A stretch of 59,007 nucleotides of DNA from a virus (taxonomy: Duplodnaviria > Caudoviricetes): positions 1 through 59,007 of the IMG/VR virus record IMGVR_UViG_3300022917_000011; one strand, written 5' to 3'. The notes beneath the pieces are model-generated. The model saw only the letters and a list, made by a program, of their open reading frames with translations, had not been told where the DNA came from and searched no databases. A program made the position numbers and the translations under genes. Positions 1-59,007 of this stretch are shown here, piece by piece. Each line of letters opens with the position of its first letter. Position 1 is the first letter of the stretch.

Positions 1-19
1 CCTGCGAATGTGTGGCTGG
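1..19. repeat. Terminal direct repeat (assembly circularisation overlap)
   Basis: CCTGCGAATGTGTGGCTGG is identical at 1-19 and 58989-59007, and an ORF reads in frame across the join. Confidence 0.95.
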
Positions 20-179
20 GATGCCGCTTCAGGACCAACTGACGCAAATCTACAACGTCCGCTACACGCTCGCGGGTTCACCGGGAGACCTGCCCACGCC
101 CGAGTGCGTGGCAGGAATGACTATTCCTGAAAAAGCCTCGGCGATTTACTGCGCAACTTTAGCCTGGAGTAACCTCTAA
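1..179 (+). CDS. 3' part of a 63-aa Cys-motif virion protein spanning the junction (starts at 58976)
   Basis: Joined translation is MEIATCECVAGMPLQDQLTQIYNVRYTLAGSPGDLPTPECVAGMTIPEKASAIYCATLAWSNL. The stop at 177-179 abuts the next ATG at 180. Not in the supplied ORF track. Confidence 0.85.
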   Translation, partial: CECVAGMPLQDQLTQIYNVRYTLAGSPGDLPTPECVAGMTIPEKASAIYCATLAWSNL

Positions 180-1535
180 ATGCCACTTCTTCCATGCGAA
201 TGCGTTCAGCCGGGCAATATGCCGCTGACGGAAATCCTCTCCAACATCTATTGCGCTGACGTTGCGATCTACGAGGGAGGCGGCGGTGGAGGGACGGGAA
301 ATGTCACAGCCGCAGGAACACTGACTGCCAATCAGTTGGTGATTGGCCAGGGCGGCACTGCCATTGCCGTGACTATGACGGCAGCAGGGGTATTGACCTT
401 TCTAGGCACTCCTTCCAGCGCCAACTTGGCGGCGATGGTGACTGGGGAGACGGGAACAGGCGCTCTGGTTTTTGCGAATACGCCGACGCTGGTTACTCCG
501 GTTCTTGGCGCAGCTACGGCCACGACGATCAACGGACTGACCATTACTACCACGGTCACGGGCACGCTGACGCTCGCGAATGGTAGCAGCCTGATTACAT
601 CCGGGGGAAATCCAATTACCCTGACCTCCACAGGGGCTACCAATGTCACGCTGCCCACGAGCGGGACACTGGTAACAACGACCACGATTAACAATGCGAC
701 GCTACCTTCGTCATTTACGACCCTTGCAGCTAGCGGTGCGGTAACATTCAGTGCTGCTGGTGCAGCCAGCTTGCCTGCGCAGATCCTGACCGGGGCAATT
801 TTAACCGGAGGAACAGGAACTACGAACTTTCCTCATGTTTTCATCCAACCTTCGGGAGCCACCGCCGCGACAACTTGGAGCACGGCGGGAACGCTCTACG
901 GCGGGAACGCGGCTACCGGGTTCGCGGGGCGACTGATTGATTTGCGGTTGGCAGGAGCGGAGCGATTCAGTGTTTCTTCGGGTGGAAACGTGATGCTCGA
1001 GGGGCAGCTAAACGTGACCTCTGGCACGATTTTATTAGGGGCGGTCAGTTCAATTACTCGAAACACGGGAACAGGGCTGCTTACGCTCAACACAAACGCC
1101 AGCGGTATTTTGCTGACCCCAAACAACTCCCTCGTTTATATCGGAGGAACAACCTCTTCATTTCCGGCTATTAAGCGTAATGCTACCGGAGTTGATATTC
1201 GGCTGGCGGATGATTCAGGGTATGCACCGCTTACAGCGTTAAATTTGACTTCGACAAACAACCTGATCCTGTCGAAAACCATAACGCCCGCAGGCACCAC
1301 GGGCGCTCAGACAATCGACAAGGTTAGCGGGAGCGTAAACTTCGCCGCTGCCGCCACGAGCTTGGTGGTGACAAATGCGCTGGTCACCACTTCGTCGGTT
1401 ATCCAAGTTACAATGGCAACCAATGACGCTGCGGCTGTCGGATTGAGATACAGCCCCGGAAATGGTTCATTCACTATACGATTTACCACTGGTCCTGCTG
1501 CGGAAACCCGAGTGGACTTCAACGTTACCAACTAA
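180..1535 (+). CDS. Virion fibre/spike protein
   Basis: 451 aa, Thr/Gly/Ala-rich and beta-rich, with the fibre-type motif ETGTGALVFANTPTLVTPVLG. A Cys-containing N-terminal module is followed by a poly-Gly linker. Late-gene context. Confidence 0.75.
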   Translation: MPLLPCECVQPGNMPLTEILSNIYCADVAIYEGGGGGGTGNVTAAGTLTANQLVIGQGGTAIAVTMTAAGVLTFLGTPSSANLAAMVTGETGTGALVFANTPTLVTPVLGAATATTINGLTITTTVTGTLTLANGSSLITSGGNPITLTSTGATNVTLPTSGTLVTTTTINNATLPSSFTTLAASGAVTFSAAGAASLPAQILTGAILTGGTGTTNFPHVFIQPSGATAATTWSTAGTLYGGNAATGFAGRLIDLRLAGAERFSVSSGGNVMLEGQLNVTSGTILLGAVSSITRNTGTGLLTLNTNASGILLTPNNSLVYIGGTTSSFPAIKRNATGVDIRLADDSGYAPLTALNLTSTNNLILSKTITPAGTTGAQTIDKVSGSVNFAAAATSLVVTNALVTTSSVIQVTMATNDAAAVGLRYSPGNGSFTIRFTTGPAAETRVDFNVTN

Positions 1536-1540
1536 ATCTC

Positions 1541-1801
1541 ATGCAAGTAAACTCTCTTAATTCCATCGAGGTCAACGGACAGATTTTCAATTCCTTGTCC
1601 AAGGCATTTCAGGCAGCGGGTGAAGATAGCCCCGAGCTGGAAGTATTGATTTTGACGTACGAGGGGGAGCTGCGTCAGAAGGCTGTGCTGGGGGCATCGG
1701 CTTTGGAGGAGAAAGCTGCTGCCCTGCGCACAGAGAAGCAGCAAAAGATAGCCGCGCTGGAAGCGCAACTGGCCACCGAAAAAGCATCACTTGAACCATG
1801 A
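1541..1801 (+). CDS. Small coiled-coil hypothetical protein
   Basis: 86 aa with a heptad-like C-terminus; tightly packed in the operon. Confidence 0.65.
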   Translation: MQVNSLNSIEVNGQIFNSLSKAFQAAGEDSPELEVLILTYEGELRQKAVLGASALEEKAAALRTEKQQKIAALEAQLATEKASLEP

Positions 1802-2826
1802 AAACATTACTGCTCGCATTTTTTGCCATCAGCCTGACTGCATTTGGGCAACTCCCATTCGATCCGGAGGATTTCTATTTTCCTCAGATCCATGAGGATT
1901 TATTGGACCCCGGAAATTACTACCAGACCAACAATTATTTTCCTCCCACGGAAAACCCATCCATTCTTGCCTATGACCCTTCCGGAGACCCCTGGTACCG
2001 GATGGAGCTTTTGGAGTTGGGCCCGGAATTCGTTCCCAATTTCTCCACAGGGGAAATCAATTTAGACCCTTCTGCGCTAGGTTTGACATCCGGAGACATT
2101 TCCGATTTCGGATCGGCAGCATTATCAGCCGTCACTTGGTCAACGTTAACTGGCAAGCCTTCTTTCTTCAGTGGAGCTTACTCGGACTTGACTGGAAAGC
2201 CCACCCTAGGAACTGCCGCTGCTCAAAACACGAGTGCCTTTGACGCCTCCGGAAGTGCATCAGCCGCGCAGGCTTTTTCTATTCAGCGCGCCAACCATAC
2301 AGGCACCCAGTCGGTTTCTACAATAACCGGATTGGCGACTGTGGCAACCAGTGGAGCATATGCAGATTTGTCGGGGAAACCAAGCATCCCCTCTGCCCAA
2401 GTTCAAAGCGATTGGACGCAATTGAATTCGGGGGCAGTTGATTTCATCAAAAACAAGCCAGCCGTACGAACGCAATCTGCGCAAACCCGAAGCTTTAATT
2501 CAGGTTTTCAGGTCAGCACCACACGGGATTCTTTGGTAACTTACAGCGTGGACGTAAGTTGCACTTCCACGTTGGCGAGTGGACAAACAGGAACTGTTTT
2601 TCTGGAGATTGCCAGTGATAGTGGATTTACAACAAACCTTCAGGAAGTGGGTAGGTTTGTAAACAGTTGCACCCAAACCCTAGGCTTGACCGTGACAATG
2701 GTTCAGGCGGTTACGGGAAATATTGGAGGGTATGTCCCGGCTGGATACTATGTTAGACTAAGAACTGCCAATACTTTAGGAACTCCGACTTTTACATATC
2801 GTTCTGGACAAGAAGTTCTATTCTAG
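1798..2826 (+). CDS. Fibre-like protein with (W/Y)xxLxGKP repeats
   Basis: Repeats WSTLTGKP, YSDLTGKP, YADLSGKP and FIKNKP, plus a RANHTGTQ motif typical of phage fibres. The N-terminus resembles a signal peptide. Confidence 0.75.
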   Translation: MKTLLLAFFAISLTAFGQLPFDPEDFYFPQIHEDLLDPGNYYQTNNYFPPTENPSILAYDPSGDPWYRMELLELGPEFVPNFSTGEINLDPSALGLTSGDISDFGSAALSAVTWSTLTGKPSFFSGAYSDLTGKPTLGTAAAQNTSAFDASGSASAAQAFSIQRANHTGTQSVSTITGLATVATSGAYADLSGKPSIPSAQVQSDWTQLNSGAVDFIKNKPAVRTQSAQTRSFNSGFQVSTTRDSLVTYSVDVSCTSTLASGQTGTVFLEIASDSGFTTNLQEVGRFVNSCTQTLGLTVTMVQAVTGNIGGYVPAGYYVRLRTANTLGTPTFTYRSGQEVLF

Positions 2827-2842
2827 TCCGCCTCACCATTGG

Positions 2843-3274
2843 ATGAATCATCATGAACCTCTGGCGCCCGTAATCGCTTCCGCCCTGGCCGCAATCGCCG
2901 TGGCGGAAAACATTTGGGTGTTCACGGCGTTCGTGGTGGTGGGCGCGATGGCGGGAGTTTTCTACGCTTCACTGGCCAAGAATCCTCCGGACGATGAACG
3001 TACGAAAAAGGCCAAGTGGCTGGTGGGGATGATTAGCGGGGTGGGGCTTCCCTCCCTTGTGGAATTTTTCTACCCTCCCATCAAGCTCGCCCTCGGTCAT
3101 CCGCTAATTGTCCTGCTCATCGGTTTTACGCTGGCCACACTTGGGTCAATCCTGATTCACAAAGTATTCGTGAAACTCGACGGGCGGAGCGGAGACAAGA
3201 TTGCAGACCTTGTGGTGGACGGAGCACAAAAAGCTTTGAAATCTAAATTGCCAGGAGGGGGAGATGGTTCCTAA
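2843..3274 (+). CDS. Multi-TM membrane protein, holin candidate
   Basis: 143 aa with 3-4 hydrophobic segments and a charged C-terminus; late operon. Confidence 0.55.
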   Translation: MNHHEPLAPVIASALAAIAVAENIWVFTAFVVVGAMAGVFYASLAKNPPDDERTKKAKWLVGMISGVGLPSLVEFFYPPIKLALGHPLIVLLIGFTLATLGSILIHKVFVKLDGRSGDKIADLVVDGAQKALKSKLPGGGDGS

Positions 3275-3701
3275 AATTCTCATCATTGAAGACCAGGTAG
3301 CTGTGCCCATCCTGATTGAACACTGGGTGGCAACCCACGCGGCGGGAAAACTGGAAGTGGTTCGAGCCATGAAGCTATCCACGGGTATAATGCTGGCTTC
3401 CGAGTGCGCGGTAGCTATTCTCGATTTGAAATTGCCCGACAGTCCTGACCATGAGGAAACGCTGAAGGCGATTCCCAATATTTCTGCTCACTGCCCGGTC
3501 ATTATTTTGACCGGCTACGAGGAACCTGTGCCACCACGTGATCGAAAACTTTTGGGGGAAGCTGTGGCTGACTGGGGAGCGGATTCCTGTCTGTTCAAGG
3601 ACATGGTTTTGGTGGAAGGAATGTCTGGTATAGACTTGCTGATGTTTTTCGTGCAAAGTGCGCTCTACCGTCGAGCTTTCCAGAACAAAACCAAGACCTA
3701 G
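3264..3701 (+). CDS. Stand-alone response-regulator receiver (CheY-like) domain protein
   Basis: KILIIED acidic pocket, ILDLKLPD phospho-acceptor Asp, PVIILTG Thr and GADSCLFK Lys; no output domain. Confidence 0.88.
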   Translation: MVPKILIIEDQVAVPILIEHWVATHAAGKLEVVRAMKLSTGIMLASECAVAILDLKLPDSPDHEETLKAIPNISAHCPVIILTGYEEPVPPRDRKLLGEAVADWGADSCLFKDMVLVEGMSGIDLLMFFVQSALYRRAFQNKTKT

Positions 3702-4321
3702 TGAAAACCTGCAAGTTCATCAAAAATCTCTTGATCGGATTTTTTACTGCCGCGCTTCTTCTCCAAACAGCGACGGACGTAAAAGGTGACTCGATTGATT
3801 TCTGCTCTTTCACAGGCATCGGAAGCGATCATTCTCTCTCCTTGGAAAGTCAGGATGACATTTCTCCGGGTATTTCTGAGTTGCGCTCCTCTGGGAATCC
3901 ATTTGCAGTTTTCTTTGCAGTAGTCCCCATTCACGTTGATCCTCTCAATGGAGAATTTTGGGGGACACAACCCCATGTCCGAAAGGAAAACATCGAAATC
4001 TTCCCAAGCTTCACAAACAGATATTCCTCGCGCTCCGTAGTTGTGGAAGACTTTGTCTTTTGGGTTAAAGCACCGTTGTTTCATTGCACCCCAAATCCGA
4101 TAAGTTTTGGCGGTTGGTCCAACACCTCGAAGGTTTTCAGTTTTCCACTGTCGGCACCCACAGCTTTTTGTATGCCCCGAGTAGAGCTTCACGAGGTTGA
4201 CAATGAACCAATTTCCGCAGTGACAGGAGCAAATAATGTTGTTTCGTCCCACAGCAGTGGCAAGATGGCCTTGAACTTTGATTCCCTTGAAAACCGCGCC
4301 TTCACTTTTTTGGAGCAACAT
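3698..4321 (-). mobile_element. HNH-type homing endonuclease, antisense insertion in the late operon
   Basis: CSCHCG, KSCGC, WGAMKQRC.NP....YGARGISVC and SIERINVNGDYCKENCKW motifs. The start is uncertain (ORF is open to 4402). Confidence 0.88.
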
Positions 4322-4367
4322 AATGTCAGGAAGACAGAAAACAGGAGTATTGTAAAGGAGATTTAAC

Positions 4368-5279
4368 ATGGCCCGCCTAAATTGCAGAGGAGATGTTGTC
4401 ATTGTAACGTGCCCTCAGCCGTGTCCCGAAACACAGACAATTACGATCCAGTCCAATAACCTGACGGGAATTTCGGTTTTGGATTCGTGGGATGGAACGA
4501 CTGGCAACTTCCGGGGTGTGGTGGCCGGGAACTCGATGGTCACGGTGACGCTCGATAACGTCAACCACACCATCGTCATCACACCCCAAGCCGCTGCCAT
4601 CGCGGCGGCGCTGCCATCGGCGACGACCACGCAGGTCGGGGTGCTGGAGACCGCCACCGATGCGGAGGCACTAGCTAAGAGCGCGACGGACAAGATCGTG
4701 ACGCCTTCCAACTTCGCGGCGATGGGAGCTACCACCTCGTTCGCCGGGCTGATTGAAATTGCCACGCTCGCTGAGGTGCAGGCGGGGACGGCGACGAATC
4801 TTGCGGTGGTGCCCGACACGCTGGGGGATATGAATTTCCTCTCGCTGGCCAACGCAGCGGCAAATGTGAGCGGCGGCCCCGTGACGGTCAACCTAACGGC
4901 AGGCTATCTAACCCTTCAGTCACCAGGTGGATTTACGGGACTGATGCTGGACAACGCCGCCTTGGATTTCTCCAACGGAGCCCCTGTCACCTACGGAACG
5001 GTTCCTGCCAACGACAGCATCATGGCCACCGATTCGGGAGCAGTGGCTTACCCGCTGCCAATCCCATCGGTGCTGACTGATTTGAACACCACTGTTTGGG
5101 GTGCCCCGACCGGTATTATGTCCCAAACTACCTTTGCCGGTATTGCACCAATTACGTTCAGCAACCCACCCACGCAGGCCGAGTGCAATGCTGCGGGCAT
5201 CCAGATTTCGATTTTGTCCCAAAGACTGGCCGCACTCGTCACGAATTTGATGGCCACTCAGAAACCTCACGCCACCTAA
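4368..5279 (+). CDS. Tail fibre protein
   Basis: Two ATTxxxGxxExATxAE...xxxVxP tail-fibre repeats; Cys-rich N-terminus. Confidence 0.8.
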   Translation: MARLNCRGDVVIVTCPQPCPETQTITIQSNNLTGISVLDSWDGTTGNFRGVVAGNSMVTVTLDNVNHTIVITPQAAAIAAALPSATTTQVGVLETATDAEALAKSATDKIVTPSNFAAMGATTSFAGLIEIATLAEVQAGTATNLAVVPDTLGDMNFLSLANAAANVSGGPVTVNLTAGYLTLQSPGGFTGLMLDNAALDFSNGAPVTYGTVPANDSIMATDSGAVAYPLPIPSVLTDLNTTVWGAPTGIMSQTTFAGIAPITFSNPPTQAECNAAGIQISILSQRLAALVTNLMATQKPHAT

Positions 5280-5280
5280 T

Positions 5281-6297
5281 ATGTCCTGTTCTTGCGGTTC
5301 TGGTTATACTTCAGGGTGCTGCCCTACCTGCCTGCCCTCCAACAGGCTATACAACTGCCCATGCGAAGTCCCGGACCTCGTGGATTCGGGACAGCATCTA
5401 ACGGTGCTCGATGGCCAATTCTGCCCCTATCGGCTGGAGAATCAGGAAGGCTTACTGGTGAGCCGACTCACCGGCAGCGGCAATGTGGAAATCACGTTCA
5501 GTTCCGCCCCGGTGGTTGCCCTCGATGTCTTTACGTGGACGTCCCAGCAAGAGTTTGGAAATCTTGTGGCAGTCAACGCGGATGGCGCAATGCGTCAACT
5601 GGAGGGGCCCGCTACGCCCGATCTGTTCCCTCGCACTAATGCCAGCGGAAACCTGATTTTCGACACGCTTCCGACAGCCATCATCCCCGACCCCCTGACC
5701 ATCGGGACCATCAATGCCACCACGGTTAATACGTCGGCGCTGAACGCCAGTGGCGCGGTGGCCTTAACGGGATTGGCCAGTGGCACGATTGCCAACACTG
5801 TGGGGTTGGATGGCAGCGGTAATCTAGTGAAGGGTGGAAGCTCCACGGGAATCCAGTCCTCGATGTTTTACGAGTCGCCGACCAGTCCGAGTGCGACCTT
5901 CCCCAACTCCAACCCCACGGCGGGGAGTAACCTTGTCATTGGAAATCAGATTTATGACAGCGGCGGGAGCATTGTAGGAGTCGTGGATGGGCAAACTCTG
6001 AAAGTTCTGGTCGCGGGAAAATATCGGGTGGACTGGGGTGGATTTATTGCTTTCCGAGGAACGAAACTTGGCGCAGCCTTAAACCTGACAATCAATGGAG
6101 TGGTGGTAAACTCAGGAAATTGTCCGTCGTCTATTATGGGCGATGGAATTGAAAATCACCAGTTTCCCGCTTCTGGATTTTACTTCAAAGATCTCTCCGT
6201 GAATGATATTATCCGTATCCAGTTGTCGGGAGGAACTTACGGAATTGCAAATGACGGCGTTTACTGTGTGGCTGTAGGCTTCACCAAGTTCAATTAA
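5281..6297 (+). CDS. Virion fibre protein with Cys-rich N-terminus and jelly-roll (C1q/BclA-like) tip
   Basis: 7 Cys in the first 28 aa; C-terminal pattern LKVLVAGKYRVDW...LSVNDIIRIQ. Confidence 0.65.
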   Translation: MSCSCGSGYTSGCCPTCLPSNRLYNCPCEVPDLVDSGQHLTVLDGQFCPYRLENQEGLLVSRLTGSGNVEITFSSAPVVALDVFTWTSQQEFGNLVAVNADGAMRQLEGPATPDLFPRTNASGNLIFDTLPTAIIPDPLTIGTINATTVNTSALNASGAVALTGLASGTIANTVGLDGSGNLVKGGSSTGIQSSMFYESPTSPSATFPNSNPTAGSNLVIGNQIYDSGGSIVGVVDGQTLKVLVAGKYRVDWGGFIAFRGTKLGAALNLTINGVVVNSGNCPSSIMGDGIENHQFPASGFYFKDLSVNDIIRIQLSGGTYGIANDGVYCVAVGFTKFN

Positions 6298-6302
6298 ATG
6301 CG

Positions 6303-8618
6303 ATGCCGCCAATTTACGATGGCTTTGCAGGAATCCGAGGCATCTGGGGTGGAAATCCGGACTATGTGCCTGCTGGCTACGCGCAAAACGCCGTAAACCG
6401 CTTTTTTCGGGAGGATGAGAACAAGACCCGTCCGAGCATCCAGAGCATCGAACTGACGTTCGAGAACGACGCCGAGCGAATTTGGTTCGAGGGAGCGAAC
6501 GGCCAAGGGGCATTCTTCTATAATGGGTATCCGAGCAACATTTCCCCGAAAGTCATCTGCTCCATTGGGGGGCGTATTTTCGCCATTGAGGTGGTGGGCC
6601 GCACAGGCACCGTTACCCGGCTATTCGATGGGAACTACCGGAAAGGGCTGCACTCCTGGTTCGTCCAAGGCTTCGAGTATCTGGTGGTTCAGGATGGGGT
6701 AAACGCCCCGATGATTTGGGATGGGCAGAACGCGCCTTACCGGAGTGACCTGAACAAGAACCAAGTTCCCATCGGCTCGGTGATGGCTTTCATCCACGGG
6801 CGGTTCATTCTTGCGACGGCAGACGGGCTCAACAACATCCGGGTGAGTGAGATTGCCGGGGCGGCGGATGTCACCAAGCACGATGATATCCTGAATTTCC
6901 CCACGGCGCTGGCGACCTATGGCATCGCGGCCAACCTTGGCGAAGTGCAGGGGCTTTTCCCGATGTCATACCTCGACAGCGGGACCGGGCAATACGAACT
7001 GGTGGCCCTCTGCAAGAACGGCGCGACATCCTTCGACTTTCGCGGGCAGGAGGAAACCTTCTTCGGGCAGATTCAGAAAATCAGTCTCATTGGCACGGGC
7101 TGCGTGGGAAGCCACGCTTTCACCGGATTGAACGGCGACCTTTTCTTTCGCTCACCGAGTGGAATCAACACCTACCGCAACTCGCGCCTGGAGTTTACTC
7201 AATCGTGGGACCAAACGCCGATCAGCCGGGAGGTCAATTACTGGCTGCGCAACGACCGTGCGGACCTGCTGGAGACCATCCCCATGATCGGATGGCAGAA
7301 CATGGTGCTGACCGGGTGCTCCCCGCAAATCGCCCTACCGAGCAATAGGTGCTTTGGCTACCATCGTTACTGCCGAGGTTTCACTGTTTTCGATGCCCAG
7401 AACATGAGCACTGCCGGGCGGGACGGACGCCCCGTGTGGCACGGTGCATGGACGGGCATCCGGCCTTGGGCCTTTGTGGAGGGCCGTATTGGCACGGCCC
7501 AGCGGTGCTTCGCTTTCTCCTTCGACCGGGACAAGACCAATCGGCTTTACGAGATCACTCTCCAGAGCGGGGATGATTTCCTGGCCACCACCCCGCGCAG
7601 CATCGAGGGATTTTTCACCAGTGCCACGATGGGCACTGTCGAAGGCGCGACGAACACTTTCCAGCCCAAACGCATCAATGGTGGGATGTTGGAGCTTCAG
7701 TCGATCCTAGGCGCGAGCCAAGTGTGGATTGAGTATCGTCCTGATGGCTCGCCCTGCTGGATTGACGTGGATCAGCTTTCGCCGGGGTGTGACTGCCCCA
7801 CGCCTTCCCCGTGTTTCCAGACCAGTTGGCCACCGTGGGTGCGCAAATACCTGGAGCAGGTTTCCTTCTCCAAGTGCATTCCCGGTACGTCAATTCCGGC
7901 GAACCATTTTCATCACGCGCAGGCGCGTATCCGCAGCAAGGGAAGTCTGACGGTCAGCCGGTTCCATATCCGGATGGACCCCCAGTTGGATTCTCAGATT
8001 GCGCAGTGCATCGGGAACGACTGCACGCCAATTGTCTGTTGCCCGGCAGCGTTCGATTATAGTTACCACATCGCCGAAGCAGGGGTGAACACGGCGGTCC
8101 CGGTGCTCGACTGCACCCCCGCGCCAGTGACCTACACGAGTACGCGCTTCTTCCGGTTGCAATGCCCCAACTTTCCCAGCCAGTTCGTCATCGCGCAGGG
8201 GCAGGCGACATCGGACATCAGCCAGCTTGATGCGGACCAGAAGGCGATGGCCCAAGCGCAGAGCAATGCCCAGCAACAGTTGGACTGCCCGAACTGCACG
8301 CCGGATAACCTAATTACTTTTTCGATTGACGGCGGCACGATGGACCTCAGCGAGTTTTTCGTGAGCGGCGAGTTCTCCAACGCCATCGGCCAGCCCATCC
8401 GGCTTTACAATCTGCCCCTGGCGGAATACGTGGCCACGGGAATCGTGAACGACAGTGGGACGCTCACCATCACCGCGACTTTCCCTCAGTACGCGGGAGG
8501 CGCTTTCGACATCCCAACGAACACGTATCAAGACAACGGCGGAGGCAGCACGACGCTTGCGCTCCAGTTGGGTTGCAACATTGGGGGACAAGACACGTGG
8601 CCCGAGAACTCTTACTGA
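6303..8618 (+). CDS. Tail nozzle / tubular protein B-like (beta-propeller)
   Basis: 771 aa, beta-rich, positioned before the adaptor and ejection genes. A C-terminal segment SDISQLDADQKAMAQA resembles DUF5977. Confidence 0.65.
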   Translation: MPPIYDGFAGIRGIWGGNPDYVPAGYAQNAVNRFFREDENKTRPSIQSIELTFENDAERIWFEGANGQGAFFYNGYPSNISPKVICSIGGRIFAIEVVGRTGTVTRLFDGNYRKGLHSWFVQGFEYLVVQDGVNAPMIWDGQNAPYRSDLNKNQVPIGSVMAFIHGRFILATADGLNNIRVSEIAGAADVTKHDDILNFPTALATYGIAANLGEVQGLFPMSYLDSGTGQYELVALCKNGATSFDFRGQEETFFGQIQKISLIGTGCVGSHAFTGLNGDLFFRSPSGINTYRNSRLEFTQSWDQTPISREVNYWLRNDRADLLETIPMIGWQNMVLTGCSPQIALPSNRCFGYHRYCRGFTVFDAQNMSTAGRDGRPVWHGAWTGIRPWAFVEGRIGTAQRCFAFSFDRDKTNRLYEITLQSGDDFLATTPRSIEGFFTSATMGTVEGATNTFQPKRINGGMLELQSILGASQVWIEYRPDGSPCWIDVDQLSPGCDCPTPSPCFQTSWPPWVRKYLEQVSFSKCIPGTSIPANHFHHAQARIRSKGSLTVSRFHIRMDPQLDSQIAQCIGNDCTPIVCCPAAFDYSYHIAEAGVNTAVPVLDCTPAPVTYTSTRFFRLQCPNFPSQFVIAQGQATSDISQLDADQKAMAQAQSNAQQQLDCPNCTPDNLITFSIDGGTMDLSEFFVSGEFSNAIGQPIRLYNLPLAEYVATGIVNDSGTLTITATFPQYAGGAFDIPTNTYQDNGGGSTTLALQLGCNIGGQDTWPENSY

Positions 8619-8658
8619 AGCTTTGACGAACCTTTGAATCCCTGATAAAGACTTTTAC

Positions 8659-9144
8659 ATGGCATTGAATAACGCAGTCACCGCCAGCCTTGTGCTGCTG
8701 ACCGATCCTCCCCCGGACGCTCAGTGCGTGCAATCCCTCACGGAGATTCTGAACGGGGCGGTGAACTATCTTTCGGTGGAAATTACCAACCCTGCCGAGG
8801 TGGCGAGCGATGGGAGTTCAATCGCAAATCAGGCTTTACAAGTGGCAAACACTGCGTTGGCCACGGCACAGGCCACAGCGGCGTCCATCCCGGCACGCCG
8901 GGCGGCGACGGAGCCTTTCTCCATTCCCACGGGAGACAGTCTGCTCTCACTCACTTGGTCGCCTGCAATGCCCGATGATAAATATTTCGTGCAGGTCGCG
9001 TTCTACGGTCCCGCTGCCACCACCGGGAACTACTCGTGGGCCGTGGTGGATACCAGCCGAACGGTGGATGGCTGTCAAATTCGGTTGAACAACATCCCGG
9101 CCAATTTCAAGTTGGCCTGGGTGGTCACAGATTTAACGGTCTAA
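8659..9144 (+). CDS. Virion structural protein
   Basis: 161 aa; short Ala-rich coil followed by a beta-sandwich tip; operon context. Confidence 0.6.
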   Translation: MALNNAVTASLVLLTDPPPDAQCVQSLTEILNGAVNYLSVEITNPAEVASDGSSIANQALQVANTALATAQATAASIPARRAATEPFSIPTGDSLLSLTWSPAMPDDKYFVQVAFYGPAATTGNYSWAVVDTSRTVDGCQIRLNNIPANFKLAWVVTDLTV

Positions 9145-10163
9145 TGAGAATCACCGTAGGCGAGATTTTACCTCAGATTGCCCAGAACGTCGGGGACTCC
9201 GGCGTGGGCCTTTGCCCTGGCACCGATGGCGTGCCCAAAGCGATTTATGCCCTCAATCAAGCCTGCTTCGCCCTCCACAAACGAATCGACGACGATGGCA
9301 CCCTCTGGTGGTGGCACGTCCCAGCCTGTGATGGGTGCTTTTCGCTTCCCGGCGACTGCCGCGAAGGAAGGCAGTTCTTTATCAACGGTTTTTCCGCCTC
9401 CCAGTATGACGAATGGTATTCCGGACGTGTTTGCGGTGGACTACACGCAAATACACCATGCTGCGAAGGACCGTCAATCATTGACCTCGGGGATACGTTC
9501 GCCACTCCGTTTCCTCTCCCCGGTTTCGACGGACTTCGCGTTGGCTTCGTCGCGCAAAACAACGCGGACGTAGGGCAGCAAATCGTGGTGGAATTCACCA
9601 ACCAGTATGGCGAGGTCCACAAGGAGACCATCGTTTTGCTGGACAATCAGGTCGTGGCGTGGACCAAGGGCATCGTGCGTGAGGTCAACTTCGTGCAGAA
9701 GGCGATGACCAACGGCAACGTAAAGCTCTACTACAAGTTTCCGAACGACCAGCGGTTTTTCATGTGCGACTACGATCCCAAGGTGATCGTGGGGCGGTTC
9801 CGTCGCAAGCGGATGCCCGGTGGGATGTGCAACGGCTGCAATGTCGTGACCATCAAAGGCAAACGGCGCTACATCCCGCTCACCTCGGAGCAGGACATCT
9901 GCCCGTTTGACGACATCATCGCCCTGCGCTTCGCCCTCTCCGCCATCGCCGCCGTGGACCGGAGGGACACCGCCGCGTATGATGACCTCATGCTCCATGC
10001 GCTGAACGAGATTTACAAGGAGATGCGCGATGGCGACTCAGCGGGGAACGTCACCCAAGTCAAATTTCGCAGCGGGTTCGGTTGCAGCCTCAGCCAGTTC
10101 GCCAATCGCCCACTACCTGGCACGTCGTTGCGCTACGGCTACGGCGGAAGGGGGTTTCGGTGA
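9144..10163 (+). CDS. Head-tail adaptor / tubular protein A-like, Cys-rich
   Basis: ATG overlaps the previous stop (TAATG); helical N- and C-termini; about 13 Cys in 339 aa. Function inferred from synteny. Confidence 0.55.
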   Translation: MRITVGEILPQIAQNVGDSGVGLCPGTDGVPKAIYALNQACFALHKRIDDDGTLWWWHVPACDGCFSLPGDCREGRQFFINGFSASQYDEWYSGRVCGGLHANTPCCEGPSIIDLGDTFATPFPLPGFDGLRVGFVAQNNADVGQQIVVEFTNQYGEVHKETIVLLDNQVVAWTKGIVREVNFVQKAMTNGNVKLYYKFPNDQRFFMCDYDPKVIVGRFRRKRMPGGMCNGCNVVTIKGKRRYIPLTSEQDICPFDDIIALRFALSAIAAVDRRDTAAYDDLMLHALNEIYKEMRDGDSAGNVTQVKFRSGFGCSLSQFANRPLPGTSLRYGYGGRGFR

Positions 10164-10705
10164 GCGAACACTTCATCATCCTCGGACTCCCCCGCTCGAT
10201 GACCGCATGGGTCTCGTGTTTCCTGACGTGTGGGGACGTGTTCTGCCAGCACGAGTTGGCAGAGCATGAACCCATGGAGCTAGCATTGGAAAAAATCCCG
10301 CAACCTTTTGCGATTTCTGGTGTGTGCGATTCAGGGCTTTTGTTCTATCACGAGTGGGTAAGAGAGAAATACCCAAACGCTAAATACCTTTGGATTGAAC
10401 GGCCTCAAGAGGACGCAGAGGATTCTTTCATGGCTGCTACTGGCACGAGCAGAGCACAGTTGGGAATGACTTTTCAAGGCTGGCGTATAGAAAAAGAGCT
10501 ATTTCTAGAATTCACAAAACCTGAAGTTTTCACCTTCGATGAACTACAAACCGAAGAAGGCGCGAAAAGGCTTTGGGATTACGTTGCTCCTTCTGTTCCA
10601 CTTCCTCCGGCGCATCTGGCGAAGATGATGACCCTGAAGGTCGTAGTCCATCCGAAGGTTTACGCTGAAGCCGCTGCCACCCTGAACGCCCTCACCACCG
10701 CCTAA
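10160..10705 (+). CDS. Sulfotransferase-like P-loop protein
   Basis: FIILGLPRSMTAWVSCFL...CQHE matches the 5'-PSB loop pattern, and KYLWIER...S the 3'-PB pattern. GTG start overlaps the previous stop. Confidence 0.65.
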   Translation: MSEHFIILGLPRSMTAWVSCFLTCGDVFCQHELAEHEPMELALEKIPQPFAISGVCDSGLLFYHEWVREKYPNAKYLWIERPQEDAEDSFMAATGTSRAQLGMTFQGWRIEKELFLEFTKPEVFTFDELQTEEGAKRLWDYVAPSVPLPPAHLAKMMTLKVVVHPKVYAEAAATLNALTTA

Positions 10706-10707
10706 TC

Positions 10708-11571
10708 ATGCCCTACGGAGCCATCATTCAAGCCGTCATGCAGATCGCCGGAGCGGCGGTCGCGGGCAACCAGTTGCAGAAAGCCCGTGGGGGTTACGAG
10801 GCACAGATGGGCAAGACCGAGCGGGTTGAGCCCATCCGTGAGCCCAACCCCCAGATGTTCAACTGGGAGAATGCGTTGAACTCGGTCCTCGGCGCGAACC
10901 GGAACAACCGGACGATGCGTTACGACGACGCGGCGAAGCAGAACCAGTTCAATCGCGGGCAGGCGATGAAGATGTACACCGCTCTCCAGCCCTACTTCAA
11001 ACAGCTTCAGTCTCAGCAGGGCAAGAACGCTCTCTCCTTCTCCCGTGGCGAGTTGCCACAGGATACCGTAGACTCCATAGGGCGTGCTGCCGCCTCACGG
11101 GGTATCCAGGGCGGATACGGCATGGGCGTGGGGGCAGGCGCACCCGGCAGCGCCATGAGCAAGGTAAATCTGCGTGACCTTGGGCTTACTTCCTTGGATC
11201 TGACCAAGTATGGCACGGGGCTCTCGATGGACGTGAACCGGCTGGCCCAGCAGCTTTCCCCGCAACTGGCCAACCCCGAAGCCTACGCGCTCAGTCCACA
11301 GGTCGGCATGGGCTTTGCCGAGGGAAATACCAATCGCTTCAACGAGTCCAATCGGTATTGGAACTCGCTCCAGAATAAAGCCGAGTGGGATAACGTGGCT
11401 ACCCTCAACTACGCCAACGAGGCCATCGCCAACGCCAATCTGGCCAGCCGGTCTGCTGAGGCCAAGATGTGGAGCGAACTCGGCAGTAGCTCTGGCAGCG
11501 CTATGGGCGGCGGAGGAGGGGGAGGTGGTGGCGGAGGTAGTTCAATCATGTCAATGTTCGGAGGAGTCTAA
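10708..11571 (+). CDS. Internal virion / DNA ejection protein
   Basis: Gly/Ala/Gln/Asn/Met-rich, no Cys, poly-Gly tail; podovirus synteny. Confidence 0.65.
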   Translation: MPYGAIIQAVMQIAGAAVAGNQLQKARGGYEAQMGKTERVEPIREPNPQMFNWENALNSVLGANRNNRTMRYDDAAKQNQFNRGQAMKMYTALQPYFKQLQSQQGKNALSFSRGELPQDTVDSIGRAAASRGIQGGYGMGVGAGAPGSAMSKVNLRDLGLTSLDLTKYGTGLSMDVNRLAQQLSPQLANPEAYALSPQVGMGFAEGNTNRFNESNRYWNSLQNKAEWDNVATLNYANEAIANANLASRSAEAKMWSELGSSSGSAMGGGGGGGGGGGSSIMSMFGGV

Positions 11572-11573
11572 CC

Positions 11574-12674
11574 ATGCCAGTTCTAGGATACGGCCAAGTC
11601 AGCGGAATCGCCCCCGGTCTTTTTCAAGACGCCGGGGACTCCATCGTCGCGGGCATCCGCCGCACCGGGCAGGAGATTCGCACAAACCTCCGGCAGATTC
11701 AGACCAACAAGCAACTCAATGCTTTCGGTCAGGAGGCCGCGACTCTCGATCCCGCCGCGCCCAACTTCGCCACGTCGCTGATGGGCCTCGCCGGGAAGTA
11801 TCCCCTCGCGGCAGGCAGCGAGGCGGGGCAGACCATGGTAGGGCTGCTGGCCAGCGCGAACAAGAACGCCATGGGGCTGGAGATGGATGCGCGGAATTTT
11901 AATCAGCAGGCGGCTCGCGATCTTCGTCTTCACAAATATCAGATGGAGGAAAACAAGAGCAAACCTTCTTCTCTCACCGGGCAATATCGCCGGGTGCCGG
12001 GATTGGGGATTGTGGACGTTTTGAGTGGAGAAACTATTGCTGCTGAGCCGGGCAAAACCAAAACACTGAACGAAGGTCAATCGCTGGTGGATGAAAACGG
12101 GAACGTCATCGTGGCTCCTCGGGATCGCACGACCGCCACACCTTACCGCTTTGGTGGAGGGGTGGTGGGAAATGCAGCGACCGGGGAATTTGAGCCACTG
12201 CCCCTGACGCCATTTCAAGAAGGCACGCTCATGCAGCGTGGGGATGCTGCTGCCTTAAACCAATCCAAAGCGGCGATCATGGGGTTACAAGGAGACATCG
12301 CCCGATTGGTTCAAGAGGATGGTATTCTTTCTCAAGAGGCTGCAAAAACAGAAGACACACAGCGGAAAATCGCCATCCAGGCACGACGGGAAGACATTGC
12401 TCGGCGCGTGGACCGAAACCGTAGTGAATTGGATACTCTGATGAGGGTGACAGCAGACATCCCTCTTCAAGGACCATCGGCAGGAGCAAACAACCCACTC
12501 GCCCCTCGGGTGCTGGGCGGCCTGAACCCCCCACCCATCGCCGTAGACCCAATGGTTTCCGGTGCTCCCGTTCCGCAAATCGGCGGGGGTTCCGTGCTGC
12601 CTCCAGCGGGAGCCATCCCTTCGACTCGCAAAAACTCAGGTCCATCTTGGCAAAAGTATCTGCCCGCTCCATAG
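11574..12674 (+). CDS. Internal virion / DNA ejection protein
   Basis: 366 aa, helical and low-complexity, TLNEGQSLVDENGNVI repeat-type motif, no Cys. Confidence 0.65.
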   Translation: MPVLGYGQVSGIAPGLFQDAGDSIVAGIRRTGQEIRTNLRQIQTNKQLNAFGQEAATLDPAAPNFATSLMGLAGKYPLAAGSEAGQTMVGLLASANKNAMGLEMDARNFNQQAARDLRLHKYQMEENKSKPSSLTGQYRRVPGLGIVDVLSGETIAAEPGKTKTLNEGQSLVDENGNVIVAPRDRTTATPYRFGGGVVGNAATGEFEPLPLTPFQEGTLMQRGDAAALNQSKAAIMGLQGDIARLVQEDGILSQEAAKTEDTQRKIAIQARREDIARRVDRNRSELDTLMRVTADIPLQGPSAGANNPLAPRVLGGLNPPPIAVDPMVSGAPVPQIGGGSVLPPAGAIPSTRKNSGPSWQKYLPAP

Positions 12675-12680
12675 TCTGCC

Positions 12681-15600
12681 ATGCCGACCGAGCCGCTAGA
12701 ATGGGCAGCAATCGAATCTGATCCTGATTTTCAGGCCATTCCTTTTCCCCAAAAAGAGCAGGTTTTCAACAACTGGAAAACCGATGTCTCGGGGTTTTTG
12801 AAAGCTCAAGGTGCTCCGGAAGAGGATATTCAAGCTTTCGATGGCGCGGCCAATTCTACCTTCGAGCGGCGTTTTCTAATCCCTGAAATTCAGCAGGCCC
12901 AGCAAGCTACCATCGGGATTGCAGAATTGGACGTTGCCCCTTATCGCGTAAATCCGCAGGACGAGCAAATCCTCAACAATGAGGCAGTGACGGCCATGCG
13001 CCTCTACAAGGAGCGCGGAGAGTGGGAAGCACTTCCTGCTGACCAACGGCAGGCACTGGAACGCCGGGCGGCGAAAGGGCAGGCAGAAAAGCCCTTTGTG
13101 GAAACTCGGGTTGCTCCGGAAAGTCCGCTCCAGCGGTTCTTCGGTCCTGCCGTCACCGCGCAGGCGCAGAAAGAGATGAACCGGGGCATCACGGACAGTG
13201 GCGGCGCAGTGGCTGGTGGTGCTCTTGGCACGCAGATGATGATGGGGCTCCGGGGTGGACCACTCGGTGTGCTGTTGCCTGTGGCCGGGGCGATTGGCGG
13301 GGCAATGGTCGGCGGTGGTGTGCAGGAAGAAGCGACTACACTTTTGGAGAATAGTCCCGAGGTCACTGCCACCCGGCGCGAACGCACGACTCAGCTTCAA
13401 AACTCCCCCGAATATAAAGGCGGTAGCCTGCTCGCCATGGGCTCGCTGTTCCGACCATCGCTCAGTGTGGTTCGTGGGGCGTTGCGCGGGGACGCGGAAG
13501 CCATCGGCAACCTTGCCATTGGCGGTGGTCTCGGCGTGGGCACAGCCGCCGTGCAGCCGATTCTCGAAGGCCGGATGCCCACCACAGGCGAACTGCTCGA
13601 AGGCGGGGCGCTGGGACTCGCCTTGCACCAACCTACGCGCTTGGCGCAAGGTCTGTTCGGCTTTCGCCCCTACCAGCTTCGGCCCAATGGCCTGACCGAC
13701 ACCGTGCGAACGCCGCTGGGAACGCTGGACGCTGAAGGCCGGATTGTGCAGCCCGACGCTCCTGAGGGCGTGGCCCTGCGCTCCATGGAGGGGTTGAAGG
13801 CCACGGAGCCCGTAGAACCGTTGCCGTCTAACGACGCTACATCGTTGCTGGATTCCATTGCGGTGAACCATACCCCCGAAGGTGGTCCCACCGATTGGGT
13901 GGCCGTGCGGAATACGCTTTCCTCCCTTCAGCCGAAAAGCGGGGCCGATCCCGAACTGGTAGGGGTTATGGACGAAGCTCTCCAAATGGCCAGGCAGCGG
14001 GCGGGAGATGAAGCACCTGTGGAAGCGGACGTTCTGCCGCCTGTCGATGCTATTCCGGAAGTAGGACCGGAAACTCGAAATGGGCAGACCGGACGCACTG
14101 TGGAAGGCATTTGGGTGCCCGACGAGTTGCCGCGTGCTCCGCAACGAACTGGAAATGAAACTCCAGAAAACGTGCTCCCAACAGAGACAGTTTTGGAAAC
14201 GAACGTGCCACCACCTCCGCCCGGGGACGTGTCCGGTGAACGTGTGCAGCCGCCGTGGCCTGCTGATGGTCCAGCAGGGGTTAGGAATGCTTTTACCGAA
14301 GCAGAACGCGTCCGTCTTGGTTTCCCTGGCCGGGAAGAATCCACGGCACGTGCTTTTCCGAAACTCCACGAGGCGGCAGCAAAAGCTTTTGACGAAAATC
14401 CGAATGCTGGAAGCCAACTGGTAAAGAGCTTGCAGGAAAATCCTCGGGTTCCCGATGGAGACGACATAGCTATTTTGACCTTCGAGGCCAAGCGGCGGCA
14501 GATGGCTGTGGACCAATCTTACGAGGCAGTAAACAACGCTCGTACGCCGGAAGAATTGGCCAAGGCGCAAACTCGTTTGTCCCAAGATGCCCTCGCTTAC
14601 CAAGAAGCGATGTCTGTTTATGAACTCACCGGGAGTGCTCAATCTGAGGGCTTTTATGCTCGCCGGATGATGGTGAACGAGGATTTTTCTTTGGCTCGAA
14701 TGCTCGCCCGCGAGCGAGCCACGAAGCCCGACGCTGCTCCGCTTACTCCGGCAGAAATCGCGGAAGTCGGGAAAGTCCACGATGAAATCAAAATCGCGCA
14801 GGAGAACGTCGCGAAAGTTGAATCCAAAATTGCGGACACGGAAGCCGAGCAAATCCATAAACAACTTTTGAAACAAGCCAAGGGCGCGGCGAAGGAGAAG
14901 AAAGGCTTGGTGGACTATTTTAACGAGCAGGCGGAGGCGGCTCGCAAGCGTATCATTGGACGCCGTGGCCGTCTCCAGACCGGAGACCCGCTAAACCTCG
15001 CGGGCTTGGTGGACGAGGCCATCATTGGCGCGTCCTACGTGGCCAAGGGGGTGCGTGACTTTGCCCAGTGGAGCAAGCAAATGCTCACCGAGTTTGGGGA
15101 GCGCGTGCGTCCCCATCTCCAAGACTTGTTCACTCGCAGCCAGCAAATCGAGGCGGAGAATTCCAAACCATTCCGCACGCCAACCCCCGCTGAGATTTTG
15201 ACCGAGGCCAATGGGGCGATGAACCCGAAGGTTGTTTTCGATCTCGCACGGGCACACGTCAATTCGGGCAAGACCGATATGGCGGAAGTGATGAAGGCGG
15301 TCCATGGAGACCTTCTGCCGACAAATCCCAACCTCACCGAGCGCCAAGTGAGGGATGCCTTCAGCGGCTACGGAAAAACCACTTTCCCTAGCAAGGCAGC
15401 AGACCTAACCGCGCTGCGCGAGATGAAGACGCTTGCCCGGCTCACGTCCCAACTGGAGGACGCGCAGCGGAAAATTGCCCCGCTCAAGTCGGGACCACAG
15501 CGGGACAAGGCATCGGCCAAAGTTCGAGAACTGCAAAAGAAAGTGGACGCCGAGATGCGCAAGCAAGGCATCAATCCAGGCAATCCAGCCACCCAGCTTG

Positions 15601-17540
15601 CTTCCGCGCACACGGCCCGCGTTACCCGTCTCAAAAACACCATCGAGGAACTTCAAGGGAACATTGCGGCGGGCAAACGCACGCCTCAAACCGAGGGCGT
15701 CCCGTGGACTGCCGAGGAGTTGGCGCTGCGTGACCAGGTGGACGTGCTGCGCGACCAACTGGACGCCGTGCTCAACCAGCCAGAGAGCGACAAGCTCAAT
15801 GGGCTCCTGAAGCGCATCGAGGCGGTCACGGAGAAGCTGAAATCTGGAAACATTGAGCCGAAGACGGGCAAGCCCACGGTGGACACGGCGGCAGTGGCAG
15901 AGGCCAAGTTGAAATTGTCGGCACTAAATCGAGAATTGGCCCAAGCGCGCAGAGCCCAGCGTTTGAAAGAAAATCCCCCGAAAACCGAAGACGAGAAAAA
16001 ACTTCGTGCGCTGGAGAAACGCCGGGATGACTTGATCGCCGGGAAAATGAAACCCGGTCGTAAGCTCGGCGCGGATACCGAGGAACAGGCCATGGTGCGC
16101 TCGCAGATTGAAGACCTGACCTCTCAAATTCGAGAGGCAGAACAGACGGTTTTTAACTCTCCTGAAGCTCGGCTTGCCCGTGCCAAGGAAGCCTCTCTGG
16201 CTCGGCAGAAAGAGATTCAGCGGCGCATCGACGCCAACGACTACGCTCCTCCCGTGAAGCGGGACAAGGTGATGGACCGAGATTTGATGAAGGCGCTTTA
16301 CCAGGAGAGCCTGCTCAAAGAGGAATGGCAAAATCGTGCTGCCGATCAGGAGTGGTCACGCAAAAGCGTCTGGAGCAAAACGAAGGCCATCCTTGGTGAT
16401 AGCCCAAACTTGGCGCGCATCCTGATTACCTCGGCGGATGGCCCGGCGATTTTCCGGCAGACATTGACCAGCCTGACCACGCCCGTTCGCACTTCCAAGG
16501 CTGCGTGGCAGTCCATGCGGGCGATGTTCTCTGAGCAGAAGCGATTCGAGTTTCAGCGAGACATCGCCACCCGCCCGAATGCTCCGCTTTACGAGGCCAG
16601 CGGACTGCGCATCACCCGGCCCAATGCCAAGGCGTCTGCGACTGAGGAGCAATATATGTCCCGGCTGCTCAACAAGCTCCCGAAGTGGACCATCGTGGGT
16701 CCGGTTGCTCGGGCGGCAGAGCGGTCCTTTACGACCTACCTCAATCGTTACCGGGCAGACATGTTCGATGCGATGTACAAGCTCTACAAGCCCGGCGACT
16801 ACGAGCTTCCACAGATGGCGTCGGTGATCAACGATTTCACCGGCAGCGCGTCTTTGCGCGGCAGCAAGGTGGGAGACGCCATCGAGAACGCAGCCCCGTT
16901 CCTCAACAAACTTTTCTTTGCTGCCCGTAAGACCATCGCCGACCTCCGGGTGGGCACGTTCATGCCGCTCATCGGGGCGAAAGGCACGCTCAAATCGCGC
17001 ACCTATGCCTTGGAAAATTACGCTCGGTTGGTAGGCACCATGGGTCTTTTCCTCGGCCTGGCCCGCGCTGCCGGGCTCTACTACGAGACCGACCCACGCT
17101 CCACCCACTTTGGGAAAGTCTACGTGCCTGGAGAAAATGGGAAGCTCGGGGTGTGGCATGATGCCTTCAGCGGGCCGACTAAGGCGTTCACCCTCGCTGC
17201 ACGTGGAGCGACCGGAGAGACCAAAACAGCAAAAGGCAAAATTGACTCGCTGACCGATCCCAAATACGGAGGCGCGGACTTCTCAGATACCTTTGCCGGG
17301 TTCATGGGTGGCAAGCTCTCGCCTCTGCTCTCGAACGCTAAGGCTGCACTGGACCGAAAGGAATACGATGGGAGCCCCATTACCGTGCAAAGTACTGTGC
17401 TGAAAAACACCGTCCCAATTTCATACCAAAGCATTAAACCGATCATGGAACGCCTAGGCATTCCCAAGGGCGCAGCTACTCAGGCGTTCCAGTTCTTCGG
17501 CGGTGGGGCACAACCCGCTCGGGTTGCACCCAGACGCTGA
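12681..17540 (+). CDS. Large internal virion / ejection protein
   Basis: 1619 aa with Gly-rich hydrophobic segments and long coiled coils, zero Cys; last gene of the late arm. Confidence 0.75.
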   Translation: MPTEPLEWAAIESDPDFQAIPFPQKEQVFNNWKTDVSGFLKAQGAPEEDIQAFDGAANSTFERRFLIPEIQQAQQATIGIAELDVAPYRVNPQDEQILNNEAVTAMRLYKERGEWEALPADQRQALERRAAKGQAEKPFVETRVAPESPLQRFFGPAVTAQAQKEMNRGITDSGGAVAGGALGTQMMMGLRGGPLGVLLPVAGAIGGAMVGGGVQEEATTLLENSPEVTATRRERTTQLQNSPEYKGGSLLAMGSLFRPSLSVVRGALRGDAEAIGNLAIGGGLGVGTAAVQPILEGRMPTTGELLEGGALGLALHQPTRLAQGLFGFRPYQLRPNGLTDTVRTPLGTLDAEGRIVQPDAPEGVALRSMEGLKATEPVEPLPSNDATSLLDSIAVNHTPEGGPTDWVAVRNTLSSLQPKSGADPELVGVMDEALQMARQRAGDEAPVEADVLPPVDAIPEVGPETRNGQTGRTVEGIWVPDELPRAPQRTGNETPENVLPTETVLETNVPPPPPGDVSGERVQPPWPADGPAGVRNAFTEAERVRLGFPGREESTARAFPKLHEAAAKAFDENPNAGSQLVKSLQENPRVPDGDDIAILTFEAKRRQMAVDQSYEAVNNARTPEELAKAQTRLSQDALAYQEAMSVYELTGSAQSEGFYARRMMVNEDFSLARMLARERATKPDAAPLTPAEIAEVGKVHDEIKIAQENVAKVESKIADTEAEQIHKQLLKQAKGAAKEKKGLVDYFNEQAEAARKRIIGRRGRLQTGDPLNLAGLVDEAIIGASYVAKGVRDFAQWSKQMLTEFGERVRPHLQDLFTRSQQIEAENSKPFRTPTPAEILTEANGAMNPKVVFDLARAHVNSGKTDMAEVMKAVHGDLLPTNPNLTERQVRDAFSGYGKTTFPSKAADLTALREMKTLARLTSQLEDAQRKIAPLKSGPQRDKASAKVRELQKKVDAEMRKQGINPGNPATQLASAHTARVTRLKNTIEELQGNIAAGKRTPQTEGVPWTAEELALRDQVDVLRDQLDAVLNQPESDKLNGLLKRIEAVTEKLKSGNIEPKTGKPTVDTAAVAEAKLKLSALNRELAQARRAQRLKENPPKTEDEKKLRALEKRRDDLIAGKMKPGRKLGADTEEQAMVRSQIEDLTSQIREAEQTVFNSPEARLARAKEASLARQKEIQRRIDANDYAPPVKRDKVMDRDLMKALYQESLLKEEWQNRAADQEWSRKSVWSKTKAILGDSPNLARILITSADGPAIFRQTLTSLTTPVRTSKAAWQSMRAMFSEQKRFEFQRDIATRPNAPLYEASGLRITRPNAKASATEEQYMSRLLNKLPKWTIVGPVARAAERSFTTYLNRYRADMFDAMYKLYKPGDYELPQMASVINDFTGSASLRGSKVGDAIENAAPFLNKLFFAARKTIADLRVGTFMPLIGAKGTLKSRTYALENYARLVGTMGLFLGLARAAGLYYETDPRSTHFGKVYVPGENGKLGVWHDAFSGPTKAFTLAARGATGETKTAKGKIDSLTDPKYGGADFSDTFAGFMGGKLSPLLSNAKAALDRKEYDGSPITVQSTVLKNTVPISYQSIKPIMERLGIPKGAATQAFQFFGGGAQPARVAPRR

Positions 17541-17597
17541 TCAATCGTGTGCAGGCTCGCTATGAGCAGGCGGCGAAGGCAGTGGGGTTATGGTGAG

Positions 17598-18311
17598 CTA
17601 GCGAACGCTCATCAACTCGCGCCTGATTCTAGTGTCCGGTCGGCATGCCCAAATCGGGATGCTTGGATCGTTGAAGGGGTGCTTGAACACTTCCTGCCCG
17701 TTGATGCCACCCCACTTTTTTTTGTAGAACTCGAATCCCTTGCCATGAGTGATCCCGTTTTTCCTGCGCAACTCGGGGTCGCTCATGATGGTGCAGGAGC
17801 CAGTGGCCTTGGCGTCCCCGTGCTTTGAGGTAAGCCCATGCACCGTTGCACGCTTCACGCCCAGCAAATCAGCGCGATAGGCCCACTCGGTGTCCTCCAA
17901 ATAGGCCGGCCATAGGGCCTGCTCGAATGCGCCCACAGTGTTATATCCCATCTCCGTCACCCCCCACCAGCTTGCGCCGTGATTGCCATACAGGCAGCCC
18001 AGCGCCGGATCATTCGTAATGTCGTGGTGGAACTTCGCCAAATCCCCCGGCGCAAACTCGATGTCGTTGTTGACCAGCAGCCAGTAATCAGCCGGGAACA
18101 GCGTGATGGCCTCGTTCCAGCTTGCCGCAACCCCGGCGTTGGGATGTCGGATGAGCGTCCAGTTGAGCACGCTGGGCGGCGGATCGACGGTTCCGTCTTC
18201 AGTGCCGTTCTGGATGATGACCAGCCGCTCGACCGGGAAATCAATGGAGGCCACGCAGCGCAGAAGCAAATCTCTCCTATTTAGAAATGGCACGGCCATG
18301 ATAGGTATCAT
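17598..18311 (-). CDS. Glycosyltransferase, GT2-like (GT-A fold)
   Basis: VPFLNRRDLLLRCVASI, IIQNG, NAGVAASWN, LLVNNDI and AYLEDTEW motifs. Confidence 0.88.
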   Translation of the reverse strand: MIPIMAVPFLNRRDLLLRCVASIDFPVERLVIIQNGTEDGTVDPPPSVLNWTLIRHPNAGVAASWNEAITLFPADYWLLVNNDIEFAPGDLAKFHHDITNDPALGCLYGNHGASWWGVTEMGYNTVGAFEQALWPAYLEDTEWAYRADLLGVKRATVHGLTSKHGDAKATGSCTIMSDPELRRKNGITHGKGFEFYKKKWGGINGQEVFKHPFNDPSIPIWACRPDTRIRRELMSVR

Positions 18312-18790
18312 TTGTATTTTGGATGAAATTTTCTTACGCCTCTAATTTGTTCTGGGGACGTAGCCGCAAGTATTGGGTCCCAACCTTGCCGGATTCGTCC
18401 AGCAACAGTAGAACGGTGAAGCCCTAAGTGGCGCGACCAATCGGCACAAGTTTTTGTAACACCATCGATGGTTATGAATCGAGAATTAATCCGATTGTCG
18501 TTCTGAACTTTGCGAGTCGCCCACCGGCAATTCTCTGGGAAATATCCTTTTGTTCCGTCAATCCGGTCGAGCGACGTGCCCTCCGGGCGGGGCCCCATGT
18601 CCTCTATGAAATTCTCGAAAACATCCCACCGTTCGCAAACAGATATTCCGCGTCCCCCGTAATGGTAAAAAACAGGATTTTTTGGGTTGCTACATCTACT
18701 TCTCATTTGTGTCCAACTTCGATGTTCCGGAGAAACTCCCGCGTTTGTGCAGTGGCCGTGCCTTGGTAGGGCGCCCGCCCCTCTTGCCAT
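18308..18790 (-). mobile_element. HNH-type homing endonuclease
   Basis: HGH...WTQMRSRC.NP....YGGRGISVCERW and SLDRIDGTKGYFPENCRWA motifs. The frame is open back to 18889. Confidence 0.9.
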
Positions 18791-18893
18791 TTTCACGGGA
18801 GGCAGCGCACTTTCGTTTGGATTGGGATTTTCCGCCTTTGAGTCCCCCAAGTTTCCCAAGGGCGACTGCGTGTTTGTTTTTAAGCTCATTCAT
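18696..18893 (-). CDS. Small basic peptide (AVALGKLGG...ENGKRGGRP), putative DNA-binding
   Basis: Has a paralog at 32411-32563 and sits directly behind a sigma70-type promoter. Confidence 0.75.
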   Translation of the reverse strand: MNELKNKHAVALGKLGGLKGGKSQSKRKCAASRENGKRGGRPTKARPLHKRGSFSGTSKLDTNEK

Positions 18894-18896
18894 GGA

Positions 18897-18925
18897 ATCC
18901 TAATCCGGTTTGGGTTTCTTGTCAA
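18897..18925 (-). promoter_or_regulatory. Sigma70-type promoter with near-leaderless start
   Basis: TTGACA-17 nt-TAGGAT-tcc-ATG, with an imperfect palindrome centred on CCGG over the spacer and -10. Confidence 0.75.
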
Positions 18926-19473
18926 CCTTTGGAAAAATACACGAGATTCGCGAGGGTCTGGTGGACTACATAATAGCTCCGGTCCATCAAGTAGTCACGC
19001 ACGCGCCAGTCGATTCCAAGACCCTCCGTCCGATATTCCGCGATGATGATGCGTGGCTGATGGTCTTCCAGAACCATCGAGGTCAACGCCTCGAACTCAT
19101 GGCCCTCCACGTCTAGCGTCAGTAGGTCAATTTTACCGATGCCATGCTTTTCCAGTAAGCTCTCCAGGGTGACTGCCGGAACGAACGGGTTGCCGTCCTC
19201 CACGCGGGAGACGACGTGGTTGGGGTGGAAGTTGAACGGCACCTCGGGTTGGTCGCTGATAATCGCGTTCACGAAAGGCGTCTTCCATTTGTGGGCATGG
19301 GCCGGGTTGCCGTCGATGGACAGCCCGCGCCAGCCGAGATCACGAAGCAGCGCGGTGTTGCTGCCGGTGATAGGGTCGGCAGCGCCGAGGTCTACGTAAA
19401 CCCGGTTATTGCCTCCCAGATGGTTGTTTTCGTAGAGCCAGCGATCTTCGCCAAATTCGGAGTAGAATTTCAT
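18922..19473 (-). CDS. FkbM-family SAM methyltransferase
   Basis: FYSEFGED, YVDLGAADP..GSNT and IDLLTLDVEGHE motifs. Confidence 0.92.
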   Translation of the reverse strand: MKFYSEFGEDRWLYENNHLGGNNRVYVDLGAADPITGSNTALLRDLGWRGLSIDGNPAHAHKWKTPFVNAIISDQPEVPFNFHPNHVVSRVEDGNPFVPAVTLESLLEKHGIGKIDLLTLDVEGHEFEALTSMVLEDHQPRIIIAEYRTEGLGIDWRVRDYLMDRSYYVVHQTLANLVYFSKG

Positions 19474-19646
19474 TTTGGGGTATTAACTTTATCCAAACGA
19501 GCGATGGTTTTTACGTGCCTCACAGTGCCTCCGAATCCTTGATTAGAGACAAGTTCCAAAGCTTCTTTCCGCGTATAGGCAGCAACGCTAGTAGTCTCAA
19601 CCAATGTCATCTCCACGTTGTAAATTTTCAGTTTCTTAGCTTTCAT
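19470..19646 (-). CDS. Small hypothetical protein
   Basis: 58 aa from ATG 19646; start and stop are coupled with both neighbours. Confidence 0.55.
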   Translation of the reverse strand: MKAKKLKIYNVEMTLVETTSVAAYTRKEALELVSNQGFGGTVRHVKTIARLDKVNTPK

Positions 19647-20443
19647 AAAATCCCTCTTTCGCGCAGCACGTTCATCCCGTGCTCCAGGTTGCCTACTTCC
19701 ACGGTGTTCCCGCACATGCCCAAAGTTTCCCGGTCCAAGAAGGCCAGCCGTAGCTTGGCCGTGTGCTGGTTCCACACGTTGAAGGTCGGCCAGCTTGGGC
19801 CGGTGGAGACGAATACGATGATTTTGCACAGAAGCGACAGGTGCCCGATGCCCGTGCAGGTGATGTTGTAGTCTAGCGTGCAGGGCACTTTCACCGAACT
19901 GGGCCATGTGGTGATGACCGAGTAACGTGAGGCCAGTGCCTCCACCATGGGAGTGAAATATTCGGGGTTGTTGCACCCTCCGGGGCCGCTTAGATAAGCG
20001 CGAAACTGGGCACTGCACGGAGCCGAGTTGACGAACAGCACGTCGAACGGATAGCTGAGCGGCGTGGGCTTCAGCAGCGCGGGGTAGTCGAACAGCAGGT
20101 CTTCATTGTGCTGGAACGGACTTTCCACCCCCATGCGTTTGGACAGGTGCTGGAACCATTCAAGATGGAACGCAGCGTAGTGGTCACGCAGCGGGTGATG
20201 CTCCCAGTAGCCTTCAGTGTTTTTCCAAATGTGATGGGCACCGGGTTGGCGATGGTGGTAGTCGAAGAGGTGAACGTTCGGCAGGTCTTCGATAAGTTCG
20301 ACCATCTGGGGGAAGTGCGCGGAGTTGACTCCATGGTGGAACTGGTCCTCGGGCTGGCGAATGGCCAGCTTGCGCAAGAAGTGCAGATGAATCAACGAGT
20401 CTCCAATTTGAAACCCACACCAAGTCTCGAAGCGTCGGCTCAT
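19643..20443 (-). CDS. Putative GT-B fold glycosyltransferase (GT9-like)
   Basis: N-terminal IGDSLIHLHFLRKL and C-terminal CKIIVFVSTGPSW resemble the GT9 GD and DSGP motifs. Confidence 0.6.
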   Translation of the reverse strand: MSRRFETWCGFQIGDSLIHLHFLRKLAIRQPEDQFHHGVNSAHFPQMVELIEDLPNVHLFDYHHRQPGAHHIWKNTEGYWEHHPLRDHYAAFHLEWFQHLSKRMGVESPFQHNEDLLFDYPALLKPTPLSYPFDVLFVNSAPCSAQFRAYLSGPGGCNNPEYFTPMVEALASRYSVITTWPSSVKVPCTLDYNITCTGIGHLSLLCKIIVFVSTGPSWPTFNVWNQHTAKLRLAFLDRETLGMCGNTVEVGNLEHGMNVLRERGIL

Positions 20444-20731
20444 CCGGCAATTTGCATTGGGCGCAATCCCACGAAAACGTTGTTCACCACGACCACGCAT
20501 GGGCCGGGGTGAGTGACCGTACGGAGGATGCCGGTGAACTTCTTTTTGGCCACGCGCTCACGTTCATCGAGCAGGGCTTTAGGTGTCCAGGTTTTCATTT
20601 GCGGCTTCCTTTCTTTCCTTTAACTGCTGATTCCAGCCAGTCGTCTCCGTTCGGATGATATTTATCCACGAGAACTTGCTTGCCGGGTTTGTGGTCTTCC
20701 CACCCTTCAGCGTGGGTTTTCGATTTATCGC

Positions 20732-21391
20732 TCATAGTGGCGTGGTTCGTTTGAAAGTGATCTGATGTTTACAGCCGCTCCCGGCGTGGGGCCACGTGGG
20801 CTTATACTCGTAGCGATTCACGCAATGGGGCCATATTGGTTCGTAAGGATCTTCTGTCCAAATTTTATCGAAAGGAACACACTTCCCTCGCCGGGACAAC
20901 TTTGGAGTATCCACCTGCCGGTCGTTGTCCTGAATCCAAAATTCGATGGGCAGGTCATGCCCGCTGGCGTACATCGCCGCGCTGTGCAGTGCTCCGTTTT
21001 CCACCCCGCCATCGCCGAGGAAGCAGAACACTCGCGCATCCTCTCCGCTGTCCTGAATCGCCTTGGCCACCCCCACCGCGATTCCGCAGCAGCCTCCGAG
21101 GATGGCCGACTGGTAAAACCGCCGCTCGCGGTCGAAGATGAACATCGAAGAATCCCTGAGGATGAAGTCCATCAGCTTGTCCTCGGGGATGCCTTTGAGC
21201 AACGCCAAATAATGAGCCCGGTGCGGAGCGAAGACCCAATCATGGGGCCGGATGCGCTGGAAAATGTTGAGAAGCTGGCCCTCGTCCCCGCCGCAAATGT
21301 GGCACAACGATGGCAAGTCCCCGGCCTCCCAGGCCAAGCGCACGCGCTCCTCGAAGGCGATTAGGGATTCTCGGGTGTGTTTCGTGATCAT
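20732..21391 (-). CDS. Minimal ThDP-dependent E1 alpha-like subunit
   Basis: HICGGDE, PHRAHY.ALLKG, SAILGG and the ThDP/Mg motif GDGG...DN; only about 219 aa. Confidence 0.92.
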   Translation of the reverse strand: MITKHTRESLIAFEERVRLAWEAGDLPSLCHICGGDEGQLLNIFQRIRPHDWVFAPHRAHYLALLKGIPEDKLMDFILRDSSMFIFDRERRFYQSAILGGCCGIAVGVAKAIQDSGEDARVFCFLGDGGVENGALHSAAMYASGHDLPIEFWIQDNDRQVDTPKLSRRGKCVPFDKIWTEDPYEPIWPHCVNRYEYKPTWPHAGSGCKHQITFKRTTPL

Positions 21392-21645
21392 ATTACAATC
21401 AAAACATTCCCGTGTGCGTCCACCCACGCTTGTCTTGGGGGAGGCACCTTGCAAAGGGCTTTAAGCCACGCTTCCCCCATCTTGGTAGTGCGCAGTTTTC
21501 CCTCCCGCACTTCGAGCGCGCCCACACTAGTTAAATCTTCTATTGCTCCCACTATGGCAGGAGCATCTACCCGAGGATGTGGTTCGGGGCTGCAATGGTA
21601 GTGAATTAAAACGTCGATGTTGTTTGGAGTTTCAATAGTTTTCAT
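21388..21645 (-). CDS. Small hypothetical (winged-helix-like) protein
   Basis: 85 aa; start and stop are coupled with both neighbours. Confidence 0.6.
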   Translation of the reverse strand: MKTIETPNNIDVLIHYHCSPEPHPRVDAPAIVGAIEDLTSVGALEVREGKLRTTKMGEAWLKALCKVPPPRQAWVDAHGNVLIVI

Positions 21646-22679
21646 AGCGTCACCATCACCCTTCCGGCCTGTCCTGCACGGACCAAATCAAATCCCTTGT
21701 TCACGTCTTCGAGCGAAACTCGATGAGTAACTACCCGTCCGAATTTTAGTCTCCCTGCTTCCCACATGGCAATGTAGCGGGGAATCATTTCCGATGGACG
21801 GAAGCCGCCGCCTTGACTCCATATTATTCGGGCTCCATTTCCATAAAACCTATCAACCGCAGACATAATTCGGAAACTTTCGTTTGGCTTGGTTTGACCC
21901 AGGAGAATCATCCTGCCCGTCCCACTGATAAGCGGTATGCTTTGCTCCAGCACCTCCACGTTTCCAGTCGTGTCCACGATGACATCGTAGCGGCGACCCT
22001 TTAGCTCCGGCAGACTGTTGAAGACATTCGCCCCCAGGTCGAAAGCCAGCTTCGACTTGGTGTGGTCTTGGTCCACCACCGTCACCTTGCCCGCTCCTGC
22101 CGCGCAGGCCGCGAGAATGAGGTTCGCCCCGACGCCGCCACAGCCCAAAATCAAAACGCTCTCGCCCAACTTCAGCTTGGCCTCCTGCTCAATGGTTCCA
22201 AGAGCCGTCGAAAGGCCACAGCCCAGCAGCGCGCACAAGTCATCCGGAGTGTCGTCGGGCACGACCGTCATCCGGTTGGCGCTCACCACCACGGACTCAG
22301 CCAGGGTCACGACGTGCCCACCCCCGATGGTGGTGAGCTTGTAGTTGTAGCGTGCGGGCAACGTGGCCTCAGGACCGTCGCCCTTGCGCCAGTGGAGGAC
22401 ACACTTCTTCCCCTTCATCTGCACGTTCACGCCGGGTCCAACCTCCTTGACGATGCCCACGCCCTCATGGCCGATGAGCCTCGGCAGCGGAGCCTCGGGG
22501 TTCTTGTGGCCTGCCTGTTCGCCAAGCTGGGCTCCGCAGATGCCCGATTGAATCATCTTCACCCGCACCTGACCATAGGAGCAGACGTTGCCCGAGTGAT
22601 CGGTGACGGCGTGACTCAGGTCGGTGAGGACCAGCGGGGCGTTGTGGGCTTCGAGAAGGGCGGCGCGAAAGGTGGTCAT
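21642..22679 (-). CDS. Zn-dependent medium-chain dehydrogenase/reductase
   Basis: GICGAQ, GHEGVG, LLGCG and GCGGVG Rossmann motifs; lacks the 4-Cys structural Zn loop. Confidence 0.93.
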   Translation of the reverse strand: MTTFRAALLEAHNAPLVLTDLSHAVTDHSGNVCSYGQVRVKMIQSGICGAQLGEQAGHKNPEAPLPRLIGHEGVGIVKEVGPGVNVQMKGKKCVLHWRKGDGPEATLPARYNYKLTTIGGGHVVTLAESVVVSANRMTVVPDDTPDDLCALLGCGLSTALGTIEQEAKLKLGESVLILGCGGVGANLILAACAAGAGKVTVVDQDHTKSKLAFDLGANVFNSLPELKGRRYDVIVDTTGNVEVLEQSIPLISGTGRMILLGQTKPNESFRIMSAVDRFYGNGARIIWSQGGGFRPSEMIPRYIAMWEAGRLKFGRVVTHRVSLEDVNKGFDLVRAGQAGRVMVTL

Positions 22680-22682
22680 TTT

Positions 22683-23246
22683 TTAATAGGCGTCCTTGTA
22701 CTCAAAAATCATTGTATTCCCCAACCCCTCCCGCATGCGGCGATAACCCTCAGCCCAGAACTCCTGAACCTCGTAGGCGTCTCGTGCCACAAGAACGGGC
22801 ATTTTCAGGATGAGCTTCATGGCCTCGGATGGATCGGATACGTGGGTTGCCCCCGTGAATAGTGGGCGAAGTTTCCCACCAACTACCACCCGGATAATCA
22901 CCGATGGCACGAATTCACGGCGGCTAATTTCTTCGCACTTATCAAGATGTGAAGCCAAGGCCGACATACAATTCCATAGGAAGTCCGCCCTTTCTATTGT
23001 GACTACGGGGCGCAGTCCCATCAGGCTCATGCCCATTGCCGCGCCCACCATCAGGTCTTCTGCTACCGTAAATTCCGATAGGCTGGACTCTGGAACATCC
23101 TTCAGGAATCCGCCTGCGCGGCCCGCGATCATGCCATATCCAACGAAGCGAGCCAGGGGGTCTTTCCCGATTTCAGTAAGAGCAGCCTTGATGGCACCCT
23201 TGTAGGTTTGAGCTTGCGGCTGATTAGCCAATGTCTCAGTTTGCAT
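22683..23246 (-). CDS. Minimal ThDP-dependent E1 beta-like subunit (pyrimidine-binding domain only)
   Basis: EFTVAEDLMVGAAMGMSLMGLRPVV..ERADF with the catalytic Glu; 187 aa with no C-terminal domain. Confidence 0.9.
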   Translation of the reverse strand: MQTETLANQPQAQTYKGAIKAALTEIGKDPLARFVGYGMIAGRAGGFLKDVPESSLSEFTVAEDLMVGAAMGMSLMGLRPVVTIERADFLWNCMSALASHLDKCEEISRREFVPSVIIRVVVGGKLRPLFTGATHVSDPSEAMKLILKMPVLVARDAYEVQEFWAEGYRRMREGLGNTMIFEYKDAY

Positions 23247-23477
23247 GGGCAGTCGTGATTGTCTGCGCACCGTGGGCGTGTCGGCTTCGGCTGTCAAGCT
23301 CACGGTGTCTTTGTTTCGGGCCGCTTGACCCAATCCGGCCAAAATCAAGCCGTGCTTTCCTCGTAGCCGCGATCCAGCACAAATGCTCATGCTGCATTTG
23401 GAGCCGCTTGGATTCGTTGGTGCAATGCCCTAGGTAAAACACGACGCCGATAATGGCGATGGCTTCAGCGACGTGCT

Positions 23478-23702
23478 TCACTTGCCGTCCTCCCCGTAGC
23501 CGAGCGCGGTGAGCAGGCGTCGAATGTATTGATCCACGACGACCCCAAGGCCCACCCAATAGGTCTTGACGGGCTCAAATCCGAACGAAGTGAGTTCGTT
23601 TCCCGGTAGCGACATCACGCCGATGTCGCGGTATTCATCTCCCGCCTGGATGATCTCGCCCTTCGCGAGCCAGCGGTGCTTCTGGGGTTGGTCGGTATTC
23701 AT
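23478..23702 (-). CDS. Hypothetical protein
   Basis: RWLAKGEIIQAGDEY motif is common in small phage proteins; operon packing. Confidence 0.6.
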   Translation of the reverse strand: MNTDQPQKHRWLAKGEIIQAGDEYRDIGVMSLPGNELTSFGFEPVKTYWVGLGVVVDQYIRRLLTALGYGEDGK

Positions 23703-23926
23703 AGGTTTGGTTTGTGGTTATGCGAGGTTGATTTGTTTCTGAGCCTCTGAAACCGGGTCGGTCGGAGGTTGGTAAAGAAATGGAAACCGGTCTCGATTCC
23801 TGCTGGCTTTCAGAATCTCTGCCCCAACCGTCAGGTTATACATGATTTGCCGCAGCTTGTCCTTGTCCTCCTCGCTGCCTTTCCTTTTTGCGATGCGCCG
23901 CACAAGCGCCCTGTGTTCGGCGGGTG

Positions 23927-24829
23927 TCATATGGACCGGATGATTGCTTTCTTGAGTTCTTCTAATTCGCACTCCAACTCCCTGATCCGCTCCTCCTGCG
24001 CGCCTGCGATACTGCGGGCTGTGTCGCCCTTGTTTGCCGCATCGGTGGCCATAGCAAGTTCGCGCTCAAGGTCGGCGATCTTCTTGTCAGATGCTTCCAT
24101 GAATTGCCGACCTACCAAAGTGGCAACCTCCAATCGCTGAATCCAATCGGCATTCTTGGCTCTCAACTCGCCGATGTATTCCGCCTGCTGCTTGGACTCG
24201 CGAACAAATGCTTCTGCGTTCTGGATCAGCCTGCGCTGCGTGGCGTAGAGGTCGGATTCGATTTGTCGGGCAACTTCTGGGCTCACCCAATCCTCGGGCG
24301 AAGAGGACAGCCCCTCGCCGCCGTCAAAAGCCACATCTACGGAAACGATGGCCGCATCCGTGATCGGAGTCCCCTCAGGAACCGGCGCGAGGTCTGCGGG
24401 CTTTGCCACTGGCGGCGGGATCGGACCGTCCGCCGTGGCGTTACTTCCCACTGCACTCAGGGCATGGTGTGCCGTAGCAGTTCCATCCGTGGGTACGGCA
24501 CTGGAAGTTTTGCATTGGATTGTGGGACATGTTTCACCTCCTTTCATAAAAAGTTGAACAGCGGTCAGAACTTCGTTGGGCTCGATAGCAGCGACATCCA
24601 GTCCGCAGACTTCGGCGATTCTCGCCAAGTATCGTGCCTGCTCGCTCGCGTTCTCCAAATCCACCTTCAGCGCCGCTATCTCGCGGTCCTTGGTGGCAGC
24701 AGCAATGCGCATGGCTTGCAATTCCCGTCCCTGTTCAAGCATGCGCTGCACCGCCCACTGGTCGTCGGCCTGCGTGTATTCGGGATCGCCCTCGTCGGGC
24801 GGGTTGGTTGATGGTGCAATGTCGGACAT
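23927..24829 (-). CDS. Coiled-coil hypothetical protein
   Basis: 300 aa ORF on the coding strand with heptad segments and a TPITDA motif. Confidence 0.7.
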   Translation of the reverse strand: MSDIAPSTNPPDEGDPEYTQADDQWAVQRMLEQGRELQAMRIAAATKDREIAALKVDLENASEQARYLARIAEVCGLDVAAIEPNEVLTAVQLFMKGGETCPTIQCKTSSAVPTDGTATAHHALSAVGSNATADGPIPPPVAKPADLAPVPEGTPITDAAIVSVDVAFDGGEGLSSSPEDWVSPEVARQIESDLYATQRRLIQNAEAFVRESKQQAEYIGELRAKNADWIQRLEVATLVGRQFMEASDKKIADLERELAMATDAANKGDTARSIAGAQEERIRELECELEELKKAIIRSI

Positions 24830-24862
24830 AGGTCAGTTTCGGTCGATTGGTTGAAAGTGCGC

Positions 24863-25198
24863 CTAACGCGACTTGGGTTTTGTGGACAAGGCATTTTTCA
24901 AATCAATTCCAGAAAGTAGGTCCATCTGAATGTCAGGCCTGCCTTCTTGGGCCATGGATTCTCTAGACTTCTCCAGAAGTATTCGCTGCGTTGAGATGCC
25001 ATCCACGAATCCCTTTTTTTCGTGCCAGCTTCCGTCGTAGTGACGCCCTAGCCTATCCTCCAGTTCTGCCTTGATCTCGGCATGCGTCATCGAGTCCGGG
25101 AAATCCTCGCTGTGCTGGGTCTTGTCAAAGCGACCGCTCTTGTTGTCCTGCAAGGCATGAAGGACGTAGAACGCCCGCTTGATGTGGCTTGGGCTCAT
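24863..25198 (-). CDS. Hypothetical protein
   Basis: 111 aa, operon packing. Confidence 0.55.
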   Translation of the reverse strand: MSPSHIKRAFYVLHALQDNKSGRFDKTQHSEDFPDSMTHAEIKAELEDRLGRHYDGSWHEKKGFVDGISTQRILLEKSRESMAQEGRPDIQMDLLSGIDLKNALSTKPKSR

Positions 25199-25637
25199 GG
25201 CAGGAGGCGTTCAATTCGGGTGAAGATGTCGGGGTTGTCTTGGGTTTTCCTGCTACTGAGCGTTCCATGGCCCATTACAGATTCATCCAAGGCATCCAAA
25301 ATCATCTGAAATTCTGGCTTGCTGGCATGGATGCGACGAAGCTCCAAAATACGAGCCGTTATTTTCTGGGATCGGTCAGGCGGCGACTGGCTCATAGTGT
25401 GCGGTGGGCTTGATGCAGGGCATCGTTGGCTTCCTCGGATTTGCAGCACTCCTCGCACTCGTCTTCGGATATGGATTCCAGTTCCCGAATCAGTAGATCC
25501 AAGGCATCGAGGGCGCGCTGCACTTGCTGTGGGTCACGCTTTTCGTGCGGCTGATAACGGAGATCAGTTAGTTTGCTCACTAAGGCATGGGTCTTCATAG
25601 ATTGCTTTGCTTGGTTTCAAGGGCGGTCAGGCGGGTC

Positions 25638-26936
25638 TCAGGGCTGGTATTCCTCCCAGCGGACCATGGGTCCATTAAAATTCAGAGGGAGGTCAATTCC
25701 ACGGGCACCCTCACGCTGCTTCCAGACCGATACGCGGCCCGGCTGGATGTCCTTGGTTTTTGGGTCTTCCTTTCCCTCGATCCGAATCAGGGCATCGGCG
25801 TCGTTCTCGGCATCCTGGGCTTCGCGGGTGCCGCCCTCCTTGTTGACCTGAGATGGAACACAAACAACGCAGTCCAGTTCCTTTGCCAGGGCCTTCAGGC
25901 CTTGGGTGATGTAGGCGATTTGAAGCTGCTTGCGCTCGAACTTCTGCCCGGTCTGAATCAGTTGCAGGTAATCCGGAACAATGAAGGTAAACGGTTGCCT
26001 AGCGTGCTCAACCCGGATGTCGGCTCGGATGGCCTCGAAAAGATTCAGGTCGTCCCGCATGTGGATCTTCATCAGCTTCACGCTGTGAGCGGCGTCACTG
26101 AATTCCTGTACGATCTTTTGTTGCTGCGCTGAACTCTTGCCGGTTTCCTTGGCCTGTTTAACCAGAGCCCGCACGAACTCGGGGTTGTGGCCACCGATCT
26201 GCGGAATGGCCCGCTTGATGGTATTCTTGTCCTTCATTTCGAGCGGGTAAAGCGCCACCCGATGCCCAAACTTGGCGAACGAGTAGGCCAACTGAAATGA
26301 CAGGGCAGTTTTACCGCAAGACGTGGGAGCCGACACAACCAGCAGGTCGCCCCGGTAGAGATTGAGTCGTCCATCTACCCCCGGCATATTGGTCTTCACT
26401 AACGCCGAGTCATCCTTTCCGTTGATGACCTCCTGAACGATCTCATCGATCAAATCCGAGACCATTCGGCGTTTCGACTTGCGATGAATCAGCGAGCCCG
26501 CCCCGCCGTGAAGCGCAGAGGCCATTTCCTGAGCGTTTTCCAGCATGTCATTGGCCCTGCGACCAAACTCATTGCAAAGCGCCATCACGGACCTCCTGAG
26601 CGCCCTATCGAGGATAAGCTCGATATACTGATCAACCCCTGATGTCGTCCCCAGCAGAACGAAAAGCTGGTTGATTGCGAAAGCTCCCCCGAAACTGACC
26701 AGTTTCCCGGCGTCACTCAGGGCTTCCATCATGGTCACGAAGTCGATGGTCTTCCCATGATCGACCATGCTGGTCATGATCTCGAAAACTTCACCGTAAA
26801 CCGAAATCCCGAAGTGGGCCTTGGAGAGAGCAGCCTCAGCGCAGATGGCCCTGACCTCTACTGGGCTCATGGCCAGTGTCGCCAGAAGCGCCCGCTCGGG
26901 GCCCAGTGGATCGGGAATGGACTCGTCTTCTTTCAT
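25638..26936 (-). CDS. dnaB: Replicative DnaB-like helicase
   Basis: N-terminal ERALLA domain, Walker A APTSCGKT, LEM, DYLQLI, LKALAKEL...SQVN, ENDAD and KQREG motifs. Confidence 0.95.
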   Translation of the reverse strand: MKEDESIPDPLGPERALLATLAMSPVEVRAICAEAALSKAHFGISVYGEVFEIMTSMVDHGKTIDFVTMMEALSDAGKLVSFGGAFAINQLFVLLGTTSGVDQYIELILDRALRRSVMALCNEFGRRANDMLENAQEMASALHGGAGSLIHRKSKRRMVSDLIDEIVQEVINGKDDSALVKTNMPGVDGRLNLYRGDLLVVSAPTSCGKTALSFQLAYSFAKFGHRVALYPLEMKDKNTIKRAIPQIGGHNPEFVRALVKQAKETGKSSAQQQKIVQEFSDAAHSVKLMKIHMRDDLNLFEAIRADIRVEHARQPFTFIVPDYLQLIQTGQKFERKQLQIAYITQGLKALAKELDCVVCVPSQVNKEGGTREAQDAENDADALIRIEGKEDPKTKDIQPGRVSVWKQREGARGIDLPLNFNGPMVRWEEYQP

Positions 26937-27673
26937 TCCCTCCCCCTGAATTCCCGAACCTGTTTCTGGATCGGGGTTTCAAAAACCATAGGGCGCTCGA
27001 TAGCAGCGCGTGGCGCGGATTTGTTTAATTTTCCCGCGAAGAGATCGAAGAACAAAATACCGTCCTTGTTCCGCTTTCTTAGTTTGCAGGGAGAGTGAAA
27101 CTGGTTGGCCCAAAACGAATCAGCCTTTGCCCATTCACACACAGATTTGATTTCATCTTTAGTTCGCCCATCCAGTCTTACCATCGAGTCGTAGGTCTCA
27201 GCCCACTGAACCCTCCAACCCGAAACTAGGTTGATTTTTTCCGGAAGGAATTTACGAAACCAATCAGCAAACGCGAACCCTGTCTCGGATGGTGGTTCTT
27301 TTGTGCTTAATGGTGCTTTGGGTGCAGATTCTGCGGGGGTCTTTGGAAAATTCTGCGGGGGTAAAGCGCAAGAACTGCGGGGGTGCAGATTCTGCGGGGG
27401 TGCAGATTCTGCGGGGGCCAACAGGGTAAACTCGTAAACGTTGACACCTTTTACACCGGCATTCTTGTGTATGGCGACATCGCCAAGCTCGGTTAGTTGT
27501 TTTAGCCCGTCCTGAACCCCTCTTTCGGAGAGGTTGGTTTCGCGCTTTAGGGTTCCAATAGAGGGATAGCAACGGCCCGTTTTGTCAGCATGATCTGCAA
27601 GACAAAAAAGAACCAGTCGAGCGGCGAGTTTGGAACGTGAATGCTGCATGGCAATCTTCACGTGATGAATCAT
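26933..27673 (-). CDS. Phage replication initiator (N-terminal HTH)
   Basis: ARLVLFCLADHAD..GRCYPSI..L..ETNLSER.V motif; C-terminal DSFW......PCKLRK; internal iterons; adjacent to dnaB. Confidence 0.88.
   Translation of the reverse strand: MIHHVKIAMQHSRSKLAARLVLFCLADHADKTGRCYPSIGTLKRETNLSERGVQDGLKQLTELGDVAIHKNAGVKGVNVYEFTLLAPAESAPPQNLHPRSSCALPPQNFPKTPAESAPKAPLSTKEPPSETGFAFADWFRKFLPEKINLVSGWRVQWAETYDSMVRLDGRTKDEIKSVCEWAKADSFWANQFHSPCKLRKRNKDGILFFDLFAGKLNKSAPRAAIERPMVFETPIQKQVREFRGRE
27321..27417. repeat. Iteron array / probable replication origin
   Basis: Five copies of CTGCGGGGG, three of them within the unit GTGCAGATTCTGCGGGG, inside the initiator gene. Confidence 0.85.
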
Positions 27674-27686
27674 GGGCAAGAAAAAG

Positions 27687-27748
27687 CCCTTTGATCCGCT
27701 CCCGGCTGAAAAATGGCGCACGCAGGCCACCGACAGCGGATCAAAGGG
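27687..27748. promoter_or_regulatory. Long hairpin in the initiator leader
   Basis: Perfect 14-bp inverted repeat CCCTTTGATCCGCT / AGCGGATCAAAGGG. Confidence 0.65.
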
Positions 27749-28019
27749 TTCTGTATTTGTATCGTTCATTAGCGCGCTTCGGGTTTTCAGTCCCGGCCTT
27801 ACGGCATCTCCACCCTGTCACTTCCCCGGCGCGGCGTCAAGCGGGATGTGGTGGATTTGCTGGGCAGTCATATTCTTTGCCGGTGAACGGTCTTCATGGG
27901 CTCGCCTTTGCGGAGAGGTCCCATTCCGCGCACGGAGACGCACGGCTGGCCTTTCGGGGCGCTGCACATCGGGCAGGATCGCATCAGGGCCACGCGGTTT
28001 CGTCGGTCTTGGGATGGCG

Positions 28020-29042
28020 TCATAGCTTCTGGATCTCCTTCACCCAATTCGGAATGCGGCCTCGACTGCCTGGCTGCCATGGCTTCATCCCATGATTTAT
28101 CCGGTATCGAGCTTGATACGCGTGATATTTAGTTCGGTTTTCGAGATAGTATGTTTTGAAATAATCAGGATTTTTAAGACTGAAGTTTTTAACGGCTTCT
28201 TTGTGCCGGTCGGGATTGCTGGCGATCCATTTTGCCGCAGCCTCCCTTTTCTTTTCGTAGCACTCTCGACACGCTCCACCTCTGTAGAGAGTGCGTCCGC
28301 AAAATTGGGAACACCGACCAGCGGCGTTCTCGCGTCTCTGCGCACGGCATTGCTTACTCACTTCGGAATCGGGTTTCAGGGTTTTCATATTGGCAGTTGC
28401 GGGTTCACGGGCGGAGTTCGTAGACTTCGATCTTTTGCCCGGAGGCGTAGAAAGCGCCTTTTCTGAAGTCCATCCGCGAGAAAGACGCCTGAAAATAATA
28501 CCTGGGGGAAAACATAGGAGGCGCTCCCATTCGGTCATTACCCGAGTCTCACCACGAAACGAGATTAGCCGATTATTCCTTCGGTTTTGAGCCTGCTGAA
28601 CGTAGCTAGCCCATCGGCAGTTTTCCTTGCAATACCCCTGCTCGTTATCCCTCCGGTCTATGGTCATGGATTTAGAGTACCCGGCCTTCATATCCTCCCA
28701 AAACCCCTGGAAGTTTCGCCACTTTTCGCAGACTGATATACCTCTTCCAGAGTAGAGATGAGCATCGGAGTTATTCGGGTTACCGCACCGTTGAATAATT
28801 CCGGCCCAAATCCTATAAGGTCGAGTTTGGCGCATTCCATGGGTGCGTTTGGCCCGCCCAAATTCTTTCCTGTAGCAGCCACAACTGGCGTTTTCTCGGA
28901 AGAGATTAGACCTTTGCACAAGCCGAATTTCCCCACAATTACATCGGCACTCCCAAACTGTAGAGCTTACCCGCTTGCTGTGGTATCGCAGCACCGTCCA
29001 CCTGCCGTGTTTTTGGCCAGAAATATCTTTGATTTGTTTCAT
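28020..29042 (-). mobile_element. HNH-type endonuclease fused in frame to a Cys-containing/RGR-motif region
   Basis: GQKHGRWTV, WECRCNCG, IWAGIIQRC and TIDRRDNEQGYCKENCRWA motifs, followed by CSQFC/CREC and WQPGSRGRIPNW. Confidence 0.88.
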
Positions 29043-29065
29043 CTCAAAAAGAGTGTCTTAAAACC

Positions 29066-29506
29066 TCAGCTTGCGCCATGCAAATCCCACACTTCTACAA
29101 TGGTGGTTTGCAACTCCCCTTTTTCCGCTTTGCGTTGTCCGACCTCAATTTTTGTTTCTCCCGGCGCATCCGAAGGCAGTGCGCCAGCGTATCGGCAAAG
29201 GTCGCAAACAAGTTTTCCGCAGAGGTTGTCCTCATCGATAAGTCGGCTGCGGACACTCGTAATGCGGACAAGAAAGCGTTGGCCACGTCGTTCTTTATTT
29301 TTCGCCTTGCCCACTCGTCCACCGCGATCATGTCGTTCCAGCTTGGGACGCACGGACGAAGCACTTCCTTCTTCTCTCCCCGGCTGTTTTTCGATGAGCG
29401 GTAATTCGGGATCACGAGGCGAAGGATCAGCGTTGGCTGCGAGGAGTCCGGGGCTGGCATTGGGAAAGAGTCGCTTGAGTTCATCTTCGGTGATCTGGCG
29501 GTTCAT
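29066..29506 (-). CDS. RusA-like Holliday junction resolvase
   Basis: VRITSVRSRLIDEDNLCGKLVCDLCRYAGALPSD matches the RusA DxDNxxKxxxDxL..G....D pattern. Confidence 0.75.
   Translation of the reverse strand: MNRQITEDELKRLFPNASPGLLAANADPSPRDPELPLIEKQPGREEGSASSVRPKLERHDRGGRVGKAKNKERRGQRFLVRITSVRSRLIDEDNLCGKLVCDLCRYAGALPSDAPGETKIEVGQRKAEKGELQTTIVEVWDLHGAS
29095..29484 (-). CDS. Nested alternative-frame ORF resembling a RusA N-terminal half
   Basis: LILRLVIP...VPSWND....EWARRKIK; 129 codons open on the same strand. Confidence 0.45.
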   Translation of the reverse strand: MNSSDSFPMPAPDSSQPTLILRLVIPNYRSSKNSRGEKKEVLRPCVPSWNDMIAVDEWARRKIKNDVANAFLSALRVSAADLSMRTTSAENLFATFADTLAHCLRMRREKQKLRSDNAKRKKGSCKPPL

Positions 29507-30024
29507 CGGCCCCGAAAAGTTCTACCGTTGGCGATAAAAGAAACAACCGTTCGAGAAACTCCATACTCCGTTGCCAGTGTAGATTTCTCGCCTTTGCGGC
29601 CAGTTAGCCGACTTCTGATTTCCTTCGCGAGAGAATCGGAAATACAGTCTTTCCGCATGTATCTCCCGTGAAGCTTACGGTAGTCGTCTACGTTCTCTTT
29701 GCGCGTGCCCCAGCAAAGATTGGAGATGTGATTGTTGCGTGGATCCCCGTCCAAATGTCTGCACTCCAATCCGTGATCCCGTTTAGGGCCAAAAGTCTCA
29801 AGAACCAAATGGTGGACCTGAAACTTATTTCCACGGCCAAGGCTAACGTAAAGATGACCGCTTTTGTGGGCCCATGGCTTCAGCAGCGATCCACTGCCGA
29901 TCCTACGAATATCCCCAAACTCGGAGATTTCATATTTTGGGGCACGCGGGATTGCCACAAACGCTAGCGGTCTCGGCTGCCCCTTCGGATCGCCGTGGGC
30001 AAAGAATTGGATTGGCGGGGTCAT
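29503..30024 (-). mobile_element. NUMOD4-like + HNH homing endonuclease
   Basis: YEISEFGDIR, VHHLVLETF and CRHLDGDPRNNHISNLCWGT..EN motifs; C-terminal HTH. Confidence 0.92.
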
Positions 30025-30232
30025 TTGCGTTTGCGGCGGAGGTCGGGTTTGCGCTCGTCTGGATCGTAGCCAGCCTTCTCGCAAATTTCGCGGGCTCTAG
30101 TGGAGCCGACTTGGAAGATCTCCGTCATCATCACCCAGCGGGCGGTGTGCGTATTCCAGCCGGGCGGATTCTTCACCACTCGGCGAAGCAATTCCTCGGC
30201 GCTGTAGCCGGGAACGTATTCAACGTAATCGC

Positions 30233-31552
30233 TCACTCCCCGCCCTCCGCCTTCGTTTTGGCTATTTGTACCGCTTCCATCCCGATGGCTGGGTAGGTTC
30301 TCGATTCGGTCAATTTAAGGATTTTCTGATAACCCTCCCTCAGCCCCGCAATCGTCGCCGCGTCCTTGGCGGCTTGGGCTCGGATGTCTCTCGCGGGTCC
30401 AATGAGATCGCACAAGCTGGCCTGTTTCGCAGCCCCCTCTTCGCCGTGCATGGCCACATCCAGAGCCCGAACATTCTTGCGGTGACTTTGCAGGACTTCC
30501 TCGTAATCAGCGATGGTTAGACCGTTCTCGACCGACTTGAGCGCACCCGTCAGCCGATCGATGGTCTCGCGCATCTGCGCAACCTCGGCGGTGGCGGCGG
30601 ATAGGTCTTGCTGGGCTTGATCTCTTTCCAGTTCGAGGCTTGAGATTTCTTCGCTCAGGAAACTTCCCGCTTGAGAAACCTCGGCCAGAGTCGCGTCGAG
30701 TAGGTCACCGCTATCAGCGCCAGCGCCGTCAATCTGATCCCACGCCTCCTCAAATGGCTCAAGAATCAGGAAGAGTTGTTTGCGAATAGCGTCATAGCAA
30801 CGAGCGGCCTCCGCCTCTTGTGCCGCATCCCGCGCCTTCCGCAGTTCGGTTGTGAGGCCGGTGTTTTCGCGCTCCAATTTCTCGACATCCGCAGCGAAGC
30901 AAATCGTCTGAGGTTTATCCCATCGATAGGCTTGCTTAGAGTGAAGTAAGTGCCTCGGAATCCTTGGACTGGCCTCCACTGATGGCGTCAGCGTCTCAGT
31001 CCCCTGCGCTGCGTCGGGCTGGGTGGGCTTGGCTTGCTCAAGAGAATACATTGCTGCGCTCGCCCTGCGCATCATCTCGTAGTGCTCTCTGGTTGGAGAA
31101 TCGTCCACATCTGCGTCATAACGGACCATTGCCTCGAATAACTCCCGAAAGGACCGCTCAACCAGAGCCTCCGCTGTCGACTGCGCGGGGGATGGGGCGG
31201 GCTCTTTCGGCACGCAGTTGTCTCTTCCGGAGGCGCAAATCTCATAGGGCTCTCCACAAATCTGGCAGATAGGACCAGTGGATTCAGGCACCCGCTCCTC
31301 TGTCCGACTGGCCGGAGGAGGCAGGGGCCGGGCGAAGCGGAAATAATTACCGTTGTTGACGTGACTGGAGCTAAATAAGCCCAGAGGGAACCCCCGCCAC
31401 CTGCTATCGTCCTTGTTGCACCACATGCACCCTTCCGGCACCACATCCCCAACCTTCGGGAAAAACTCCTCGTAAGTTTGATTATTAATTGTGATCATTT
31501 TTGGTTTCTCCGTTCCAATACATAAAATGGGGGAGAGGTATTTTTCTGGCAA
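30233..31552 (-). CDS. Modular coiled-coil hypothetical protein
   Basis: Long ORF on the coding strand; start uncertain; contains a VRALDVAMHGEEGAAKQASLCDL module. Confidence 0.7.
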   Translation of the reverse strand: MPEKYLSPILCIGTEKPKMITINNQTYEEFFPKVGDVVPEGCMWCNKDDSRWRGFPLGLFSSSHVNNGNYFRFARPLPPPASRTEERVPESTGPICQICGEPYEICASGRDNCVPKEPAPSPAQSTAEALVERSFRELFEAMVRYDADVDDSPTREHYEMMRRASAAMYSLEQAKPTQPDAAQGTETLTPSVEASPRIPRHLLHSKQAYRWDKPQTICFAADVEKLERENTGLTTELRKARDAAQEAEAARCYDAIRKQLFLILEPFEEAWDQIDGAGADSGDLLDATLAEVSQAGSFLSEEISSLELERDQAQQDLSAATAEVAQMRETIDRLTGALKSVENGLTIADYEEVLQSHRKNVRALDVAMHGEEGAAKQASLCDLIGPARDIRAQAAKDAATIAGLREGYQKILKLTESRTYPAIGMEAVQIAKTKAEGGE

Positions 31553-31697
31553 TAATCTCTCCGCTAGCGTGCCCCTTTGGCGTAGGGCTCCAAATGTTAG
31601 CTGTTGGGTTTTCGGAGTCTGGATCGAATATCCCGCCAGTACGCCAAGGCTCAGGTGTATGTTTAGTGCTCATTCGTTTGGTCGGTTGGGTTGGGGG

Positions 31698-31925
31698 TTA
31701 TTTGATCGGGTAGTGCTCGGAATCGAACCAGAGCACCAGTGCGGCGCGTTTTGGAATGGATGGAGTCAACGTGGCGTCCATCATGGATTGACCATTATTT
31801 AGCGAAGTAACAAACTTCACCTCCATCTCCCGCTTTTTGCGGTTAATGCCAGTTAGATTTTTGTGAAGGAACTGGACTTCGATATTTCCGTCGCCAATCG
31901 CGGCAACAATTTCGGTGATAGTCAT
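31698..31925 (-). CDS. Hypothetical protein
   Basis: MTITEIVAAIGDGNIEVQFL...; operon packing. Confidence 0.55.
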   Translation of the reverse strand: MTITEIVAAIGDGNIEVQFLHKNLTGINRKKREMEVKFVTSLNNGQSMMDATLTPSIPKRAALVLWFDSEHYPIK

Positions 31926-31929
31926 AAAC

Positions 31930-32466
31930 TCATTCAGTCGGTTTCGGGTTGAGGGCGGCGGCTCTCCTAACGGAAGAGATGTCGAGATGCCGCCAAGTGA
32001 TTCCCTGCACGATGTCACGAATTGTTCCTCGGCTTACTCCGAAAACCTTTTTAATCCTGAAAGCGCGCTCCCCTAAATTGTAAAATCTGTGGAGGATGTC
32101 CCGCACGTTGTCTTCGGTGAGCTTGGCAAAACCATGGTTCTCACCACGTGCGTGCCGTCCTTTTGCAACTTTGTCCGCACTGTTATCTGTGTCCGTTCCG
32201 AGGAAAAGATGGGCTGGATTACAGCAACTGGGATTGTCGCAATGGTGGCAGACTAACAGACCTTGAGGAAACATCCCGTAGGCGTAAATATAGGCCAAAC
32301 GATGGGCTGAAAAATTGTAGGTCTTGGAGTCGCCCGGCCAGCGTTTTGCAAACACTTTGCCATAACCGGGGCCGTTCTTATGGCCGGTCCAATTCCAGCA
32401 TTGGTCGATCTCAGCCATCTGAACGCGGCTCCAGAACTTTTTTGGGCCGTCCTCCGAGCTTACCAT
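31930..32466 (-). mobile_element. HNH homing endonuclease
   Basis: FWSRV, CWNWTG, AHRLAY and VCHHCDNPSCCNPAHLFLGT..DN motifs; C-terminal HTH. The frame is open to 32568. Confidence 0.93.
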
Positions 32467-32563
32467 TTTTTCTAGCTGCCTCCTTTTGGAGAAGAGTGGA
32501 CTTACTTCCTCCAAGTTTTCCGAGGGCGACAGCAGCGGGGTTTTTCTTGATTTTTGCAGGCAT
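32411..32563 (-). CDS. Small basic peptide, paralog of 18696-18893
   Basis: MPAKIKKNPAAVALGKLGGSKSTLLQKEAARKNGKLGGRPKKVLEPRSDG (50 aa; below the ORF-track cutoff). Confidence 0.75.
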   Translation of the reverse strand: MPAKIKKNPAAVALGKLGGSKSTLLQKEAARKNGKLGGRPKKVLEPRSDG

Positions 32564-32564
32564 G

Positions 32565-33161
32565 TCATTCTCCTTTCTTAACCGCATCGCTGCGGTTTGT
32601 CAAAACTTTTTCTGCTCGGGCGAGGAGTTTCTGGATTTCTAGACATTGATTACAACCGCATGTTGGAGATGCCCAAAATCGGTCCTTCTTTATGGCTTCC
32701 GCCATCTCGCCAATCAGCTTCCGCGCCTCCTCGTAAGCCTGCTCAAGGCGGGCGGCGTCGGTGGCTTTCGTGTATTCGCCTTCTGGATTTTCAAATTCCG
32801 CGTAGTCGTAGGTATACCTCGTCAGCGGCAGTTTCAGGTTGATGGGCAACCGCTGAAGCTTCGGCTGCTCGCTGGCGGCTCCGTGGTATTGGCATGTCGC
32901 GCATTTACCCGGATCGGCAACTGGCTCATCGCAACTTGGGCAACGGTGCTCGCGGGCGGCATCCACGGCGGGAGGGGCAGATGGGCGGGCGAATTGAAAG
33001 ATTCGATGGTCGTGCCTTCCTAGTTTCTGGTCAGGAAACCGAAGCCATTTTGATTTGCCTTTCACGGCAAACCAGCATCCTTCAAGCCGCTCTCCTACGG
33101 CTGGATTTAATATCTGGTAGCCCTCAGGCGCTGCCTCTGGATTGGTGGGTTCGGCGCTCAT
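32565..33161 (-). CDS. Hypothetical protein with CxxC pairs
   Basis: 198 aa ORF containing CPSC and CATC. Confidence 0.6.
   Translation of the reverse strand: MSAEPTNPEAAPEGYQILNPAVGERLEGCWFAVKGKSKWLRFPDQKLGRHDHRIFQFARPSAPPAVDAAREHRCPSCDEPVADPGKCATCQYHGAASEQPKLQRLPINLKLPLTRYTYDYAEFENPEGEYTKATDAARLEQAYEEARKLIGEMAEAIKKDRFWASPTCGCNQCLEIQKLLARAEKVLTNRSDAVKKGE
32575..32603 (-). promoter_or_regulatory. Sigma70-type promoter with palindromic operator
   Basis: TTGACA-17 nt-TAAGAA; the spacer is the palindrome AACCGCA-n4-TGCGGTT (32580-32597). Confidence 0.72.
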
Positions 33162-33221
33162 TTGGTTGCGATAAGTTCAAAGACTTCGGTTTCGAATGCG
33201 TTCGCCAATCGGATCAGAGTA

Positions 33222-33590
33222 TCAACGGTGACATTGGTTGGGTTTGCGTTTCCGACTGGCCTTCCTGACCTCGGCCATAGACCCAAATACCGGTGAGTCC
33301 ATCTTGAGCTTGGTCCGGTCATACATTCCCAGGCGCTCGCAGATGCGCATCATCTGGTGCGGGTTGTTCTGCTTCTCGCGGAAGATGAGAGCGCCCGCGC
33401 AATGCTGGCTTTTCTCGTGCGGTTCGTAGGTCGCACCCTCGCCGTCTTCGCTTTCCTTAAGCTCTGTCGTCTTGTGGCAAGCGAACTCACCCGATGCCAT
33501 GCCGGCCAATCGGGGAGGGTCAACGTAAAGCCGCTTCTCGTCATTGCGAAATGGGCACAGGTCGCAGGGTTTGGTGAGATCGTATTTCAT
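33222..33590 (-). CDS. Cys/His-rich phage protein (DUF6283-like)
   Basis: PCDLCPFR, FACHKT and HCAGALI motifs. Confidence 0.7.
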   Translation of the reverse strand: MKYDLTKPCDLCPFRNDEKRLYVDPPRLAGMASGEFACHKTTELKESEDGEGATYEPHEKSQHCAGALIFREKQNNPHQMMRICERLGMYDRTKLKMDSPVFGSMAEVRKASRKRKPNQCHR

Positions 33591-34500
33591 AATCTATTCC
33601 CTCGCCTCCCCTCTGCGCTGGCGCTCGGCCAGCTTTCTTGCTTGCTCCGGTGGATTATTTGGCTGGTCGCTCATGGTATTTGGTCTTCGGGTGCTTCGGG
33701 TTTGATGCTGTATTTCTTGCGGGTCTCGGTCATCAGGGCATCCCATCTGGCTTGAGCTTCCTGCGCCTCGGGCAGCCCCGCCAGATGCGCCAGCAGGATG
33801 GCGTTAGCTAAGTGATCAGGTGTTGGGTAATCAGGGCGCAACTCGCACAGCATTCGCAGGCCGCGATGCACGGCTCGGGAAACGTAGAGGCGCTCGGGCA
33901 AAAGGGTGCTGCTCATGCTGGTTCCTCCGGTCCATCGGAGCGCAGGAAGTTCTGGCACTTACCATGGCATGTATGCTCGGGATACATGCCAATTTCCCGG
34001 CTGTAAACGCAGCCATCAGCTATGCAATCCGGGTGGCGATGGAACACGCAACCCTTGATGGCGTGAATGAATATTTCATCCAGTGTTTTTGGGTCTTCAC
34101 TCATGGCTTCCTCCCACTGTGGCCAGCCTCGGCATTGCACAGGCGCACAAGCTCGCGCTCTGCCTGCTGGCGGAGTTGTTCTGCGGCCTTCACGGAAGCC
34201 GTGCATTCATCCAGCCTGCGCTGGGCTGCCTCGATGGCGTCTTGGTGTTCGGTGGTCATGGCAACTGCGTTGCTTGCTGGGTGTGAATCTCAGCTTTGGC
34301 TAACTTCCAAAGTTTATGGAAATCGGAATCCCTAATCACCACCAGCTTGTCCTTGGTTCGGCTAAACTTGGCCAAGTAGGCGTCTTCCTCGCAGCCCTGA
34401 TAGGCTCCACTGTCGATGTATTCTACTTCTGCGGTCTTGGGTTTCTTCATAAAATCTGCACCGGAATTGAGTCGGCCCCGGCTGGCCCTTGGGTTGGGTG

Positions 34501-34878
34501 TTATCCCCGGAGTTGCTCCGAGATGGATTTTTGCAGGCTAATCAGGCTGCGCACGGCCTCGTGAGCGCACTTGGCAGCTTCCCATTGAGCAATGACTTCC
34601 TCGGCATCCCGTAGCTCCATGCCTAGACGTGCCATTTCTTGAGCGTAGGAGGCTGATGCGCGGCCTTTTGATTCAGCGGCGGCGTTGGATAGCTCCTTGT
34701 CCTGCAAAAGCTCCGCTTGGGTCGCCACGGCCAGTGCGCGCTTGTTTCTGTCCGAAGAGTATTCCCGGATTTGACGCGCCACACTGACTGGCTTAGCCAA
34801 GCTGTTCAGGCGATTCACGGAATCCACCAGTCGCTGGCTGAGTTCCCGCAGGTCGCTGAAGTCCTGAATCTTGAGCAT
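34501..34878 (-). CDS. Coiled-coil protein, UvsY-like recombination mediator candidate
   Basis: All-helical with C-terminal EAVRSLIS..K; directly downstream of the SSB-like gene. Confidence 0.5.
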   Translation of the reverse strand: MLKIQDFSDLRELSQRLVDSVNRLNSLAKPVSVARQIREYSSDRNKRALAVATQAELLQDKELSNAAAESKGRASASYAQEMARLGMELRDAEEVIAQWEAAKCAHEAVRSLISLQKSISEQLRG

Positions 34879-34880
34879 GA

Positions 34881-35531
34881 TCAGAAGGGCAAAATTTCGC
34901 GCCTGGTGCTGGCCTCCTCGTCCGCGCCTGCGGCTTGAGCTTCTTCCTCACTGGTGGCCCCGGAGTATCCGTGCTTCCAATTTTCGCATGTGGCAATTTT
35001 GTTCTGAATCCACTCAGGTAGAGACTGAAACACCTCGTTCTTGCCCATCTCGATCTCGTATAGGACGGGCGGGATGATGGCCTGTGGGCAGTTCATGCCC
35101 TTCATGACCGGCGAGAGGCTGCTGATGTTGGCGTAGACCTGCGAGGGGTCTTTCTTGCCGGGCTTGTGGACAATGCCCAGAGTGCAGGCAGCCCCGACCA
35201 GCTTGGCGACCGAGAAGCCTTCCAGCTCCTCTGTGGTGAACGGACGCCCGCGCCAGCTTTGCAAGTCGGCCCGCAGGTTGGATTTCTCGCTCAGGCCAGC
35301 AGTGTATTCCTTGCTGACCACGAAGGGCTCGGGGCCATTCTCTTCCTTGAAGACGCGGAGTTCCGTCGGAAGCTCCCACATAATCAGAATCTTCTCCTGA
35401 ATCTTGACGCCATACTGGCCATCGGATTTCTGCGTGCCTAGGTCGATGACTTTGCAGCAACGGGCGATGTGGGTTCCGGCTGGTGCCGGGGTGGATTTGG
35501 TGCCGCTTTTGGCGGATACGGTTAGTGCCAT
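34881..35531 (-). CDS. ssDNA-binding-like protein (NGO0469-type)
   Basis: GTHIARC..VIDLGTQ, SKEYT..LSEKSNLR..L.SWRG and LPEWIQNKI motifs; acidic tail ending in LPF. Confidence 0.85.
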   Translation of the reverse strand: MALTVSAKSGTKSTPAPAGTHIARCCKVIDLGTQKSDGQYGVKIQEKILIMWELPTELRVFKEENGPEPFVVSKEYTAGLSEKSNLRADLQSWRGRPFTTEELEGFSVAKLVGAACTLGIVHKPGKKDPSQVYANISSLSPVMKGMNCPQAIIPPVLYEIEMGKNEVFQSLPEWIQNKIATCENWKHGYSGATSEEEAQAAGADEEASTRREILPF

Positions 35532-35866
35532 GGTGTGTTTTGTTCTGTGCGCCCTGGTGGGCTGGTTTGTTTTATTTGCGTTCTGTTGTGGAAAAGGGTC
35601 CGAAGTGCTGGCGGAATTTATCCGCTTTTAGCCTCCCAGCACGACGGAAAATCATCTGCGCTTGGCTGGCTTCGGTCCAAGCTCATACTTGCGGGCCAAC
35701 TCAGCTTCCCGCACGCGCCATGCGCTGCGCTCGTCAGCGTCTGCCTTGAGTAGCTCCACGTAGGTCTCGCGCTGCTCTGGCGTCATGGCGAGCACGTTAC
35801 AGCCGGTGTTTATCTCGAACGCAGTTACCGCAACGGATGCCGCGCCAGGTTGGTACTCGCGAGTGC

Positions 35867-36148
35867 TCATTGCAAGTCCTCTGGTATATTGAACTCTTGG
35901 CGATCTGAGGTCATCGCGCGGAAAACTATGGTCTTCCCGGCAATCTCTTTGGCGTAGGCGCGGAGTGCCAGTTCGGGAGTCGCTTCCAATCCAGAGACGT
36001 TGCCATAACTACCGACCAGCATCGCGCCTTCCTTGACCTCGCACTTTTCGAACGAGGCTGTCCATCGGTTTTTCTGTCCGGGGTATCGGCGGATCTGAAT
36101 TTTCAGGCCGAGAAATTCGGCTAATAACTCAAGCGTGGGTTTATTCAT
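35867..36148 (-). CDS. Hypothetical protein
   Basis: 93 aa from ATG 36148; operon packing. Confidence 0.6.
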   Translation of the reverse strand: MNKPTLELLAEFLGLKIQIRRYPGQKNRWTASFEKCEVKEGAMLVGSYGNVSGLEATPELALRAYAKEIAGKTIVFRAMTSDRQEFNIPEDLQ

Positions 36149-36293
36149 GTGTTGATTTGGATAGCAGGCAGAAAAACGGTGATTGCGGTCAGTATTCCCA
36201 GCATCAGCAGCCAGAACAGCGCCGCCACAGCCGCGAGGATCAGCAGGCCAAGCGCCACGGCCAGCCATGGGGAGAAACGGGTTGGGGTCATGG

Positions 36294-36749
36294 TTACTCC
36301 TCAGGGATTGGCTCGAATCTGGTCATGGATGCCCTGAGGGAATTGCGCTGTTTCGTGATTGCCTCGCTCTGGCGTCGCAATTCGTCCAGCTTGGCTGCGA
36401 TGGCATCATTTTCCTTGCTTTGCGGGAACACCGAATCCTCTGTCCGTGTCTTGGATCTAGTTCCACCCTTTACGATCCAGACTTCTTGGCCGACCCTGCA
36501 TCTTCTTGCTTCAGCCAATCCGACCACCTCGGCTTTCACTGGCTCGTTTCCACCGTATTGAAAATACCAGACAGGGATGTGCTCGAATGGCTTGGTCTTT
36601 TCGGAAACCGGTTTGTCGATTGTTGCCTTGGCATTCTTCAGCGTCTCCGACGATCTGTCTCGGCCCCGTAGAGAAAATAGCCAGCGATTGGATTCCTCGT
36701 CATACCGGACCTTCACGCCCGAGTGCTCGATTTCTATGAATTGGTCCAT
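36294..36749 (-). CDS. Hypothetical protein
   Basis: 151 aa ORF on the coding strand. Confidence 0.65.
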   Translation of the reverse strand: MDQFIEIEHSGVKVRYDEESNRWLFSLRGRDRSSETLKNAKATIDKPVSEKTKPFEHIPVWYFQYGGNEPVKAEVVGLAEARRCRVGQEVWIVKGGTRSKTRTEDSVFPQSKENDAIAAKLDELRRQSEAITKQRNSLRASMTRFEPIPEE

Positions 36750-36758
36750 AAATCCAGA

Positions 36759-37118
36759 TTACTTGCCCGCGAGCTTCGCTAGGGCTTGCTTGCCTGATTC
36801 AATGGCTCGCGCCAGATCGGCGTCGGGTTCGTTTCCATCCAAGGCATCGGTGGTCACGACGGAATCCATGACGTGCAGAGCAGCCTCCACGACTTCCGAG
36901 AATGCGGCTTGCTGGTTCAGCGCATTGGCAATGTCTTTTGCGGACTGTTCTTGGCAATCTTGAGCGATGATATGGCCATCAAGGTCTTCCACTCGCCAAG
37001 CAATTCGACTGGAAGGCGCACACTCGTCAGTAGTCTCGTAAGCCTTGGCGATCCAGACAGGGCCGCGCTCGGAGTATTGCGGCGCACTGGCCGCGCTGGG
37101 TTGGGTCGGGGTGGTCAT
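36759..37118 (-). CDS. Hypothetical protein
   Basis: Start coupled to the upstream stop (TAATG). Confidence 0.6.
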   Translation of the reverse strand: MTTPTQPSAASAPQYSERGPVWIAKAYETTDECAPSSRIAWRVEDLDGHIIAQDCQEQSAKDIANALNQQAAFSEVVEAALHVMDSVVTTDALDGNEPDADLARAIESGKQALAKLAGK

Positions 37119-37507
37119 TATGCCGACCTCCAAAAATATTCGTCCTCTTTGAAGAGCTTCCAAAACTCCAAGAACGGGATTTTCCCGAACGCATCCTTGT
37201 ATCGTTCCCACGCCCCGAAGGCGCGTCCGACCCGCTTCGCCTTGGGTTTCGGTTGCTCGGCCTGCCATTTGTTCAGGGCTTCGCGCCCCTTGCTGGTCAC
37301 GGTCATGTAGTGCATTCCGCCCGCGATTCGTTGAGGGCCGTAATCGCCCAGGAGTCTCCGATCGCAGAGCGCCCGAAGAGCTGCGGTCATGTCGGAGACG
37401 TATCGGCCATTGTCCGAGGCGTGACGCAGAATTGATTGATCGGCGGCGGTAATTGCCAACGGCTCGCTGGCCTCGGGGCTGGCTGGGTTGGGGGCGATGT
37501 CGGTCAT
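37118..37507 (-). CDS. Hypothetical winged-helix-like protein
   Basis: LRALCDRRLL...VTSKGREAL pattern. Confidence 0.55.
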   Translation of the reverse strand: MTDIAPNPASPEASEPLAITAADQSILRHASDNGRYVSDMTAALRALCDRRLLGDYGPQRIAGGMHYMTVTSKGREALNKWQAEQPKPKAKRVGRAFGAWERYKDAFGKIPFLEFWKLFKEDEYFWRSA

Positions 37508-38337
37508 TTCGAGCCCTCCGCGCGCTTGAAGTTTAGCACCCAAACATACGGATTCTGCTCCCAGGATTCGGGGCCGTTGATGGACTGCCAGAGTTGCACA
37601 AAGACCGAGACCGCTGTGTGCTCGGTCGTGAGGCTTCGGTCGGGCAAATTGAAGTGCGGATAGGGCGCCCCGTCTTGTCTGCCGAAGTCAACAATCCCCT
37701 CGGCCCGCGCATCCTCCTCGCTGATGTCCTGCAAACGCTCCACGCGCACGCTTTCGATTTCGAGCGTGATGCGGCTGGCCCACTTGGGGAGGAAGCGACC
37801 GAGCTTTTTGCGCCAGAGCCATTCGTTGCCGGTCACGGGCGATACAGCGTCGATGGCTGGTTTTTTCGGATGATCTGCGCAGTAGTGGACCGGGGCCGAT
37901 TGCAGCGGCACGTAATGCCACTTCGGCTTGCCCGTCTTCGTCGCTCCGTTCGGGCGCTTCTCGCACCACATCCACGCAGACTCTTTGACGATGAGATGGT
38001 CGCCGACTTCGCCGGGGCAACGCACCGGACCGGAGGCGTTGTCGTCTACCTCAGTCTGCCACACCTCGATCCAATCGCCCTTAACGGGACTCTTTCGACC
38101 AGTCCAATTCCATGGCTCTTTTGAAGTATCCTCAAATTCACCCTCTTCACCCCCACCTTCGCCGAAGCGATAAGGCGGAGTAGATAGCGACCATTCGCCA
38201 AGCAGTTTGGTGGGAGGATGCCCCATCGTGTGAACTACATTGCAGGCGCACTTGATAATCCTGCGCGTCTGGCTTTTCCGCCTGTCTAGGATGGCGCGGA
38301 TCATCGCGCTCGAAAATAAGATCGGTCGTTCTTTCAT
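37504..38337 (-). CDS. ASCH/PUA-like phage protein (MKERPILF family)
   Basis: MKERPILFSSAMIRAIL..RKSQTRR, ASRITLEI..VRVERLQDISEEDARAEG and W..NP.VWV motifs. Confidence 0.88.
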   Translation of the reverse strand: MKERPILFSSAMIRAILDRRKSQTRRIIKCACNVVHTMGHPPTKLLGEWSLSTPPYRFGEGGGEEGEFEDTSKEPWNWTGRKSPVKGDWIEVWQTEVDDNASGPVRCPGEVGDHLIVKESAWMWCEKRPNGATKTGKPKWHYVPLQSAPVHYCADHPKKPAIDAVSPVTGNEWLWRKKLGRFLPKWASRITLEIESVRVERLQDISEEDARAEGIVDFGRQDGAPYPHFNLPDRSLTTEHTAVSVFVQLWQSINGPESWEQNPYVWVLNFKRAEGSK

Positions 38338-38342
38338 CGGGG

Positions 38343-38564
38343 TTATTTGCAGAATTTGCGGTAAGTCTCGATCAGGCCCGCATTCCATGCCCGGCGACCC
38401 AGTTCTAGGTCCGAGAGATAAGCGGCACTGAAAGCCATCCTGGCTCCCAAGGAGCGCAGGGACACATTGGCTTTCTCGCGCAGTTTCCGCATCTCAGCCC
38501 CGATGTCCGAGGCTAAAGCCACCTTCCCGGTTCCTCCGCACTTTGGGCACTTCGATTTCGTCAT
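38343..38564 (-). CDS. Cro/XRE-type HTH regulator with N-terminal CxxCxGxG
   Basis: CPKCGGTG followed by MRKLREKANVSLRSLG..MAFSAAYLSDLELGRR. Confidence 0.85.
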   Translation of the reverse strand: MTKSKCPKCGGTGKVALASDIGAEMRKLREKANVSLRSLGARMAFSAAYLSDLELGRRAWNAGLIETYRKFCK

Positions 38565-38666
38565 GGTGTGCTTATACGCTGATTAGCTTAATTATGTCCA
38601 CAAGTATTTTGCATTTCGCCCGCAAACCCGCATGAATGCAGGAAAGATTTTGCAGTGTGCGCACAG

Positions 38667-39230
38667 TTATTTGCGGGCGATTGCCGCTGCATTACGAATA
38701 AAATGGAGCAATCCGAACGAGTTTCGCTTGCCTTTTCCGCACGTTTCCCGAGCAGCCTTGAATTGCGCCCGAAGCGTGTCGTAGTCCAGCCCATGCTGTT
38801 CGGCCAAGTCCGCGCATTCCTGGTGGTATCGCTTGGACTCATTGAGTCGGCAGGAAGCGCAGCAATGGCGCGGGCTGTGCGGCTTTGTGGCCAGCGTCTT
38901 TTCGCTGATCAGCTCGTAGATTCCGCACTCGCAATTCGTCACCCAGTAGCGGCGTTTCTCAATCTCGCCAAAGAATCCCACGATCACCACATGGCCCCGG
39001 ATGCTTCCCGAAAAGTCCCTGCCATGGGTGGGCTGAATCGGGATAGGCGCATCGCTGTAGTAGCCATTCGAGGGAATGCGAAAATGGTCCCAATGATTCT
39101 CCCGCTTCACGCCCGCGCATTGCTGCCGGGCCGATAGTGGGTCCAAGGGCTTCCATCCTTCACCGCCAAACAGGCGATTCTTGGGCAATGCCGCCCCTTC
39201 TTTGGTCTGCTTTTTTCCGTGCATATTCAT
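38667..39230 (-). CDS. Hypothetical Cys-containing protein, possibly an endonuclease N-terminal remnant
   Basis: DFSGSIRGHVVIVG...WVTNCECG...CCASC resembles the leader domain of the HNH at 28020-29042. Confidence 0.55.
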   Translation of the reverse strand: MNMHGKKQTKEGAALPKNRLFGGEGWKPLDPLSARQQCAGVKRENHWDHFRIPSNGYYSDAPIPIQPTHGRDFSGSIRGHVVIVGFFGEIEKRRYWVTNCECGIYELISEKTLATKPHSPRHCCASCRLNESKRYHQECADLAEQHGLDYDTLRAQFKAARETCGKGKRNSFGLLHFIRNAAAIARK

Positions 39231-39242
39231 AAATCGGAGTAC

Positions 39243-39593
39243 TCATAGCGTTTTCCCTTTGGCGCGGGCGATGGCTGCGCGAGCATCTGCGGCCATTGGC
39301 TTACAGCAAGCGCGGATTCTCTGGCTGGCGATTTCAAGCGAGTCGGTATTGCCTTGGTGAAAGTCGCAATCCTCCAAGTCTTCCAAACGGGGAAGCATTC
39401 GCTTCAGCGCCTCTAGCAGGTCGGGCGCTGCCGCGATGAGGCGGGCGTTGGCCTCGTCTTCGTCTGGCAGCGGATATGATCTATCAGGAATGAACGCGAT
39501 GGAATTTGCTCTCGCAAGTTCGCCATCGGGTTTTCGCGCCACGATGTGATTCACTTCTGCGCTCCAAGGTCCAGGTGTATGTCTATTGCTCAT
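39243..39593 (-). CDS. Common phage early protein (HTPGPW...ANARLIAAAPDLLEAL family)
   Basis: Both signature motifs are present. Confidence 0.85.
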   Translation of the reverse strand: MSNRHTPGPWSAEVNHIVARKPDGELARANSIAFIPDRSYPLPDEDEANARLIAAAPDLLEALKRMLPRLEDLEDCDFHQGNTDSLEIASQRIRACCKPMAADARAAIARAKGKTL

Positions 39594-39701
39594 GTTTGGT
39601 CGGTTGGGTTGGGGTTGTTACGTTTCCGGTGGTCTGCTTTTTGTCTCCATTGGGTCGAAACCGGCCTTGCGGCAGATTCGGGTTTGCCGGGGTGGGTTGC
39701 G

Positions 39702-40979
39702 CTACTGGATCTTTTTCTTGCACGAGCCGTTGCACCCACATTCGCGGATGAGTTCCATGTCGAACTGGTTTTTGTGGGCCCATATTTCCTCAGAAATCAA
39801 TCGGAGGGCCTCCATGCGAGTTCTGTATTTGCCAACTGCTTGGCGGGTATCGGAGTAACGTTCACGCGCCTGAATCAGGGTCAATGTTTCCGCCACGACA
39901 TTGTCAACTTTGACAAGCGCCCAGTGCATCTTGTCCATGAGGCGATGAATACGCTCATTTTGCTCACTGGTAAATGGTGCTTGGCTCATAGGTATTTCAG
40001 TAAAATTGCTCCAGGCTTGCTGCCGATAACCACCGAGCGTCCCAGGGCATCGCCCAAGCACAGCGGTTGCCCCACCCATGGCTGCCACTGGATACGAGGC
40101 TGCGTGCTCGGGACAGCCGATTCCGGGGCTTGGGCTGAGGTTTGGCTATCATTGGCTGGCTTAGCAGGAAAACGCGAGATTCGCCGTTTATGAGCGTTTA
40201 CGGGGCATTCTGGGAAGCTGTTCTCAAGCGGCTGAATCGCCAAGTGATCGACTCGGTAAAAGTCGTCAGCGTCCATGCGCTCCTGCCTATCCCGTGCCAT
40301 ATCGGCAGCCAAGCGCCCTAGGGTGTCGCGGAGGATGTTGGGATCAGAGCAATCCATTGCGGGTCAAGAGGTTGCGGATTTCGGTGACTTGCCGGGTGTA
40401 GGCATCCACCACGGATTGGTAGCCAGCATAGCCTGGAACGGCCAGCTTAGCTGCTTCCAGCGCATCCTCCATCGTGGGCAGGCAGCCCTTGAGTATATTC
40501 AGCATGGTGGCGATGGCGCGGGATACTTCTGCGCGAGACAGCCATTCGCCATCTGGGTGGGTGAGCACGTCACCAGCAACAAATCCGCTTAGCGCAGCGT
40601 GACCGAGAGGAGTGAATTCCGTAGGTTGACCCACGCTCTCGCGCATGAGTTGCTCTTGGCCGTTATCGGTGGAGTAATCAGTTTTCATAGGTAATTCAGC
40701 AGCAAAACCAGAGCACCAGCAGCGCGGCCTCCAAGGCCATGCCGGTGAGGATGAGGGCGATGGGTTTCATGTTTAGGGGAGGGTAGGGCGATCTTGGCCG
40801 GAGGTGTAGTAGTGAAACCAAGCTTTGTTGAGAAAAACCCACCGCCCTTCGTGTTTGATGGAACCACAGGTTGAGCATTCGTCACCTTGGTTATTTTGAA
40901 AAGCGTGGGGGCATTTGGATTGCGCGTTTCCTGAAGGTTCACTGGTGTAAATTTCGGGGTTGTAGTGGCGATTTTTCAT
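39702..40979 (-). other. Run of about five small early hypothetical genes
   Basis: Tightly coupled ORFs at 39702-39989, 39986-40357, 40344-40688, about 40685-40770 and 40773-40979. Confidence 0.6.
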
Positions 40980-41012
40980 TGGCAGGTTTTCAGTTTTTAA
41001 GGTTTCAGTTTT

Positions 41013-41070
41013 GGACTCTTCGGGCGGCGCGTTACGCCGCGACCAGCCTTGGGGGTGGCTGGTTTCGTCC
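41013..41070 (-). ncRNA. Type II hammerhead ribozyme (U4C core variant)
   Basis: Minus strand reads GGAC-GAAA-CCAGCC-acccccaa-GGCUG-GUC^-GCGGCG-uaacg-CGCCGC-CCGAAGA-GUCC. All three stems pair perfectly; intergenic. Confidence 0.88.
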
Positions 41071-41073
41071 TGG

Positions 41074-41718
41074 TTAGCGGGGGAGGTTTTCCTTAATGTC
41101 GTTGGCCGCACTCCAGACAGCGCGATGGCGGTTTTGCTCGTCGTCTGCCAGTTCTTCAGCGTCCCAGGCTCCATATTCTTTTAATGCTGCGCGAATTTCG
41201 TCTGGCGCGAAGGCATCGAGTTGTGCCGCAATGGCCGGATTTTTCACCAGGATGGCCACGTCCGCGTCACAAGAGCCTTGGTGGCTTGCTGACTCGGCTT
41301 GCTCGCGAGCCATGGAAATTTCCAGACCGCGAGTGCCACAAAAGCAGCCATGGAGAATTTCGTCCTCGTCCTCGTAGGTGTAGCTTTCCAAGTCCCCATA
41401 GATGCCATCCGAGACACCTTGCTCATAAGCTTCCCAAAGCACATCAGCGTCTTCAGAATCGTTTAGTTCCTTGGCCAGGAATTCCCATGGGCTATACTGG
41501 CGCGAATTGCTCTCAGCCTCGAAGCAAAGGATCGCGTGAACGTCCGCTGCGTTGTCTGCGTCCACTTTCAATTTCCCCTCGTCTGTCCAGTAGGTTTTCC
41601 CGATTTCCGGGACATTGTGGCAGGCGATGCCGTGGCCTTGGTTGAATCCGGCTTTGTAGGCCGATTGCTCGGCTTCAGTCGTGAATTGCTCGGGAGCGTA
41701 TTTAGGATTGGGTTTCAT
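41074..41718 (-). CDS. Acidic two-domain early protein
   Basis: 214 aa, strongly Asp/Glu-rich; contains SHQGSCDADV and LKEYGAWD.EEL motifs. Confidence 0.75.
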   Translation of the reverse strand: MKPNPKYAPEQFTTEAEQSAYKAGFNQGHGIACHNVPEIGKTYWTDEGKLKVDADNAADVHAILCFEAESNSRQYSPWEFLAKELNDSEDADVLWEAYEQGVSDGIYGDLESYTYEDEDEILHGCFCGTRGLEISMAREQAESASHQGSCDADVAILVKNPAIAAQLDAFAPDEIRAALKEYGAWDAEELADDEQNRHRAVWSAANDIKENLPR

Positions 41719-41735
41719 GGGTATTCAGTGCGTTA

Positions 41736-41759
41736 GGTTTTTAGTGGGCGGGGGCTGGG
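41736..41759. repeat. 24-bp leader repeat, copy 1
   Basis: GGTTTTTAGTGGGCGGGGGCTGGG is identical at 42318-42341. Confidence 0.9.
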
Positions 41760-41824
41760 TGTTAGGCGATATGGATAGCGTTTGGCGTTGGTGAGATGAA
41801 CATGGGAGAAAATCGTCTCGCGGC

Positions 41825-42010
41825 TCAGTCGAAAATATCGAATAGCGGCTCGATTCCGCCGTCGTCGGGGCCGAGGTAGCGGCCATCGCGAAACCAGCCC
41901 GTCCAGTCGAGTCGGTCATGGTCTTGATCGTGCGCCTCGCCGTCAGACCAGCGCGCAAATTGGAGATCGTCGAGGTCGTAGGTTTCGCCTTTTTCAAGTT
42001 TGATTGCCAT
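41825..42010 (-). CDS. Small acidic early protein
   Basis: 61 aa, YLGPDDGGIEP motif. Confidence 0.7.
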   Translation of the reverse strand: MAIKLEKGETYDLDDLQFARWSDGEAHDQDHDRLDWTGWFRDGRYLGPDDGGIEPLFDIFD

Positions 42011-42073
42011 AATTTTGAGAGGTTGTGCCAGGCTGCGCTCGGCGACCGATGCCGCAAGCTCCGACGAAGGAGA

Positions 42074-42310
42074 TTAGATTTTTGCCAATCGAACGCGGAA
42101 ATCCTCACCCTCTCGATTACCCCATACGTCCAGCGAGCCGTCGTTCTCGCGAGCGTGGTCAACGGCCTCGTAATTCGCACTAATCCAGTCCGCTAGTTGC
42201 GCTGGGTCTTCGCACTCAATGCGGACGATCTCATTATGCGAGATACTGCGGGCAATTGCGGTTTCGGTTTCGGTGCCGTTCTCAAGGTCGGTTTCGGTGT
42301 AGGTGTTCAT
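42074..42310 (-). CDS. Small acidic early protein
   Basis: 78 aa, LDVWG motif. Confidence 0.7.
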   Translation of the reverse strand: MNTYTETDLENGTETETAIARSISHNEIVRIECEDPAQLADWISANYEAVDHARENDGSLDVWGNREGEDFRVRLAKI

Positions 42311-42322
42311 TTTCGTCGGTTT

Positions 42323-42523
42323 TTAGTGGGCGGGGGCTGGGACGAAATGCCAATTTCCGAATTCGTCTTGTTGTCCACCCGCTTTGAATGGGTTATGTTC
42401 CCAGAGGTAACCGCCTTGCTTTTGGAGTTTGGTGGCGATTTTGATGGAGTTAGTGAAGCGGGAGACATTTCCGATTTCGTTGAAATTGGCCCGACTGGAG
42501 ATTTGATAGGTGTAAGTTTTCAT
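42323..42523 (-). CDS. Small early protein
   Basis: ATG lies 20 nt from the -12 element of the sigma54 motif. Confidence 0.65.
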   Translation of the reverse strand: MKTYTYQISSRANFNEIGNVSRFTNSIKIATKLQKQGGYLWEHNPFKAGGQQDEFGNWHFVPAPAH

Positions 42524-42541
42524 ATTGACGAATTTGTCTAT

Positions 42542-42557
42542 AGCATGTGCCATGCCA
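42542..42557 (-). promoter_or_regulatory. Sigma54 (-24/-12) promoter 2
   Basis: TGGCATG-GCAC-ATGCT, with exact GG-N10-GC spacing. Confidence 0.75.
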
Positions 42558-42565
42558 CGTCTCGT

Positions 42566-42832
42566 TTAGTTCAGGAAAACAGGTTGATCATCGACAATTA
42601 CGCAATTTCCCACAGGCGATTGGATGGCTACGATTTTCCCTTGGTATGTTCGGAAGGAATGCCGCCCGCCTTGGTTATCGACTGCCACCCACGATCCACC
42701 ATCCTGATGGAAATCGAAGGATACAAACTCGGTTTGGGAATTACGCATATTCACAAGCTCAAAGAATATTTGCCAGACGTTGGCATGTTGAGCTTGGAAA
42801 GAAACGAGGTTGGCGATGGATTGGATTTTCAT
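42566..42832 (-). CDS. First gene of the early arm, hypothetical
   Basis: 88 aa from ATG 42832, behind a sigma54 motif. Confidence 0.65.
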   Translation of the reverse strand: MKIQSIANLVSFQAQHANVWQIFFELVNMRNSQTEFVSFDFHQDGGSWVAVDNQGGRHSFRTYQGKIVAIQSPVGNCVIVDDQPVFLN

Positions 42833-42850
42833 ATTGACGAATTTGTATAT

Positions 42851-42866
42851 AGCAGGGTGCGTGCCA
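42851..42866 (-). promoter_or_regulatory. Sigma54 (-24/-12) promoter 1
   Basis: TGGCACG-CACC-CTGCT is a near-consensus match to TGGCACG-N4-TTGCW. Confidence 0.82.
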
Positions 42867-43074
42867 ACCCATTTTTCACTGTTGGGTGCCGGGGAAATGG
42901 GCGGAAAGTGGCAAGTCTGCCGACAAATCCATGTAAGCTTTTCCGACAAAAGCACGTGCAACAGAGTAAAAGCGCCTTTTTGAAACTGACAGATTTTCCG
43001 ACAAGCTGCTTTACACTCTTGCGTTGCTCTCTGTTGGATTGACAGGACCAGGTATTTACGCTTCTGTCGTAAAT

Positions 43075-43611
43075 ATGCCTGCTACCTTGGAAATCAATCG
43101 TGAGGAAGTCCGGATGCTCGTATTGGAGGTTGGGTGTAGGGAGGCTGCCCGCAGGCTGGGGATGAACGAAAATACGGTGATGGCGTGGTGTCGCCGATTC
43201 TCTTGGTTGGAAGGCCGCCCCGCGAATATTCCACTTCCGCCATCGGTGATTCAGCCTGCACGCAATGCACGCACGCCCGCTGAAGCAATGATGGACGCAT
43301 GGCGAGATGACATGGTCCAGACGCGTCTCGGTGGCTCCCGCATCGTGCGCAAACAAATCACAGAATTAGAGCAACGCTCTGGTGCTGAGCTAGTTGCAGA
43401 CGGTGGCGGCACCGTCCTGACCGTCCTGAAGGGTGCCGCACTCGTCCACGACTGGTCGAATCAAGGCACGCAGAAGGTCACGGTCTGCATCCAGGCCGGG
43501 CTCGGAGCCGCCGAGCTACCTCTTCCAGGCGCGGCCCAGGACATCGAGCTATCGGACGGGGACGCAGAGGTGACAGCGTGCGATCCCATGGATGATCCTA
43601 TGTTTAACTAG
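43075..43611 (+). CDS. HTH protein, terminase small subunit candidate
   Basis: REAARRLGMNENTVMAWCRRFSW HTH, helical middle and acidic tail; followed by a non-coding region. Confidence 0.6.
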   Translation: MPATLEINREEVRMLVLEVGCREAARRLGMNENTVMAWCRRFSWLEGRPANIPLPPSVIQPARNARTPAEAMMDAWRDDMVQTRLGGSRIVRKQITELEQRSGAELVADGGGTVLTVLKGAALVHDWSNQGTQKVTVCIQAGLGAAELPLPGAAQDIELSDGDAEVTACDPMDDPMFN

Positions 43612-44184
43612 CTGGTAATCAGCACAATGTGTGGACGCACACTACACAATGTTGCTATTTTATATGACCATTGTTGGCTGATTGCTTGGTGTGTTATGCG
43701 TCATAAACCGCTCAACATCATACCTTTATGACCGTAATACAGCGATGAGGGCGAGAAGGTTATTGCGACTCATGTGCTAAATATGTAGCACCTGATATTA
43801 TTATCACACAGCGTGGAACGTGTGGAACAAACAATCCCTTGCCAGGCGTGGCCTGTGCAGGAGGCGAGGGTGGGGGAGGGGGTTTCGGCGGTCGGCGTAT
43901 CGGTACCTACCCAGCAGAAGTTTTCTGCCACAAATCGGATTATAGCAGCTATAACCAGATTCAGGAATGTACTGTACTACGCATGCGCGTGACCCCCGGT
44001 GAATTGATGGCATTCGCCCGTGCGTGTGGACATCCTTGGTCTCTGGCAGGCCCGTGCTGGGCATTTTTTGTCCATGGGTAGCCCGAGAGGGGTAACGCGT
44101 GCGCAAGGCGCTGGCGGGGCTCGGGTGGATGCTGGCCCAAGGCATCGTTGGGACTGTTTACGCCGGGTTCCGCGTGCTTGTGCG

Positions 44185-44550
44185 CGTTAAGCTGGTTTTG
44201 TACTGGAGTTGCTCAGTTCCTGAGCGTACCGACCAGACCCCGTGGCTCACGCCCAAAGCATCATCTTTTCGCCCCTTGAGTGCTCCGTGGGATTGCTCCC
44301 TCTTCTGGTGTTTAGCCGAATGCCTGACGACGCTCGTGGGCTGACATGCAGCATTGAGTGGCTGCACCGCAGGTGGCCCGTGTGTTTCATATTTGTCCCG
44401 CCTCCACCTGCAACTTCCCTGGCCCCACTTTCGGGATTCGCTCTTTGCTGGAGAGCTACTTTCACCAGTTGGTTTCACACTTCGCACGTAGTGGGTTTCC
44501 CCGGCAAAGCTTGGTCACGATGTGATTCAGCGAACTGATGCTGAAATCCC
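44185..44550 (-). ncRNA. Large structured non-coding RNA candidate
   Basis: At least 8 nested helices, GAAA/GCAA tetraloops and an AGUA/GAA E-loop; no credible ORF. Confidence 0.65.
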
Positions 44551-44964
44551 ACAGGACCGACAAAGTTGCAAGAGATTTTACTTTTCTTTTGAAAAAAGTA
44601 ATATGTTTTTTCAAAAAAATGGGGCGTAAAAAATCCGCACAATCCCTTCGCAATAAGGTAATTTCAAGAATTTACGGGCATCACAGGGGGGTGGATAAAT
44701 ATCTGGCTGGAAGATCGTGGTGTGATGGATTTGCCGCAACCATGAACCCGCATCCAGACGGCATTTGCGAGTGTGGCGCGGCACGCTTCGTCTTGCACCA
44801 CTGGCAGTCGCACGGAGACTTTGGAGAATCCATTATGGCTGTAAATGTGTGTAGAGTTACACGACGGTTGACAGCGCCCAACGTTGGGTTTAAGAAAGGG
44901 TCGTAAGCACTCTCCCAATTCTCCAACGCCGCGAGCGCTGGATGAAGCGAAAATCTTGAGTTTC

Positions 44965-45003
44965 AGCTCCCGAAGACGGCAAATCTTCGGGAGTTTTCGT
45001 TTC
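44965..45003 (+). terminator. Intrinsic terminator-like hairpin
   Basis: AGCTCCCGAAGA-7 nt-TCTTCGGGAGTT stem followed by TTCGTTT. Confidence 0.55.
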
Positions 45004-45830
45004 TACATGGAGCGCGCCGAATCGGCGTGAGGGGATGGGAAATTTTTTTTGGTAGACGGCTTGTTGTCCCTTCCGCCCCGGTTTAAGCGATGTGATTTGG
45101 TGACCCGAGCATTCGGCCACCCGCCCAACGCAGGCGTCTCCATGCACTTTCCCCTTGCCAACTGTCAAGCAATCCTTGACAGTTCGACTGCTGCGCGGAC
45201 TCGGCGTAAGTCTGGAGGGATGGATGCAGGGGCCGCGTGGCGCTGATTTTACCTATGAAACTCCTAGCTCTCAGTCTATCCATCATCCTCACCGGCTGCA
45301 CCGCGTCCCTCCAATACGTCGATCCCGAGTCAGGCGTCAGCGCCGGACTGAACCACAACTTCGATGGAAAGACGATCAAGAGGCTGAGGAAATGAACTGG
45401 CTGCTTCTCTTCTGGTGCGCGTGGATGGCCTACGAGGTTGCCACCGCCAAACTCGACCCGAACGATCCATGAACAGGTCACTTCTCGTAGGATGGTGGAG
45501 AAAAACTTGGGGCCATTGCCCTGGGTGCAATGATGACGCACCCGGAGGTCGATACCTGTGAAATTTGCTTTCAGGGAATGAATCGTGACCCCTACCCTCG
45601 TCCGGACTACACCATCAGACTTTACTGGAATCGGTTCAAACTCCGCCTTCAAAAACCATGAAAACCCAACTCGAAGCAGGACTGGAGAGGCATCGGGCCA
45701 AACCACCGATATCCACCCAAGTCATCAGTGAAACGGAGAAAAATAAACTGGTGGAAATTGGCGATGGTCGGAACCGCTGCTACGCATGGATGAATAAAAT
45801 CCAGAAACCAATCGTGGTGCTTCATCGAAA

Positions 45831-46217
45831 ATGAAATCCCTCCTATTCATCACTCTCCTCGCTCTAGCCGGATGCGCCAGTCCGACCTTCCCGACCTACT
45901 TCAAATACCAGCCCACCGGAGGCGTTTTCCTCTCCGAGGACACCCCGCGCCGGAGGCTGGAATGGATGCTCTCGCGGCAGGACGATCCGGCCATCGTGGG
46001 CCTTGTGCGCTCCCACGAACTCCGCACCACCGGGAAGCTCAATCCCAACCATGGTGCCTGCTTCCAGAAATCCCAGGCGGTGCTGCTGGGCACCCAGGGT
46101 CATCCCGAACTCGGGAACTTCACTATTGCCTCCAAGGACGATCATGCGTTCGTTCTCTGGACCACGCCCACGGGTGAGAAATTCACCATCGACGGCACCA
46201 CTATTTCACCGCTATGA
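45831..46217 (+). CDS. Lipoprotein with transglutaminase/papain-like Cys-His-Asp pattern
   Basis: Lipobox LAGC; GACFQKS, HAFV and IDGT motifs. Confidence 0.6.
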   Translation: MKSLLFITLLALAGCASPTFPTYFKYQPTGGVFLSEDTPRRRLEWMLSRQDDPAIVGLVRSHELRTTGKLNPNHGACFQKSQAVLLGTQGHPELGNFTIASKDDHAFVLWTTPTGEKFTIDGTTISPL

Positions 46218-46522
46218 CCACTGAAGAAATCAAAACCATGCAGACGACCCTTCACATGAAGGGCTTCGGCGGCGTTCCTGGTCGGAAGGGTATGAAGCAC
46301 GACCACGCTTGCCACTGTGGAACTGCTGCTCTCCCGCATGATGTGGGGGAAGATGGGTGCGTTCGGCGAATGACGGCCAACCCAGTCCAAGTCGGAGATA
46401 AATGGGAAGTTGGAGATGCCCTGATTACTGACTATTCGCTGCACCAACAACGCGGCTATCACTGGCACCCGTGCGGCTGCTGGAGCCGTTCTCCTGGAAG
46501 TGAAAATTCAATAACTGCATGA
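46214..46522 (+). CDS. Hypothetical Cys/His-rich protein
   Basis: Start and stop are coupled with both neighbours. Confidence 0.55.
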   Translation: MTTEEIKTMQTTLHMKGFGGVPGRKGMKHDHACHCGTAALPHDVGEDGCVRRMTANPVQVGDKWEVGDALITDYSLHQQRGYHWHPCGCWSRSPGSENSITA

Positions 46523-46761
46523 GCGACGACGACTCCCAACAGAAGGAGGATATGGATTTGGTGGAGAAAGCCTGCATTGGCTTGGGAGAGCATTTCGATA
46601 CCGTGATGATTTTTGCCACCCGTCTTGAGGCCGGAGAGTTGGATGGGACAGTGAATATCAACTTCGGTTCCGGAAATTGGTTTGCCCGGTACGGGCAGGT
46701 CAAAGCATGGATCGTGAAGCAGGAAGAGAGGGACAGGAAGCACGTGAGGGAAGAAGAATGA
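46519..46761 (+). CDS. Small hypothetical protein (LGEHFD...GNWFARYG)
   Basis: 80 aa, start/stop coupled. Confidence 0.7.
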   Translation: MSDDDSQQKEDMDLVEKACIGLGEHFDTVMIFATRLEAGELDGTVNINFGSGNWFARYGQVKAWIVKQEERDRKHVREEE

Positions 46762-47645
46762 TCCCCGTCATCAATCCTGACTGCACCGGACGCGGCCCGT
46801 TGAGAGAATGTCAAATGTTGGGACTCGTGAGAAAGCTCAAGGAGAAGGGCACGCTCAACCAGCCCGCTCCCGCCTGTGAGGGCCGGGGCATTGTCATCGC
46901 CGGGGGAGGACGCTACCTCAGCCACGCCTGGGCTGTCTGCCGTCACCTCCGCAAGCTCGGGTGGACTGAGGGCATCCAGGTGTGGCACCTGGGCAAAACC
47001 GAGATGCCCGACTCCGCACGCCCACGGTTCGCCGCGCTCGATGTCGAATTGGTGGATGCGCTGGAGATGCGGAGGAGCAGGCCCATGCGAATGATGGGCG
47101 GCTGGCAACTCAAGGGGTATATCATGAAGCACTGCCGCTGGCGGCATATCATCTTCATGGACGCAGATCTGATTTTGAACGTCCATCCTGAGGAGATTTT
47201 CAGCGACAAGGACGTGCATCGGGCCGGATCATTTTTCATGTCGGACGTGGGCAAGCACCACCCGAACGGGTGGGGGTTCCGCTATTGTGCCGTGCCCCAC
47301 CCCAAGCTCGAATGGGAGACGGGCTTTTTCCTCGTTGACCGCGTGCGCTCATGGCCAGCGATTTGCTGGGCTTACTGGATGTTCGAGCACAGTGACGTGT
47401 GGTTCAAAATGTTTCACGGAGACAAGGGCGTCATCCACGCGGCGTTCCTGATGACCAACTGCCCGCACATCCTCAACGAGGACGCTCGGTGGAATCCCGC
47501 CTTTGGCATCGCCCACTGGTGGAAGGGCCGTCAGATTGTCAGTCACATGATGCGAAGTAAGCGCGGAGAGAGCACTTGGCCGGAAGAGTTCGCGGAGTGC
47601 TTGGATGAGTGGCACGAGTTTACCCAGAATACCGTGCCCGCGTAG
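46758..47645 (+). CDS. Glycosyltransferase, GT71 (Mnn-type mannosyltransferase)-like
   Basis: RGIVIAGGGRY, LRKLG...IQVWH, GWQLK, FMDAD (DxD), ETG and HGDK motifs. Confidence 0.85.
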   Translation: MIPVINPDCTGRGPLRECQMLGLVRKLKEKGTLNQPAPACEGRGIVIAGGGRYLSHAWAVCRHLRKLGWTEGIQVWHLGKTEMPDSARPRFAALDVELVDALEMRRSRPMRMMGGWQLKGYIMKHCRWRHIIFMDADLILNVHPEEIFSDKDVHRAGSFFMSDVGKHHPNGWGFRYCAVPHPKLEWETGFFLVDRVRSWPAICWAYWMFEHSDVWFKMFHGDKGVIHAAFLMTNCPHILNEDARWNPAFGIAHWWKGRQIVSHMMRSKRGESTWPEEFAECLDEWHEFTQNTVPA

Positions 47646-49464
47646 CGTGCCCACTGTAGCGCGGAACGCTCGCAGGTTCCACCCGAGGCGTGTCCTGCGC
47701 TCGGCGGCTCTCGGGCGTGGATGGCCCGGCGCCCATTCCTAGGGCCACTAACAACGTGAGCACTCTCGCGTCTCCCTCGTCAGGAGACCGGCCCAGGCGC
47801 TTTTTCATCTCCTTCTTCTGTTCCACGGAGAACTTTTTGGTTCCGCCACCTTTGTAGCGTCGGGAGCAGAGATGGTCGATGGCTTTGCAGTGCGGGCTGC
47901 ACCCCCGAACGATCTTTTTGCGCACGGCTTCGCGAAAATTCATCCACAACTGGGAGACTTTCCGGTCGAACATTTCTTTTGCCGTGCGTTTTTCACCTTG
48001 CACCGTGATCCGGTCGTCCGGCGAGCCCATGAAGGACACCGGAATGAGGTTCAGTTTCCACCCCCGCTTCAGAACTTCGTCCTTGATCGCGGTGGCGGTC
48101 ATGCCGCCGTCGCCGGAAATGTCGATGGCGAGGTCGTGGCAGTTGTTCGCCACCAGTTCGTCTACCGCTCGGATGGCCATTTGTTTCTCGAACCCATCTT
48201 TCGAGTTTTGGATGGGGTGTAATCGCTTTCCGTCCCGGTTTATCCAGTCCACCACCATGTCACTGCTCACATCTTTTCCCACTTTGGCGAAGTCGATAAC
48301 CGATGGATCGCCCCCTTCACGGAATCCGCAGTCCATCCCCCCGGCAATCTTCTGCACGGCCATCGGAGCCCACTCGGTTTTCTCGAAAGCGCGGTGGCTC
48401 TCCAGAAATTTGCGGTCCACCACCTTGTCCGACACCTCCACGCCAGGCGGGAAGCCGTAAAATTGCACCCAGAAGACGTTGGTATCGTCTCCGCCTGCCA
48501 TCTCACGAATTTCCTCCCGCGCCACGGCGTTCATCATGAACGGAAAGGGTGGTTTCTTCGGGTCGGGTGCCTCAAAATTGGGGGATTTCGCGCCGTTGAA
48601 GTAGAAACACACCCCCGTCTTGGTTTTCCAGCGGTCGTGCGCCTCGATGTCTACGCTTCGGTAACCATCGGGAAAGGCTTCCCCCACTGGCTCCGCGTCC
48701 ATGTAGAGAGGCGAGCCCTCGGTGGGAGCATTTCCGATGCCGATGAACTGCGCGAACGGGTTGGAGAACAAGTTCACGCGGGCGTCCATGATGCCCAACT
48801 CCATGAAGTTCAATTCGTCGCAAATCCACAGCACTCGCTTGTTTTTGCGTCCACAGATGGAGCCGACCGCACTCCGCCCCTCGTTCCCCGTCTTGATTTT
48901 GACGAATTTGATGACATCGCGGAAATCGCGTTGCTTCGCTCCCTCGTCGTCCTTGGTTTCGGCGTCCAGGCAGATGAGTTGGAGCGAGTCGATGCGCTTG
49001 CCGATTTGAAATCGGTCCTTGGAGAAAAGGTCTTTGATGACGCCCCACATACGCGCTTCGCCTGCTTCCGCCGACGTCGTGCTGAGGTAAACCGAGGTGC
49101 CCTCGGGGTTCACCTTCCACATCGTGTAGCCGTACATCGCTGCACACTGGGATTTGGTGCTGCTCGCGCAGCCGACGAGCGACAGCCGCTTGAAAGAACA
49201 AAACGCCTTGGCCATCTTCAGGCACCACGAGTTCAGGATGCCGTCCTTTTCGATGACAAAAAAGTCCGGCCACATGATCTGCCAGAGCCGCACCAGGAAC
49301 TGATGCTTGAATTCGTGCGCGAACGGTGTGGAGGTGAACGCCCGCGCCGTGACCTCATACTCCGTCGCGTTCCGCTGCTGAAAGCGTTGCGTGACCTCGT
49401 TCGCTGCTGGGCGGATGGTCTTCTCCATCCACGCCTTCGCCGCACTAGAAATCGCCCAGCCCAC
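47620..49464 (-). CDS. terL: Terminase large subunit
   Basis: Deviant Walker A GCASSTKS, Walker B WICDE, GIGN motif III, nuclease GMDCG and GRSPDEGDA; 614 aa. Confidence 0.9.
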   Translation of the reverse strand: MGWAISSAAKAWMEKTIRPAANEVTQRFQQRNATEYEVTARAFTSTPFAHEFKHQFLVRLWQIMWPDFFVIEKDGILNSWCLKMAKAFCSFKRLSLVGCASSTKSQCAAMYGYTMWKVNPEGTSVYLSTTSAEAGEARMWGVIKDLFSKDRFQIGKRIDSLQLICLDAETKDDEGAKQRDFRDVIKFVKIKTGNEGRSAVGSICGRKNKRVLWICDELNFMELGIMDARVNLFSNPFAQFIGIGNAPTEGSPLYMDAEPVGEAFPDGYRSVDIEAHDRWKTKTGVCFYFNGAKSPNFEAPDPKKPPFPFMMNAVAREEIREMAGGDDTNVFWVQFYGFPPGVEVSDKVVDRKFLESHRAFEKTEWAPMAVQKIAGGMDCGFREGGDPSVIDFAKVGKDVSSDMVVDWINRDGKRLHPIQNSKDGFEKQMAIRAVDELVANNCHDLAIDISGDGGMTATAIKDEVLKRGWKLNLIPVSFMGSPDDRITVQGEKRTAKEMFDRKVSQLWMNFREAVRKKIVRGCSPHCKAIDHLCSRRYKGGGTKKFSVEQKKEMKKRLGRSPDEGDARVLTLLVALGMGAGPSTPESRRAQDTPRVEPASVPRYSGHATRARYSG

Positions 49465-50231
49465 TACACGCTCGCCATCGCGATTTTGTTGAGCACGTCA
49501 CGGATGGTGTCTTGCTTCGGCTTGCCTTTCTCAAACACCCCGTGGTGCTTGGCCACGGCCTGAAGGGTGAAATGGTGCATTTCCTCCAGTTCCTTCCCGG
49601 TGAAGGCTCGGGTTTTGTCGATGGCGGGAACAGGTGGTTTCTCCAATGCTTTTTGGGCTACGTGAATTGCCTCTTGCGCGATTGGTCCGAGTGCCGGATC
49701 GCGGACAGGCACGAGATTTTTCACGGGAGCACTGTAAGTCCTCCCGAACCGCACCCCATAGCTCCCCGCCGTGAACGGCGCGACCTGCTCATACTTCTTT
49801 AGCAGGTTGGGCAGGTCCGTGGCGTCGTGGTGGTCCTCCAGGTAGCGCAGCTTCAGGCTCAGTCCCGCCGTGCGCAGCGGCTCGATGAACGCCTGGAGCG
49901 GTCCTTCGAGGAACGCCTTATCGCGGACTTCCTTCTCCACCTTCTTGTAGGCGCTGGAGATGGCCCCCGCCCGGTCCAGTTGCTTCGCCTCCAGTTGCTT
50001 CTTGTAGCCGTCCGCGCCCGTGTAGTCCTTCCGATTCGCGGCGGCGTCCATGAGTTTGGTGATCCCGGCAATCTCCTCCTCGATGGCAGCGGTCGCCTCC
50101 TTCGTGGAGACGGTCACCGCAGGCGAGGCCAGAATCCAGACGTGAGTGGTGCCATCGGTCAACATGCGCTGCGCGGCGTTGGCGAGGTTGGCGGTGTCTG
50201 CTTCAGACAGGAGAAGAAGAATTGAGTTCAT
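49464..50231 (-). CDS. Hypothetical protein with C-terminal Rho-N/HeH-like module
   Basis: ELEEMHHFTLQAVAKHHGV...KPKQDTIRDVL; coupled to terL. Confidence 0.6.
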   Translation of the reverse strand: MNSILLLLSEADTANLANAAQRMLTDGTTHVWILASPAVTVSTKEATAAIEEEIAGITKLMDAAANRKDYTGADGYKKQLEAKQLDRAGAISSAYKKVEKEVRDKAFLEGPLQAFIEPLRTAGLSLKLRYLEDHHDATDLPNLLKKYEQVAPFTAGSYGVRFGRTYSAPVKNLVPVRDPALGPIAQEAIHVAQKALEKPPVPAIDKTRAFTGKELEEMHHFTLQAVAKHHGVFEKGKPKQDTIRDVLNKIAMASV

Positions 50232-50293
50232 TTGAGGAAAAATAAAATTACCCACTTGACGATGCAACGTTTACCGTGCTAAGCATCCACCGA

Positions 50294-50539
50294 ATGTCAG
50301 AAATGGCTGCGCCAACTGAGATTGAAAAAGATTGTCCACCTGTCCGGAAGGCAGTGATGGAAAGTTTTGGCGTCCCAATTTCAATTTCCAAAACTTTGGA
50401 CGAAATAAAAATCGGCGCTTCATTCGTTTTGGACACGGACAAAATGAGGAAATACGCACTTCTCCGTGGACGGGACAAAGGGATCAAATTGACAAGCCGG
50501 AAAGAAGAAGGGAGGTACCGGATATGGAGATTGAAGTGA
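50294..50539 (+). CDS. Small putative DNA-binding protein (GxSF...YRIWR family)
   Basis: LDEIKIGASFVL...GRYRIWR; upstream TTGACG-18-TAAGCA. Confidence 0.7.
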   Translation: MSEMAAPTEIEKDCPPVRKAVMESFGVPISISKTLDEIKIGASFVLDTDKMRKYALLRGRDKGIKLTSRKEEGRYRIWRLK

Positions 50540-51030
50540 CAGAAAAGGAGAAACAAAAGTTTTGGAGTCACGTCGAAAAAACTGATTTTTGCTGGCTCTG
50601 GAAGAGAGGAAAAAATGCTTACGGATATGGGATGGCGACGGTAGGAGGAAAAACGATGGGGGCACATCGGGCTAGTTTTTGGATACACACTGGGGTCCAT
50701 CCGGGAAAACTTTTATGTTGTCATCGTTGTGATAACCCTCCTTGCGTAAACCCAGATCATATATTTTTGGGGACTTACAAAGACAATTATGAGGATATGA
50801 AAATGAAGGGAAGGGCTAGACGTTCCCAAAAACTTTTAGAAAATAGGGTGACACAATTTCGGATCGAGATTGATGTGGGCGATGTTTTGAGACGCATAGA
50901 GCCAGGACAGTCTTTTATTGTCGATACGGCCAAGATGGTTCAAGCTGTGAAATTTAGAGCCTTGAAGAGGTTCAAAATGGTTTCTCAAAGGCAGCCCGAT
51001 GGGCGCTACCGAATTTGGAGAACTTTATGA
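50524..51030 (+). mobile_element. HNH endonuclease fused to a GxSF...YRIWR domain
   Basis: FWSHV, CWLW, AHRASF and CHRCDNPPCVNPDHIFLGT..DN motifs. Confidence 0.92.
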
Positions 51031-51293
51031 GCACTGAAATACAGCTTGATGCTTTTAATTCACTTCCGTTTTGTCTGCTATCCGCAGTCGCGGATTCTAC
51101 TACTTCTGATGGACTTTTCAAATTTTCAGAACTCTTGGTGAGGGAGATTGAAAAAGGAGTTCAGCAGTGCTTGGAATCCCACGGGATTCAGGTAAGCATT
51201 CGATTGAAACGTGAAGAGAATAATGTCACTCCATTTAACCCGGATTTGAATAAATTCTTTGCCCGCGTAGTTCTAAAGAAAGAAAAGAATTAA
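51027..51293 (+). CDS. Hypothetical protein
   Basis: AT-rich 88-aa ORF coupled to its neighbours. Confidence 0.5.
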   Translation: MSTEIQLDAFNSLPFCLLSAVADSTTSDGLFKFSELLVREIEKGVQQCLESHGIQVSIRLKREENNVTPFNPDLNKFFARVVLKKEKN

Positions 51294-51977
51294 GTGAGTA
51301 TTCCCCGTCTCATCCATCAACTCTGGATCGGCTCCAAGCCGCTCCCCGAGCGCGAGGCTGGGTGGTGCCTCCAGATGAAAAAGCTCAACCCCACGTGGAG
51401 GTGGAAGCTGTGGGGAAACGAAATTCTGGAGCACTACAAAAACGATCCCTACGTTCGCGCCCTTCAGGACCGAGGCGAACCGCTGGCCTTCCTCGCCGAC
51501 CGGCTGCGCATCCTGATCCTTGCGGAGTACGGCGGTCTCTACGTGGACTGTGACGCCCAGCCACTGAAACCATTCGATTCCATCGACGTGTGGGACGATC
51601 CTCGGGCGGGTTTTGTCTATGGCATCCGTGATCCCTACCGCCCTGACGTGGCGCTGCACCGCTCGGTAGCTTTTTGCGACAACACCATCCTCGCCAGTGA
51701 GCCCAACGGGAAGATGGTCAAGCGTCTGCTCGACTGTTGGAAGCCCAACGACATCGTGATCACCGGGCACCGGCTGGGGCTGACCATCCTCCGTCACGTG
51801 GATGCCTCTTGCCGGGGGCTCGGTTTTGAGTATTTCTACGCCATGTCGGCCCAGCCCAACAGTGTCGTCCTGCATGACCCCCACAACGCCGGGACATGGG
51901 TGAAGGACGCTAGGAAATCCGTCCCGGTGGGGGACCAACACATCATCGCTCATGGCCCGCTTCAGAAATCGCAATAG
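51294..51977 (+). CDS. Glycosyltransferase, GT32 (DxD sugar-binding) family
   Basis: IPRLIHQLWIG, LNPTWRWKLW and ADRLRILILAEYGGLYVDCD motifs. Confidence 0.92.
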   Translation: MSIPRLIHQLWIGSKPLPEREAGWCLQMKKLNPTWRWKLWGNEILEHYKNDPYVRALQDRGEPLAFLADRLRILILAEYGGLYVDCDAQPLKPFDSIDVWDDPRAGFVYGIRDPYRPDVALHRSVAFCDNTILASEPNGKMVKRLLDCWKPNDIVITGHRLGLTILRHVDASCRGLGFEYFYAMSAQPNSVVLHDPHNAGTWVKDARKSVPVGDQHIIAHGPLQKSQ

Positions 51978-52257
51978 CGTTACCTACATGCCCCGTGTCT
52001 GGGTCGCCCCCAATGGCACCCGCATTTCGTGGCGCAGTGACACCACGTTGTTCTCCACGTTCGTCTCCACTGTGCAGGCCCACGCCCGGCAGAACGGCCT
52101 TCCCGAGCCCACCCTGGAGGAAATCGAAGCAAAGATGTGCGAGCAATCCTCACGCGGCGACTGCACGGACGACGCGGCGTTCCACCAGCCGCCGACGCAG
52201 CGGAGGGTGGCGAGTGGGAGGAGTGGGGGGTGTAAATCTTGCGGTTCCCGCCGATGA
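51952..52257 (+). CDS. Small Cys-containing protein
   Basis: 101 aa ending in GGCKSCGSRR. Confidence 0.6.
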   Translation: MARFRNRNSVTYMPRVWVAPNGTRISWRSDTTLFSTFVSTVQAHARQNGLPEPTLEEIEAKMCEQSSRGDCTDDAAFHQPPTQRRVASGRSGGCKSCGSRR

Positions 52258-52544
52258 TGCCCACCCTTGATTTTTGGATTCGTCTTCCATTGGCCGGGTT
52301 TATCATCGTGGGCGTCTGGGCTCTTTTTGGTAAGGGAATGCTATTGGAGCCGATTGGCAAATGGACGGACAAATGGATGTCCAGATGGGTTCAGAAACCT
52401 CTTTTCGATTGTCCTCCGTGTCAGAGTAGTGTGTGGGGTACGGCGGTTTGGTTTTCCACAGGAGGGGACTGGCTGTGGTGGATTCCCTTTTGCCTCGCTC
52501 TTTGTGGGATTTTGAAGATAGTGGCCCATAACCTTCTGAACTAA
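52254..52544 (+). CDS. Small membrane protein with CxxC (DUF1360-like)
   Basis: TM segments flank KPLFDCPPCQSSVWG. Confidence 0.7.
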   Translation: MMPTLDFWIRLPLAGFIIVGVWALFGKGMLLEPIGKWTDKWMSRWVQKPLFDCPPCQSSVWGTAVWFSTGGDWLWWIPFCLALCGILKIVAHNLLN

Positions 52545-52545
52545 A

Positions 52546-55062
52546 ATGGCCACCGACGACACCCAAAGCACTCTCTCTGTTCGAGGCATTTCCGCCGAGG
52601 GCACTGCCCCCAAACGACGGATTGCCACGCTCTCCGCTGCCATGACGGCCAACCAGTCGATGCTCCAGGCGTATCGGCAGGGCGGCAGGGACGTGCGGTT
52701 CGCCACCATCGCCGGGATGTTTGCCGGGTTCCCGCCGATCCCGCCTGCCGAGATGGAGAAGATGGGCATGGGAGACATGCCAAACTTCAACACACGGGGA
52801 TTCGAGTCCAAGGTGATGGGTTACGCGGACGTGTGGAATTCGCTGAACTGTCAGAATCCACAGTGGGTGGAGGTCCAGGCGGAGCACGACGATCCGATGG
52901 AAGCCGAGCGTCGCTCGAAGATTCTCACGGAGAATGTGAACTGGGCCATGGGGGTTTGGGACGATCCTCCAAAGGATGGTTTTTTCAACCAGTCGGGGAA
53001 ATATATTCTGGAGTCCTCCACGCGGGATGTGCAGATGGGTCTCTTCGGCATTGGTGTGGCCCTTCGTCGTGATCCCATCGACTTTCGGTTCACCACCATA
53101 CCCACCCGCAATTTCCGCGTTCCGACCGGCGTGAAAATCACCATGGAGAACTGCCCGGCAGTCTGCGTGGACGATGACATGAGCGCCAGCCAGTTGTGGC
53201 AACTGCGTGAAAAAGCTGGGTGGAACAAGGAGGAAATTTGCCGGGTGCTCTATCTCAACCAGGGCGCACGCGGACTGCTGGACAACACCCGTTCGACTTA
53301 CGCGCAGTGGGTGGAGTGGGCGCGAGAGAATGAATCCTTCATCCTGAACGATTTTGAGGTCATCCCGTTTGTCCACATTTACGTGCAGGAGTTCGACGGG
53401 CGCATCAGCCATCTTTGTTTCAGCCCGACCAATCCCGGCGTGGACAAGGACAGGAAGAAAGGCGAGCCCGAGGGGACGTTCCTTTACGATTCCCCCGAAA
53501 AAGACTGGTGCCACTCGTGGGCGCAGGCGTGCCACCTCTTCAGCGACACCGTGGGGCCGGAGGGGCGCTATCACGGAATCAAGGGCTTCGGGGATCGGAA
53601 CCTCGATATGTCGGACGGGGAGAATCTGACGCTCAACCGGGCGATCATGGGGGCGATTATCACCAACACCCCCATGTTCATCAACCGGAACGAGGGGGAC
53701 AAGCAGAGGTTGAGTCAGGTGACGATTACCCCCTTTGGCATCCTCGCTCCGGAACTGGAACTGGCTCAGGTGCCCATCAAGGCCGACGTGGGCAGCATGG
53801 TCAGCATCTTCGACCTCATCGGACGCACGCAGAACACTAACAATCGCAAATACCCCATCGGCGAAACCAGTTCTAATGGGGAGGCTCGAACAGCCACGGA
53901 AATCAACACCGACACGGCCAAGGAAGCGGAGTTCACCGGGCTGCAAATCTCTTTCTACCGGAGCACCGGGCTCGATCCTCTTCTCGCGGAGACCTACCGC
54001 CGTCTCGCGCAGCCGGGGAAGAAATACCCAGAGGAGTGGCCAGGCGGAAAAGTCGCGAAAGAGTTCCGCCGCCGTTGTGACAAGGCAGGTATTCCCGAGG
54101 CAGACTTGCTGAAGGTCAAGCTCGTGCGGGCAAACCGGAGCGGAGGCAGCGGAAGCATGGCCATCGACGTGATGAAAGCGGAGAAACTGCTTTCCGTGGC
54201 CACGCCGGGGCGCGGGCTGTGGAATGCCCGTTACGAGGTCGCCTGCGCGCTAAAGGGACACGAGATGGCGAAGTCTTTCGTGGAGCCCATCCCCGAACAG
54301 CCTGACGAAATCAGCCGGGTGGTCGATACCGATAATTTGTTTATTAAGGATGGTAAGGTTCGGGCCGCGCTGCCCAACGATCCGCACGAGGTCCATGTGC
54401 CTTCGCACCTCCAGCTTGGCGGGGAGCTTCAGCAAGTCGTGATGCAGTTGATGGAGATTGGCGTGACTCCGGAGAATCTGGACGACGCGATTTTGCTCCA
54501 GGGGAAACTGGAGGCGTGCGTGACTCACACCGGGCAGCATCTGCAATATATGCAGGAACTGCCGACCGGGAAGGGCAAGCGTGGGCTCTACGACCAACTC
54601 ATTGCCGAGACTACCAAGGCGCTCACCGACCTTCAGCAGATGGGGCAGATGCTGGCCAAGGACATCGAGAAAGCCGCGCAGGAGAAGCAGCAGTCGCAGG
54701 CTCCGCAAGACCCGGAGATGGCCAAGGCACAGGTGAAAATTCAAATCATGCTCGCGGAGGCGGAAGCTCGCATCAAGATTGCGCAGGCCAATGCGGAGGC
54801 GAAGATTCAAAACCTCAACACCCAGCACGCCGTACGCACGGAGATGAAGCAAGCCAGCCATGAAACGGACCTCGGGCTGAAGGCGGAGAAAACTCTCGCG
54901 GACATGCAGCAGCAACAGGCCAAGAGCGTGGATCAGATGACTCTCGACGCGCAGAAAGCCGAGCAAGACTTGGCCACCCAAGGCGCGTCTTCCGCCATCA
55001 AGTTGATGACCGACGCCGAATCCGCACGAATTAAAAATGAATCTAAACCAGCTTCAAAGTAG
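52546..55062 (+). CDS. Portal protein (podovirus, P22-like size)
   Basis: 838 aa, ARTATEI motif, Gln/Ala-rich C-terminal barrel-like coil; upstream of scaffold and capsid genes. Confidence 0.85.
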   Translation: MATDDTQSTLSVRGISAEGTAPKRRIATLSAAMTANQSMLQAYRQGGRDVRFATIAGMFAGFPPIPPAEMEKMGMGDMPNFNTRGFESKVMGYADVWNSLNCQNPQWVEVQAEHDDPMEAERRSKILTENVNWAMGVWDDPPKDGFFNQSGKYILESSTRDVQMGLFGIGVALRRDPIDFRFTTIPTRNFRVPTGVKITMENCPAVCVDDDMSASQLWQLREKAGWNKEEICRVLYLNQGARGLLDNTRSTYAQWVEWARENESFILNDFEVIPFVHIYVQEFDGRISHLCFSPTNPGVDKDRKKGEPEGTFLYDSPEKDWCHSWAQACHLFSDTVGPEGRYHGIKGFGDRNLDMSDGENLTLNRAIMGAIITNTPMFINRNEGDKQRLSQVTITPFGILAPELELAQVPIKADVGSMVSIFDLIGRTQNTNNRKYPIGETSSNGEARTATEINTDTAKEAEFTGLQISFYRSTGLDPLLAETYRRLAQPGKKYPEEWPGGKVAKEFRRRCDKAGIPEADLLKVKLVRANRSGGSGSMAIDVMKAEKLLSVATPGRGLWNARYEVACALKGHEMAKSFVEPIPEQPDEISRVVDTDNLFIKDGKVRAALPNDPHEVHVPSHLQLGGELQQVVMQLMEIGVTPENLDDAILLQGKLEACVTHTGQHLQYMQELPTGKGKRGLYDQLIAETTKALTDLQQMGQMLAKDIEKAAQEKQQSQAPQDPEMAKAQVKIQIMLAEAEARIKIAQANAEAKIQNLNTQHAVRTEMKQASHETDLGLKAEKTLADMQQQQAKSVDQMTLDAQKAEQDLATQGASSAIKLMTDAESARIKNESKPASK

Positions 55063-55306
55063 TTTCAAAATGGTGGACCTCGCGGGCACCCCCGCGTTCC
55101 AGGCCGCGCTCGCTTTCCTTCGGGCGAAACCTCCGAGAGGGAAAGGCGTTCGCGATGCCACCACGATCATTCGCGATGAGGGCGTGTCCGAAGGCTGGCA
55201 CTTGTGCCTTGATGCACTGGAGGCCATCCATGTCGCCTCCGTTGATACCAGCTACAAGGGACCGAAATACGCCGATCCCGAAGCACCGAAAATTGAATCT
55301 AAATAA
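55037..55306 (+). CDS. Small post-portal protein
   Basis: 89 aa helical protein between portal and scaffold. Confidence 0.6.
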   Translation: MNLNQLQSSFKMVDLAGTPAFQAALAFLRAKPPRGKGVRDATTIIRDEGVSEGWHLCLDALEAIHVASVDTSYKGPKYADPEAPKIESK

Positions 55307-55308
55307 TT

Positions 55309-56436
55309 ATGAGCGAAGAAGCTGCTGCCGTCATTGAACCCCCGAAAACTGAACAACCCACCCGCAAGCCTTTGGTGCTGACCAACGGAATCACCGGGAT
55401 GATCGCCGGGATGTCGGGGAACAAAAAGCCGGAAACACCCCCGGTGCAAACCGAGGAAAAAAAGCCGGATTCTGTTGCTCCAACAGAGCAGAAAAAGGTG
55501 GAGACACCCCCGGCGCAAGACGACAAGGAGAAGAATTTCGCCACCCTTCGCCAAGCCCGTGAGGCGGCGGAGAAAGAGCGCGATGAACTGAAGCAGAAAT
55601 ACGAGGCTTCGCTCAGGGAGGTGGAGACTTATAAGGTGCGCATTGATCCTGAGGAAGTGGCCAAGGAGCGGCAGACTTATGAGGAGAAGATGGCGGCCCT
55701 GAAAAAAGAGCTTCAGGTGGCGGCTTTGTGGAGAGACCCCGATTTTCAGGAGAAATATGATGGTGGAATTCTGGCTAGGCAAAGAGAGATGATTGCTCTT
55801 GCGCAGGCAGCAGGAATTGATGCGGCTACGGCGACTCAGCACATCCATCAGTCGTGGAATCCCGCGAAATTCGATGAGTGGTTTGCGGAAATGCCAGAAT
55901 ACCAGAAACAAAAATTTGGTATTTTGGCCCGTGAGGTTGAACAGTTGGACCGGGACCGAATGGGGGAAATTGCTAATGCGGACAAGAAATGGCAGGCCAA
56001 GCAAGAGCAGCAAACTCGTGCCCAGAAGGAGGCGGAGACCAACCAGAAGAAAATCTTCAGCACTACCGCGCAGGATGTGATCGGTGAGCTTCTGGCCACC
56101 GAGGGTGTGGCGGAGAACGAACCGCTGGCGGAGGCCATCAAGACTTCCGTGATGCGGGCATTGCCCATCTCCGAAGGACACATGACCATGAAGGAAGTAG
56201 CCAAGCACGTCGGGCTCTCCGCGATGCTCGGGCACATCGCCCAGGCGCAGCACACAGAGTTGACCGAACTACGTGCTAAACTTGCGGAGATGGAAAAAGA
56301 ACTGGGGGAGAAGAAAACTTTCATCGAGGAGCGGGCGGGGAGCATCCCGACCCCTGGTAATGGCGTGGGTGCGGGGGCTAAGAGTGATGAACCTTACGTT
56401 CCTTTCTACAAGCGATTGCGCGTGGCAGGGACTTAA
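55309..56436 (+). CDS. Capsid scaffolding protein
   Basis: Pro/Glu/Lys-rich N-terminus, KEKNFATLRQARE coiled coil, no Cys; precedes the capsid gene. Confidence 0.8.
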   Translation: MSEEAAAVIEPPKTEQPTRKPLVLTNGITGMIAGMSGNKKPETPPVQTEEKKPDSVAPTEQKKVETPPAQDDKEKNFATLRQAREAAEKERDELKQKYEASLREVETYKVRIDPEEVAKERQTYEEKMAALKKELQVAALWRDPDFQEKYDGGILARQREMIALAQAAGIDAATATQHIHQSWNPAKFDEWFAEMPEYQKQKFGILAREVEQLDRDRMGEIANADKKWQAKQEQQTRAQKEAETNQKKIFSTTAQDVIGELLATEGVAENEPLAEAIKTSVMRALPISEGHMTMKEVAKHVGLSAMLGHIAQAQHTELTELRAKLAEMEKELGEKKTFIEERAGSIPTPGNGVGAGAKSDEPYVPFYKRLRVAGT

Positions 56437-56981
56437 TATCCCTTAAACCAACTGGCGTGCATTCGTGCCCCAGTGTCTTTCCTCTGTTGGTGACGGATGG
56501 CTTTCACCCACTCGAAAATTTCCTCCTGAGGGATTCCTTTTAATTGTTCACCAAGAACGAGGTCGTGATACTTTTGAAGCTGAGCATTTGCTTCTTCTTC
56601 GGTGTGATAGTCGCCAAGTGAGAGGTTGAAAACTTTTCGATTCTCCCCACGCATTTTTAACTGTGTTCTCCAAGGTTTGTTGGGTCTTGCTTCACAGAAG
56701 GTAGGAGACATCCTTTGATTCAAATTCCGGCAGTTGGCGGCTTTGGTCACAACCCTCAAGTTTTCTCGGCGGTTGTCCAATTTGTTTCGGTTGATGTGGT
56801 CCACACACATCCCTTTGGGTGTTTTCATGATGACTGCGTGCATCAAAATTGTAGTGCGGTTCCCATTCGCTCTCCCCGCATATCCTTTCCCGTTCAGGCA
56901 CCATTTGTGTTTGGACAAGGCTGGAAAATCTTCTTCAGACACTAGAATTTCGACCCCTTTGGAAGTGTATATGGAAGGCAT
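56433..56981 (-). mobile_element. HNH (+AP2-like) homing endonuclease, antisense
   Basis: VSEEDF..LSKHKW, MHAVIM, VDHINRNKLDNRRENLR and LGDYHTEEEA motifs. Confidence 0.93.
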
Positions 56982-57184
56982 GGCGTAGCCATAGAACAAG
57001 GAAATCTATGGCGTAGCAATGATAAATTATTGCTGCTCTGAGAAAAATGTGGCTAGTCAGGGGTGTAGCGTAAATGTCCTTCGCTCGGGACACAGACGTA
57101 GATTGGTTGTGAGACGTCGGCAACCGAAAGAATCCTTACCCAGTCGGGTAGGAAAACCCACAATCTTTTACTACTTGTCTTTCA

Positions 57185-58600
57185 ATGGAACCCATCAGCA
57201 TCTCTTGTGTAGCAGACCTTCGGAACGCCTTCGTTCGTGGCCAACACGAAATTGGAGGCGTATTTGGCACGATCAACGGTTACGACGGCGTGTGGGAGGG
57301 CATGATTCCTTCCAGCGGAAGCTTCCCGGTCGGGAGCGGCTTCGCGGCCCGTGTCACTACTCTTGGCCAACAGCGCCTGCACTTCTCCCGGCTCAACCTC
57401 TGGCGACCGATGGTTGGCATGCAGGGCGATTGCGCTGTCTCGTGCGACCCGCCCACGGAAATCGTCAAGCCCGGCAACGGTCAGAACGACTGGTATCGCC
57501 TGCTTAACGTCGCCTATAACACCGAGCCCTTCTGCTTGGAGTCGATGTTCGCGGACTCGCTGAACCTGGAAGAACAGATCGCCCAGCAGTTCCGCGACCT
57601 GAAGTTCATCTCGACCGACGTGATGGATGAGTTCTACCGGAACAACTTCGTGGCGCTCTCGCGTTACCGCTATTTCGGCTACGACAATGGCACCACGCAG
57701 CAGTTCGTCAACGACGGTTGGCGTTTCGCCACCGACGCGGACGGCAACGTGGACACGACCTATGTGATCCTCGATTCGGGCTTCGATCCGGAAAACATCT
57801 CGGCGCTGTCGGTCTCCGGCATCCTCAACCGCATTCGCGACAAGGGCCAGTACATTGGCACCTTCCCGCGTGATGGCACCGTTCCGCTCATCACGGACTG
57901 GCAGACCTTCCAGGAACTGCCGCTCTATGACACCAATCGCCGGGTGGACAATCGGTTTCGTGCTCCGGACTCTCTCAATCCCGGCTATGCCGCGATTTCG
58001 GAATACGCGATGTTCGGCCTCAAGAACGATCCGTTTACCCTCCGCTACTTCTGGACGGAGACTGAGCCCGGCTACCCGAATGGCGTACTCAAGCGCATCG
58101 ACCAGTGGGCCAACCAGCCGTTGACCAACGGCTGTTTCAGTGATCTCTCGAACGACTACCAGGAAGCCGATTTCCAAATCAGCATCCTCAAGGGTCAGTC
58201 GCCCGTCTTCACCATGCAGAATGGTGAGCAGCCTCTCTCTGCTGGTTCGGGTGTCAGCTTCGCCGACCCCGCCTCTCCGTGGAATGGCGTGTGGCGGTTC
58301 GTCAACGAAGTCAACGAAGTCACCCCGTGCAACCAGGACCGGAACAAAGGTTACTGGCGCATGAATCTCAAGAAGGCCGCGAAGCCTTCTGAGAGCGGAT
58401 TCCGGGGCAACCTCGTCCTGCATCGCCGGTTCCCGTGGCGCGGTATTGCCAAGATTTGCCGTCCTCTTGGCACTCCGACCGCTGGCAGCTACGATTGCGA
58501 TTGGACCTGTGCGCCTCTCGATTGGGCACCTCCCGCGCTGGAGGACGTATATACTTGTGGACGGTGGAATCCAGATTCGTGCTCCTCGGTGGGCAACTAA
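57185..58600 (+). CDS. Major capsid protein
   Basis: 471 aa, strong C-ending codon bias, follows portal and scaffold, flanked by a structured leader and a 3' hairpin. Assigned mainly by synteny. Confidence 0.8.
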   Translation: MEPISISCVADLRNAFVRGQHEIGGVFGTINGYDGVWEGMIPSSGSFPVGSGFAARVTTLGQQRLHFSRLNLWRPMVGMQGDCAVSCDPPTEIVKPGNGQNDWYRLLNVAYNTEPFCLESMFADSLNLEEQIAQQFRDLKFISTDVMDEFYRNNFVALSRYRYFGYDNGTTQQFVNDGWRFATDADGNVDTTYVILDSGFDPENISALSVSGILNRIRDKGQYIGTFPRDGTVPLITDWQTFQELPLYDTNRRVDNRFRAPDSLNPGYAAISEYAMFGLKNDPFTLRYFWTETEPGYPNGVLKRIDQWANQPLTNGCFSDLSNDYQEADFQISILKGQSPVFTMQNGEQPLSAGSGVSFADPASPWNGVWRFVNEVNEVTPCNQDRNKGYWRMNLKKAAKPSESGFRGNLVLHRRFPWRGIAKICRPLGTPTAGSYDCDWTCAPLDWAPPALEDVYTCGRWNPDSCSSVGN

Positions 58601-58615
58601 CGGAACAAGGAAATC

Positions 58616-58644
58616 GGGGCGTGGAGGTAAAATCTCCACGCCCC
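58616..58644 (+). terminator. GC-rich hairpin after the capsid gene (no U-tract)
   Basis: GGGGCGTGGAG-7 nt-CTCCACGCCCC forms a perfect 11-bp stem. Confidence 0.6.
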
Positions 58645-58660
58645 ACAACCTCATTTATTC

Positions 58661-58972
58661 ATGCTTACCTGCAACGCTTACGCTGACAACACGGTCATTG
58701 CCACTCAGCAAGCCGCTGATTGTGCTGACCAAGTTTACGAGCTTTCGCAGACCGGGCTTCACGACGTGCAGTTCCTGCTCACGGTGCTCGACGCGCTGGA
58801 GCGGGCAGGGATCGGCCCAGACATCGGCGACATTCCGGCGTGTGACGCTTACGAGGCGTTGAAGAACGCGACTTGCGCGGTCACGCCGATCACGTCGCCA
58901 GGCGATGAAGACCCGCTGAAACTCCAGTCGCTCATCCTCTACAAGCTGAACGAATACCTCTGCTCCCTCTAA
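58661..58972 (+). CDS. Small Cys-rich virion protein
   Basis: 103 aa with 5 Cys, immediately after the capsid gene. Confidence 0.7.
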   Translation: MLTCNAYADNTVIATQQAADCADQVYELSQTGLHDVQFLLTVLDALERAGIGPDIGDIPACDAYEALKNATCAVTPITSPGDEDPLKLQSLILYKLNEYLCSL

Positions 58973-58975
58973 CCC

Positions 58976-59007
58976 ATGGAAATTGCCACCTGCGAATGTG
59001 TGGCTGG
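58976..59007 (+). CDS. 5' part of the junction-spanning 63-aa protein
   Basis: ATG at 58976 continues in frame through the terminal repeat to TAA at 177-179. Confidence 0.85.
   Translation, partial: MEIATCECVA

Follow-up and report, generated by a model that had tools for sequence, protein, structure and literature searches.

A mobile, mainly phage-borne cassette combining a minimal ThDP enzyme, a redox partner and a GT9-like transferase, with a candidate role in sugar tailoring

What use does a phage have for the two catalytic domains of a 2-oxoacid dehydrogenase when they are encoded in one transcriptional direction with glycosyltransferases and a methyltransferase? The question is raised by positions 17598-23246, on the minus strand, of a virus record of 59,007 bp (the whole stretch of DNA analyzed, hereafter the window; CheckV completeness, 100%), where eleven ORFs form a single gene chain. 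Eight of its ten junctions are 4-nt start/stop overlaps, the two non-overlapping ones being a 3-nt gap between the genes for the E1beta-like subunit (beta) and the MDR and a 32-nt gap between the FkbM and HNH genes. The six co-oriented, start/stop-coupled genes described in the sequence-only reading of this DNA are all present on the minus strand where it had placed them, but that reading missed the HNH gene between FkbM and GT2 and four small coupled ORFs that fill the apparent gaps of the operon. The latter, also on the minus strand, encode 85 aa (21388..21645, overlapping the MDR stop and the start of the E1alpha-like subunit, alpha), 46 aa (20595..20735), 52 aa (20440..20598) and 58 aa (19470..19646), the last three with 4-nt overlaps on both sides. 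The 85-aa ORF shows no conservation in relatives, in which other inserts occupy the MDR/alpha junction.

The alpha gene (20732..21391, minus strand) encodes 219 aa with the core of a PP domain only. It matches Pfam E1_dh with an E-value of 6.9e-13 over profile positions 6-163 of 300 only, and TPP_enzyme_C weakly (0.0019); its top PDB match is human PDH E1alpha, over residues 51-210 of 365 (2.4e-16), followed by weaker matches to a split transketolase (2e-7) and DXS (3.7e-5), and its homologues are annotated at source as 'TPP-dependent pyruvate/acetoin dehydrogenase alpha subunit'. The beta gene (22683..23246, minus strand) encodes 187 aa with a Pyr domain only and has as its top PDB match the E1beta of P. 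putida BCKDH (3.9e-8). Its sole Pfam domain is Transket_pyr (E 4.6e-6), matched at 26.8 bits, just below the 27-bit cut-off, and this score under the gathering cut-off is counted against the sugar-tailoring reading developed below. The GDG...N ThDP/Mg motif of alpha (G126 D127 G128 ... N156) is invariant among 22 sequences, and the Glu of '..VAE..' in beta aligns with the ThDP-activating Glu of '..ISE..' in E1beta in the PDB match alignment; from the kept motif and the aligned Glu, the pair is predicted to be catalytically competent. Natural alpha-beta fusions are found in phrog_34187 (405 positions), whose N-terminal half (4-198) matches alpha (3.8e-51) and whose C-terminal half (232-405) matches beta (2.1e-31), as well as in S-SM2, P-TIM68 and the loci L070-L073, and because such fusions exist alpha and beta probably act together. 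Judged by sequence, alpha/beta is a minimal two-subunit ThDP enzyme composed of the PP and Pyr domains of a 2-oxoacid-dehydrogenase E1. Compared with E1, alpha is without the C-terminal third, beta is without the E2-docking domain, and E2/E3 are missing. Since distant alpha relatives (26-28% identity, in Nonomuraea) are located in ordinary E1alpha-E1beta-E2 operons, alpha/beta is likely to be a derived offshoot of E1.

A pyruvate dehydrogenase complex was considered and rejected. No match to the families 2-oxoacid_dh (E2), Biotin_lipoyl or Transketolase_C was obtained over the whole 59,007-bp record, and E2 is absent from all five related virus records, while a comparable look at the Nonomuraea locus does find E1alpha-E1beta-E2. 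The earlier judgment that a central-metabolism pyruvate dehydrogenase is unlikely is thereby borne out, and the neighborhood comparison that the sequence-only reading named as a possible refutation comes out in its favor: relatives with at least 40% identity lie in viral glyco-gene neighborhoods, and only the 26-28% relatives from Nonomuraea lie in E1alpha-E1beta-E2 operons. The earlier statement that the phage has no recognizable dehydratase also stands, there being no Epimerase/dehydratase family match over the whole record. Nucleotide-sugar synthesis genes, an NDP-sugar 4,6-dehydratase or decarboxylase, and PEP-mutase, ThyA and integrase genes are likewise absent from the 59-kb genome.

The gene between beta and the 85-aa ORF (21642..22679, minus strand) encodes a Zn-dependent MDR alcohol dehydrogenase of 345 aa with ADH_N and ADH_zinc_N domains (phrog_2640, 8.4e-69). 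Its closest PDB matches are class I/III ADHs (~3e-26), a likeness with which NCBIfam agrees; the alignment skips the stretch that matches the structural-zinc lobe of liver ADH. Residues C48, H71, E72 and C154, the GxGGxG motif and D203 are at least 95% conserved among 15 family members, and the protein is predicted to be an NAD-type, catalytic-zinc alcohol dehydrogenase. The likeness to ordinary class I/III ADHs would also fit small aldehydes as substrates and in this respect counts against a sugar. Across 42 loci the redox slot is occupied by an MDR in 23, by a radical-SAM enzyme in 13 and by neither in six, two of which are cut 88 bp after beta; in the 34 close metagenome loci the counts are 22, eight and three, with both enzymes in one. 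All three loci that lack both lie on short or truncated contigs, two having at most 178 bp of sequence upstream of alpha and the third measuring 1,446 bp in all. Roughly two-thirds of loci thus have an MDR and one-third a radical-SAM/SPASM enzyme, and one redox partner, of either kind, is an obligate part of the core. The radical-SAM partners carry CX3CX2C and four further cysteines of SPASM type (at least 95% conserved, n = 15); every NCBIfam match is far under its cut-off, and BlsE is the sole PDB relative (1.1e-7), a weak match of 34.7 bits. That the MDR and the radical-SAM enzyme share a slot need not imply that they share a reaction.

Downstream of the 52-aa ORF lies a gene (19643..20443, minus strand) whose product is 266 aa long if translation begins at the coupled ATG and 285 aa if it begins at the first. 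This protein drew no match in Pfam (including Glyco_transf_9 at E <= 0.01) or NCBIfam and no sequence match in the PDB; its assignment as GT9-like is upheld by its fold. The AF2 model (pLDDT 91.8, pTM 0.89) is a compact GT-B fold of GT9 (heptosyltransferase) type, for which VIA-align returns WaaF 1psw (Z 13.5), WaaC 2h1f (Z 13.5), GT9 3tov (Z 13.2) and TibC 4rap (Z 12.5) ahead of the next GT-B (Z 9.6), and Foldseek returns TibC and WaaC at 3.5e-6 to 5.7e-6. An N-terminal G-D motif is invariant within the family, and three of eight long forms are fused to GT2 or GT1-like domains. A fold of GT9 type is no proof of an ADP-heptose donor. The transferase accompanies alpha/beta in 20 of 42 loci and in 12 of the 34 close metagenome loci; in the reverse search, starting from the GT9-like protein, alpha and/or beta was found in seven of ten loci and an MDR or radical-SAM enzyme in eight.

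The conserved core therefore consists of alpha, beta, the GT9-like transferase and one redox partner, and it is a mobile, uncharacterized cassette that recurs in many phages, mostly on viral contigs. Glycosyltransferases are its commonest annotated neighbors, an association that rests on about 130 loci: among 148 neighbor clusters scanned with Pfam, Glycos_transf_2 is the most frequent family (eight clusters), and GT11, Glyco_trans_1_2, NTP_transferase, PfkB and FkbM occur in two clusters each. In the cyanophages S-SM2 and P-TIM68, an MDR and a fused alpha-beta lie inside "LPS" clusters, surrounded by epimerases, a kinase, nucleotidyltransferases, a phosphoheptose isomerase and glycosyltransferases. 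Genes of GmhA-like, PfkB and nucleotidyltransferase type occur alongside alpha-beta forms that are fused or distant, and with none of the 34 close metagenome relatives of the alpha studied here. The window's cassette shares a strand block with replication genes (DnaB-like helicase, O-like initiator), and in L059- and L065-type loci the cassette comes after RecT-type recombination genes. The placement of the window's copy among early/replication-side genes, and not with recognizable structural genes, counts against a sugar-tailoring role.

The remaining genes, all on the minus strand, are less constant. The FkbM-family methyltransferase (18922..19473, 183 aa; Methyltransf_21, E 1.2e-12) is a recurrent accessory rather than a constant core member: homologues with 36-44% identity directly adjoin the MDR in seven of the 34 close metagenome loci, and one groups with a protein encoded in the sugar cluster of S-SM2. 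The 193-aa HNH endonuclease of homing type (18308..18889; phrog_3377, 1.2e-50), with a weak match to the I-TevI DNA-binding domain (0.0059), is inserted in the operon. The GT2 (GT-A) glycosyltransferase (17598..18311, 237 aa; Glycos_transf_2, E 7e-9; phrog_29879 'galactosyl transferase', 1.9e-23), previously counted as a member of the system, falls outside the conserved core, with one weak match near the core across 78 metagenome loci.

From the observed gene content, catalytic motifs, glycosyltransferase fold and co-conservation, and from the absence of PDH-complex parts, we infer the following scheme, including each of its reactions, its substrate and its acceptor. The core most likely serves to make an unusual sugar, not to burn pyruvate, and the best reading, held with moderate confidence, is that of a mobile, mainly phage-borne cassette for ThDP-dependent C-C tailoring of a sugar, plus its transfer. 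Alpha and beta would assemble an E1-like heteromer that generates a ThDP-bound acyl-anion equivalent, in the simplest case hydroxyethyl-ThDP from pyruvate; as there is no lipoyl acceptor, the acyl unit would be handed to an activated sugar supplied by the host, at a carbonyl carbon, so that the product carries a C-branch or a lengthened chain. The carbonyl itself could come from oxidation of a sugar hydroxyl by the MDR, the favored option given that a radical-SAM enzyme can stand in for the MDR; alternatively, the MDR could later reduce the acetyl branch. Reduction by the Zn enzyme after branching, as initially proposed, is hence one option only, and the radical-SAM enzyme in the slot (13/42, 8/34) fits an earlier oxidizing or activating step at least equally well. 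Radical-SAM dehydrogenases such as BtrN convert a ring alcohol to a ketone, according to the accessible part of PMC2996862, and BlsE, a cytosylglucuronate decarboxylase, works on a nucleoside-sugar, as given in the accessible part of PMC3715490. The GT9-like enzyme and the GT2 would then transfer sugars to an acceptor, and FkbM would methylate. The substrate is a guess, because the phage carries no nucleotide-sugar synthesis genes and no maker of a keto-sugar except the MDR. The NDP-4-keto-6-deoxyhexose suggested at first finds no support; the GT9 fold and the GmhA-like, PfkB and nucleotidyltransferase genes that adjoin alpha-beta in other lineages hint indirectly that the tailored sugar is possibly of heptose type.

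Such neighbors could also be expected if alpha-beta served precursor supply, as a minimal transketolase- or DXS-like enzyme making a ketose phosphate, e.g., sedoheptulose 7-phosphate, that feeds a heptose/alditol nucleotide pathway while the MDR reduces or oxidizes a sugar phosphate, for which TarJ-like logic is the model. GmhA-like SIS, PfkB kinase, nucleotidyltransferase, HldE-like and GHMP-kinase genes do adjoin alpha-beta in S-SM2, P-TIM68, L070-L073, L076 and L006/L007, 6-phosphogluconate dehydrogenase and gluconolactonase genes lie near the L006 cassette, and the S-SM2 protein is annotated 'transketolase central region-containing'. We nevertheless consider this unlikely, with alpha far nearer PDH E1alpha (2.4e-16) than split transketolase (2e-7) or DXS (3.7e-5), beta nearest BCKDH E1beta, heptose-pathway genes missing from the window phage and its close relatives (0/34), transketolase already available in the hosts, and the constant pairing with MDR/radical-SAM and GT9-like partners left unexplained. 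The resemblance of the MDR to class I/III alcohol dehydrogenases (PDB, NCBIfam) and the 'pyruvate/acetoin dehydrogenase' annotation of alpha homologues bring to mind a different use, in small-molecule carbon metabolism: a ThDP decarboxylase with a Zn-ADH is the classic ethanol pair, and an E1-like pyruvate or 2-oxoacid decarboxylase plus ADH might form an ethanol/acetoin/butanediol-type shunt, which would serve redox balance as a pair of auxiliary metabolic genes with no relation to the adjoining transferases. This is improbable, given that a radical-SAM/SPASM enzyme, senseless in such a shunt, replaces the ADH in about one-third of loci, that the link to the GT9-like transferase appears whichever protein the search starts from, and that translational coupling continues into the transferases in a neighborhood dominated by glyco-genes.

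Two further proposals keep the decoration but change its target or chemistry. The strand block shared with the DnaB-like helicase and O-like initiator, together with the L059- and L065-type cassettes behind RecT-type genes, would suit DNA hypermodification, in which the cassette makes an unusual sugar or side chain and attaches it to phage DNA to evade restriction, as T-even phages have their DNA glycosylated by GT-B enzymes. We give this little credence: the window has no thymidylate-synthase-like hydroxymethylase, the cyanophage copies sit in polysaccharide-type clusters (several glycosyltransferases, a 'capsular polysaccharide biosynthesis protein', epimerases), and the GT9-like fold comes closest to heptosyltransferases of LPS and proteins. 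Very improbable is a phosphonate or sulfonate decoration, whereby a split phosphonopyruvate/sulfopyruvate-decarboxylase-like enzyme and an aldehyde reductase would yield a C-P/C-S glycan headgroup. The subunits of ~170-220 aa, with a PP + Pyr unit of only ~400 aa, are comparable in size to ComDE/Ppd, and alpha has its weak TPP_enzyme_C match (0.0019), but the domains are E1_dh and Transket_pyr rather than TPP_enzyme_N/C, PEP mutase is absent from the window, and the fused forms are ordered PP then Pyr, the reverse of the Pyr-then-PP order of Ppd/ComDE.

Set against known systems, the tailoring reading has its closest precedent in AviB1/AviB2 (avilamycin) and Pau11/Pau12 (paulomycin), for which the accessible part of PMC4753412 proposes that pyruvate supplies an acetyl branch at C-4 of a sugar and that ketoreduction (Pau7) follows; the AviB1/AviB2 precedent invoked earlier thus exists in print, itself as a proposal. 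By the description in that part of the source, the shared features are E1alpha-like and E1beta-like genes without E2/E3, surrounded by glycosyltransferases and genes for sugar tailoring, with the redox function on an enzyme of its own and a methylation or acylation step at hand. In contrast, the phage subunits, set beside these by description, are bare PP/Pyr domains of 219/187 aa, a Zn-MDR or radical-SAM enzyme takes the place of an aldo-keto reductase as redox partner, and the setting is viral, in a window without NDP-sugar 4,6-dehydratase or decarboxylase. The heterotetrameric E1 of PDH/BCKDH provides the closest sequences for both subunits, with the ThDP/Mg motif and activating Glu kept, but the phage alpha covers residues 51-210 of 365 only, the phage beta is without Transketolase_C, and the context of E2, lipoyl domain and E3 is missing. 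WaaC, WaaF and TibC align best in structure along the full length of the GT9-like model (233-238 residues aligned), although the phage protein is ~60-120 residues shorter than solved GT9 chains, with 9-15% sequence identity. The radical-SAM partner resembles BtrN/BlsE in its CX3CX2C and SPASM-type cysteines, with the reservation that its BlsE match is weak and its NCBIfam matches lie far below cut-offs. Among phages, the large cyanomyovirus 'LPS gene clusters' have their function given as unknown in the accessible part of PMC3037559. S-SM2 and P-TIM68 differ from the window phage in encoding alpha and beta as one fused protein of ~400 aa and in having their own GmhA-like isomerase, kinase, nucleotidyltransferases and epimerases, and a GT9-like homologue was not found within the 19 kb read. 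What they share with it is the arrangement itself, an MDR (47% and 44% identity) followed directly by alpha-beta (41-45%; SSM2_197/198 in S-SM2), and the S-SM2 cluster also holds an FkbM-like homologue of the window's methyltransferase.

The cassette is an unbroken chain of 11 ORFs on the minus strand of the window, a complete virus record of 59,007 bp, running from 23246 to 17598: an E1beta-like Pyr-domain protein (beta, 23246-22683, 187 aa), a Zn-dependent alcohol dehydrogenase (MDR, 22679-21642, 345 aa), orf85 (21645-21388, 85 aa), an E1alpha-like PP-domain protein (alpha, 21391-20732, 219 aa), orf46 (20735-20595, 46 aa), orf52 (20598-20440, 52 aa), a GT9-like transferase (20443-19643, 266 aa), orf58 (19646-19470, 58 aa), an FkbM methyltransferase (19473-18922, 183 aa; Methyltransf_21, 48.7 bits against a Pfam cut-off of 22.7 bits), an HNH endonuclease (18889-18308, 193 aa; phrog_3377, 1.2e-50) and a GT2 transferase (18311-17598, 237 aa; Glycos_transf_2, 36.3 bits against a cut-off of 23.3 bits). 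At eight of the ten junctions the ORFs overlap by 4 nt, and the remaining two are gaps of 3 nt (beta/MDR) and 32 nt (FkbM/HNH). As read from this sequence, the genes for the thiamine diphosphate (ThDP) enzyme, the catalytic-zinc dehydrogenase, the GT-B and GT-A transferases and the methyltransferase are predicted to be co-transcribed. A promoter and terminator scan of 17300-25300 returned site counts no higher than those of shuffled sequences (4 vs 3.9; 8 vs 9.7). The four small ORFs, orf85, orf46, orf52 and orf58, each overlap their neighbours by 4 nt and fill every apparent gap in the operon; no counterpart of orf85 was found at the MDR/alpha junction in the relatives checked. A sequence-only reading had proposed here an operon for synthesis and transfer of a branched-chain sugar. 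Its domain calls agree with Pfam, NCBIfam and PHROGs, except for the GT9-like protein, which lacks any sequence-profile match, and its gene list overlooked the HNH gene; with that gene and the small ORFs added, the cassette observation stands.

Alpha carries the GDG-X(25-30)-N ThDP/Mg motif (G126, D127, G128 ... N156), invariant in 22 family sequences, and matches Pfam E1_dh (E 6.9e-13). Its closest PDB relative is human PDH E1alpha (2.4e-16), in an alignment confined to residues 51-210 of 365, far ahead of a split transketolase (2e-7) and DXS (3.7e-5). For beta the nearest match is BCKDH E1beta (3.9e-8), and the Glu of its 'VAE' aligns to the Glu of the 'ISE' in that protein, the residue that activates ThDP. 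It comprises Transket_pyr only, stopping short of the third domain, and Transketolase_C (PF02780) has no match in the genome, in agreement with the earlier statement that beta lacks its C-terminal domain. Alpha and beta occur as fused proteins in the cyanophages S-SM2 (Synechococcus) and P-TIM68 (Prochlorococcus) and in contigs L070-L073, and PHROG 34187 is a single 405-position family, of which the first half matches alpha (3.8e-51) and the second half beta (2.1e-31). These natural fusions imply that the two window proteins associate as the halves of one enzyme, built solely from a PP domain and a Pyr domain, and this minimal ThDP enzyme is predicted to be catalytically intact. The alpha family holds 527 proteins at E <= 1e-5, nearly all of about 200-230 aa and metagenomic; no longer homologue (fusion) was returned at E <= 1e-10, in a weak search given that fusions of ~400 aa exist and that the query possibly included a stop codon. 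An alpha homologue is also encoded at 322605-323195 of LR756501.1, a 735-kb uncultured phage, with 41% identity across 87% of the query (E 1e-46).

Searching 185,579 species genomes with alpha yielded four loci of at least 30% identity, each on a MAG contig, and 36 further matches at 25-30% identity, 31 in Nonomuraea and five in MAG contigs. One Nonomuraea locus, annotated with Pfam, is a conventional operon of E1alpha (419 aa), E1beta (367 aa) and E2 (lipoyl plus acyltransferase). This operon, together with the truncated domains of the phage proteins, suggests that the phage alpha/beta family is a pared-down offshoot of 2-oxoacid dehydrogenase E1, which by its predicted domains has lost everything for talking to E2. 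Neither the E2 catalytic domain (PF00198) nor the lipoyl domain (PF00364) has a match in the 59,007-bp window, as the sequence-only reading had said, and PF00198 is absent from all five related virus records; no PDH-complex partner genes exist with the cassette. The view that this is not a pyruvate dehydrogenase is thus upheld, the window and its five relatives lacking the E2 that stands beside the Nonomuraea E1. A window-wide family search returned no SDR epimerase/dehydratase, ThyA, PEP mutase or tyrosine integrase; the window holds no tRNA genes.

In MDR the ligands of the catalytic zinc are those of liver-type ADH and line up with the liver enzyme's GHE and GCG motifs, and its C48, H71, E72, C154, G179-G184 (GxGGxG) and D203 are conserved (at least 95%) in 15 members; the Asp at D203 we take to mark NAD preference. 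The structural-zinc lobe with its four Cys is absent: residues 95-122 of MDR, with a single Cys among them, are passed over when it is aligned to human ADH. All 1,535 MDR homologues matched bear generic automatic names. In other lineages the MDR slot is filled by a radical-SAM/SPASM enzyme (rSAM) of about 364 aa with a CX3CX2C motif and four further Cys (conserved in at least 95%); BlsE, which decarboxylates a nucleoside-sugar, is its sole relative of solved structure (1.1e-7). An atlas look-up placed it only in clusters with the generic name 'radical SAM protein', viral in about half the cases.

For the GT9-like protein, an AlphaFold model built from 14 homologues is confident (pLDDT 91.8, pTM 0.89). 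In an all-against-representatives structural search it matched WaaF (1psw, Z 13.5), WaaC (2h1f, Z 13.5), the GT9 member 3tov (Z 13.2) and TibC (4rap, Z 12.5), tied with a chain of the chloroplast NDH-PSI subcomplex (7wff_a, Z 13.6); the next-best GT-B enzymes scored Z 9.6 and below. Foldseek concurs, with TibC and WaaC at 3.5e-6 to 5.7e-6. Against Pfam the protein matched no family at E <= 0.01, Glyco_transf_9 included, and its family profile matched no PDB sequence at E <= 10. The GT9-like assignment therefore holds by fold and fails by sequence profile, and the model indicates a short, divergent GT-B enzyme of the heptosyltransferase type. The family numbers 630 representatives at E <= 0.001 in a library of 1.84 billion proteins; among eight long forms checked, two carry a GT2 domain and one a GT1-like domain.

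Co-conservation of these genes was assessed in a 42-locus set consisting of the window, S-SM2, P-TIM68, four MAG contigs and 35 viral contigs, with L003 (the window itself) and L008-L043 (cellular matches at 25-30%) omitted. MDR accompanies alpha/beta in 23 loci and rSAM in 13; none has both, and six have neither, two of these lying on contigs that stop 88 bp past beta. The close metagenome set (34 loci, alpha at least 40% identical) divides into 22 with MDR, eight with rSAM, one with both, which depends on a 22%-identity rSAM match, and three with neither, all on short or cut contigs (two break off 178 bp or less upstream of alpha, and the third is just 1,446 bp long). Both partners are missing from 40 of the remaining 44 metagenome loci (alpha below 40%), which may include ordinary E1s. 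The GT9-like gene lies beside alpha/beta in 20 of the 42 loci and in 12 of the 34 close ones, many contigs being too short to tell. A reciprocal genome scan seeded by the GT9-like family alone retrieved 10 MAG loci, of which seven adjoin alpha and/or beta and eight have MDR or rSAM. None of the other window genes accompanies alpha/beta, redox partner and GT9-like transferase as a group, and the window's own GT2 is not conserved together with this core. Seven of the 10 GT9-like-bearing cellular contigs (L079, L080, L083, L085-L088) belong to MAGs of the Verrucomicrobiota (Opitutaceae, Terrimicrobiaceae, Chthoniobacteraceae and unclassified), possibly a host clue or chromosomal copies; neighbours scanned from loci including L079 and L080, in a tally that pools loci, fall into ordinary bacterial families, for example a solute-binding protein, a beta-lactamase fold and a HisF-like protein.

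Gene order differs by lineage: GT9-like-beta-MDR-alpha, alpha-GT9-like-beta-rSAM, alpha-beta-rSAM-GT, or MDR followed by an alpha/beta fusion. The location varies too: 58-kb relatives that have several other genes in common with the window phage carry the cassette elsewhere in their genomes. Homologues of window genes 46677-50267 and 52546-56436 flank it in the 55-58-kb relatives (L047-L056), among them a terminally repeated, complete genome; the window cassette, by comparison, lies about 30 kb from these genes and on the opposite strand. This difference in position relative to shared flanking genes indicates that the module has moved within the phage group. Selfish genes are found at cassette junctions, namely the HNH endonuclease in the window (18308-18889, minus strand) and, inserted between beta, MDR and alpha at 7696-8130 and 9170-9649 of L047 and at 8042-8476 and 9516-9995 of L049, an HNH-AP2-type endonuclease (159 aa) and an ORF (144 aa) with an NPPY motif that is presumably DNA adenine-methyltransferase-like. 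Shuffled order, shifted site and selfish insertions together argue for a functionally coupled, mobile module.

For a survey of the neighbourhood, genes up to 5 kb from alpha/beta (from any core gene in loci with no alpha/beta ORF picked) were grouped into 180 clusters, and 148 of these were scanned with Pfam, omitting the 1619-aa window protein and the 31 single-locus clusters that end the list. Glycos_transf_2 is the commonest family (8 of 148 clusters), so that the check on an association with glyco-genes came out positive; two clusters each belong to GT11, Glyco_trans_1_2, NTP_transferase, PfkB, FkbM, radical SAM and NUDIX, and single genes to GDP-mannose dehydratase, NeuB and UDP-GlcNAc 2-epimerase. 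The ThDP enzyme, the dehydrogenase and the GT-B transferase are a conserved mobile unit amid glyco-genes. In the 58-kb phage group a GT2-like and a DXD-motif transferase follow immediately after alpha. A homologue of the window FkbM (36-44% identity) directly adjoins MDR in seven of the 34 close metagenome loci, and another clusters with a gene of the S-SM2 cluster, which makes FkbM a recurrent accessory. Metagenome loci L089, L090 and L103 have the order GT9-like-beta-FkbM-MDR-alpha-GT2-like(-DXD GT), with FkbM inside the core between beta and MDR. The MDR and fused alpha-beta of S-SM2 and P-TIM68 lie among epimerases, a PfkB kinase, nucleotidyltransferases, a phosphoheptose isomerase and glycosyltransferases. 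On the marine MAG contig L006 (3999-19612), distant alpha (233 aa) and beta (225 aa) genes are accompanied by a GmhA-like SIS protein, an HldE-like kinase/nucleotidyltransferase, a GHMP kinase, an NTP-transferase, NUDIX, GT2, two radical-SAM genes (one radical SAM, one B12-binding radical SAM), a 6-phosphogluconate dehydrogenase and a gluconolactonase. Heptose-pathway genes occur in none of the 34 close metagenome relatives of the window alpha.

By blastn the cassette region matched none of 50,697 phage records. Most of the phage is uncharted (180-17540 on the plus strand and 46677-58654): Pfam on 10 large window proteins gave only one DUF5977 match, and PHROGs on 10 window proteins outside the cassette matched only a helicase, an initiator and one weak family of unknown function, with no match for six large proteins, including the 1619-aa product of 12681-17540.

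ThDP-dependent C-C tailoring of a sugar is the best reading of the cassette, and we give it an even chance of being correct. An E1-type enzyme without a lipoyl acceptor could pass its acyl-anion equivalent only to a proton or a carbonyl, and in a sugar cassette the obvious acceptor would be the carbonyl of a keto-sugar. MDR or rSAM would then be two ways of creating that keto-acceptor from a host sugar. NAD/Zn-MDR enzymes oxidise alcohols to ketones in aminoglycoside pathways that are sisters of those using radical-SAM dehydrogenases. The latter, of the BtrN type, convert a ring alcohol to a ketone (PMC2996862). We propose this role for MDR and rSAM because the two alternate and because BtrN and NAD/Zn-MDR enzymes oxidise alcohols; a keto-acceptor made in this way would explain why a dehydratase is unneeded. 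AviB1/AviB2 and Pau11/Pau12 are proposed to use a keto-sugar acceptor, after which a ketoreductase makes the hydroxyethyl branch (PMC4753412). Granted C-C tailoring, the chances are roughly equal that MDR oxidises first; it may instead carry out a reduction after branching, the order in the sequence-only reading. The heptose-pathway genes of S-SM2, P-TIM68 and L006 and the GT9 fold suggest a heptose-type substrate, which we regard as rather unlikely and, with such genes in none of the 34 close relatives, as a hint only. The glycan acceptor may be a virion protein, the host LPS core or another glycan. The phage is probably virulent, and the lack of a tyrosine integrase makes classical lysogenic seroconversion unlikely.

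Other roles fit the same genes less well. The heptose-gene contexts would also be consistent with a transketolase-like supply of precursors by alpha-beta, which is nevertheless improbable in view of the kinship of alpha/beta with E1, the constant presence of a redox partner and the carrier phages that lack heptose genes. An ethanol- or acetoin-type shunt has a very small chance, given that MDR is swapped for rSAM and that the genes are coupled to transferases. The early-gene location of the cassette would suit DNA modification, a role we consider just as improbable as the shunt, the window having no hydroxymethylase and the polysaccharide-type clusters of the cyanophages fitting it poorly. A phosphonate or sulfonate route, with PEP mutase absent from the window, is the least probable.

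GenBank has listed the cyanophage copies of these genes since 2010, under the names 'transketolase central region-containing protein' and 'zinc-containing alcohol dehydrogenase', and PMC3037559 gave the function of cyanophage 'LPS clusters' as unknown in that year. An alpha/beta, MDR and GT9-like module in phages was nowhere described in the literature covered, which was incomplete and excluded supplements. Hundreds of viral genes are automatically named 'pyruvate/acetoin dehydrogenase E1 alpha', 'transketolase central region' or 'S-(hydroxymethyl)glutathione dehydrogenase'; taken at face value they would be counted as central-carbon auxiliary metabolic genes, whereas their genomic context assigns them to glycan tailoring. 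The core offers a concrete, testable handle on the cyanophage clusters, for which the cultured carriers S-SM2 and P-TIM68 exist. At about 400 residues, a catalytic PP plus Pyr unit that dispenses with the third domain would make an appealing compact ThDP scaffold, and the exchange of MDR for radical SAM would let one see how nature performs the same step with and without NAD. Phage biologists would in turn want to learn what kind of macromolecule is glycosylated by a phage that is probably virulent. Our fullest proposal, which falls somewhat short of an even chance, is a hitherto undescribed pathway to a sugar, C-branched or chain-extended and possibly heptose-derived, through a new minimal, split or fused carboligase with E1-derived PP and Pyr-only domains, its keto-acceptor supplied by a Zn dehydrogenase or rSAM; the route would be mobile in many phage lineages, cultured cyanomyoviruses included, and would decorate virions or remodel the host envelope.

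Phage glycan clusters are a known kind, as are E1-like enzymes that branch sugars. What is new is the minimal PP plus Pyr architecture, its mainly viral distribution, the fixed association with a compact GT9-like transferase and the MDR/radical-SAM alternative. With the E1 of 2-oxoacid dehydrogenase complexes the window pair has in common the GDG...N motif in alpha and the aligned Glu in beta, but the Transketolase_C domain that docks E2 in those complexes is lacking, as is a lipoyl E2, and alpha has 219 aa against about 320-400 aa in full-length E1alpha. Transketolase and DXS have a PP-Pyr-TKC architecture, in contrast to the pair without TKC, whose kinship is nearer to PDH E1alpha. The GT9 heptosyltransferases share their GT-B fold with the window protein (Z 12.5-13.5) but not the Glyco_transf_9 profile, and the Zn-MDR alcohol dehydrogenases share the catalytic-zinc ligands and GxGxxG fold but have a structural-zinc lobe that the window MDR is missing. 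AviB1/AviB2, likened here by gene content, also form an E1alpha-like and E1beta-like pair without E2 in a sugar-tailoring and glycosyltransferase cluster.

Follow-up and report, generated by a model that had tools for sequence, protein, structure and literature searches.

The gene-free tract and its neighbours

We analysed a window of 59,007 nt, the whole of a Caudoviricetes virus record (IMGVR_UViG_3300022917_000011). Its largest gene-free tract is flanked on one side by the gene of an HTH protein and on the other by a cluster of small lipoprotein and glycosyltransferase genes, both on the plus strand (Table 1). The tract is non-coding. A three-periodic Markov score stays below zero in each of the six frames between 43625 and about 45500, as compared to 7.1 +/- 5.0 for true genes, and the two long ORFs over the interval of interest have flat GC1/2/3 values (0.57/0.58/0.59 and 0.55/0.57/0.57), without the GC2 dip of the 28 reference genes (0.58/0.46/0.65). 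No homologue was found for the minus-strand frame in a collection of 5.8 billion protein clusters or for the plus-strand frame among 1.84 billion representatives (phmmer), and the translations of the 10–11 tract ORFs scanned gave no Pfam match and no credible PHROG match (one PHROG at E 0.028). Using cmscan, the whole window returned no Rfam match at the gathering score; permissive scans of 43400-44750, 44150-44500 and 44600-45450 (E up to 10) gave only chance-level snoRNA, miRNA and sRNA rows, of 10–17 bits against cut-offs of 35–65. An earlier note, made from the DNA letters, had called the stretch unannotated and assignable to no RNA family; coding score, codon-position GC and the lack of protein or family matches bear out the former, and the Rfam scan of the window agrees with the latter. 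Fragments of tmRNA, RNase P, SRP or 6S RNA were considered and dropped, without supporting Rfam rows. ARAGORN found no tRNA gene in the window, and an alternative genetic code was also dropped (no suppressor tRNA, no frame that opens up).

Table 1. Features of the tract and its surroundings, in window coordinates
Feature	Coordinates	Strand	Remark
HTH protein, 195 aa	43024-43611	+	Weak Terminase_5 / HTH_23 matches, under Pfam cut-offs
Non-coding tract	43612-45251		About 1.6 kb; largest gene-free tract of the phage
Block shared with L004 (14390-14552 there)	43803-43964		The tract's only block conserved with L004
Terminator-like hairpin with T run	44042-44070	+	430 nt past HTH gene
P1 3' arm	44139-44164	-	Partner of 44623-44648
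Interval of the earlier note	44185-44550	-	Local hairpins present; whole folds no better than shuffles
GCUCAG/CUGAGC	44225-44211	-	Present
GGGA-GCAA-UCCC	44300-44289	-	Present
UGCAGC/GCUGCA	44366-44347	-	Present
GCAGGUGG/CCACCUGC	44411-44369	-	8-bp stem; present
GCUCU/AGAGC	44460-44437	-	AGUA and GAA on flanks; present
GGG-GAAA-CCC	44502-44493	-	Present
UUCAGC/GCUGAA	44545-44526	-	Present
CCC-GAAAGU-GGG		-	Present
CUGGUG/CACCAG, GACCA/UGGUC		-	Complementary pairs present in sequence
Open minus-strand frame	44487/44478-44158	-	106–109 aa, basic, starts at conservation edge
Plus-strand ORF	44242-44538	+	98 aa
Recurring core	44273-44488		Nearly identical in contigs X2 and X3 from two other runs
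P2 3' strand	44403-44438	-	Within conserved core
P2 5' strand	44545-44575	-	Pairs with 44403-44438; predicted long helix
AT-only perfect palindrome	44584-44619		11–14 bp stem, 8-nt loop
P1 5' arm	44623-44648	-	Imperfect inverted repeat / predicted closing helix
Strong terminator-like hairpin	44965-44995	+	12 pairs, then T-rich run
Perfect 10-bp palindrome	45160-45184		5-nt loop, contains TTGACA; operator-like
Large terminase (TerL)	47620-49464	-	By fold; model pLDDT 85

The HTH protein is either a regulator or a small-terminase-like protein. Its structure model (pLDDT 47) is too low for a fold search, as a query for related loci it returned no relatives, and tblastn of the related loci found an orthologue in L004 only. 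The packaging region was rightly placed nearby: the best structural matches of the TerL model are Sf6 gp2, T4 gp17 and the TerL proteins of D6E and HK97. Among 50,697 GenBank phage records TerL has one partial match, 27% identical, which suggests a phage lineage without a cultured relative. TerL relatives with 59–75% identity exist as Logan contigs only. A DnaB-type helicase and HTH_36 proteins are encoded 17 kb from the tract.

Related loci were collected by TerL alone (two partial loci) and by a TerL alignment (13 metagenome and 19 viral loci). Searched against 34 related loci with nhmmer and blastn, the tract matches only L004, and there only in the shared block. L004 is the nearest relative reached (TerL 60% identical); it shows the same layout, in which the HTH gene is followed by a spacer of 880 nt and then an endolysin-like gene. 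The block lies about 190–350 nt past the HTH gene, at the same distance in both phages, contains the palindrome TTATAGC-NN-CTATAA, GGTACC and a C-rich run, and its pattern has no copy in IMG/VR. The equivalent intergenic region of L004 has no counterpart of 44185-44550, and in its spacer it is the opposite strand that folds better (z -0.79 for the equivalent strand, -2.17 for the other); both observations count against an RNA module. No match was obtained by tblastn of the small ORF against the related loci, by blastn of 43600-44700 and 44640-45460 against GenBank phages (INPHARED), or by blastn of 44150-44500 against plasmids (PLSDB), and a search of the record of L022 gave no real match.

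Hairpins, folding energy and palindromes

Every local helix listed in the earlier note was found on the minus strand where it had been placed (Table 1). Their density is ordinary for the genome, which argues against an RNA module: the interval holds four perfect hairpins of at least 6 bp (loop 3–30) as compared to 2.61 +/- 1.72 per 376-nt window genome-wide (26% of these windows hold at least four), and eight stems of at least 5 bp as compared to 9.76 +/- 3.56. The two long-range closures proposed for the interval are not favoured in the ensemble of a 526-nt context (pair probabilities of 0.00–0.02); there the 8-bp stem reaches 0.06–0.08, the CCC/GGG hairpin 0.00 and the other six local hairpins 0.4–1.0. 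A suggested E-loop/bulged-G motif is a sequence match only: AGUA and GAA surround GCUCU/AGAGC, a single A-U can close it on the outer side, and two of the three bases of the GAA strand (44438-44437) are taken by another helix in the predicted fold, where 44438-44432 pairs with 44551-44545 and not within the E-loop.

GNRA tetraloop hairpins (stems of at least 3 bp) are indeed specific to the minus strand of the interval, with three there and none on the plus strand. They occur at 0.65 per kb genome-wide, 0.3% of 376-nt minus-strand windows contain at least three, and by a Poisson estimate about 0.6 such clusters would arise somewhere on the two strands of a 59-kb genome. That the cluster was picked out post hoc is a point against the RNA module; it is suggestive only because it is located in the largest non-coding tract.

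Folding was scored as z of the minimum free energy (MFE) against dinucleotide shuffles. On the minus strand, z is -0.84 for the 376-nt interval, with 18 of 100 shuffles folding equally well, and 0.06 for the 288-nt core 44200-44487; the plus-strand values are +0.15 and 0.12, respectively. The proposed interval of about 370 nt, with its architecture, folds no better than shuffles, an outcome that the earlier note had itself named as speaking against its RNA. The minus strand of 44130-44655 has z -2.94, a stability matched by 0 of 100 shuffles, versus -0.42 for the plus strand, and for 44130-45420 the two values are -3.00 and -1.10 (30 shuffles each). Six of 24 sliding 300-nt minus-strand windows, all within 44300-45399, have z <= -2.46, and none of 24 plus-strand windows does; 60 control windows elsewhere have a mean z of -0.24 (sd 0.97), with one reaching -2.5. 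The unusual stability of the wider minus strand comes via helices absent from the earlier list, and it is this folding energy, together with the GNRA loops, that points to the minus strand.

Two of these predicted helices are given in Table 1. P2 has 29 pairs, eight of them G-U, and is therefore specific to the minus strand; its pair probability is 0.6–0.97, it survives in a threefold larger context of 1451 nt (P about 0.9), and it competes with the 8-bp stem and the CCC/GGG hairpin. P1 joins two arms of 26 nt, 77% complementary as DNA and forming 22 pairs with 2 G-U as RNA, and is lost in the enlarged-context fold. That loss weighs against the RNA module, as do three other observations: the strand bias shrinks under DNA parameters (z -2.41 on the minus strand versus -1.28 on the plus strand), perfect palindromes able to act as DNA contribute much of the extra folding energy, and neither a sigma-70-like promoter nor an intrinsic terminator for a minus-strand RNA turned up in a simple scan of the region.

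These palindromes are central to a reading that we rate as near-equal to that of an RNA, in which the tract is a cis-acting DNA control region without a dedicated RNA. As a regulatory hub it would combine terminators and, possibly, an origin or packaging-initiation site with promoters around the AT-rich palindromes and with operator-like palindromes serving the adjacent HTH protein, and any spacer of 55% GC would be expected to form hairpins like those of 44185-44550. Whether measured over 40, 60 or 100 nt, AT content peaks genome-wide at 44562-44620 (85% AT over 40 nt), a perfect palindrome that could serve as promoter, operator or DNA unwinding element. By our count, three of about seven short-loop perfect hairpins of at least 10 bp in the genome sit in 44587-45184, and there are two terminator-like hairpins on the plus strand. 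The only block kept in sequence in L004 is palindromic and stands at a fixed distance from the HTH gene, whose product has a weak Terminase_5 match, with TerL 3 kb away. The ordinary hairpin counts and z-scores of the claimed interval, and a relative's spacer that is neither conserved nor strand-concordant, fit a DNA region as well. Such a region does not readily account for a piece of the core being kept at 98.5–99% in two other habitats with a sharp edge (see below), nor for GNRA loops confined to one strand; moreover, the 300 nt of the claimed core lack repeats, iterons and strong palindromes, and the minus-strand folding excess depends on G-U pairs, for which sites in duplex DNA have no need.

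The terminator-like hairpins could also belong to a plus-strand leader or attenuator RNA, with the tract co-transcribed with the flanking genes and its structures and two terminators regulating downstream read-through, as the late leader of phage lambda between Q and the lysis genes does. We consider this improbable. Both flanking gene sets lie on the plus strand, the layout recurs in L004, where an endolysin-like gene follows a spacer that folds better on the plus-equivalent strand, and plus-strand z is about -2 in windows of 43500-44199 and -2.28 at 44650-45250, where the centroid is close to the MFE structure. However, plus-strand z over the claimed interval is +0.15, +0.12 and -0.42, no GNRA hairpin is present on that strand there, and a leader leaves the sharp edge at 44478-44488 unexplained.

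A core that recurs in other habitats

Besides the likely source run, part of the interval was found in contigs X2 and X3, which come from separate runs of two further studies (wastewater and freshwater). X2 covers 44273-44478 (206 nt, 3 changes) and X3 covers 44384-44478 (95 nt, 1 change), at 98.5–99% identity, and the variant 44388 C>T is common to both. On our reading of the loose end of X2, a 2-base gap is followed by 8 further matching bases. At the high-coordinate edge (about 44478-44488) the sequence beyond is unlike in all three contexts, while the low-coordinate ends of X2 and X3 are contig ends and not module boundaries. Out of the three changes, two fall in loops or unpaired stretches of the predicted fold and the third in a helix whose partner base is not covered by the contig. 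Exact and degenerate patterns from 44244-44465 (five in IMG/VR, two in GTDB representatives) had no copies, a result against the RNA module. Three other short pieces, at 44094-44130, 44560-44593 and 44583-44617, were considered too unreliable to use (34–37 nt, 2–7 differences; the second and third are AT-rich). No RNA run is listed as carrying the stretch. One run with a small share is labelled RNA-Seq/cDNA; it was rated as probably DNA and was not used as expression evidence.

The core could in principle be kept for a protein, and both frames listed in Table 1 are open over all of it. The minus-strand frame has one stop in 236 codons and a GUG exactly where the identity with X2 and X3 begins, but with 15 stops in 709 nt over three frames a frame with at most one stop has P of about 0.04 per frame, and all three changes are non-synonymous in it. 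Two of the three are synonymous in the plus-strand ORF. Neither frame has a homologue or a family match (one PHROG at E 0.028 among 10 proteins), GC1/2/3 is flat, the coding score is negative, no ribosome-binding sequence is seen by eye, and the 2-base gap of X2 would shift both ORFs. We therefore regard an unrecognised small protein gene as very unlikely.

Near-identical copies with different flanks would also be explained by a remnant or miniature mobile element, intron-like or MITE-like, spreading between phages. Three different sequences abut a sharp edge, and on our reading of the loose end the homology between the window and X2 starts at GUGCG (44487-44483), which we take to be the 5' consensus of group II introns (GUGYG); a 26-nt imperfect inverted repeat brackets 44139-44648, and the two HNH_3 endonuclease genes found in the phage with Pfam imply that mobile DNA is active in it. 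Against this, the edge of X3 lies 9 nt inside GUGCG, the inverted repeat has no target-site duplication and the edge of X2 and X3 falls inside the repeat and not at it, and just two further runs hold any part. Scans with E up to 10 gave no group I or group II model match (no Rfam row for the group I intron core, and the flanks are non-coding), no domain-V-like GNRA hairpin is visible by eye, and Pfam found no reverse transcriptase or integrase in 51 different gene-like ORFs. For a MITE-like element, no flanking direct repeat was seen by eye and the genome has a single copy. Altogether we hold a mobile element to be quite unlikely. A phage attachment site (attP) carrying a host gene 3' end was rejected: there is no integrase in the ORFs scanned, no copy in GTDB representatives, and presence in two runs only.

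Interpretation and comparison with known systems

Our best reading, to which we give a probability of roughly 40%, is a horizontally exchanged minus-strand non-coding RNA module. Its boundaries and fold differ from those of the hypothesised ornate structured RNA at 44185-44550 because conservation and folding place them elsewhere. The minus strand of the tract of about 1.6 kb would carry a discrete non-coding module, most likely made as RNA, with a 5' limit at about 44478-44488 as judged by conservation; folding would extend the structured part upstream to about 44575-44650, perhaps to 45400. Its core helix would be P2 (44575-44545 with 44438-44403, G-U rich) and not the closures first proposed. 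The module would be transcribed, would act as an RNA and may have moved between phages as a cassette. We would guess at a regulatory or scaffold RNA for the control of late, lysis or packaging genes, possibly antisense to plus-strand transcripts crossing the tract.

A bolder version of this reading is a new class of phage ncRNA: minus-strand, G-U-rich, roughly 0.35–1.3 kb long and filling most of the largest gene-free tract near packaging and lysis genes, with a core cassette of 200–300 nt passed almost unchanged among otherwise unrelated soil-litter, wastewater and freshwater phages. This we find doubtful. If the RNA is real, it would add one more family to the few large phage RNAs of unknown role (ROOL, GOLLD) and be an example of cassette-like transfer of an RNA of this kind. 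Should the tract be a control region and no more, its value would be local: it would mark the place of the promoters, terminators and perhaps the origin or packaging site of this lineage, and it would also illustrate that hairpins and GNRA loops listed from a sequence carry weight only once they are set against a genome-wide background.

Among known systems, group II introns resemble the candidate in GUGCG at the start of the conserved module in two of three contexts (the window and X2), a small hairpin just upstream and mobile-like copies; they differ in that there is no domain V/VI match, no reverse transcriptase and no split host gene here, and that the third context (X3) starts 9 nt further in. 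The pRNA of phi29-type phages is an Rfam family of RNAs of about 120–170 nt that belongs to protein-primed phages with a small ATPase. Like it, the candidate would be a non-coding phage RNA a few kb from a terminase gene, but it has no Rfam match and its phage has a classical large terminase.

In lambdoid phages, the late-gene leader runs as Q-qut-6S RNA-tR' upstream of the lysis genes, with the RNA on the strand of the genes. The tract shares a long spacer that leads from a regulator-like gene to lysis-type genes and has terminators inside, whereas its strand signals favour the strand opposite to the genes; for this comparison, no antiterminator was identified in the phage. Single-strand initiation and origin signals (ssi/sso) of phages and plasmids are strand-specific folded regions. 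The likeness lies in strand-specific folded regions of 150–300 nt beside an AT-rich tract and in a minus-strand bias that persists with DNA parameters (z -2.41 versus -1.28), the difference in the lack of iterons in the tract and in the distance of 17 kb to the genes for the DnaB-type helicase and HTH_36 proteins.

ROOL and GOLLD are large ornate RNAs of phages and prophages. They are defined by covariation over many sequences, whereas the candidate consists of one locus and two fragments, and the claimed interval has no excess folding energy. The candidate also differs from ROOL, GOLLD and OLE in matching no Rfam model; profiles of all three were taken from Rfam in one study (PMC12286853). 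According to that study, ROOL and GOLLD of phages are frequently, not obligatorily, found beside tRNA genes or tRNA islands (PMC12286853). The window contains no tRNA, but of 14 loci of relatives that were scanned, three have a tRNA-Met at the corresponding place (L005, L017 and L018, probably one phage lineage because the tRNA coordinates are identical), which is a point of likeness. The candidate further resembles ROOL and GOLLD in being phage-borne and hundreds of nt long, in a non-coding tract with GNRA loops.

Coding potential and surroundings of the tract

By the negative coding evidence, the roughly 1.6 kb of 43612-45251 do not code for protein and form the genome's largest such tract. 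With 28 long ORFs as its training set, a three-periodic Markov score stays below zero in each of the six frames between 43625 and about 45500, as compared to 7.1 ± 5.0 for true genes. The two ORFs spanning the candidate, described in the earlier note as an ornate structured RNA of ~370 nt, have flat GC1/2/3 (0.58/0.46/0.65 in real genes); the GC2 dip is present in confirmed small genes nearby. No homologue was found for the minus-strand frame in a collection of 5.8 billion protein clusters, nor for the plus-strand frame by phmmer against 1.84 billion representatives. A 95-aa ORF (44619-44903) has zero entries, the window's own included, and 11 ORF translations over 43804-45706 gave nothing credible in Pfam or PHROGs. 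A conserved protein-coding signal, which the earlier note took as something that would speak against an RNA, is absent over the region by score, GC1/2/3 and homologue searches. A small protein gene is highly improbable. That the minus-strand frame is strikingly open, with a single stop in 236 codons, is accounted for by local composition: the three frames have 1, 4 and 10 stops, 15 in all. That the tract is truly non-coding argues for an RNA.

The window is the entire 59,007-nt IMG/VR record, of a lineage without a cultured relative. Its large terminase (TerL) has no Pfam or PHROG match; a structural model built from 34 homologues (pLDDT 85) matches the large terminases of Sf6, T4, D6E and HK97. 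TerL has 104 homologues at E ≤1e-10 and, among GenBank phages, one partial match (27% identity). Some of the homologues (P0074, P0092 and P0099; 911-952 aa) carry intein or LAGLIDADG domains (PF14890, PF14528). The TerL gene is 3 kb from the candidate, which was rightly placed near the packaging region.

Features of the tract, its neighbors and other parts of the window
Feature	Position	Strand	Remarks
Sugar / 2-oxoacid-type genes	17598-23390, 46677-47645, 51294-51977		load unusual for phage; GT2 glycosyltransferase, FkbM methyltransferase, zinc alcohol dehydrogenase, two more glycosyltransferases, E1_dh-like and transketolase-pyrimidine-binding-like proteins
Two HNH_3 homing-endonuclease-like genes	29503-30084, 31930-32568		one with NUMOD4 motif
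Direct repeat, 41 nt, 85% identical	42517-42557, 42826-42866		two small minus-strand genes each have a copy over the start codon and the sequence before it; resembles a reused promoter or translation-start cassette
HTH protein, 195 aa	43024-43611	+	weak Terminase_5 and HTH_23 matches, under Pfam cut-offs
Block shared with nearest relative	43803-43964		palindrome TTATAGC-NN-CTATAA, GGTACC, C-rich run
Terminator-like hairpin	44042-44070	+	
Candidate	44185-44550	-	core of 288 nt, 44200-44487
P1, predicted closing helix	44623-44648 with 44139-44164	-	imperfect 26-nt inverted repeat
P2, main new helix (predicted)	44575-44545 with 44438-44403	-	29 pairs, 8 G-U
Most AT-rich spot of the genome	44562-44620		85% AT over 40 nt; nested perfect palindromes, 11-14 bp stems; adjoins candidate
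Terminator-like hairpin	44965-44995	+	12 pairs, then T-rich run
Perfect 10-bp palindrome	45160-45184		with TTGACA
Predicted imperfect hairpin, about 150 nt	45190-45341		43 pairs; adjoins 45160-45184 palindrome; tip covers start of small lipoprotein ORF at 45252
Small lipoprotein-like genes and glycosyltransferase	about 45252-47645	+	cluster on other flank of candidate
Lipoprotein-like ORF, 47 aa	45252-45395	+	lipobox LTGC, spanin-like
58-aa ORF	45658-45834	+	stop overlaps (ATGA) start of 128-aa lipoprotein gene
128-aa lipoprotein	45831-46217	+	lipobox LAGC
Large terminase	47620-49464	-	

Hairpins and folding

All local helices of the earlier note are found in the sequence, and they are ordinary against the genome's own background: the interval holds four perfect stems of at least 6 bp (2.61 ± 1.72 per 376-nt genome window; 26% of windows equal that) and eight of at least 5 bp (9.76 ± 3.56). 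The minus strand of its 376 nt has a folding energy of -128.9 kcal/mol, and its shuffles average -124.1 ± 5.7 (z -0.84), with 18 of 100 at least as stable; z is +0.15 for the plus strand, and 0.06 and 0.12 for the core. Neither interval nor core thus has excess stability, which argues against an RNA and leaves the specific 370-nt fold unsupported. When the ensemble is computed for a 526-nt context, both proposed long-range closures pair with a probability of 0.00-0.02, the 8-bp stem with 0.06-0.08 and the CCC/GGG hairpin with 0.00. The proposed E-loop keeps its AGUA/GAA sequence match and lacks the second enclosing helix; another predicted helix uses two of the GAA strand's three bases (44438-44437).

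The GNRA hairpins, alone among the features of the earlier note, are above background and are indeed one-stranded, with three on the minus strand of the interval and none on the plus. At 0.65 per kb genome-wide, three are reached in 0.3% of minus-strand windows, and by our own arithmetic about 0.6 such clusters are expected in this genome over two strands; the cluster counts as a signal only because it lies inside the largest non-coding tract. We note that the feature was picked post hoc, which counts against the RNA.

Folding of the wider region is strand-biased: for 44130-44655, z is -2.94 on the minus strand, which none of 100 shuffles equals, and -0.42 on the plus; for 44130-45420 it is -3.00 versus -1.10. 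Six of 24 sliding 300-nt windows on the minus strand reach z ≤ -2.46, all within 44300-45399, versus none on the plus strand, and 1 of 60 control windows reaches -2.5. This bias, shared by GNRA loops and folding energy, argues for an RNA; it is smaller with DNA parameters (z -2.41 versus -1.28). P2 has pair probabilities of 0.6-0.97 and is retained in a threefold larger context, in which P1 is lost; the predicted architecture, unstable except for P2, argues against the RNA. A plus-strand leader or attenuator, with two terminator-like hairpins on the plus strand in its favor and the ordinary plus-strand folding of the interval (z +0.15) against it, is unlikely.

Signals of a DNA type also lie in the tract: the AT-rich palindromic spot, the two plus-strand terminator-like hairpins and the palindrome with TTGACA. 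The whole genome has, by our count, about 7 perfect hairpins of at least 10 bp with short loops, and 3 of them fall within 44587-45184. That the tract itself resembles a regulatory hub weighs against the RNA, and so does a simple scan, which found no minus-strand promoter or terminator. A purely cis-acting DNA control region, with the minus-strand bias against it, is nearly as probable a reading as the RNA.

Relatives and near-identical fragments

An alignment of 34 TerL homologues led to 13 metagenome and 19 viral loci. The closest relative, L004 (TerL identity 60%), is the only one to keep the HTH gene (42% identity), followed there by an 880-nt spacer. Only the shared block of the tract is found in it (L004 14390-14552; nhmmer and blastn), and each phage has the block some 190-350 nt after the stop of its HTH gene. 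The block is palindromic, with a TGCTATAAT on the window's minus strand; it may be bound by the HTH protein or may serve in packaging or as a promoter. The tract gives no nhmmer or blastn match in the other 33 loci, and global alignment with L004 reveals nothing similar across the claimed RNA. The L004 spacer folds slightly better on the opposite strand (z -2.17 versus -0.79 on the strand proposed here). At the place of the window's small plus-strand genes, L004 carries a 226-aa endolysin-like gene; in the window itself no endolysin was recognized.

A pattern scan of IMG/VR for the shared block found nothing, patterns of the candidate had 0 matches in public collections, and blastn against phage and plasmid records gave no match. 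As the earlier note had it, no family can be assigned: the Rfam check gave no match. This and the lack of conservation over the claimed RNA in L004 argue against the RNA. Rfam found a tRNA and nothing else in seven related loci. ARAGORN places a tRNA-Met at the corresponding position in 3 of 14 loci (L005, L017 and L018, one group of relatives; 13575-13649), just past the glycosyltransferase gene on the strand matching the window's minus; the window has no tRNA.

Words of 43600-44700 occur in three of all indexed runs: the probable source and, in small share, two runs of other studies, whose contigs were compared against 43000-45000. The wastewater contig (223 nt) covers 44273-44478 with 3 changes, and the freshwater contig (151 nt) covers 44384-44478 with 1; both have 44388 C>T. 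Past about 44478 both run into sequence unlike the window (by our reading of its loose end, the wastewater contig has a 2-base gap, then 8 more matching bases, to 44488), and their flanks are also unlike each other. A non-coding, non-repetitive piece thus occurs at 98.5-99% identity in three contexts, and such a conserved cassette with a sharp edge argues for an RNA. All three changes are non-synonymous in the open minus-strand frame; two fall in predicted loops, and the third in a helix with its partner base beyond the contig. A mobile-element remnant, which the differing flanks at the sharp edge would fit, is very unlikely.

The preferred reading and known systems

The earlier observation is partly confirmed, and its structured-RNA interpretation is partly supported but unproven. 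We give a probability of about 40% to a non-coding RNA module on the minus strand whose limits and fold differ from those first proposed; a minus-strand element that is larger, folds differently and has a core common to different phages is a live, testable possibility.

A group II intron, whose sole likeness is GUGCG at the module's edge, was rejected, with no domain V match and no reverse transcriptase among the 51 gene-like ORFs scanned with Pfam. Likeness to pRNA-type packaging RNA, lambda-type late leaders and single-strand initiation signals would be of position only. Closest in kind to the candidate, although it falls outside them by Rfam models (the one testable criterion of membership), are ROOL and GOLLD, described in PMC12286853 as large, covariation-defined RNAs of phages and prophages, often near tRNA islands.
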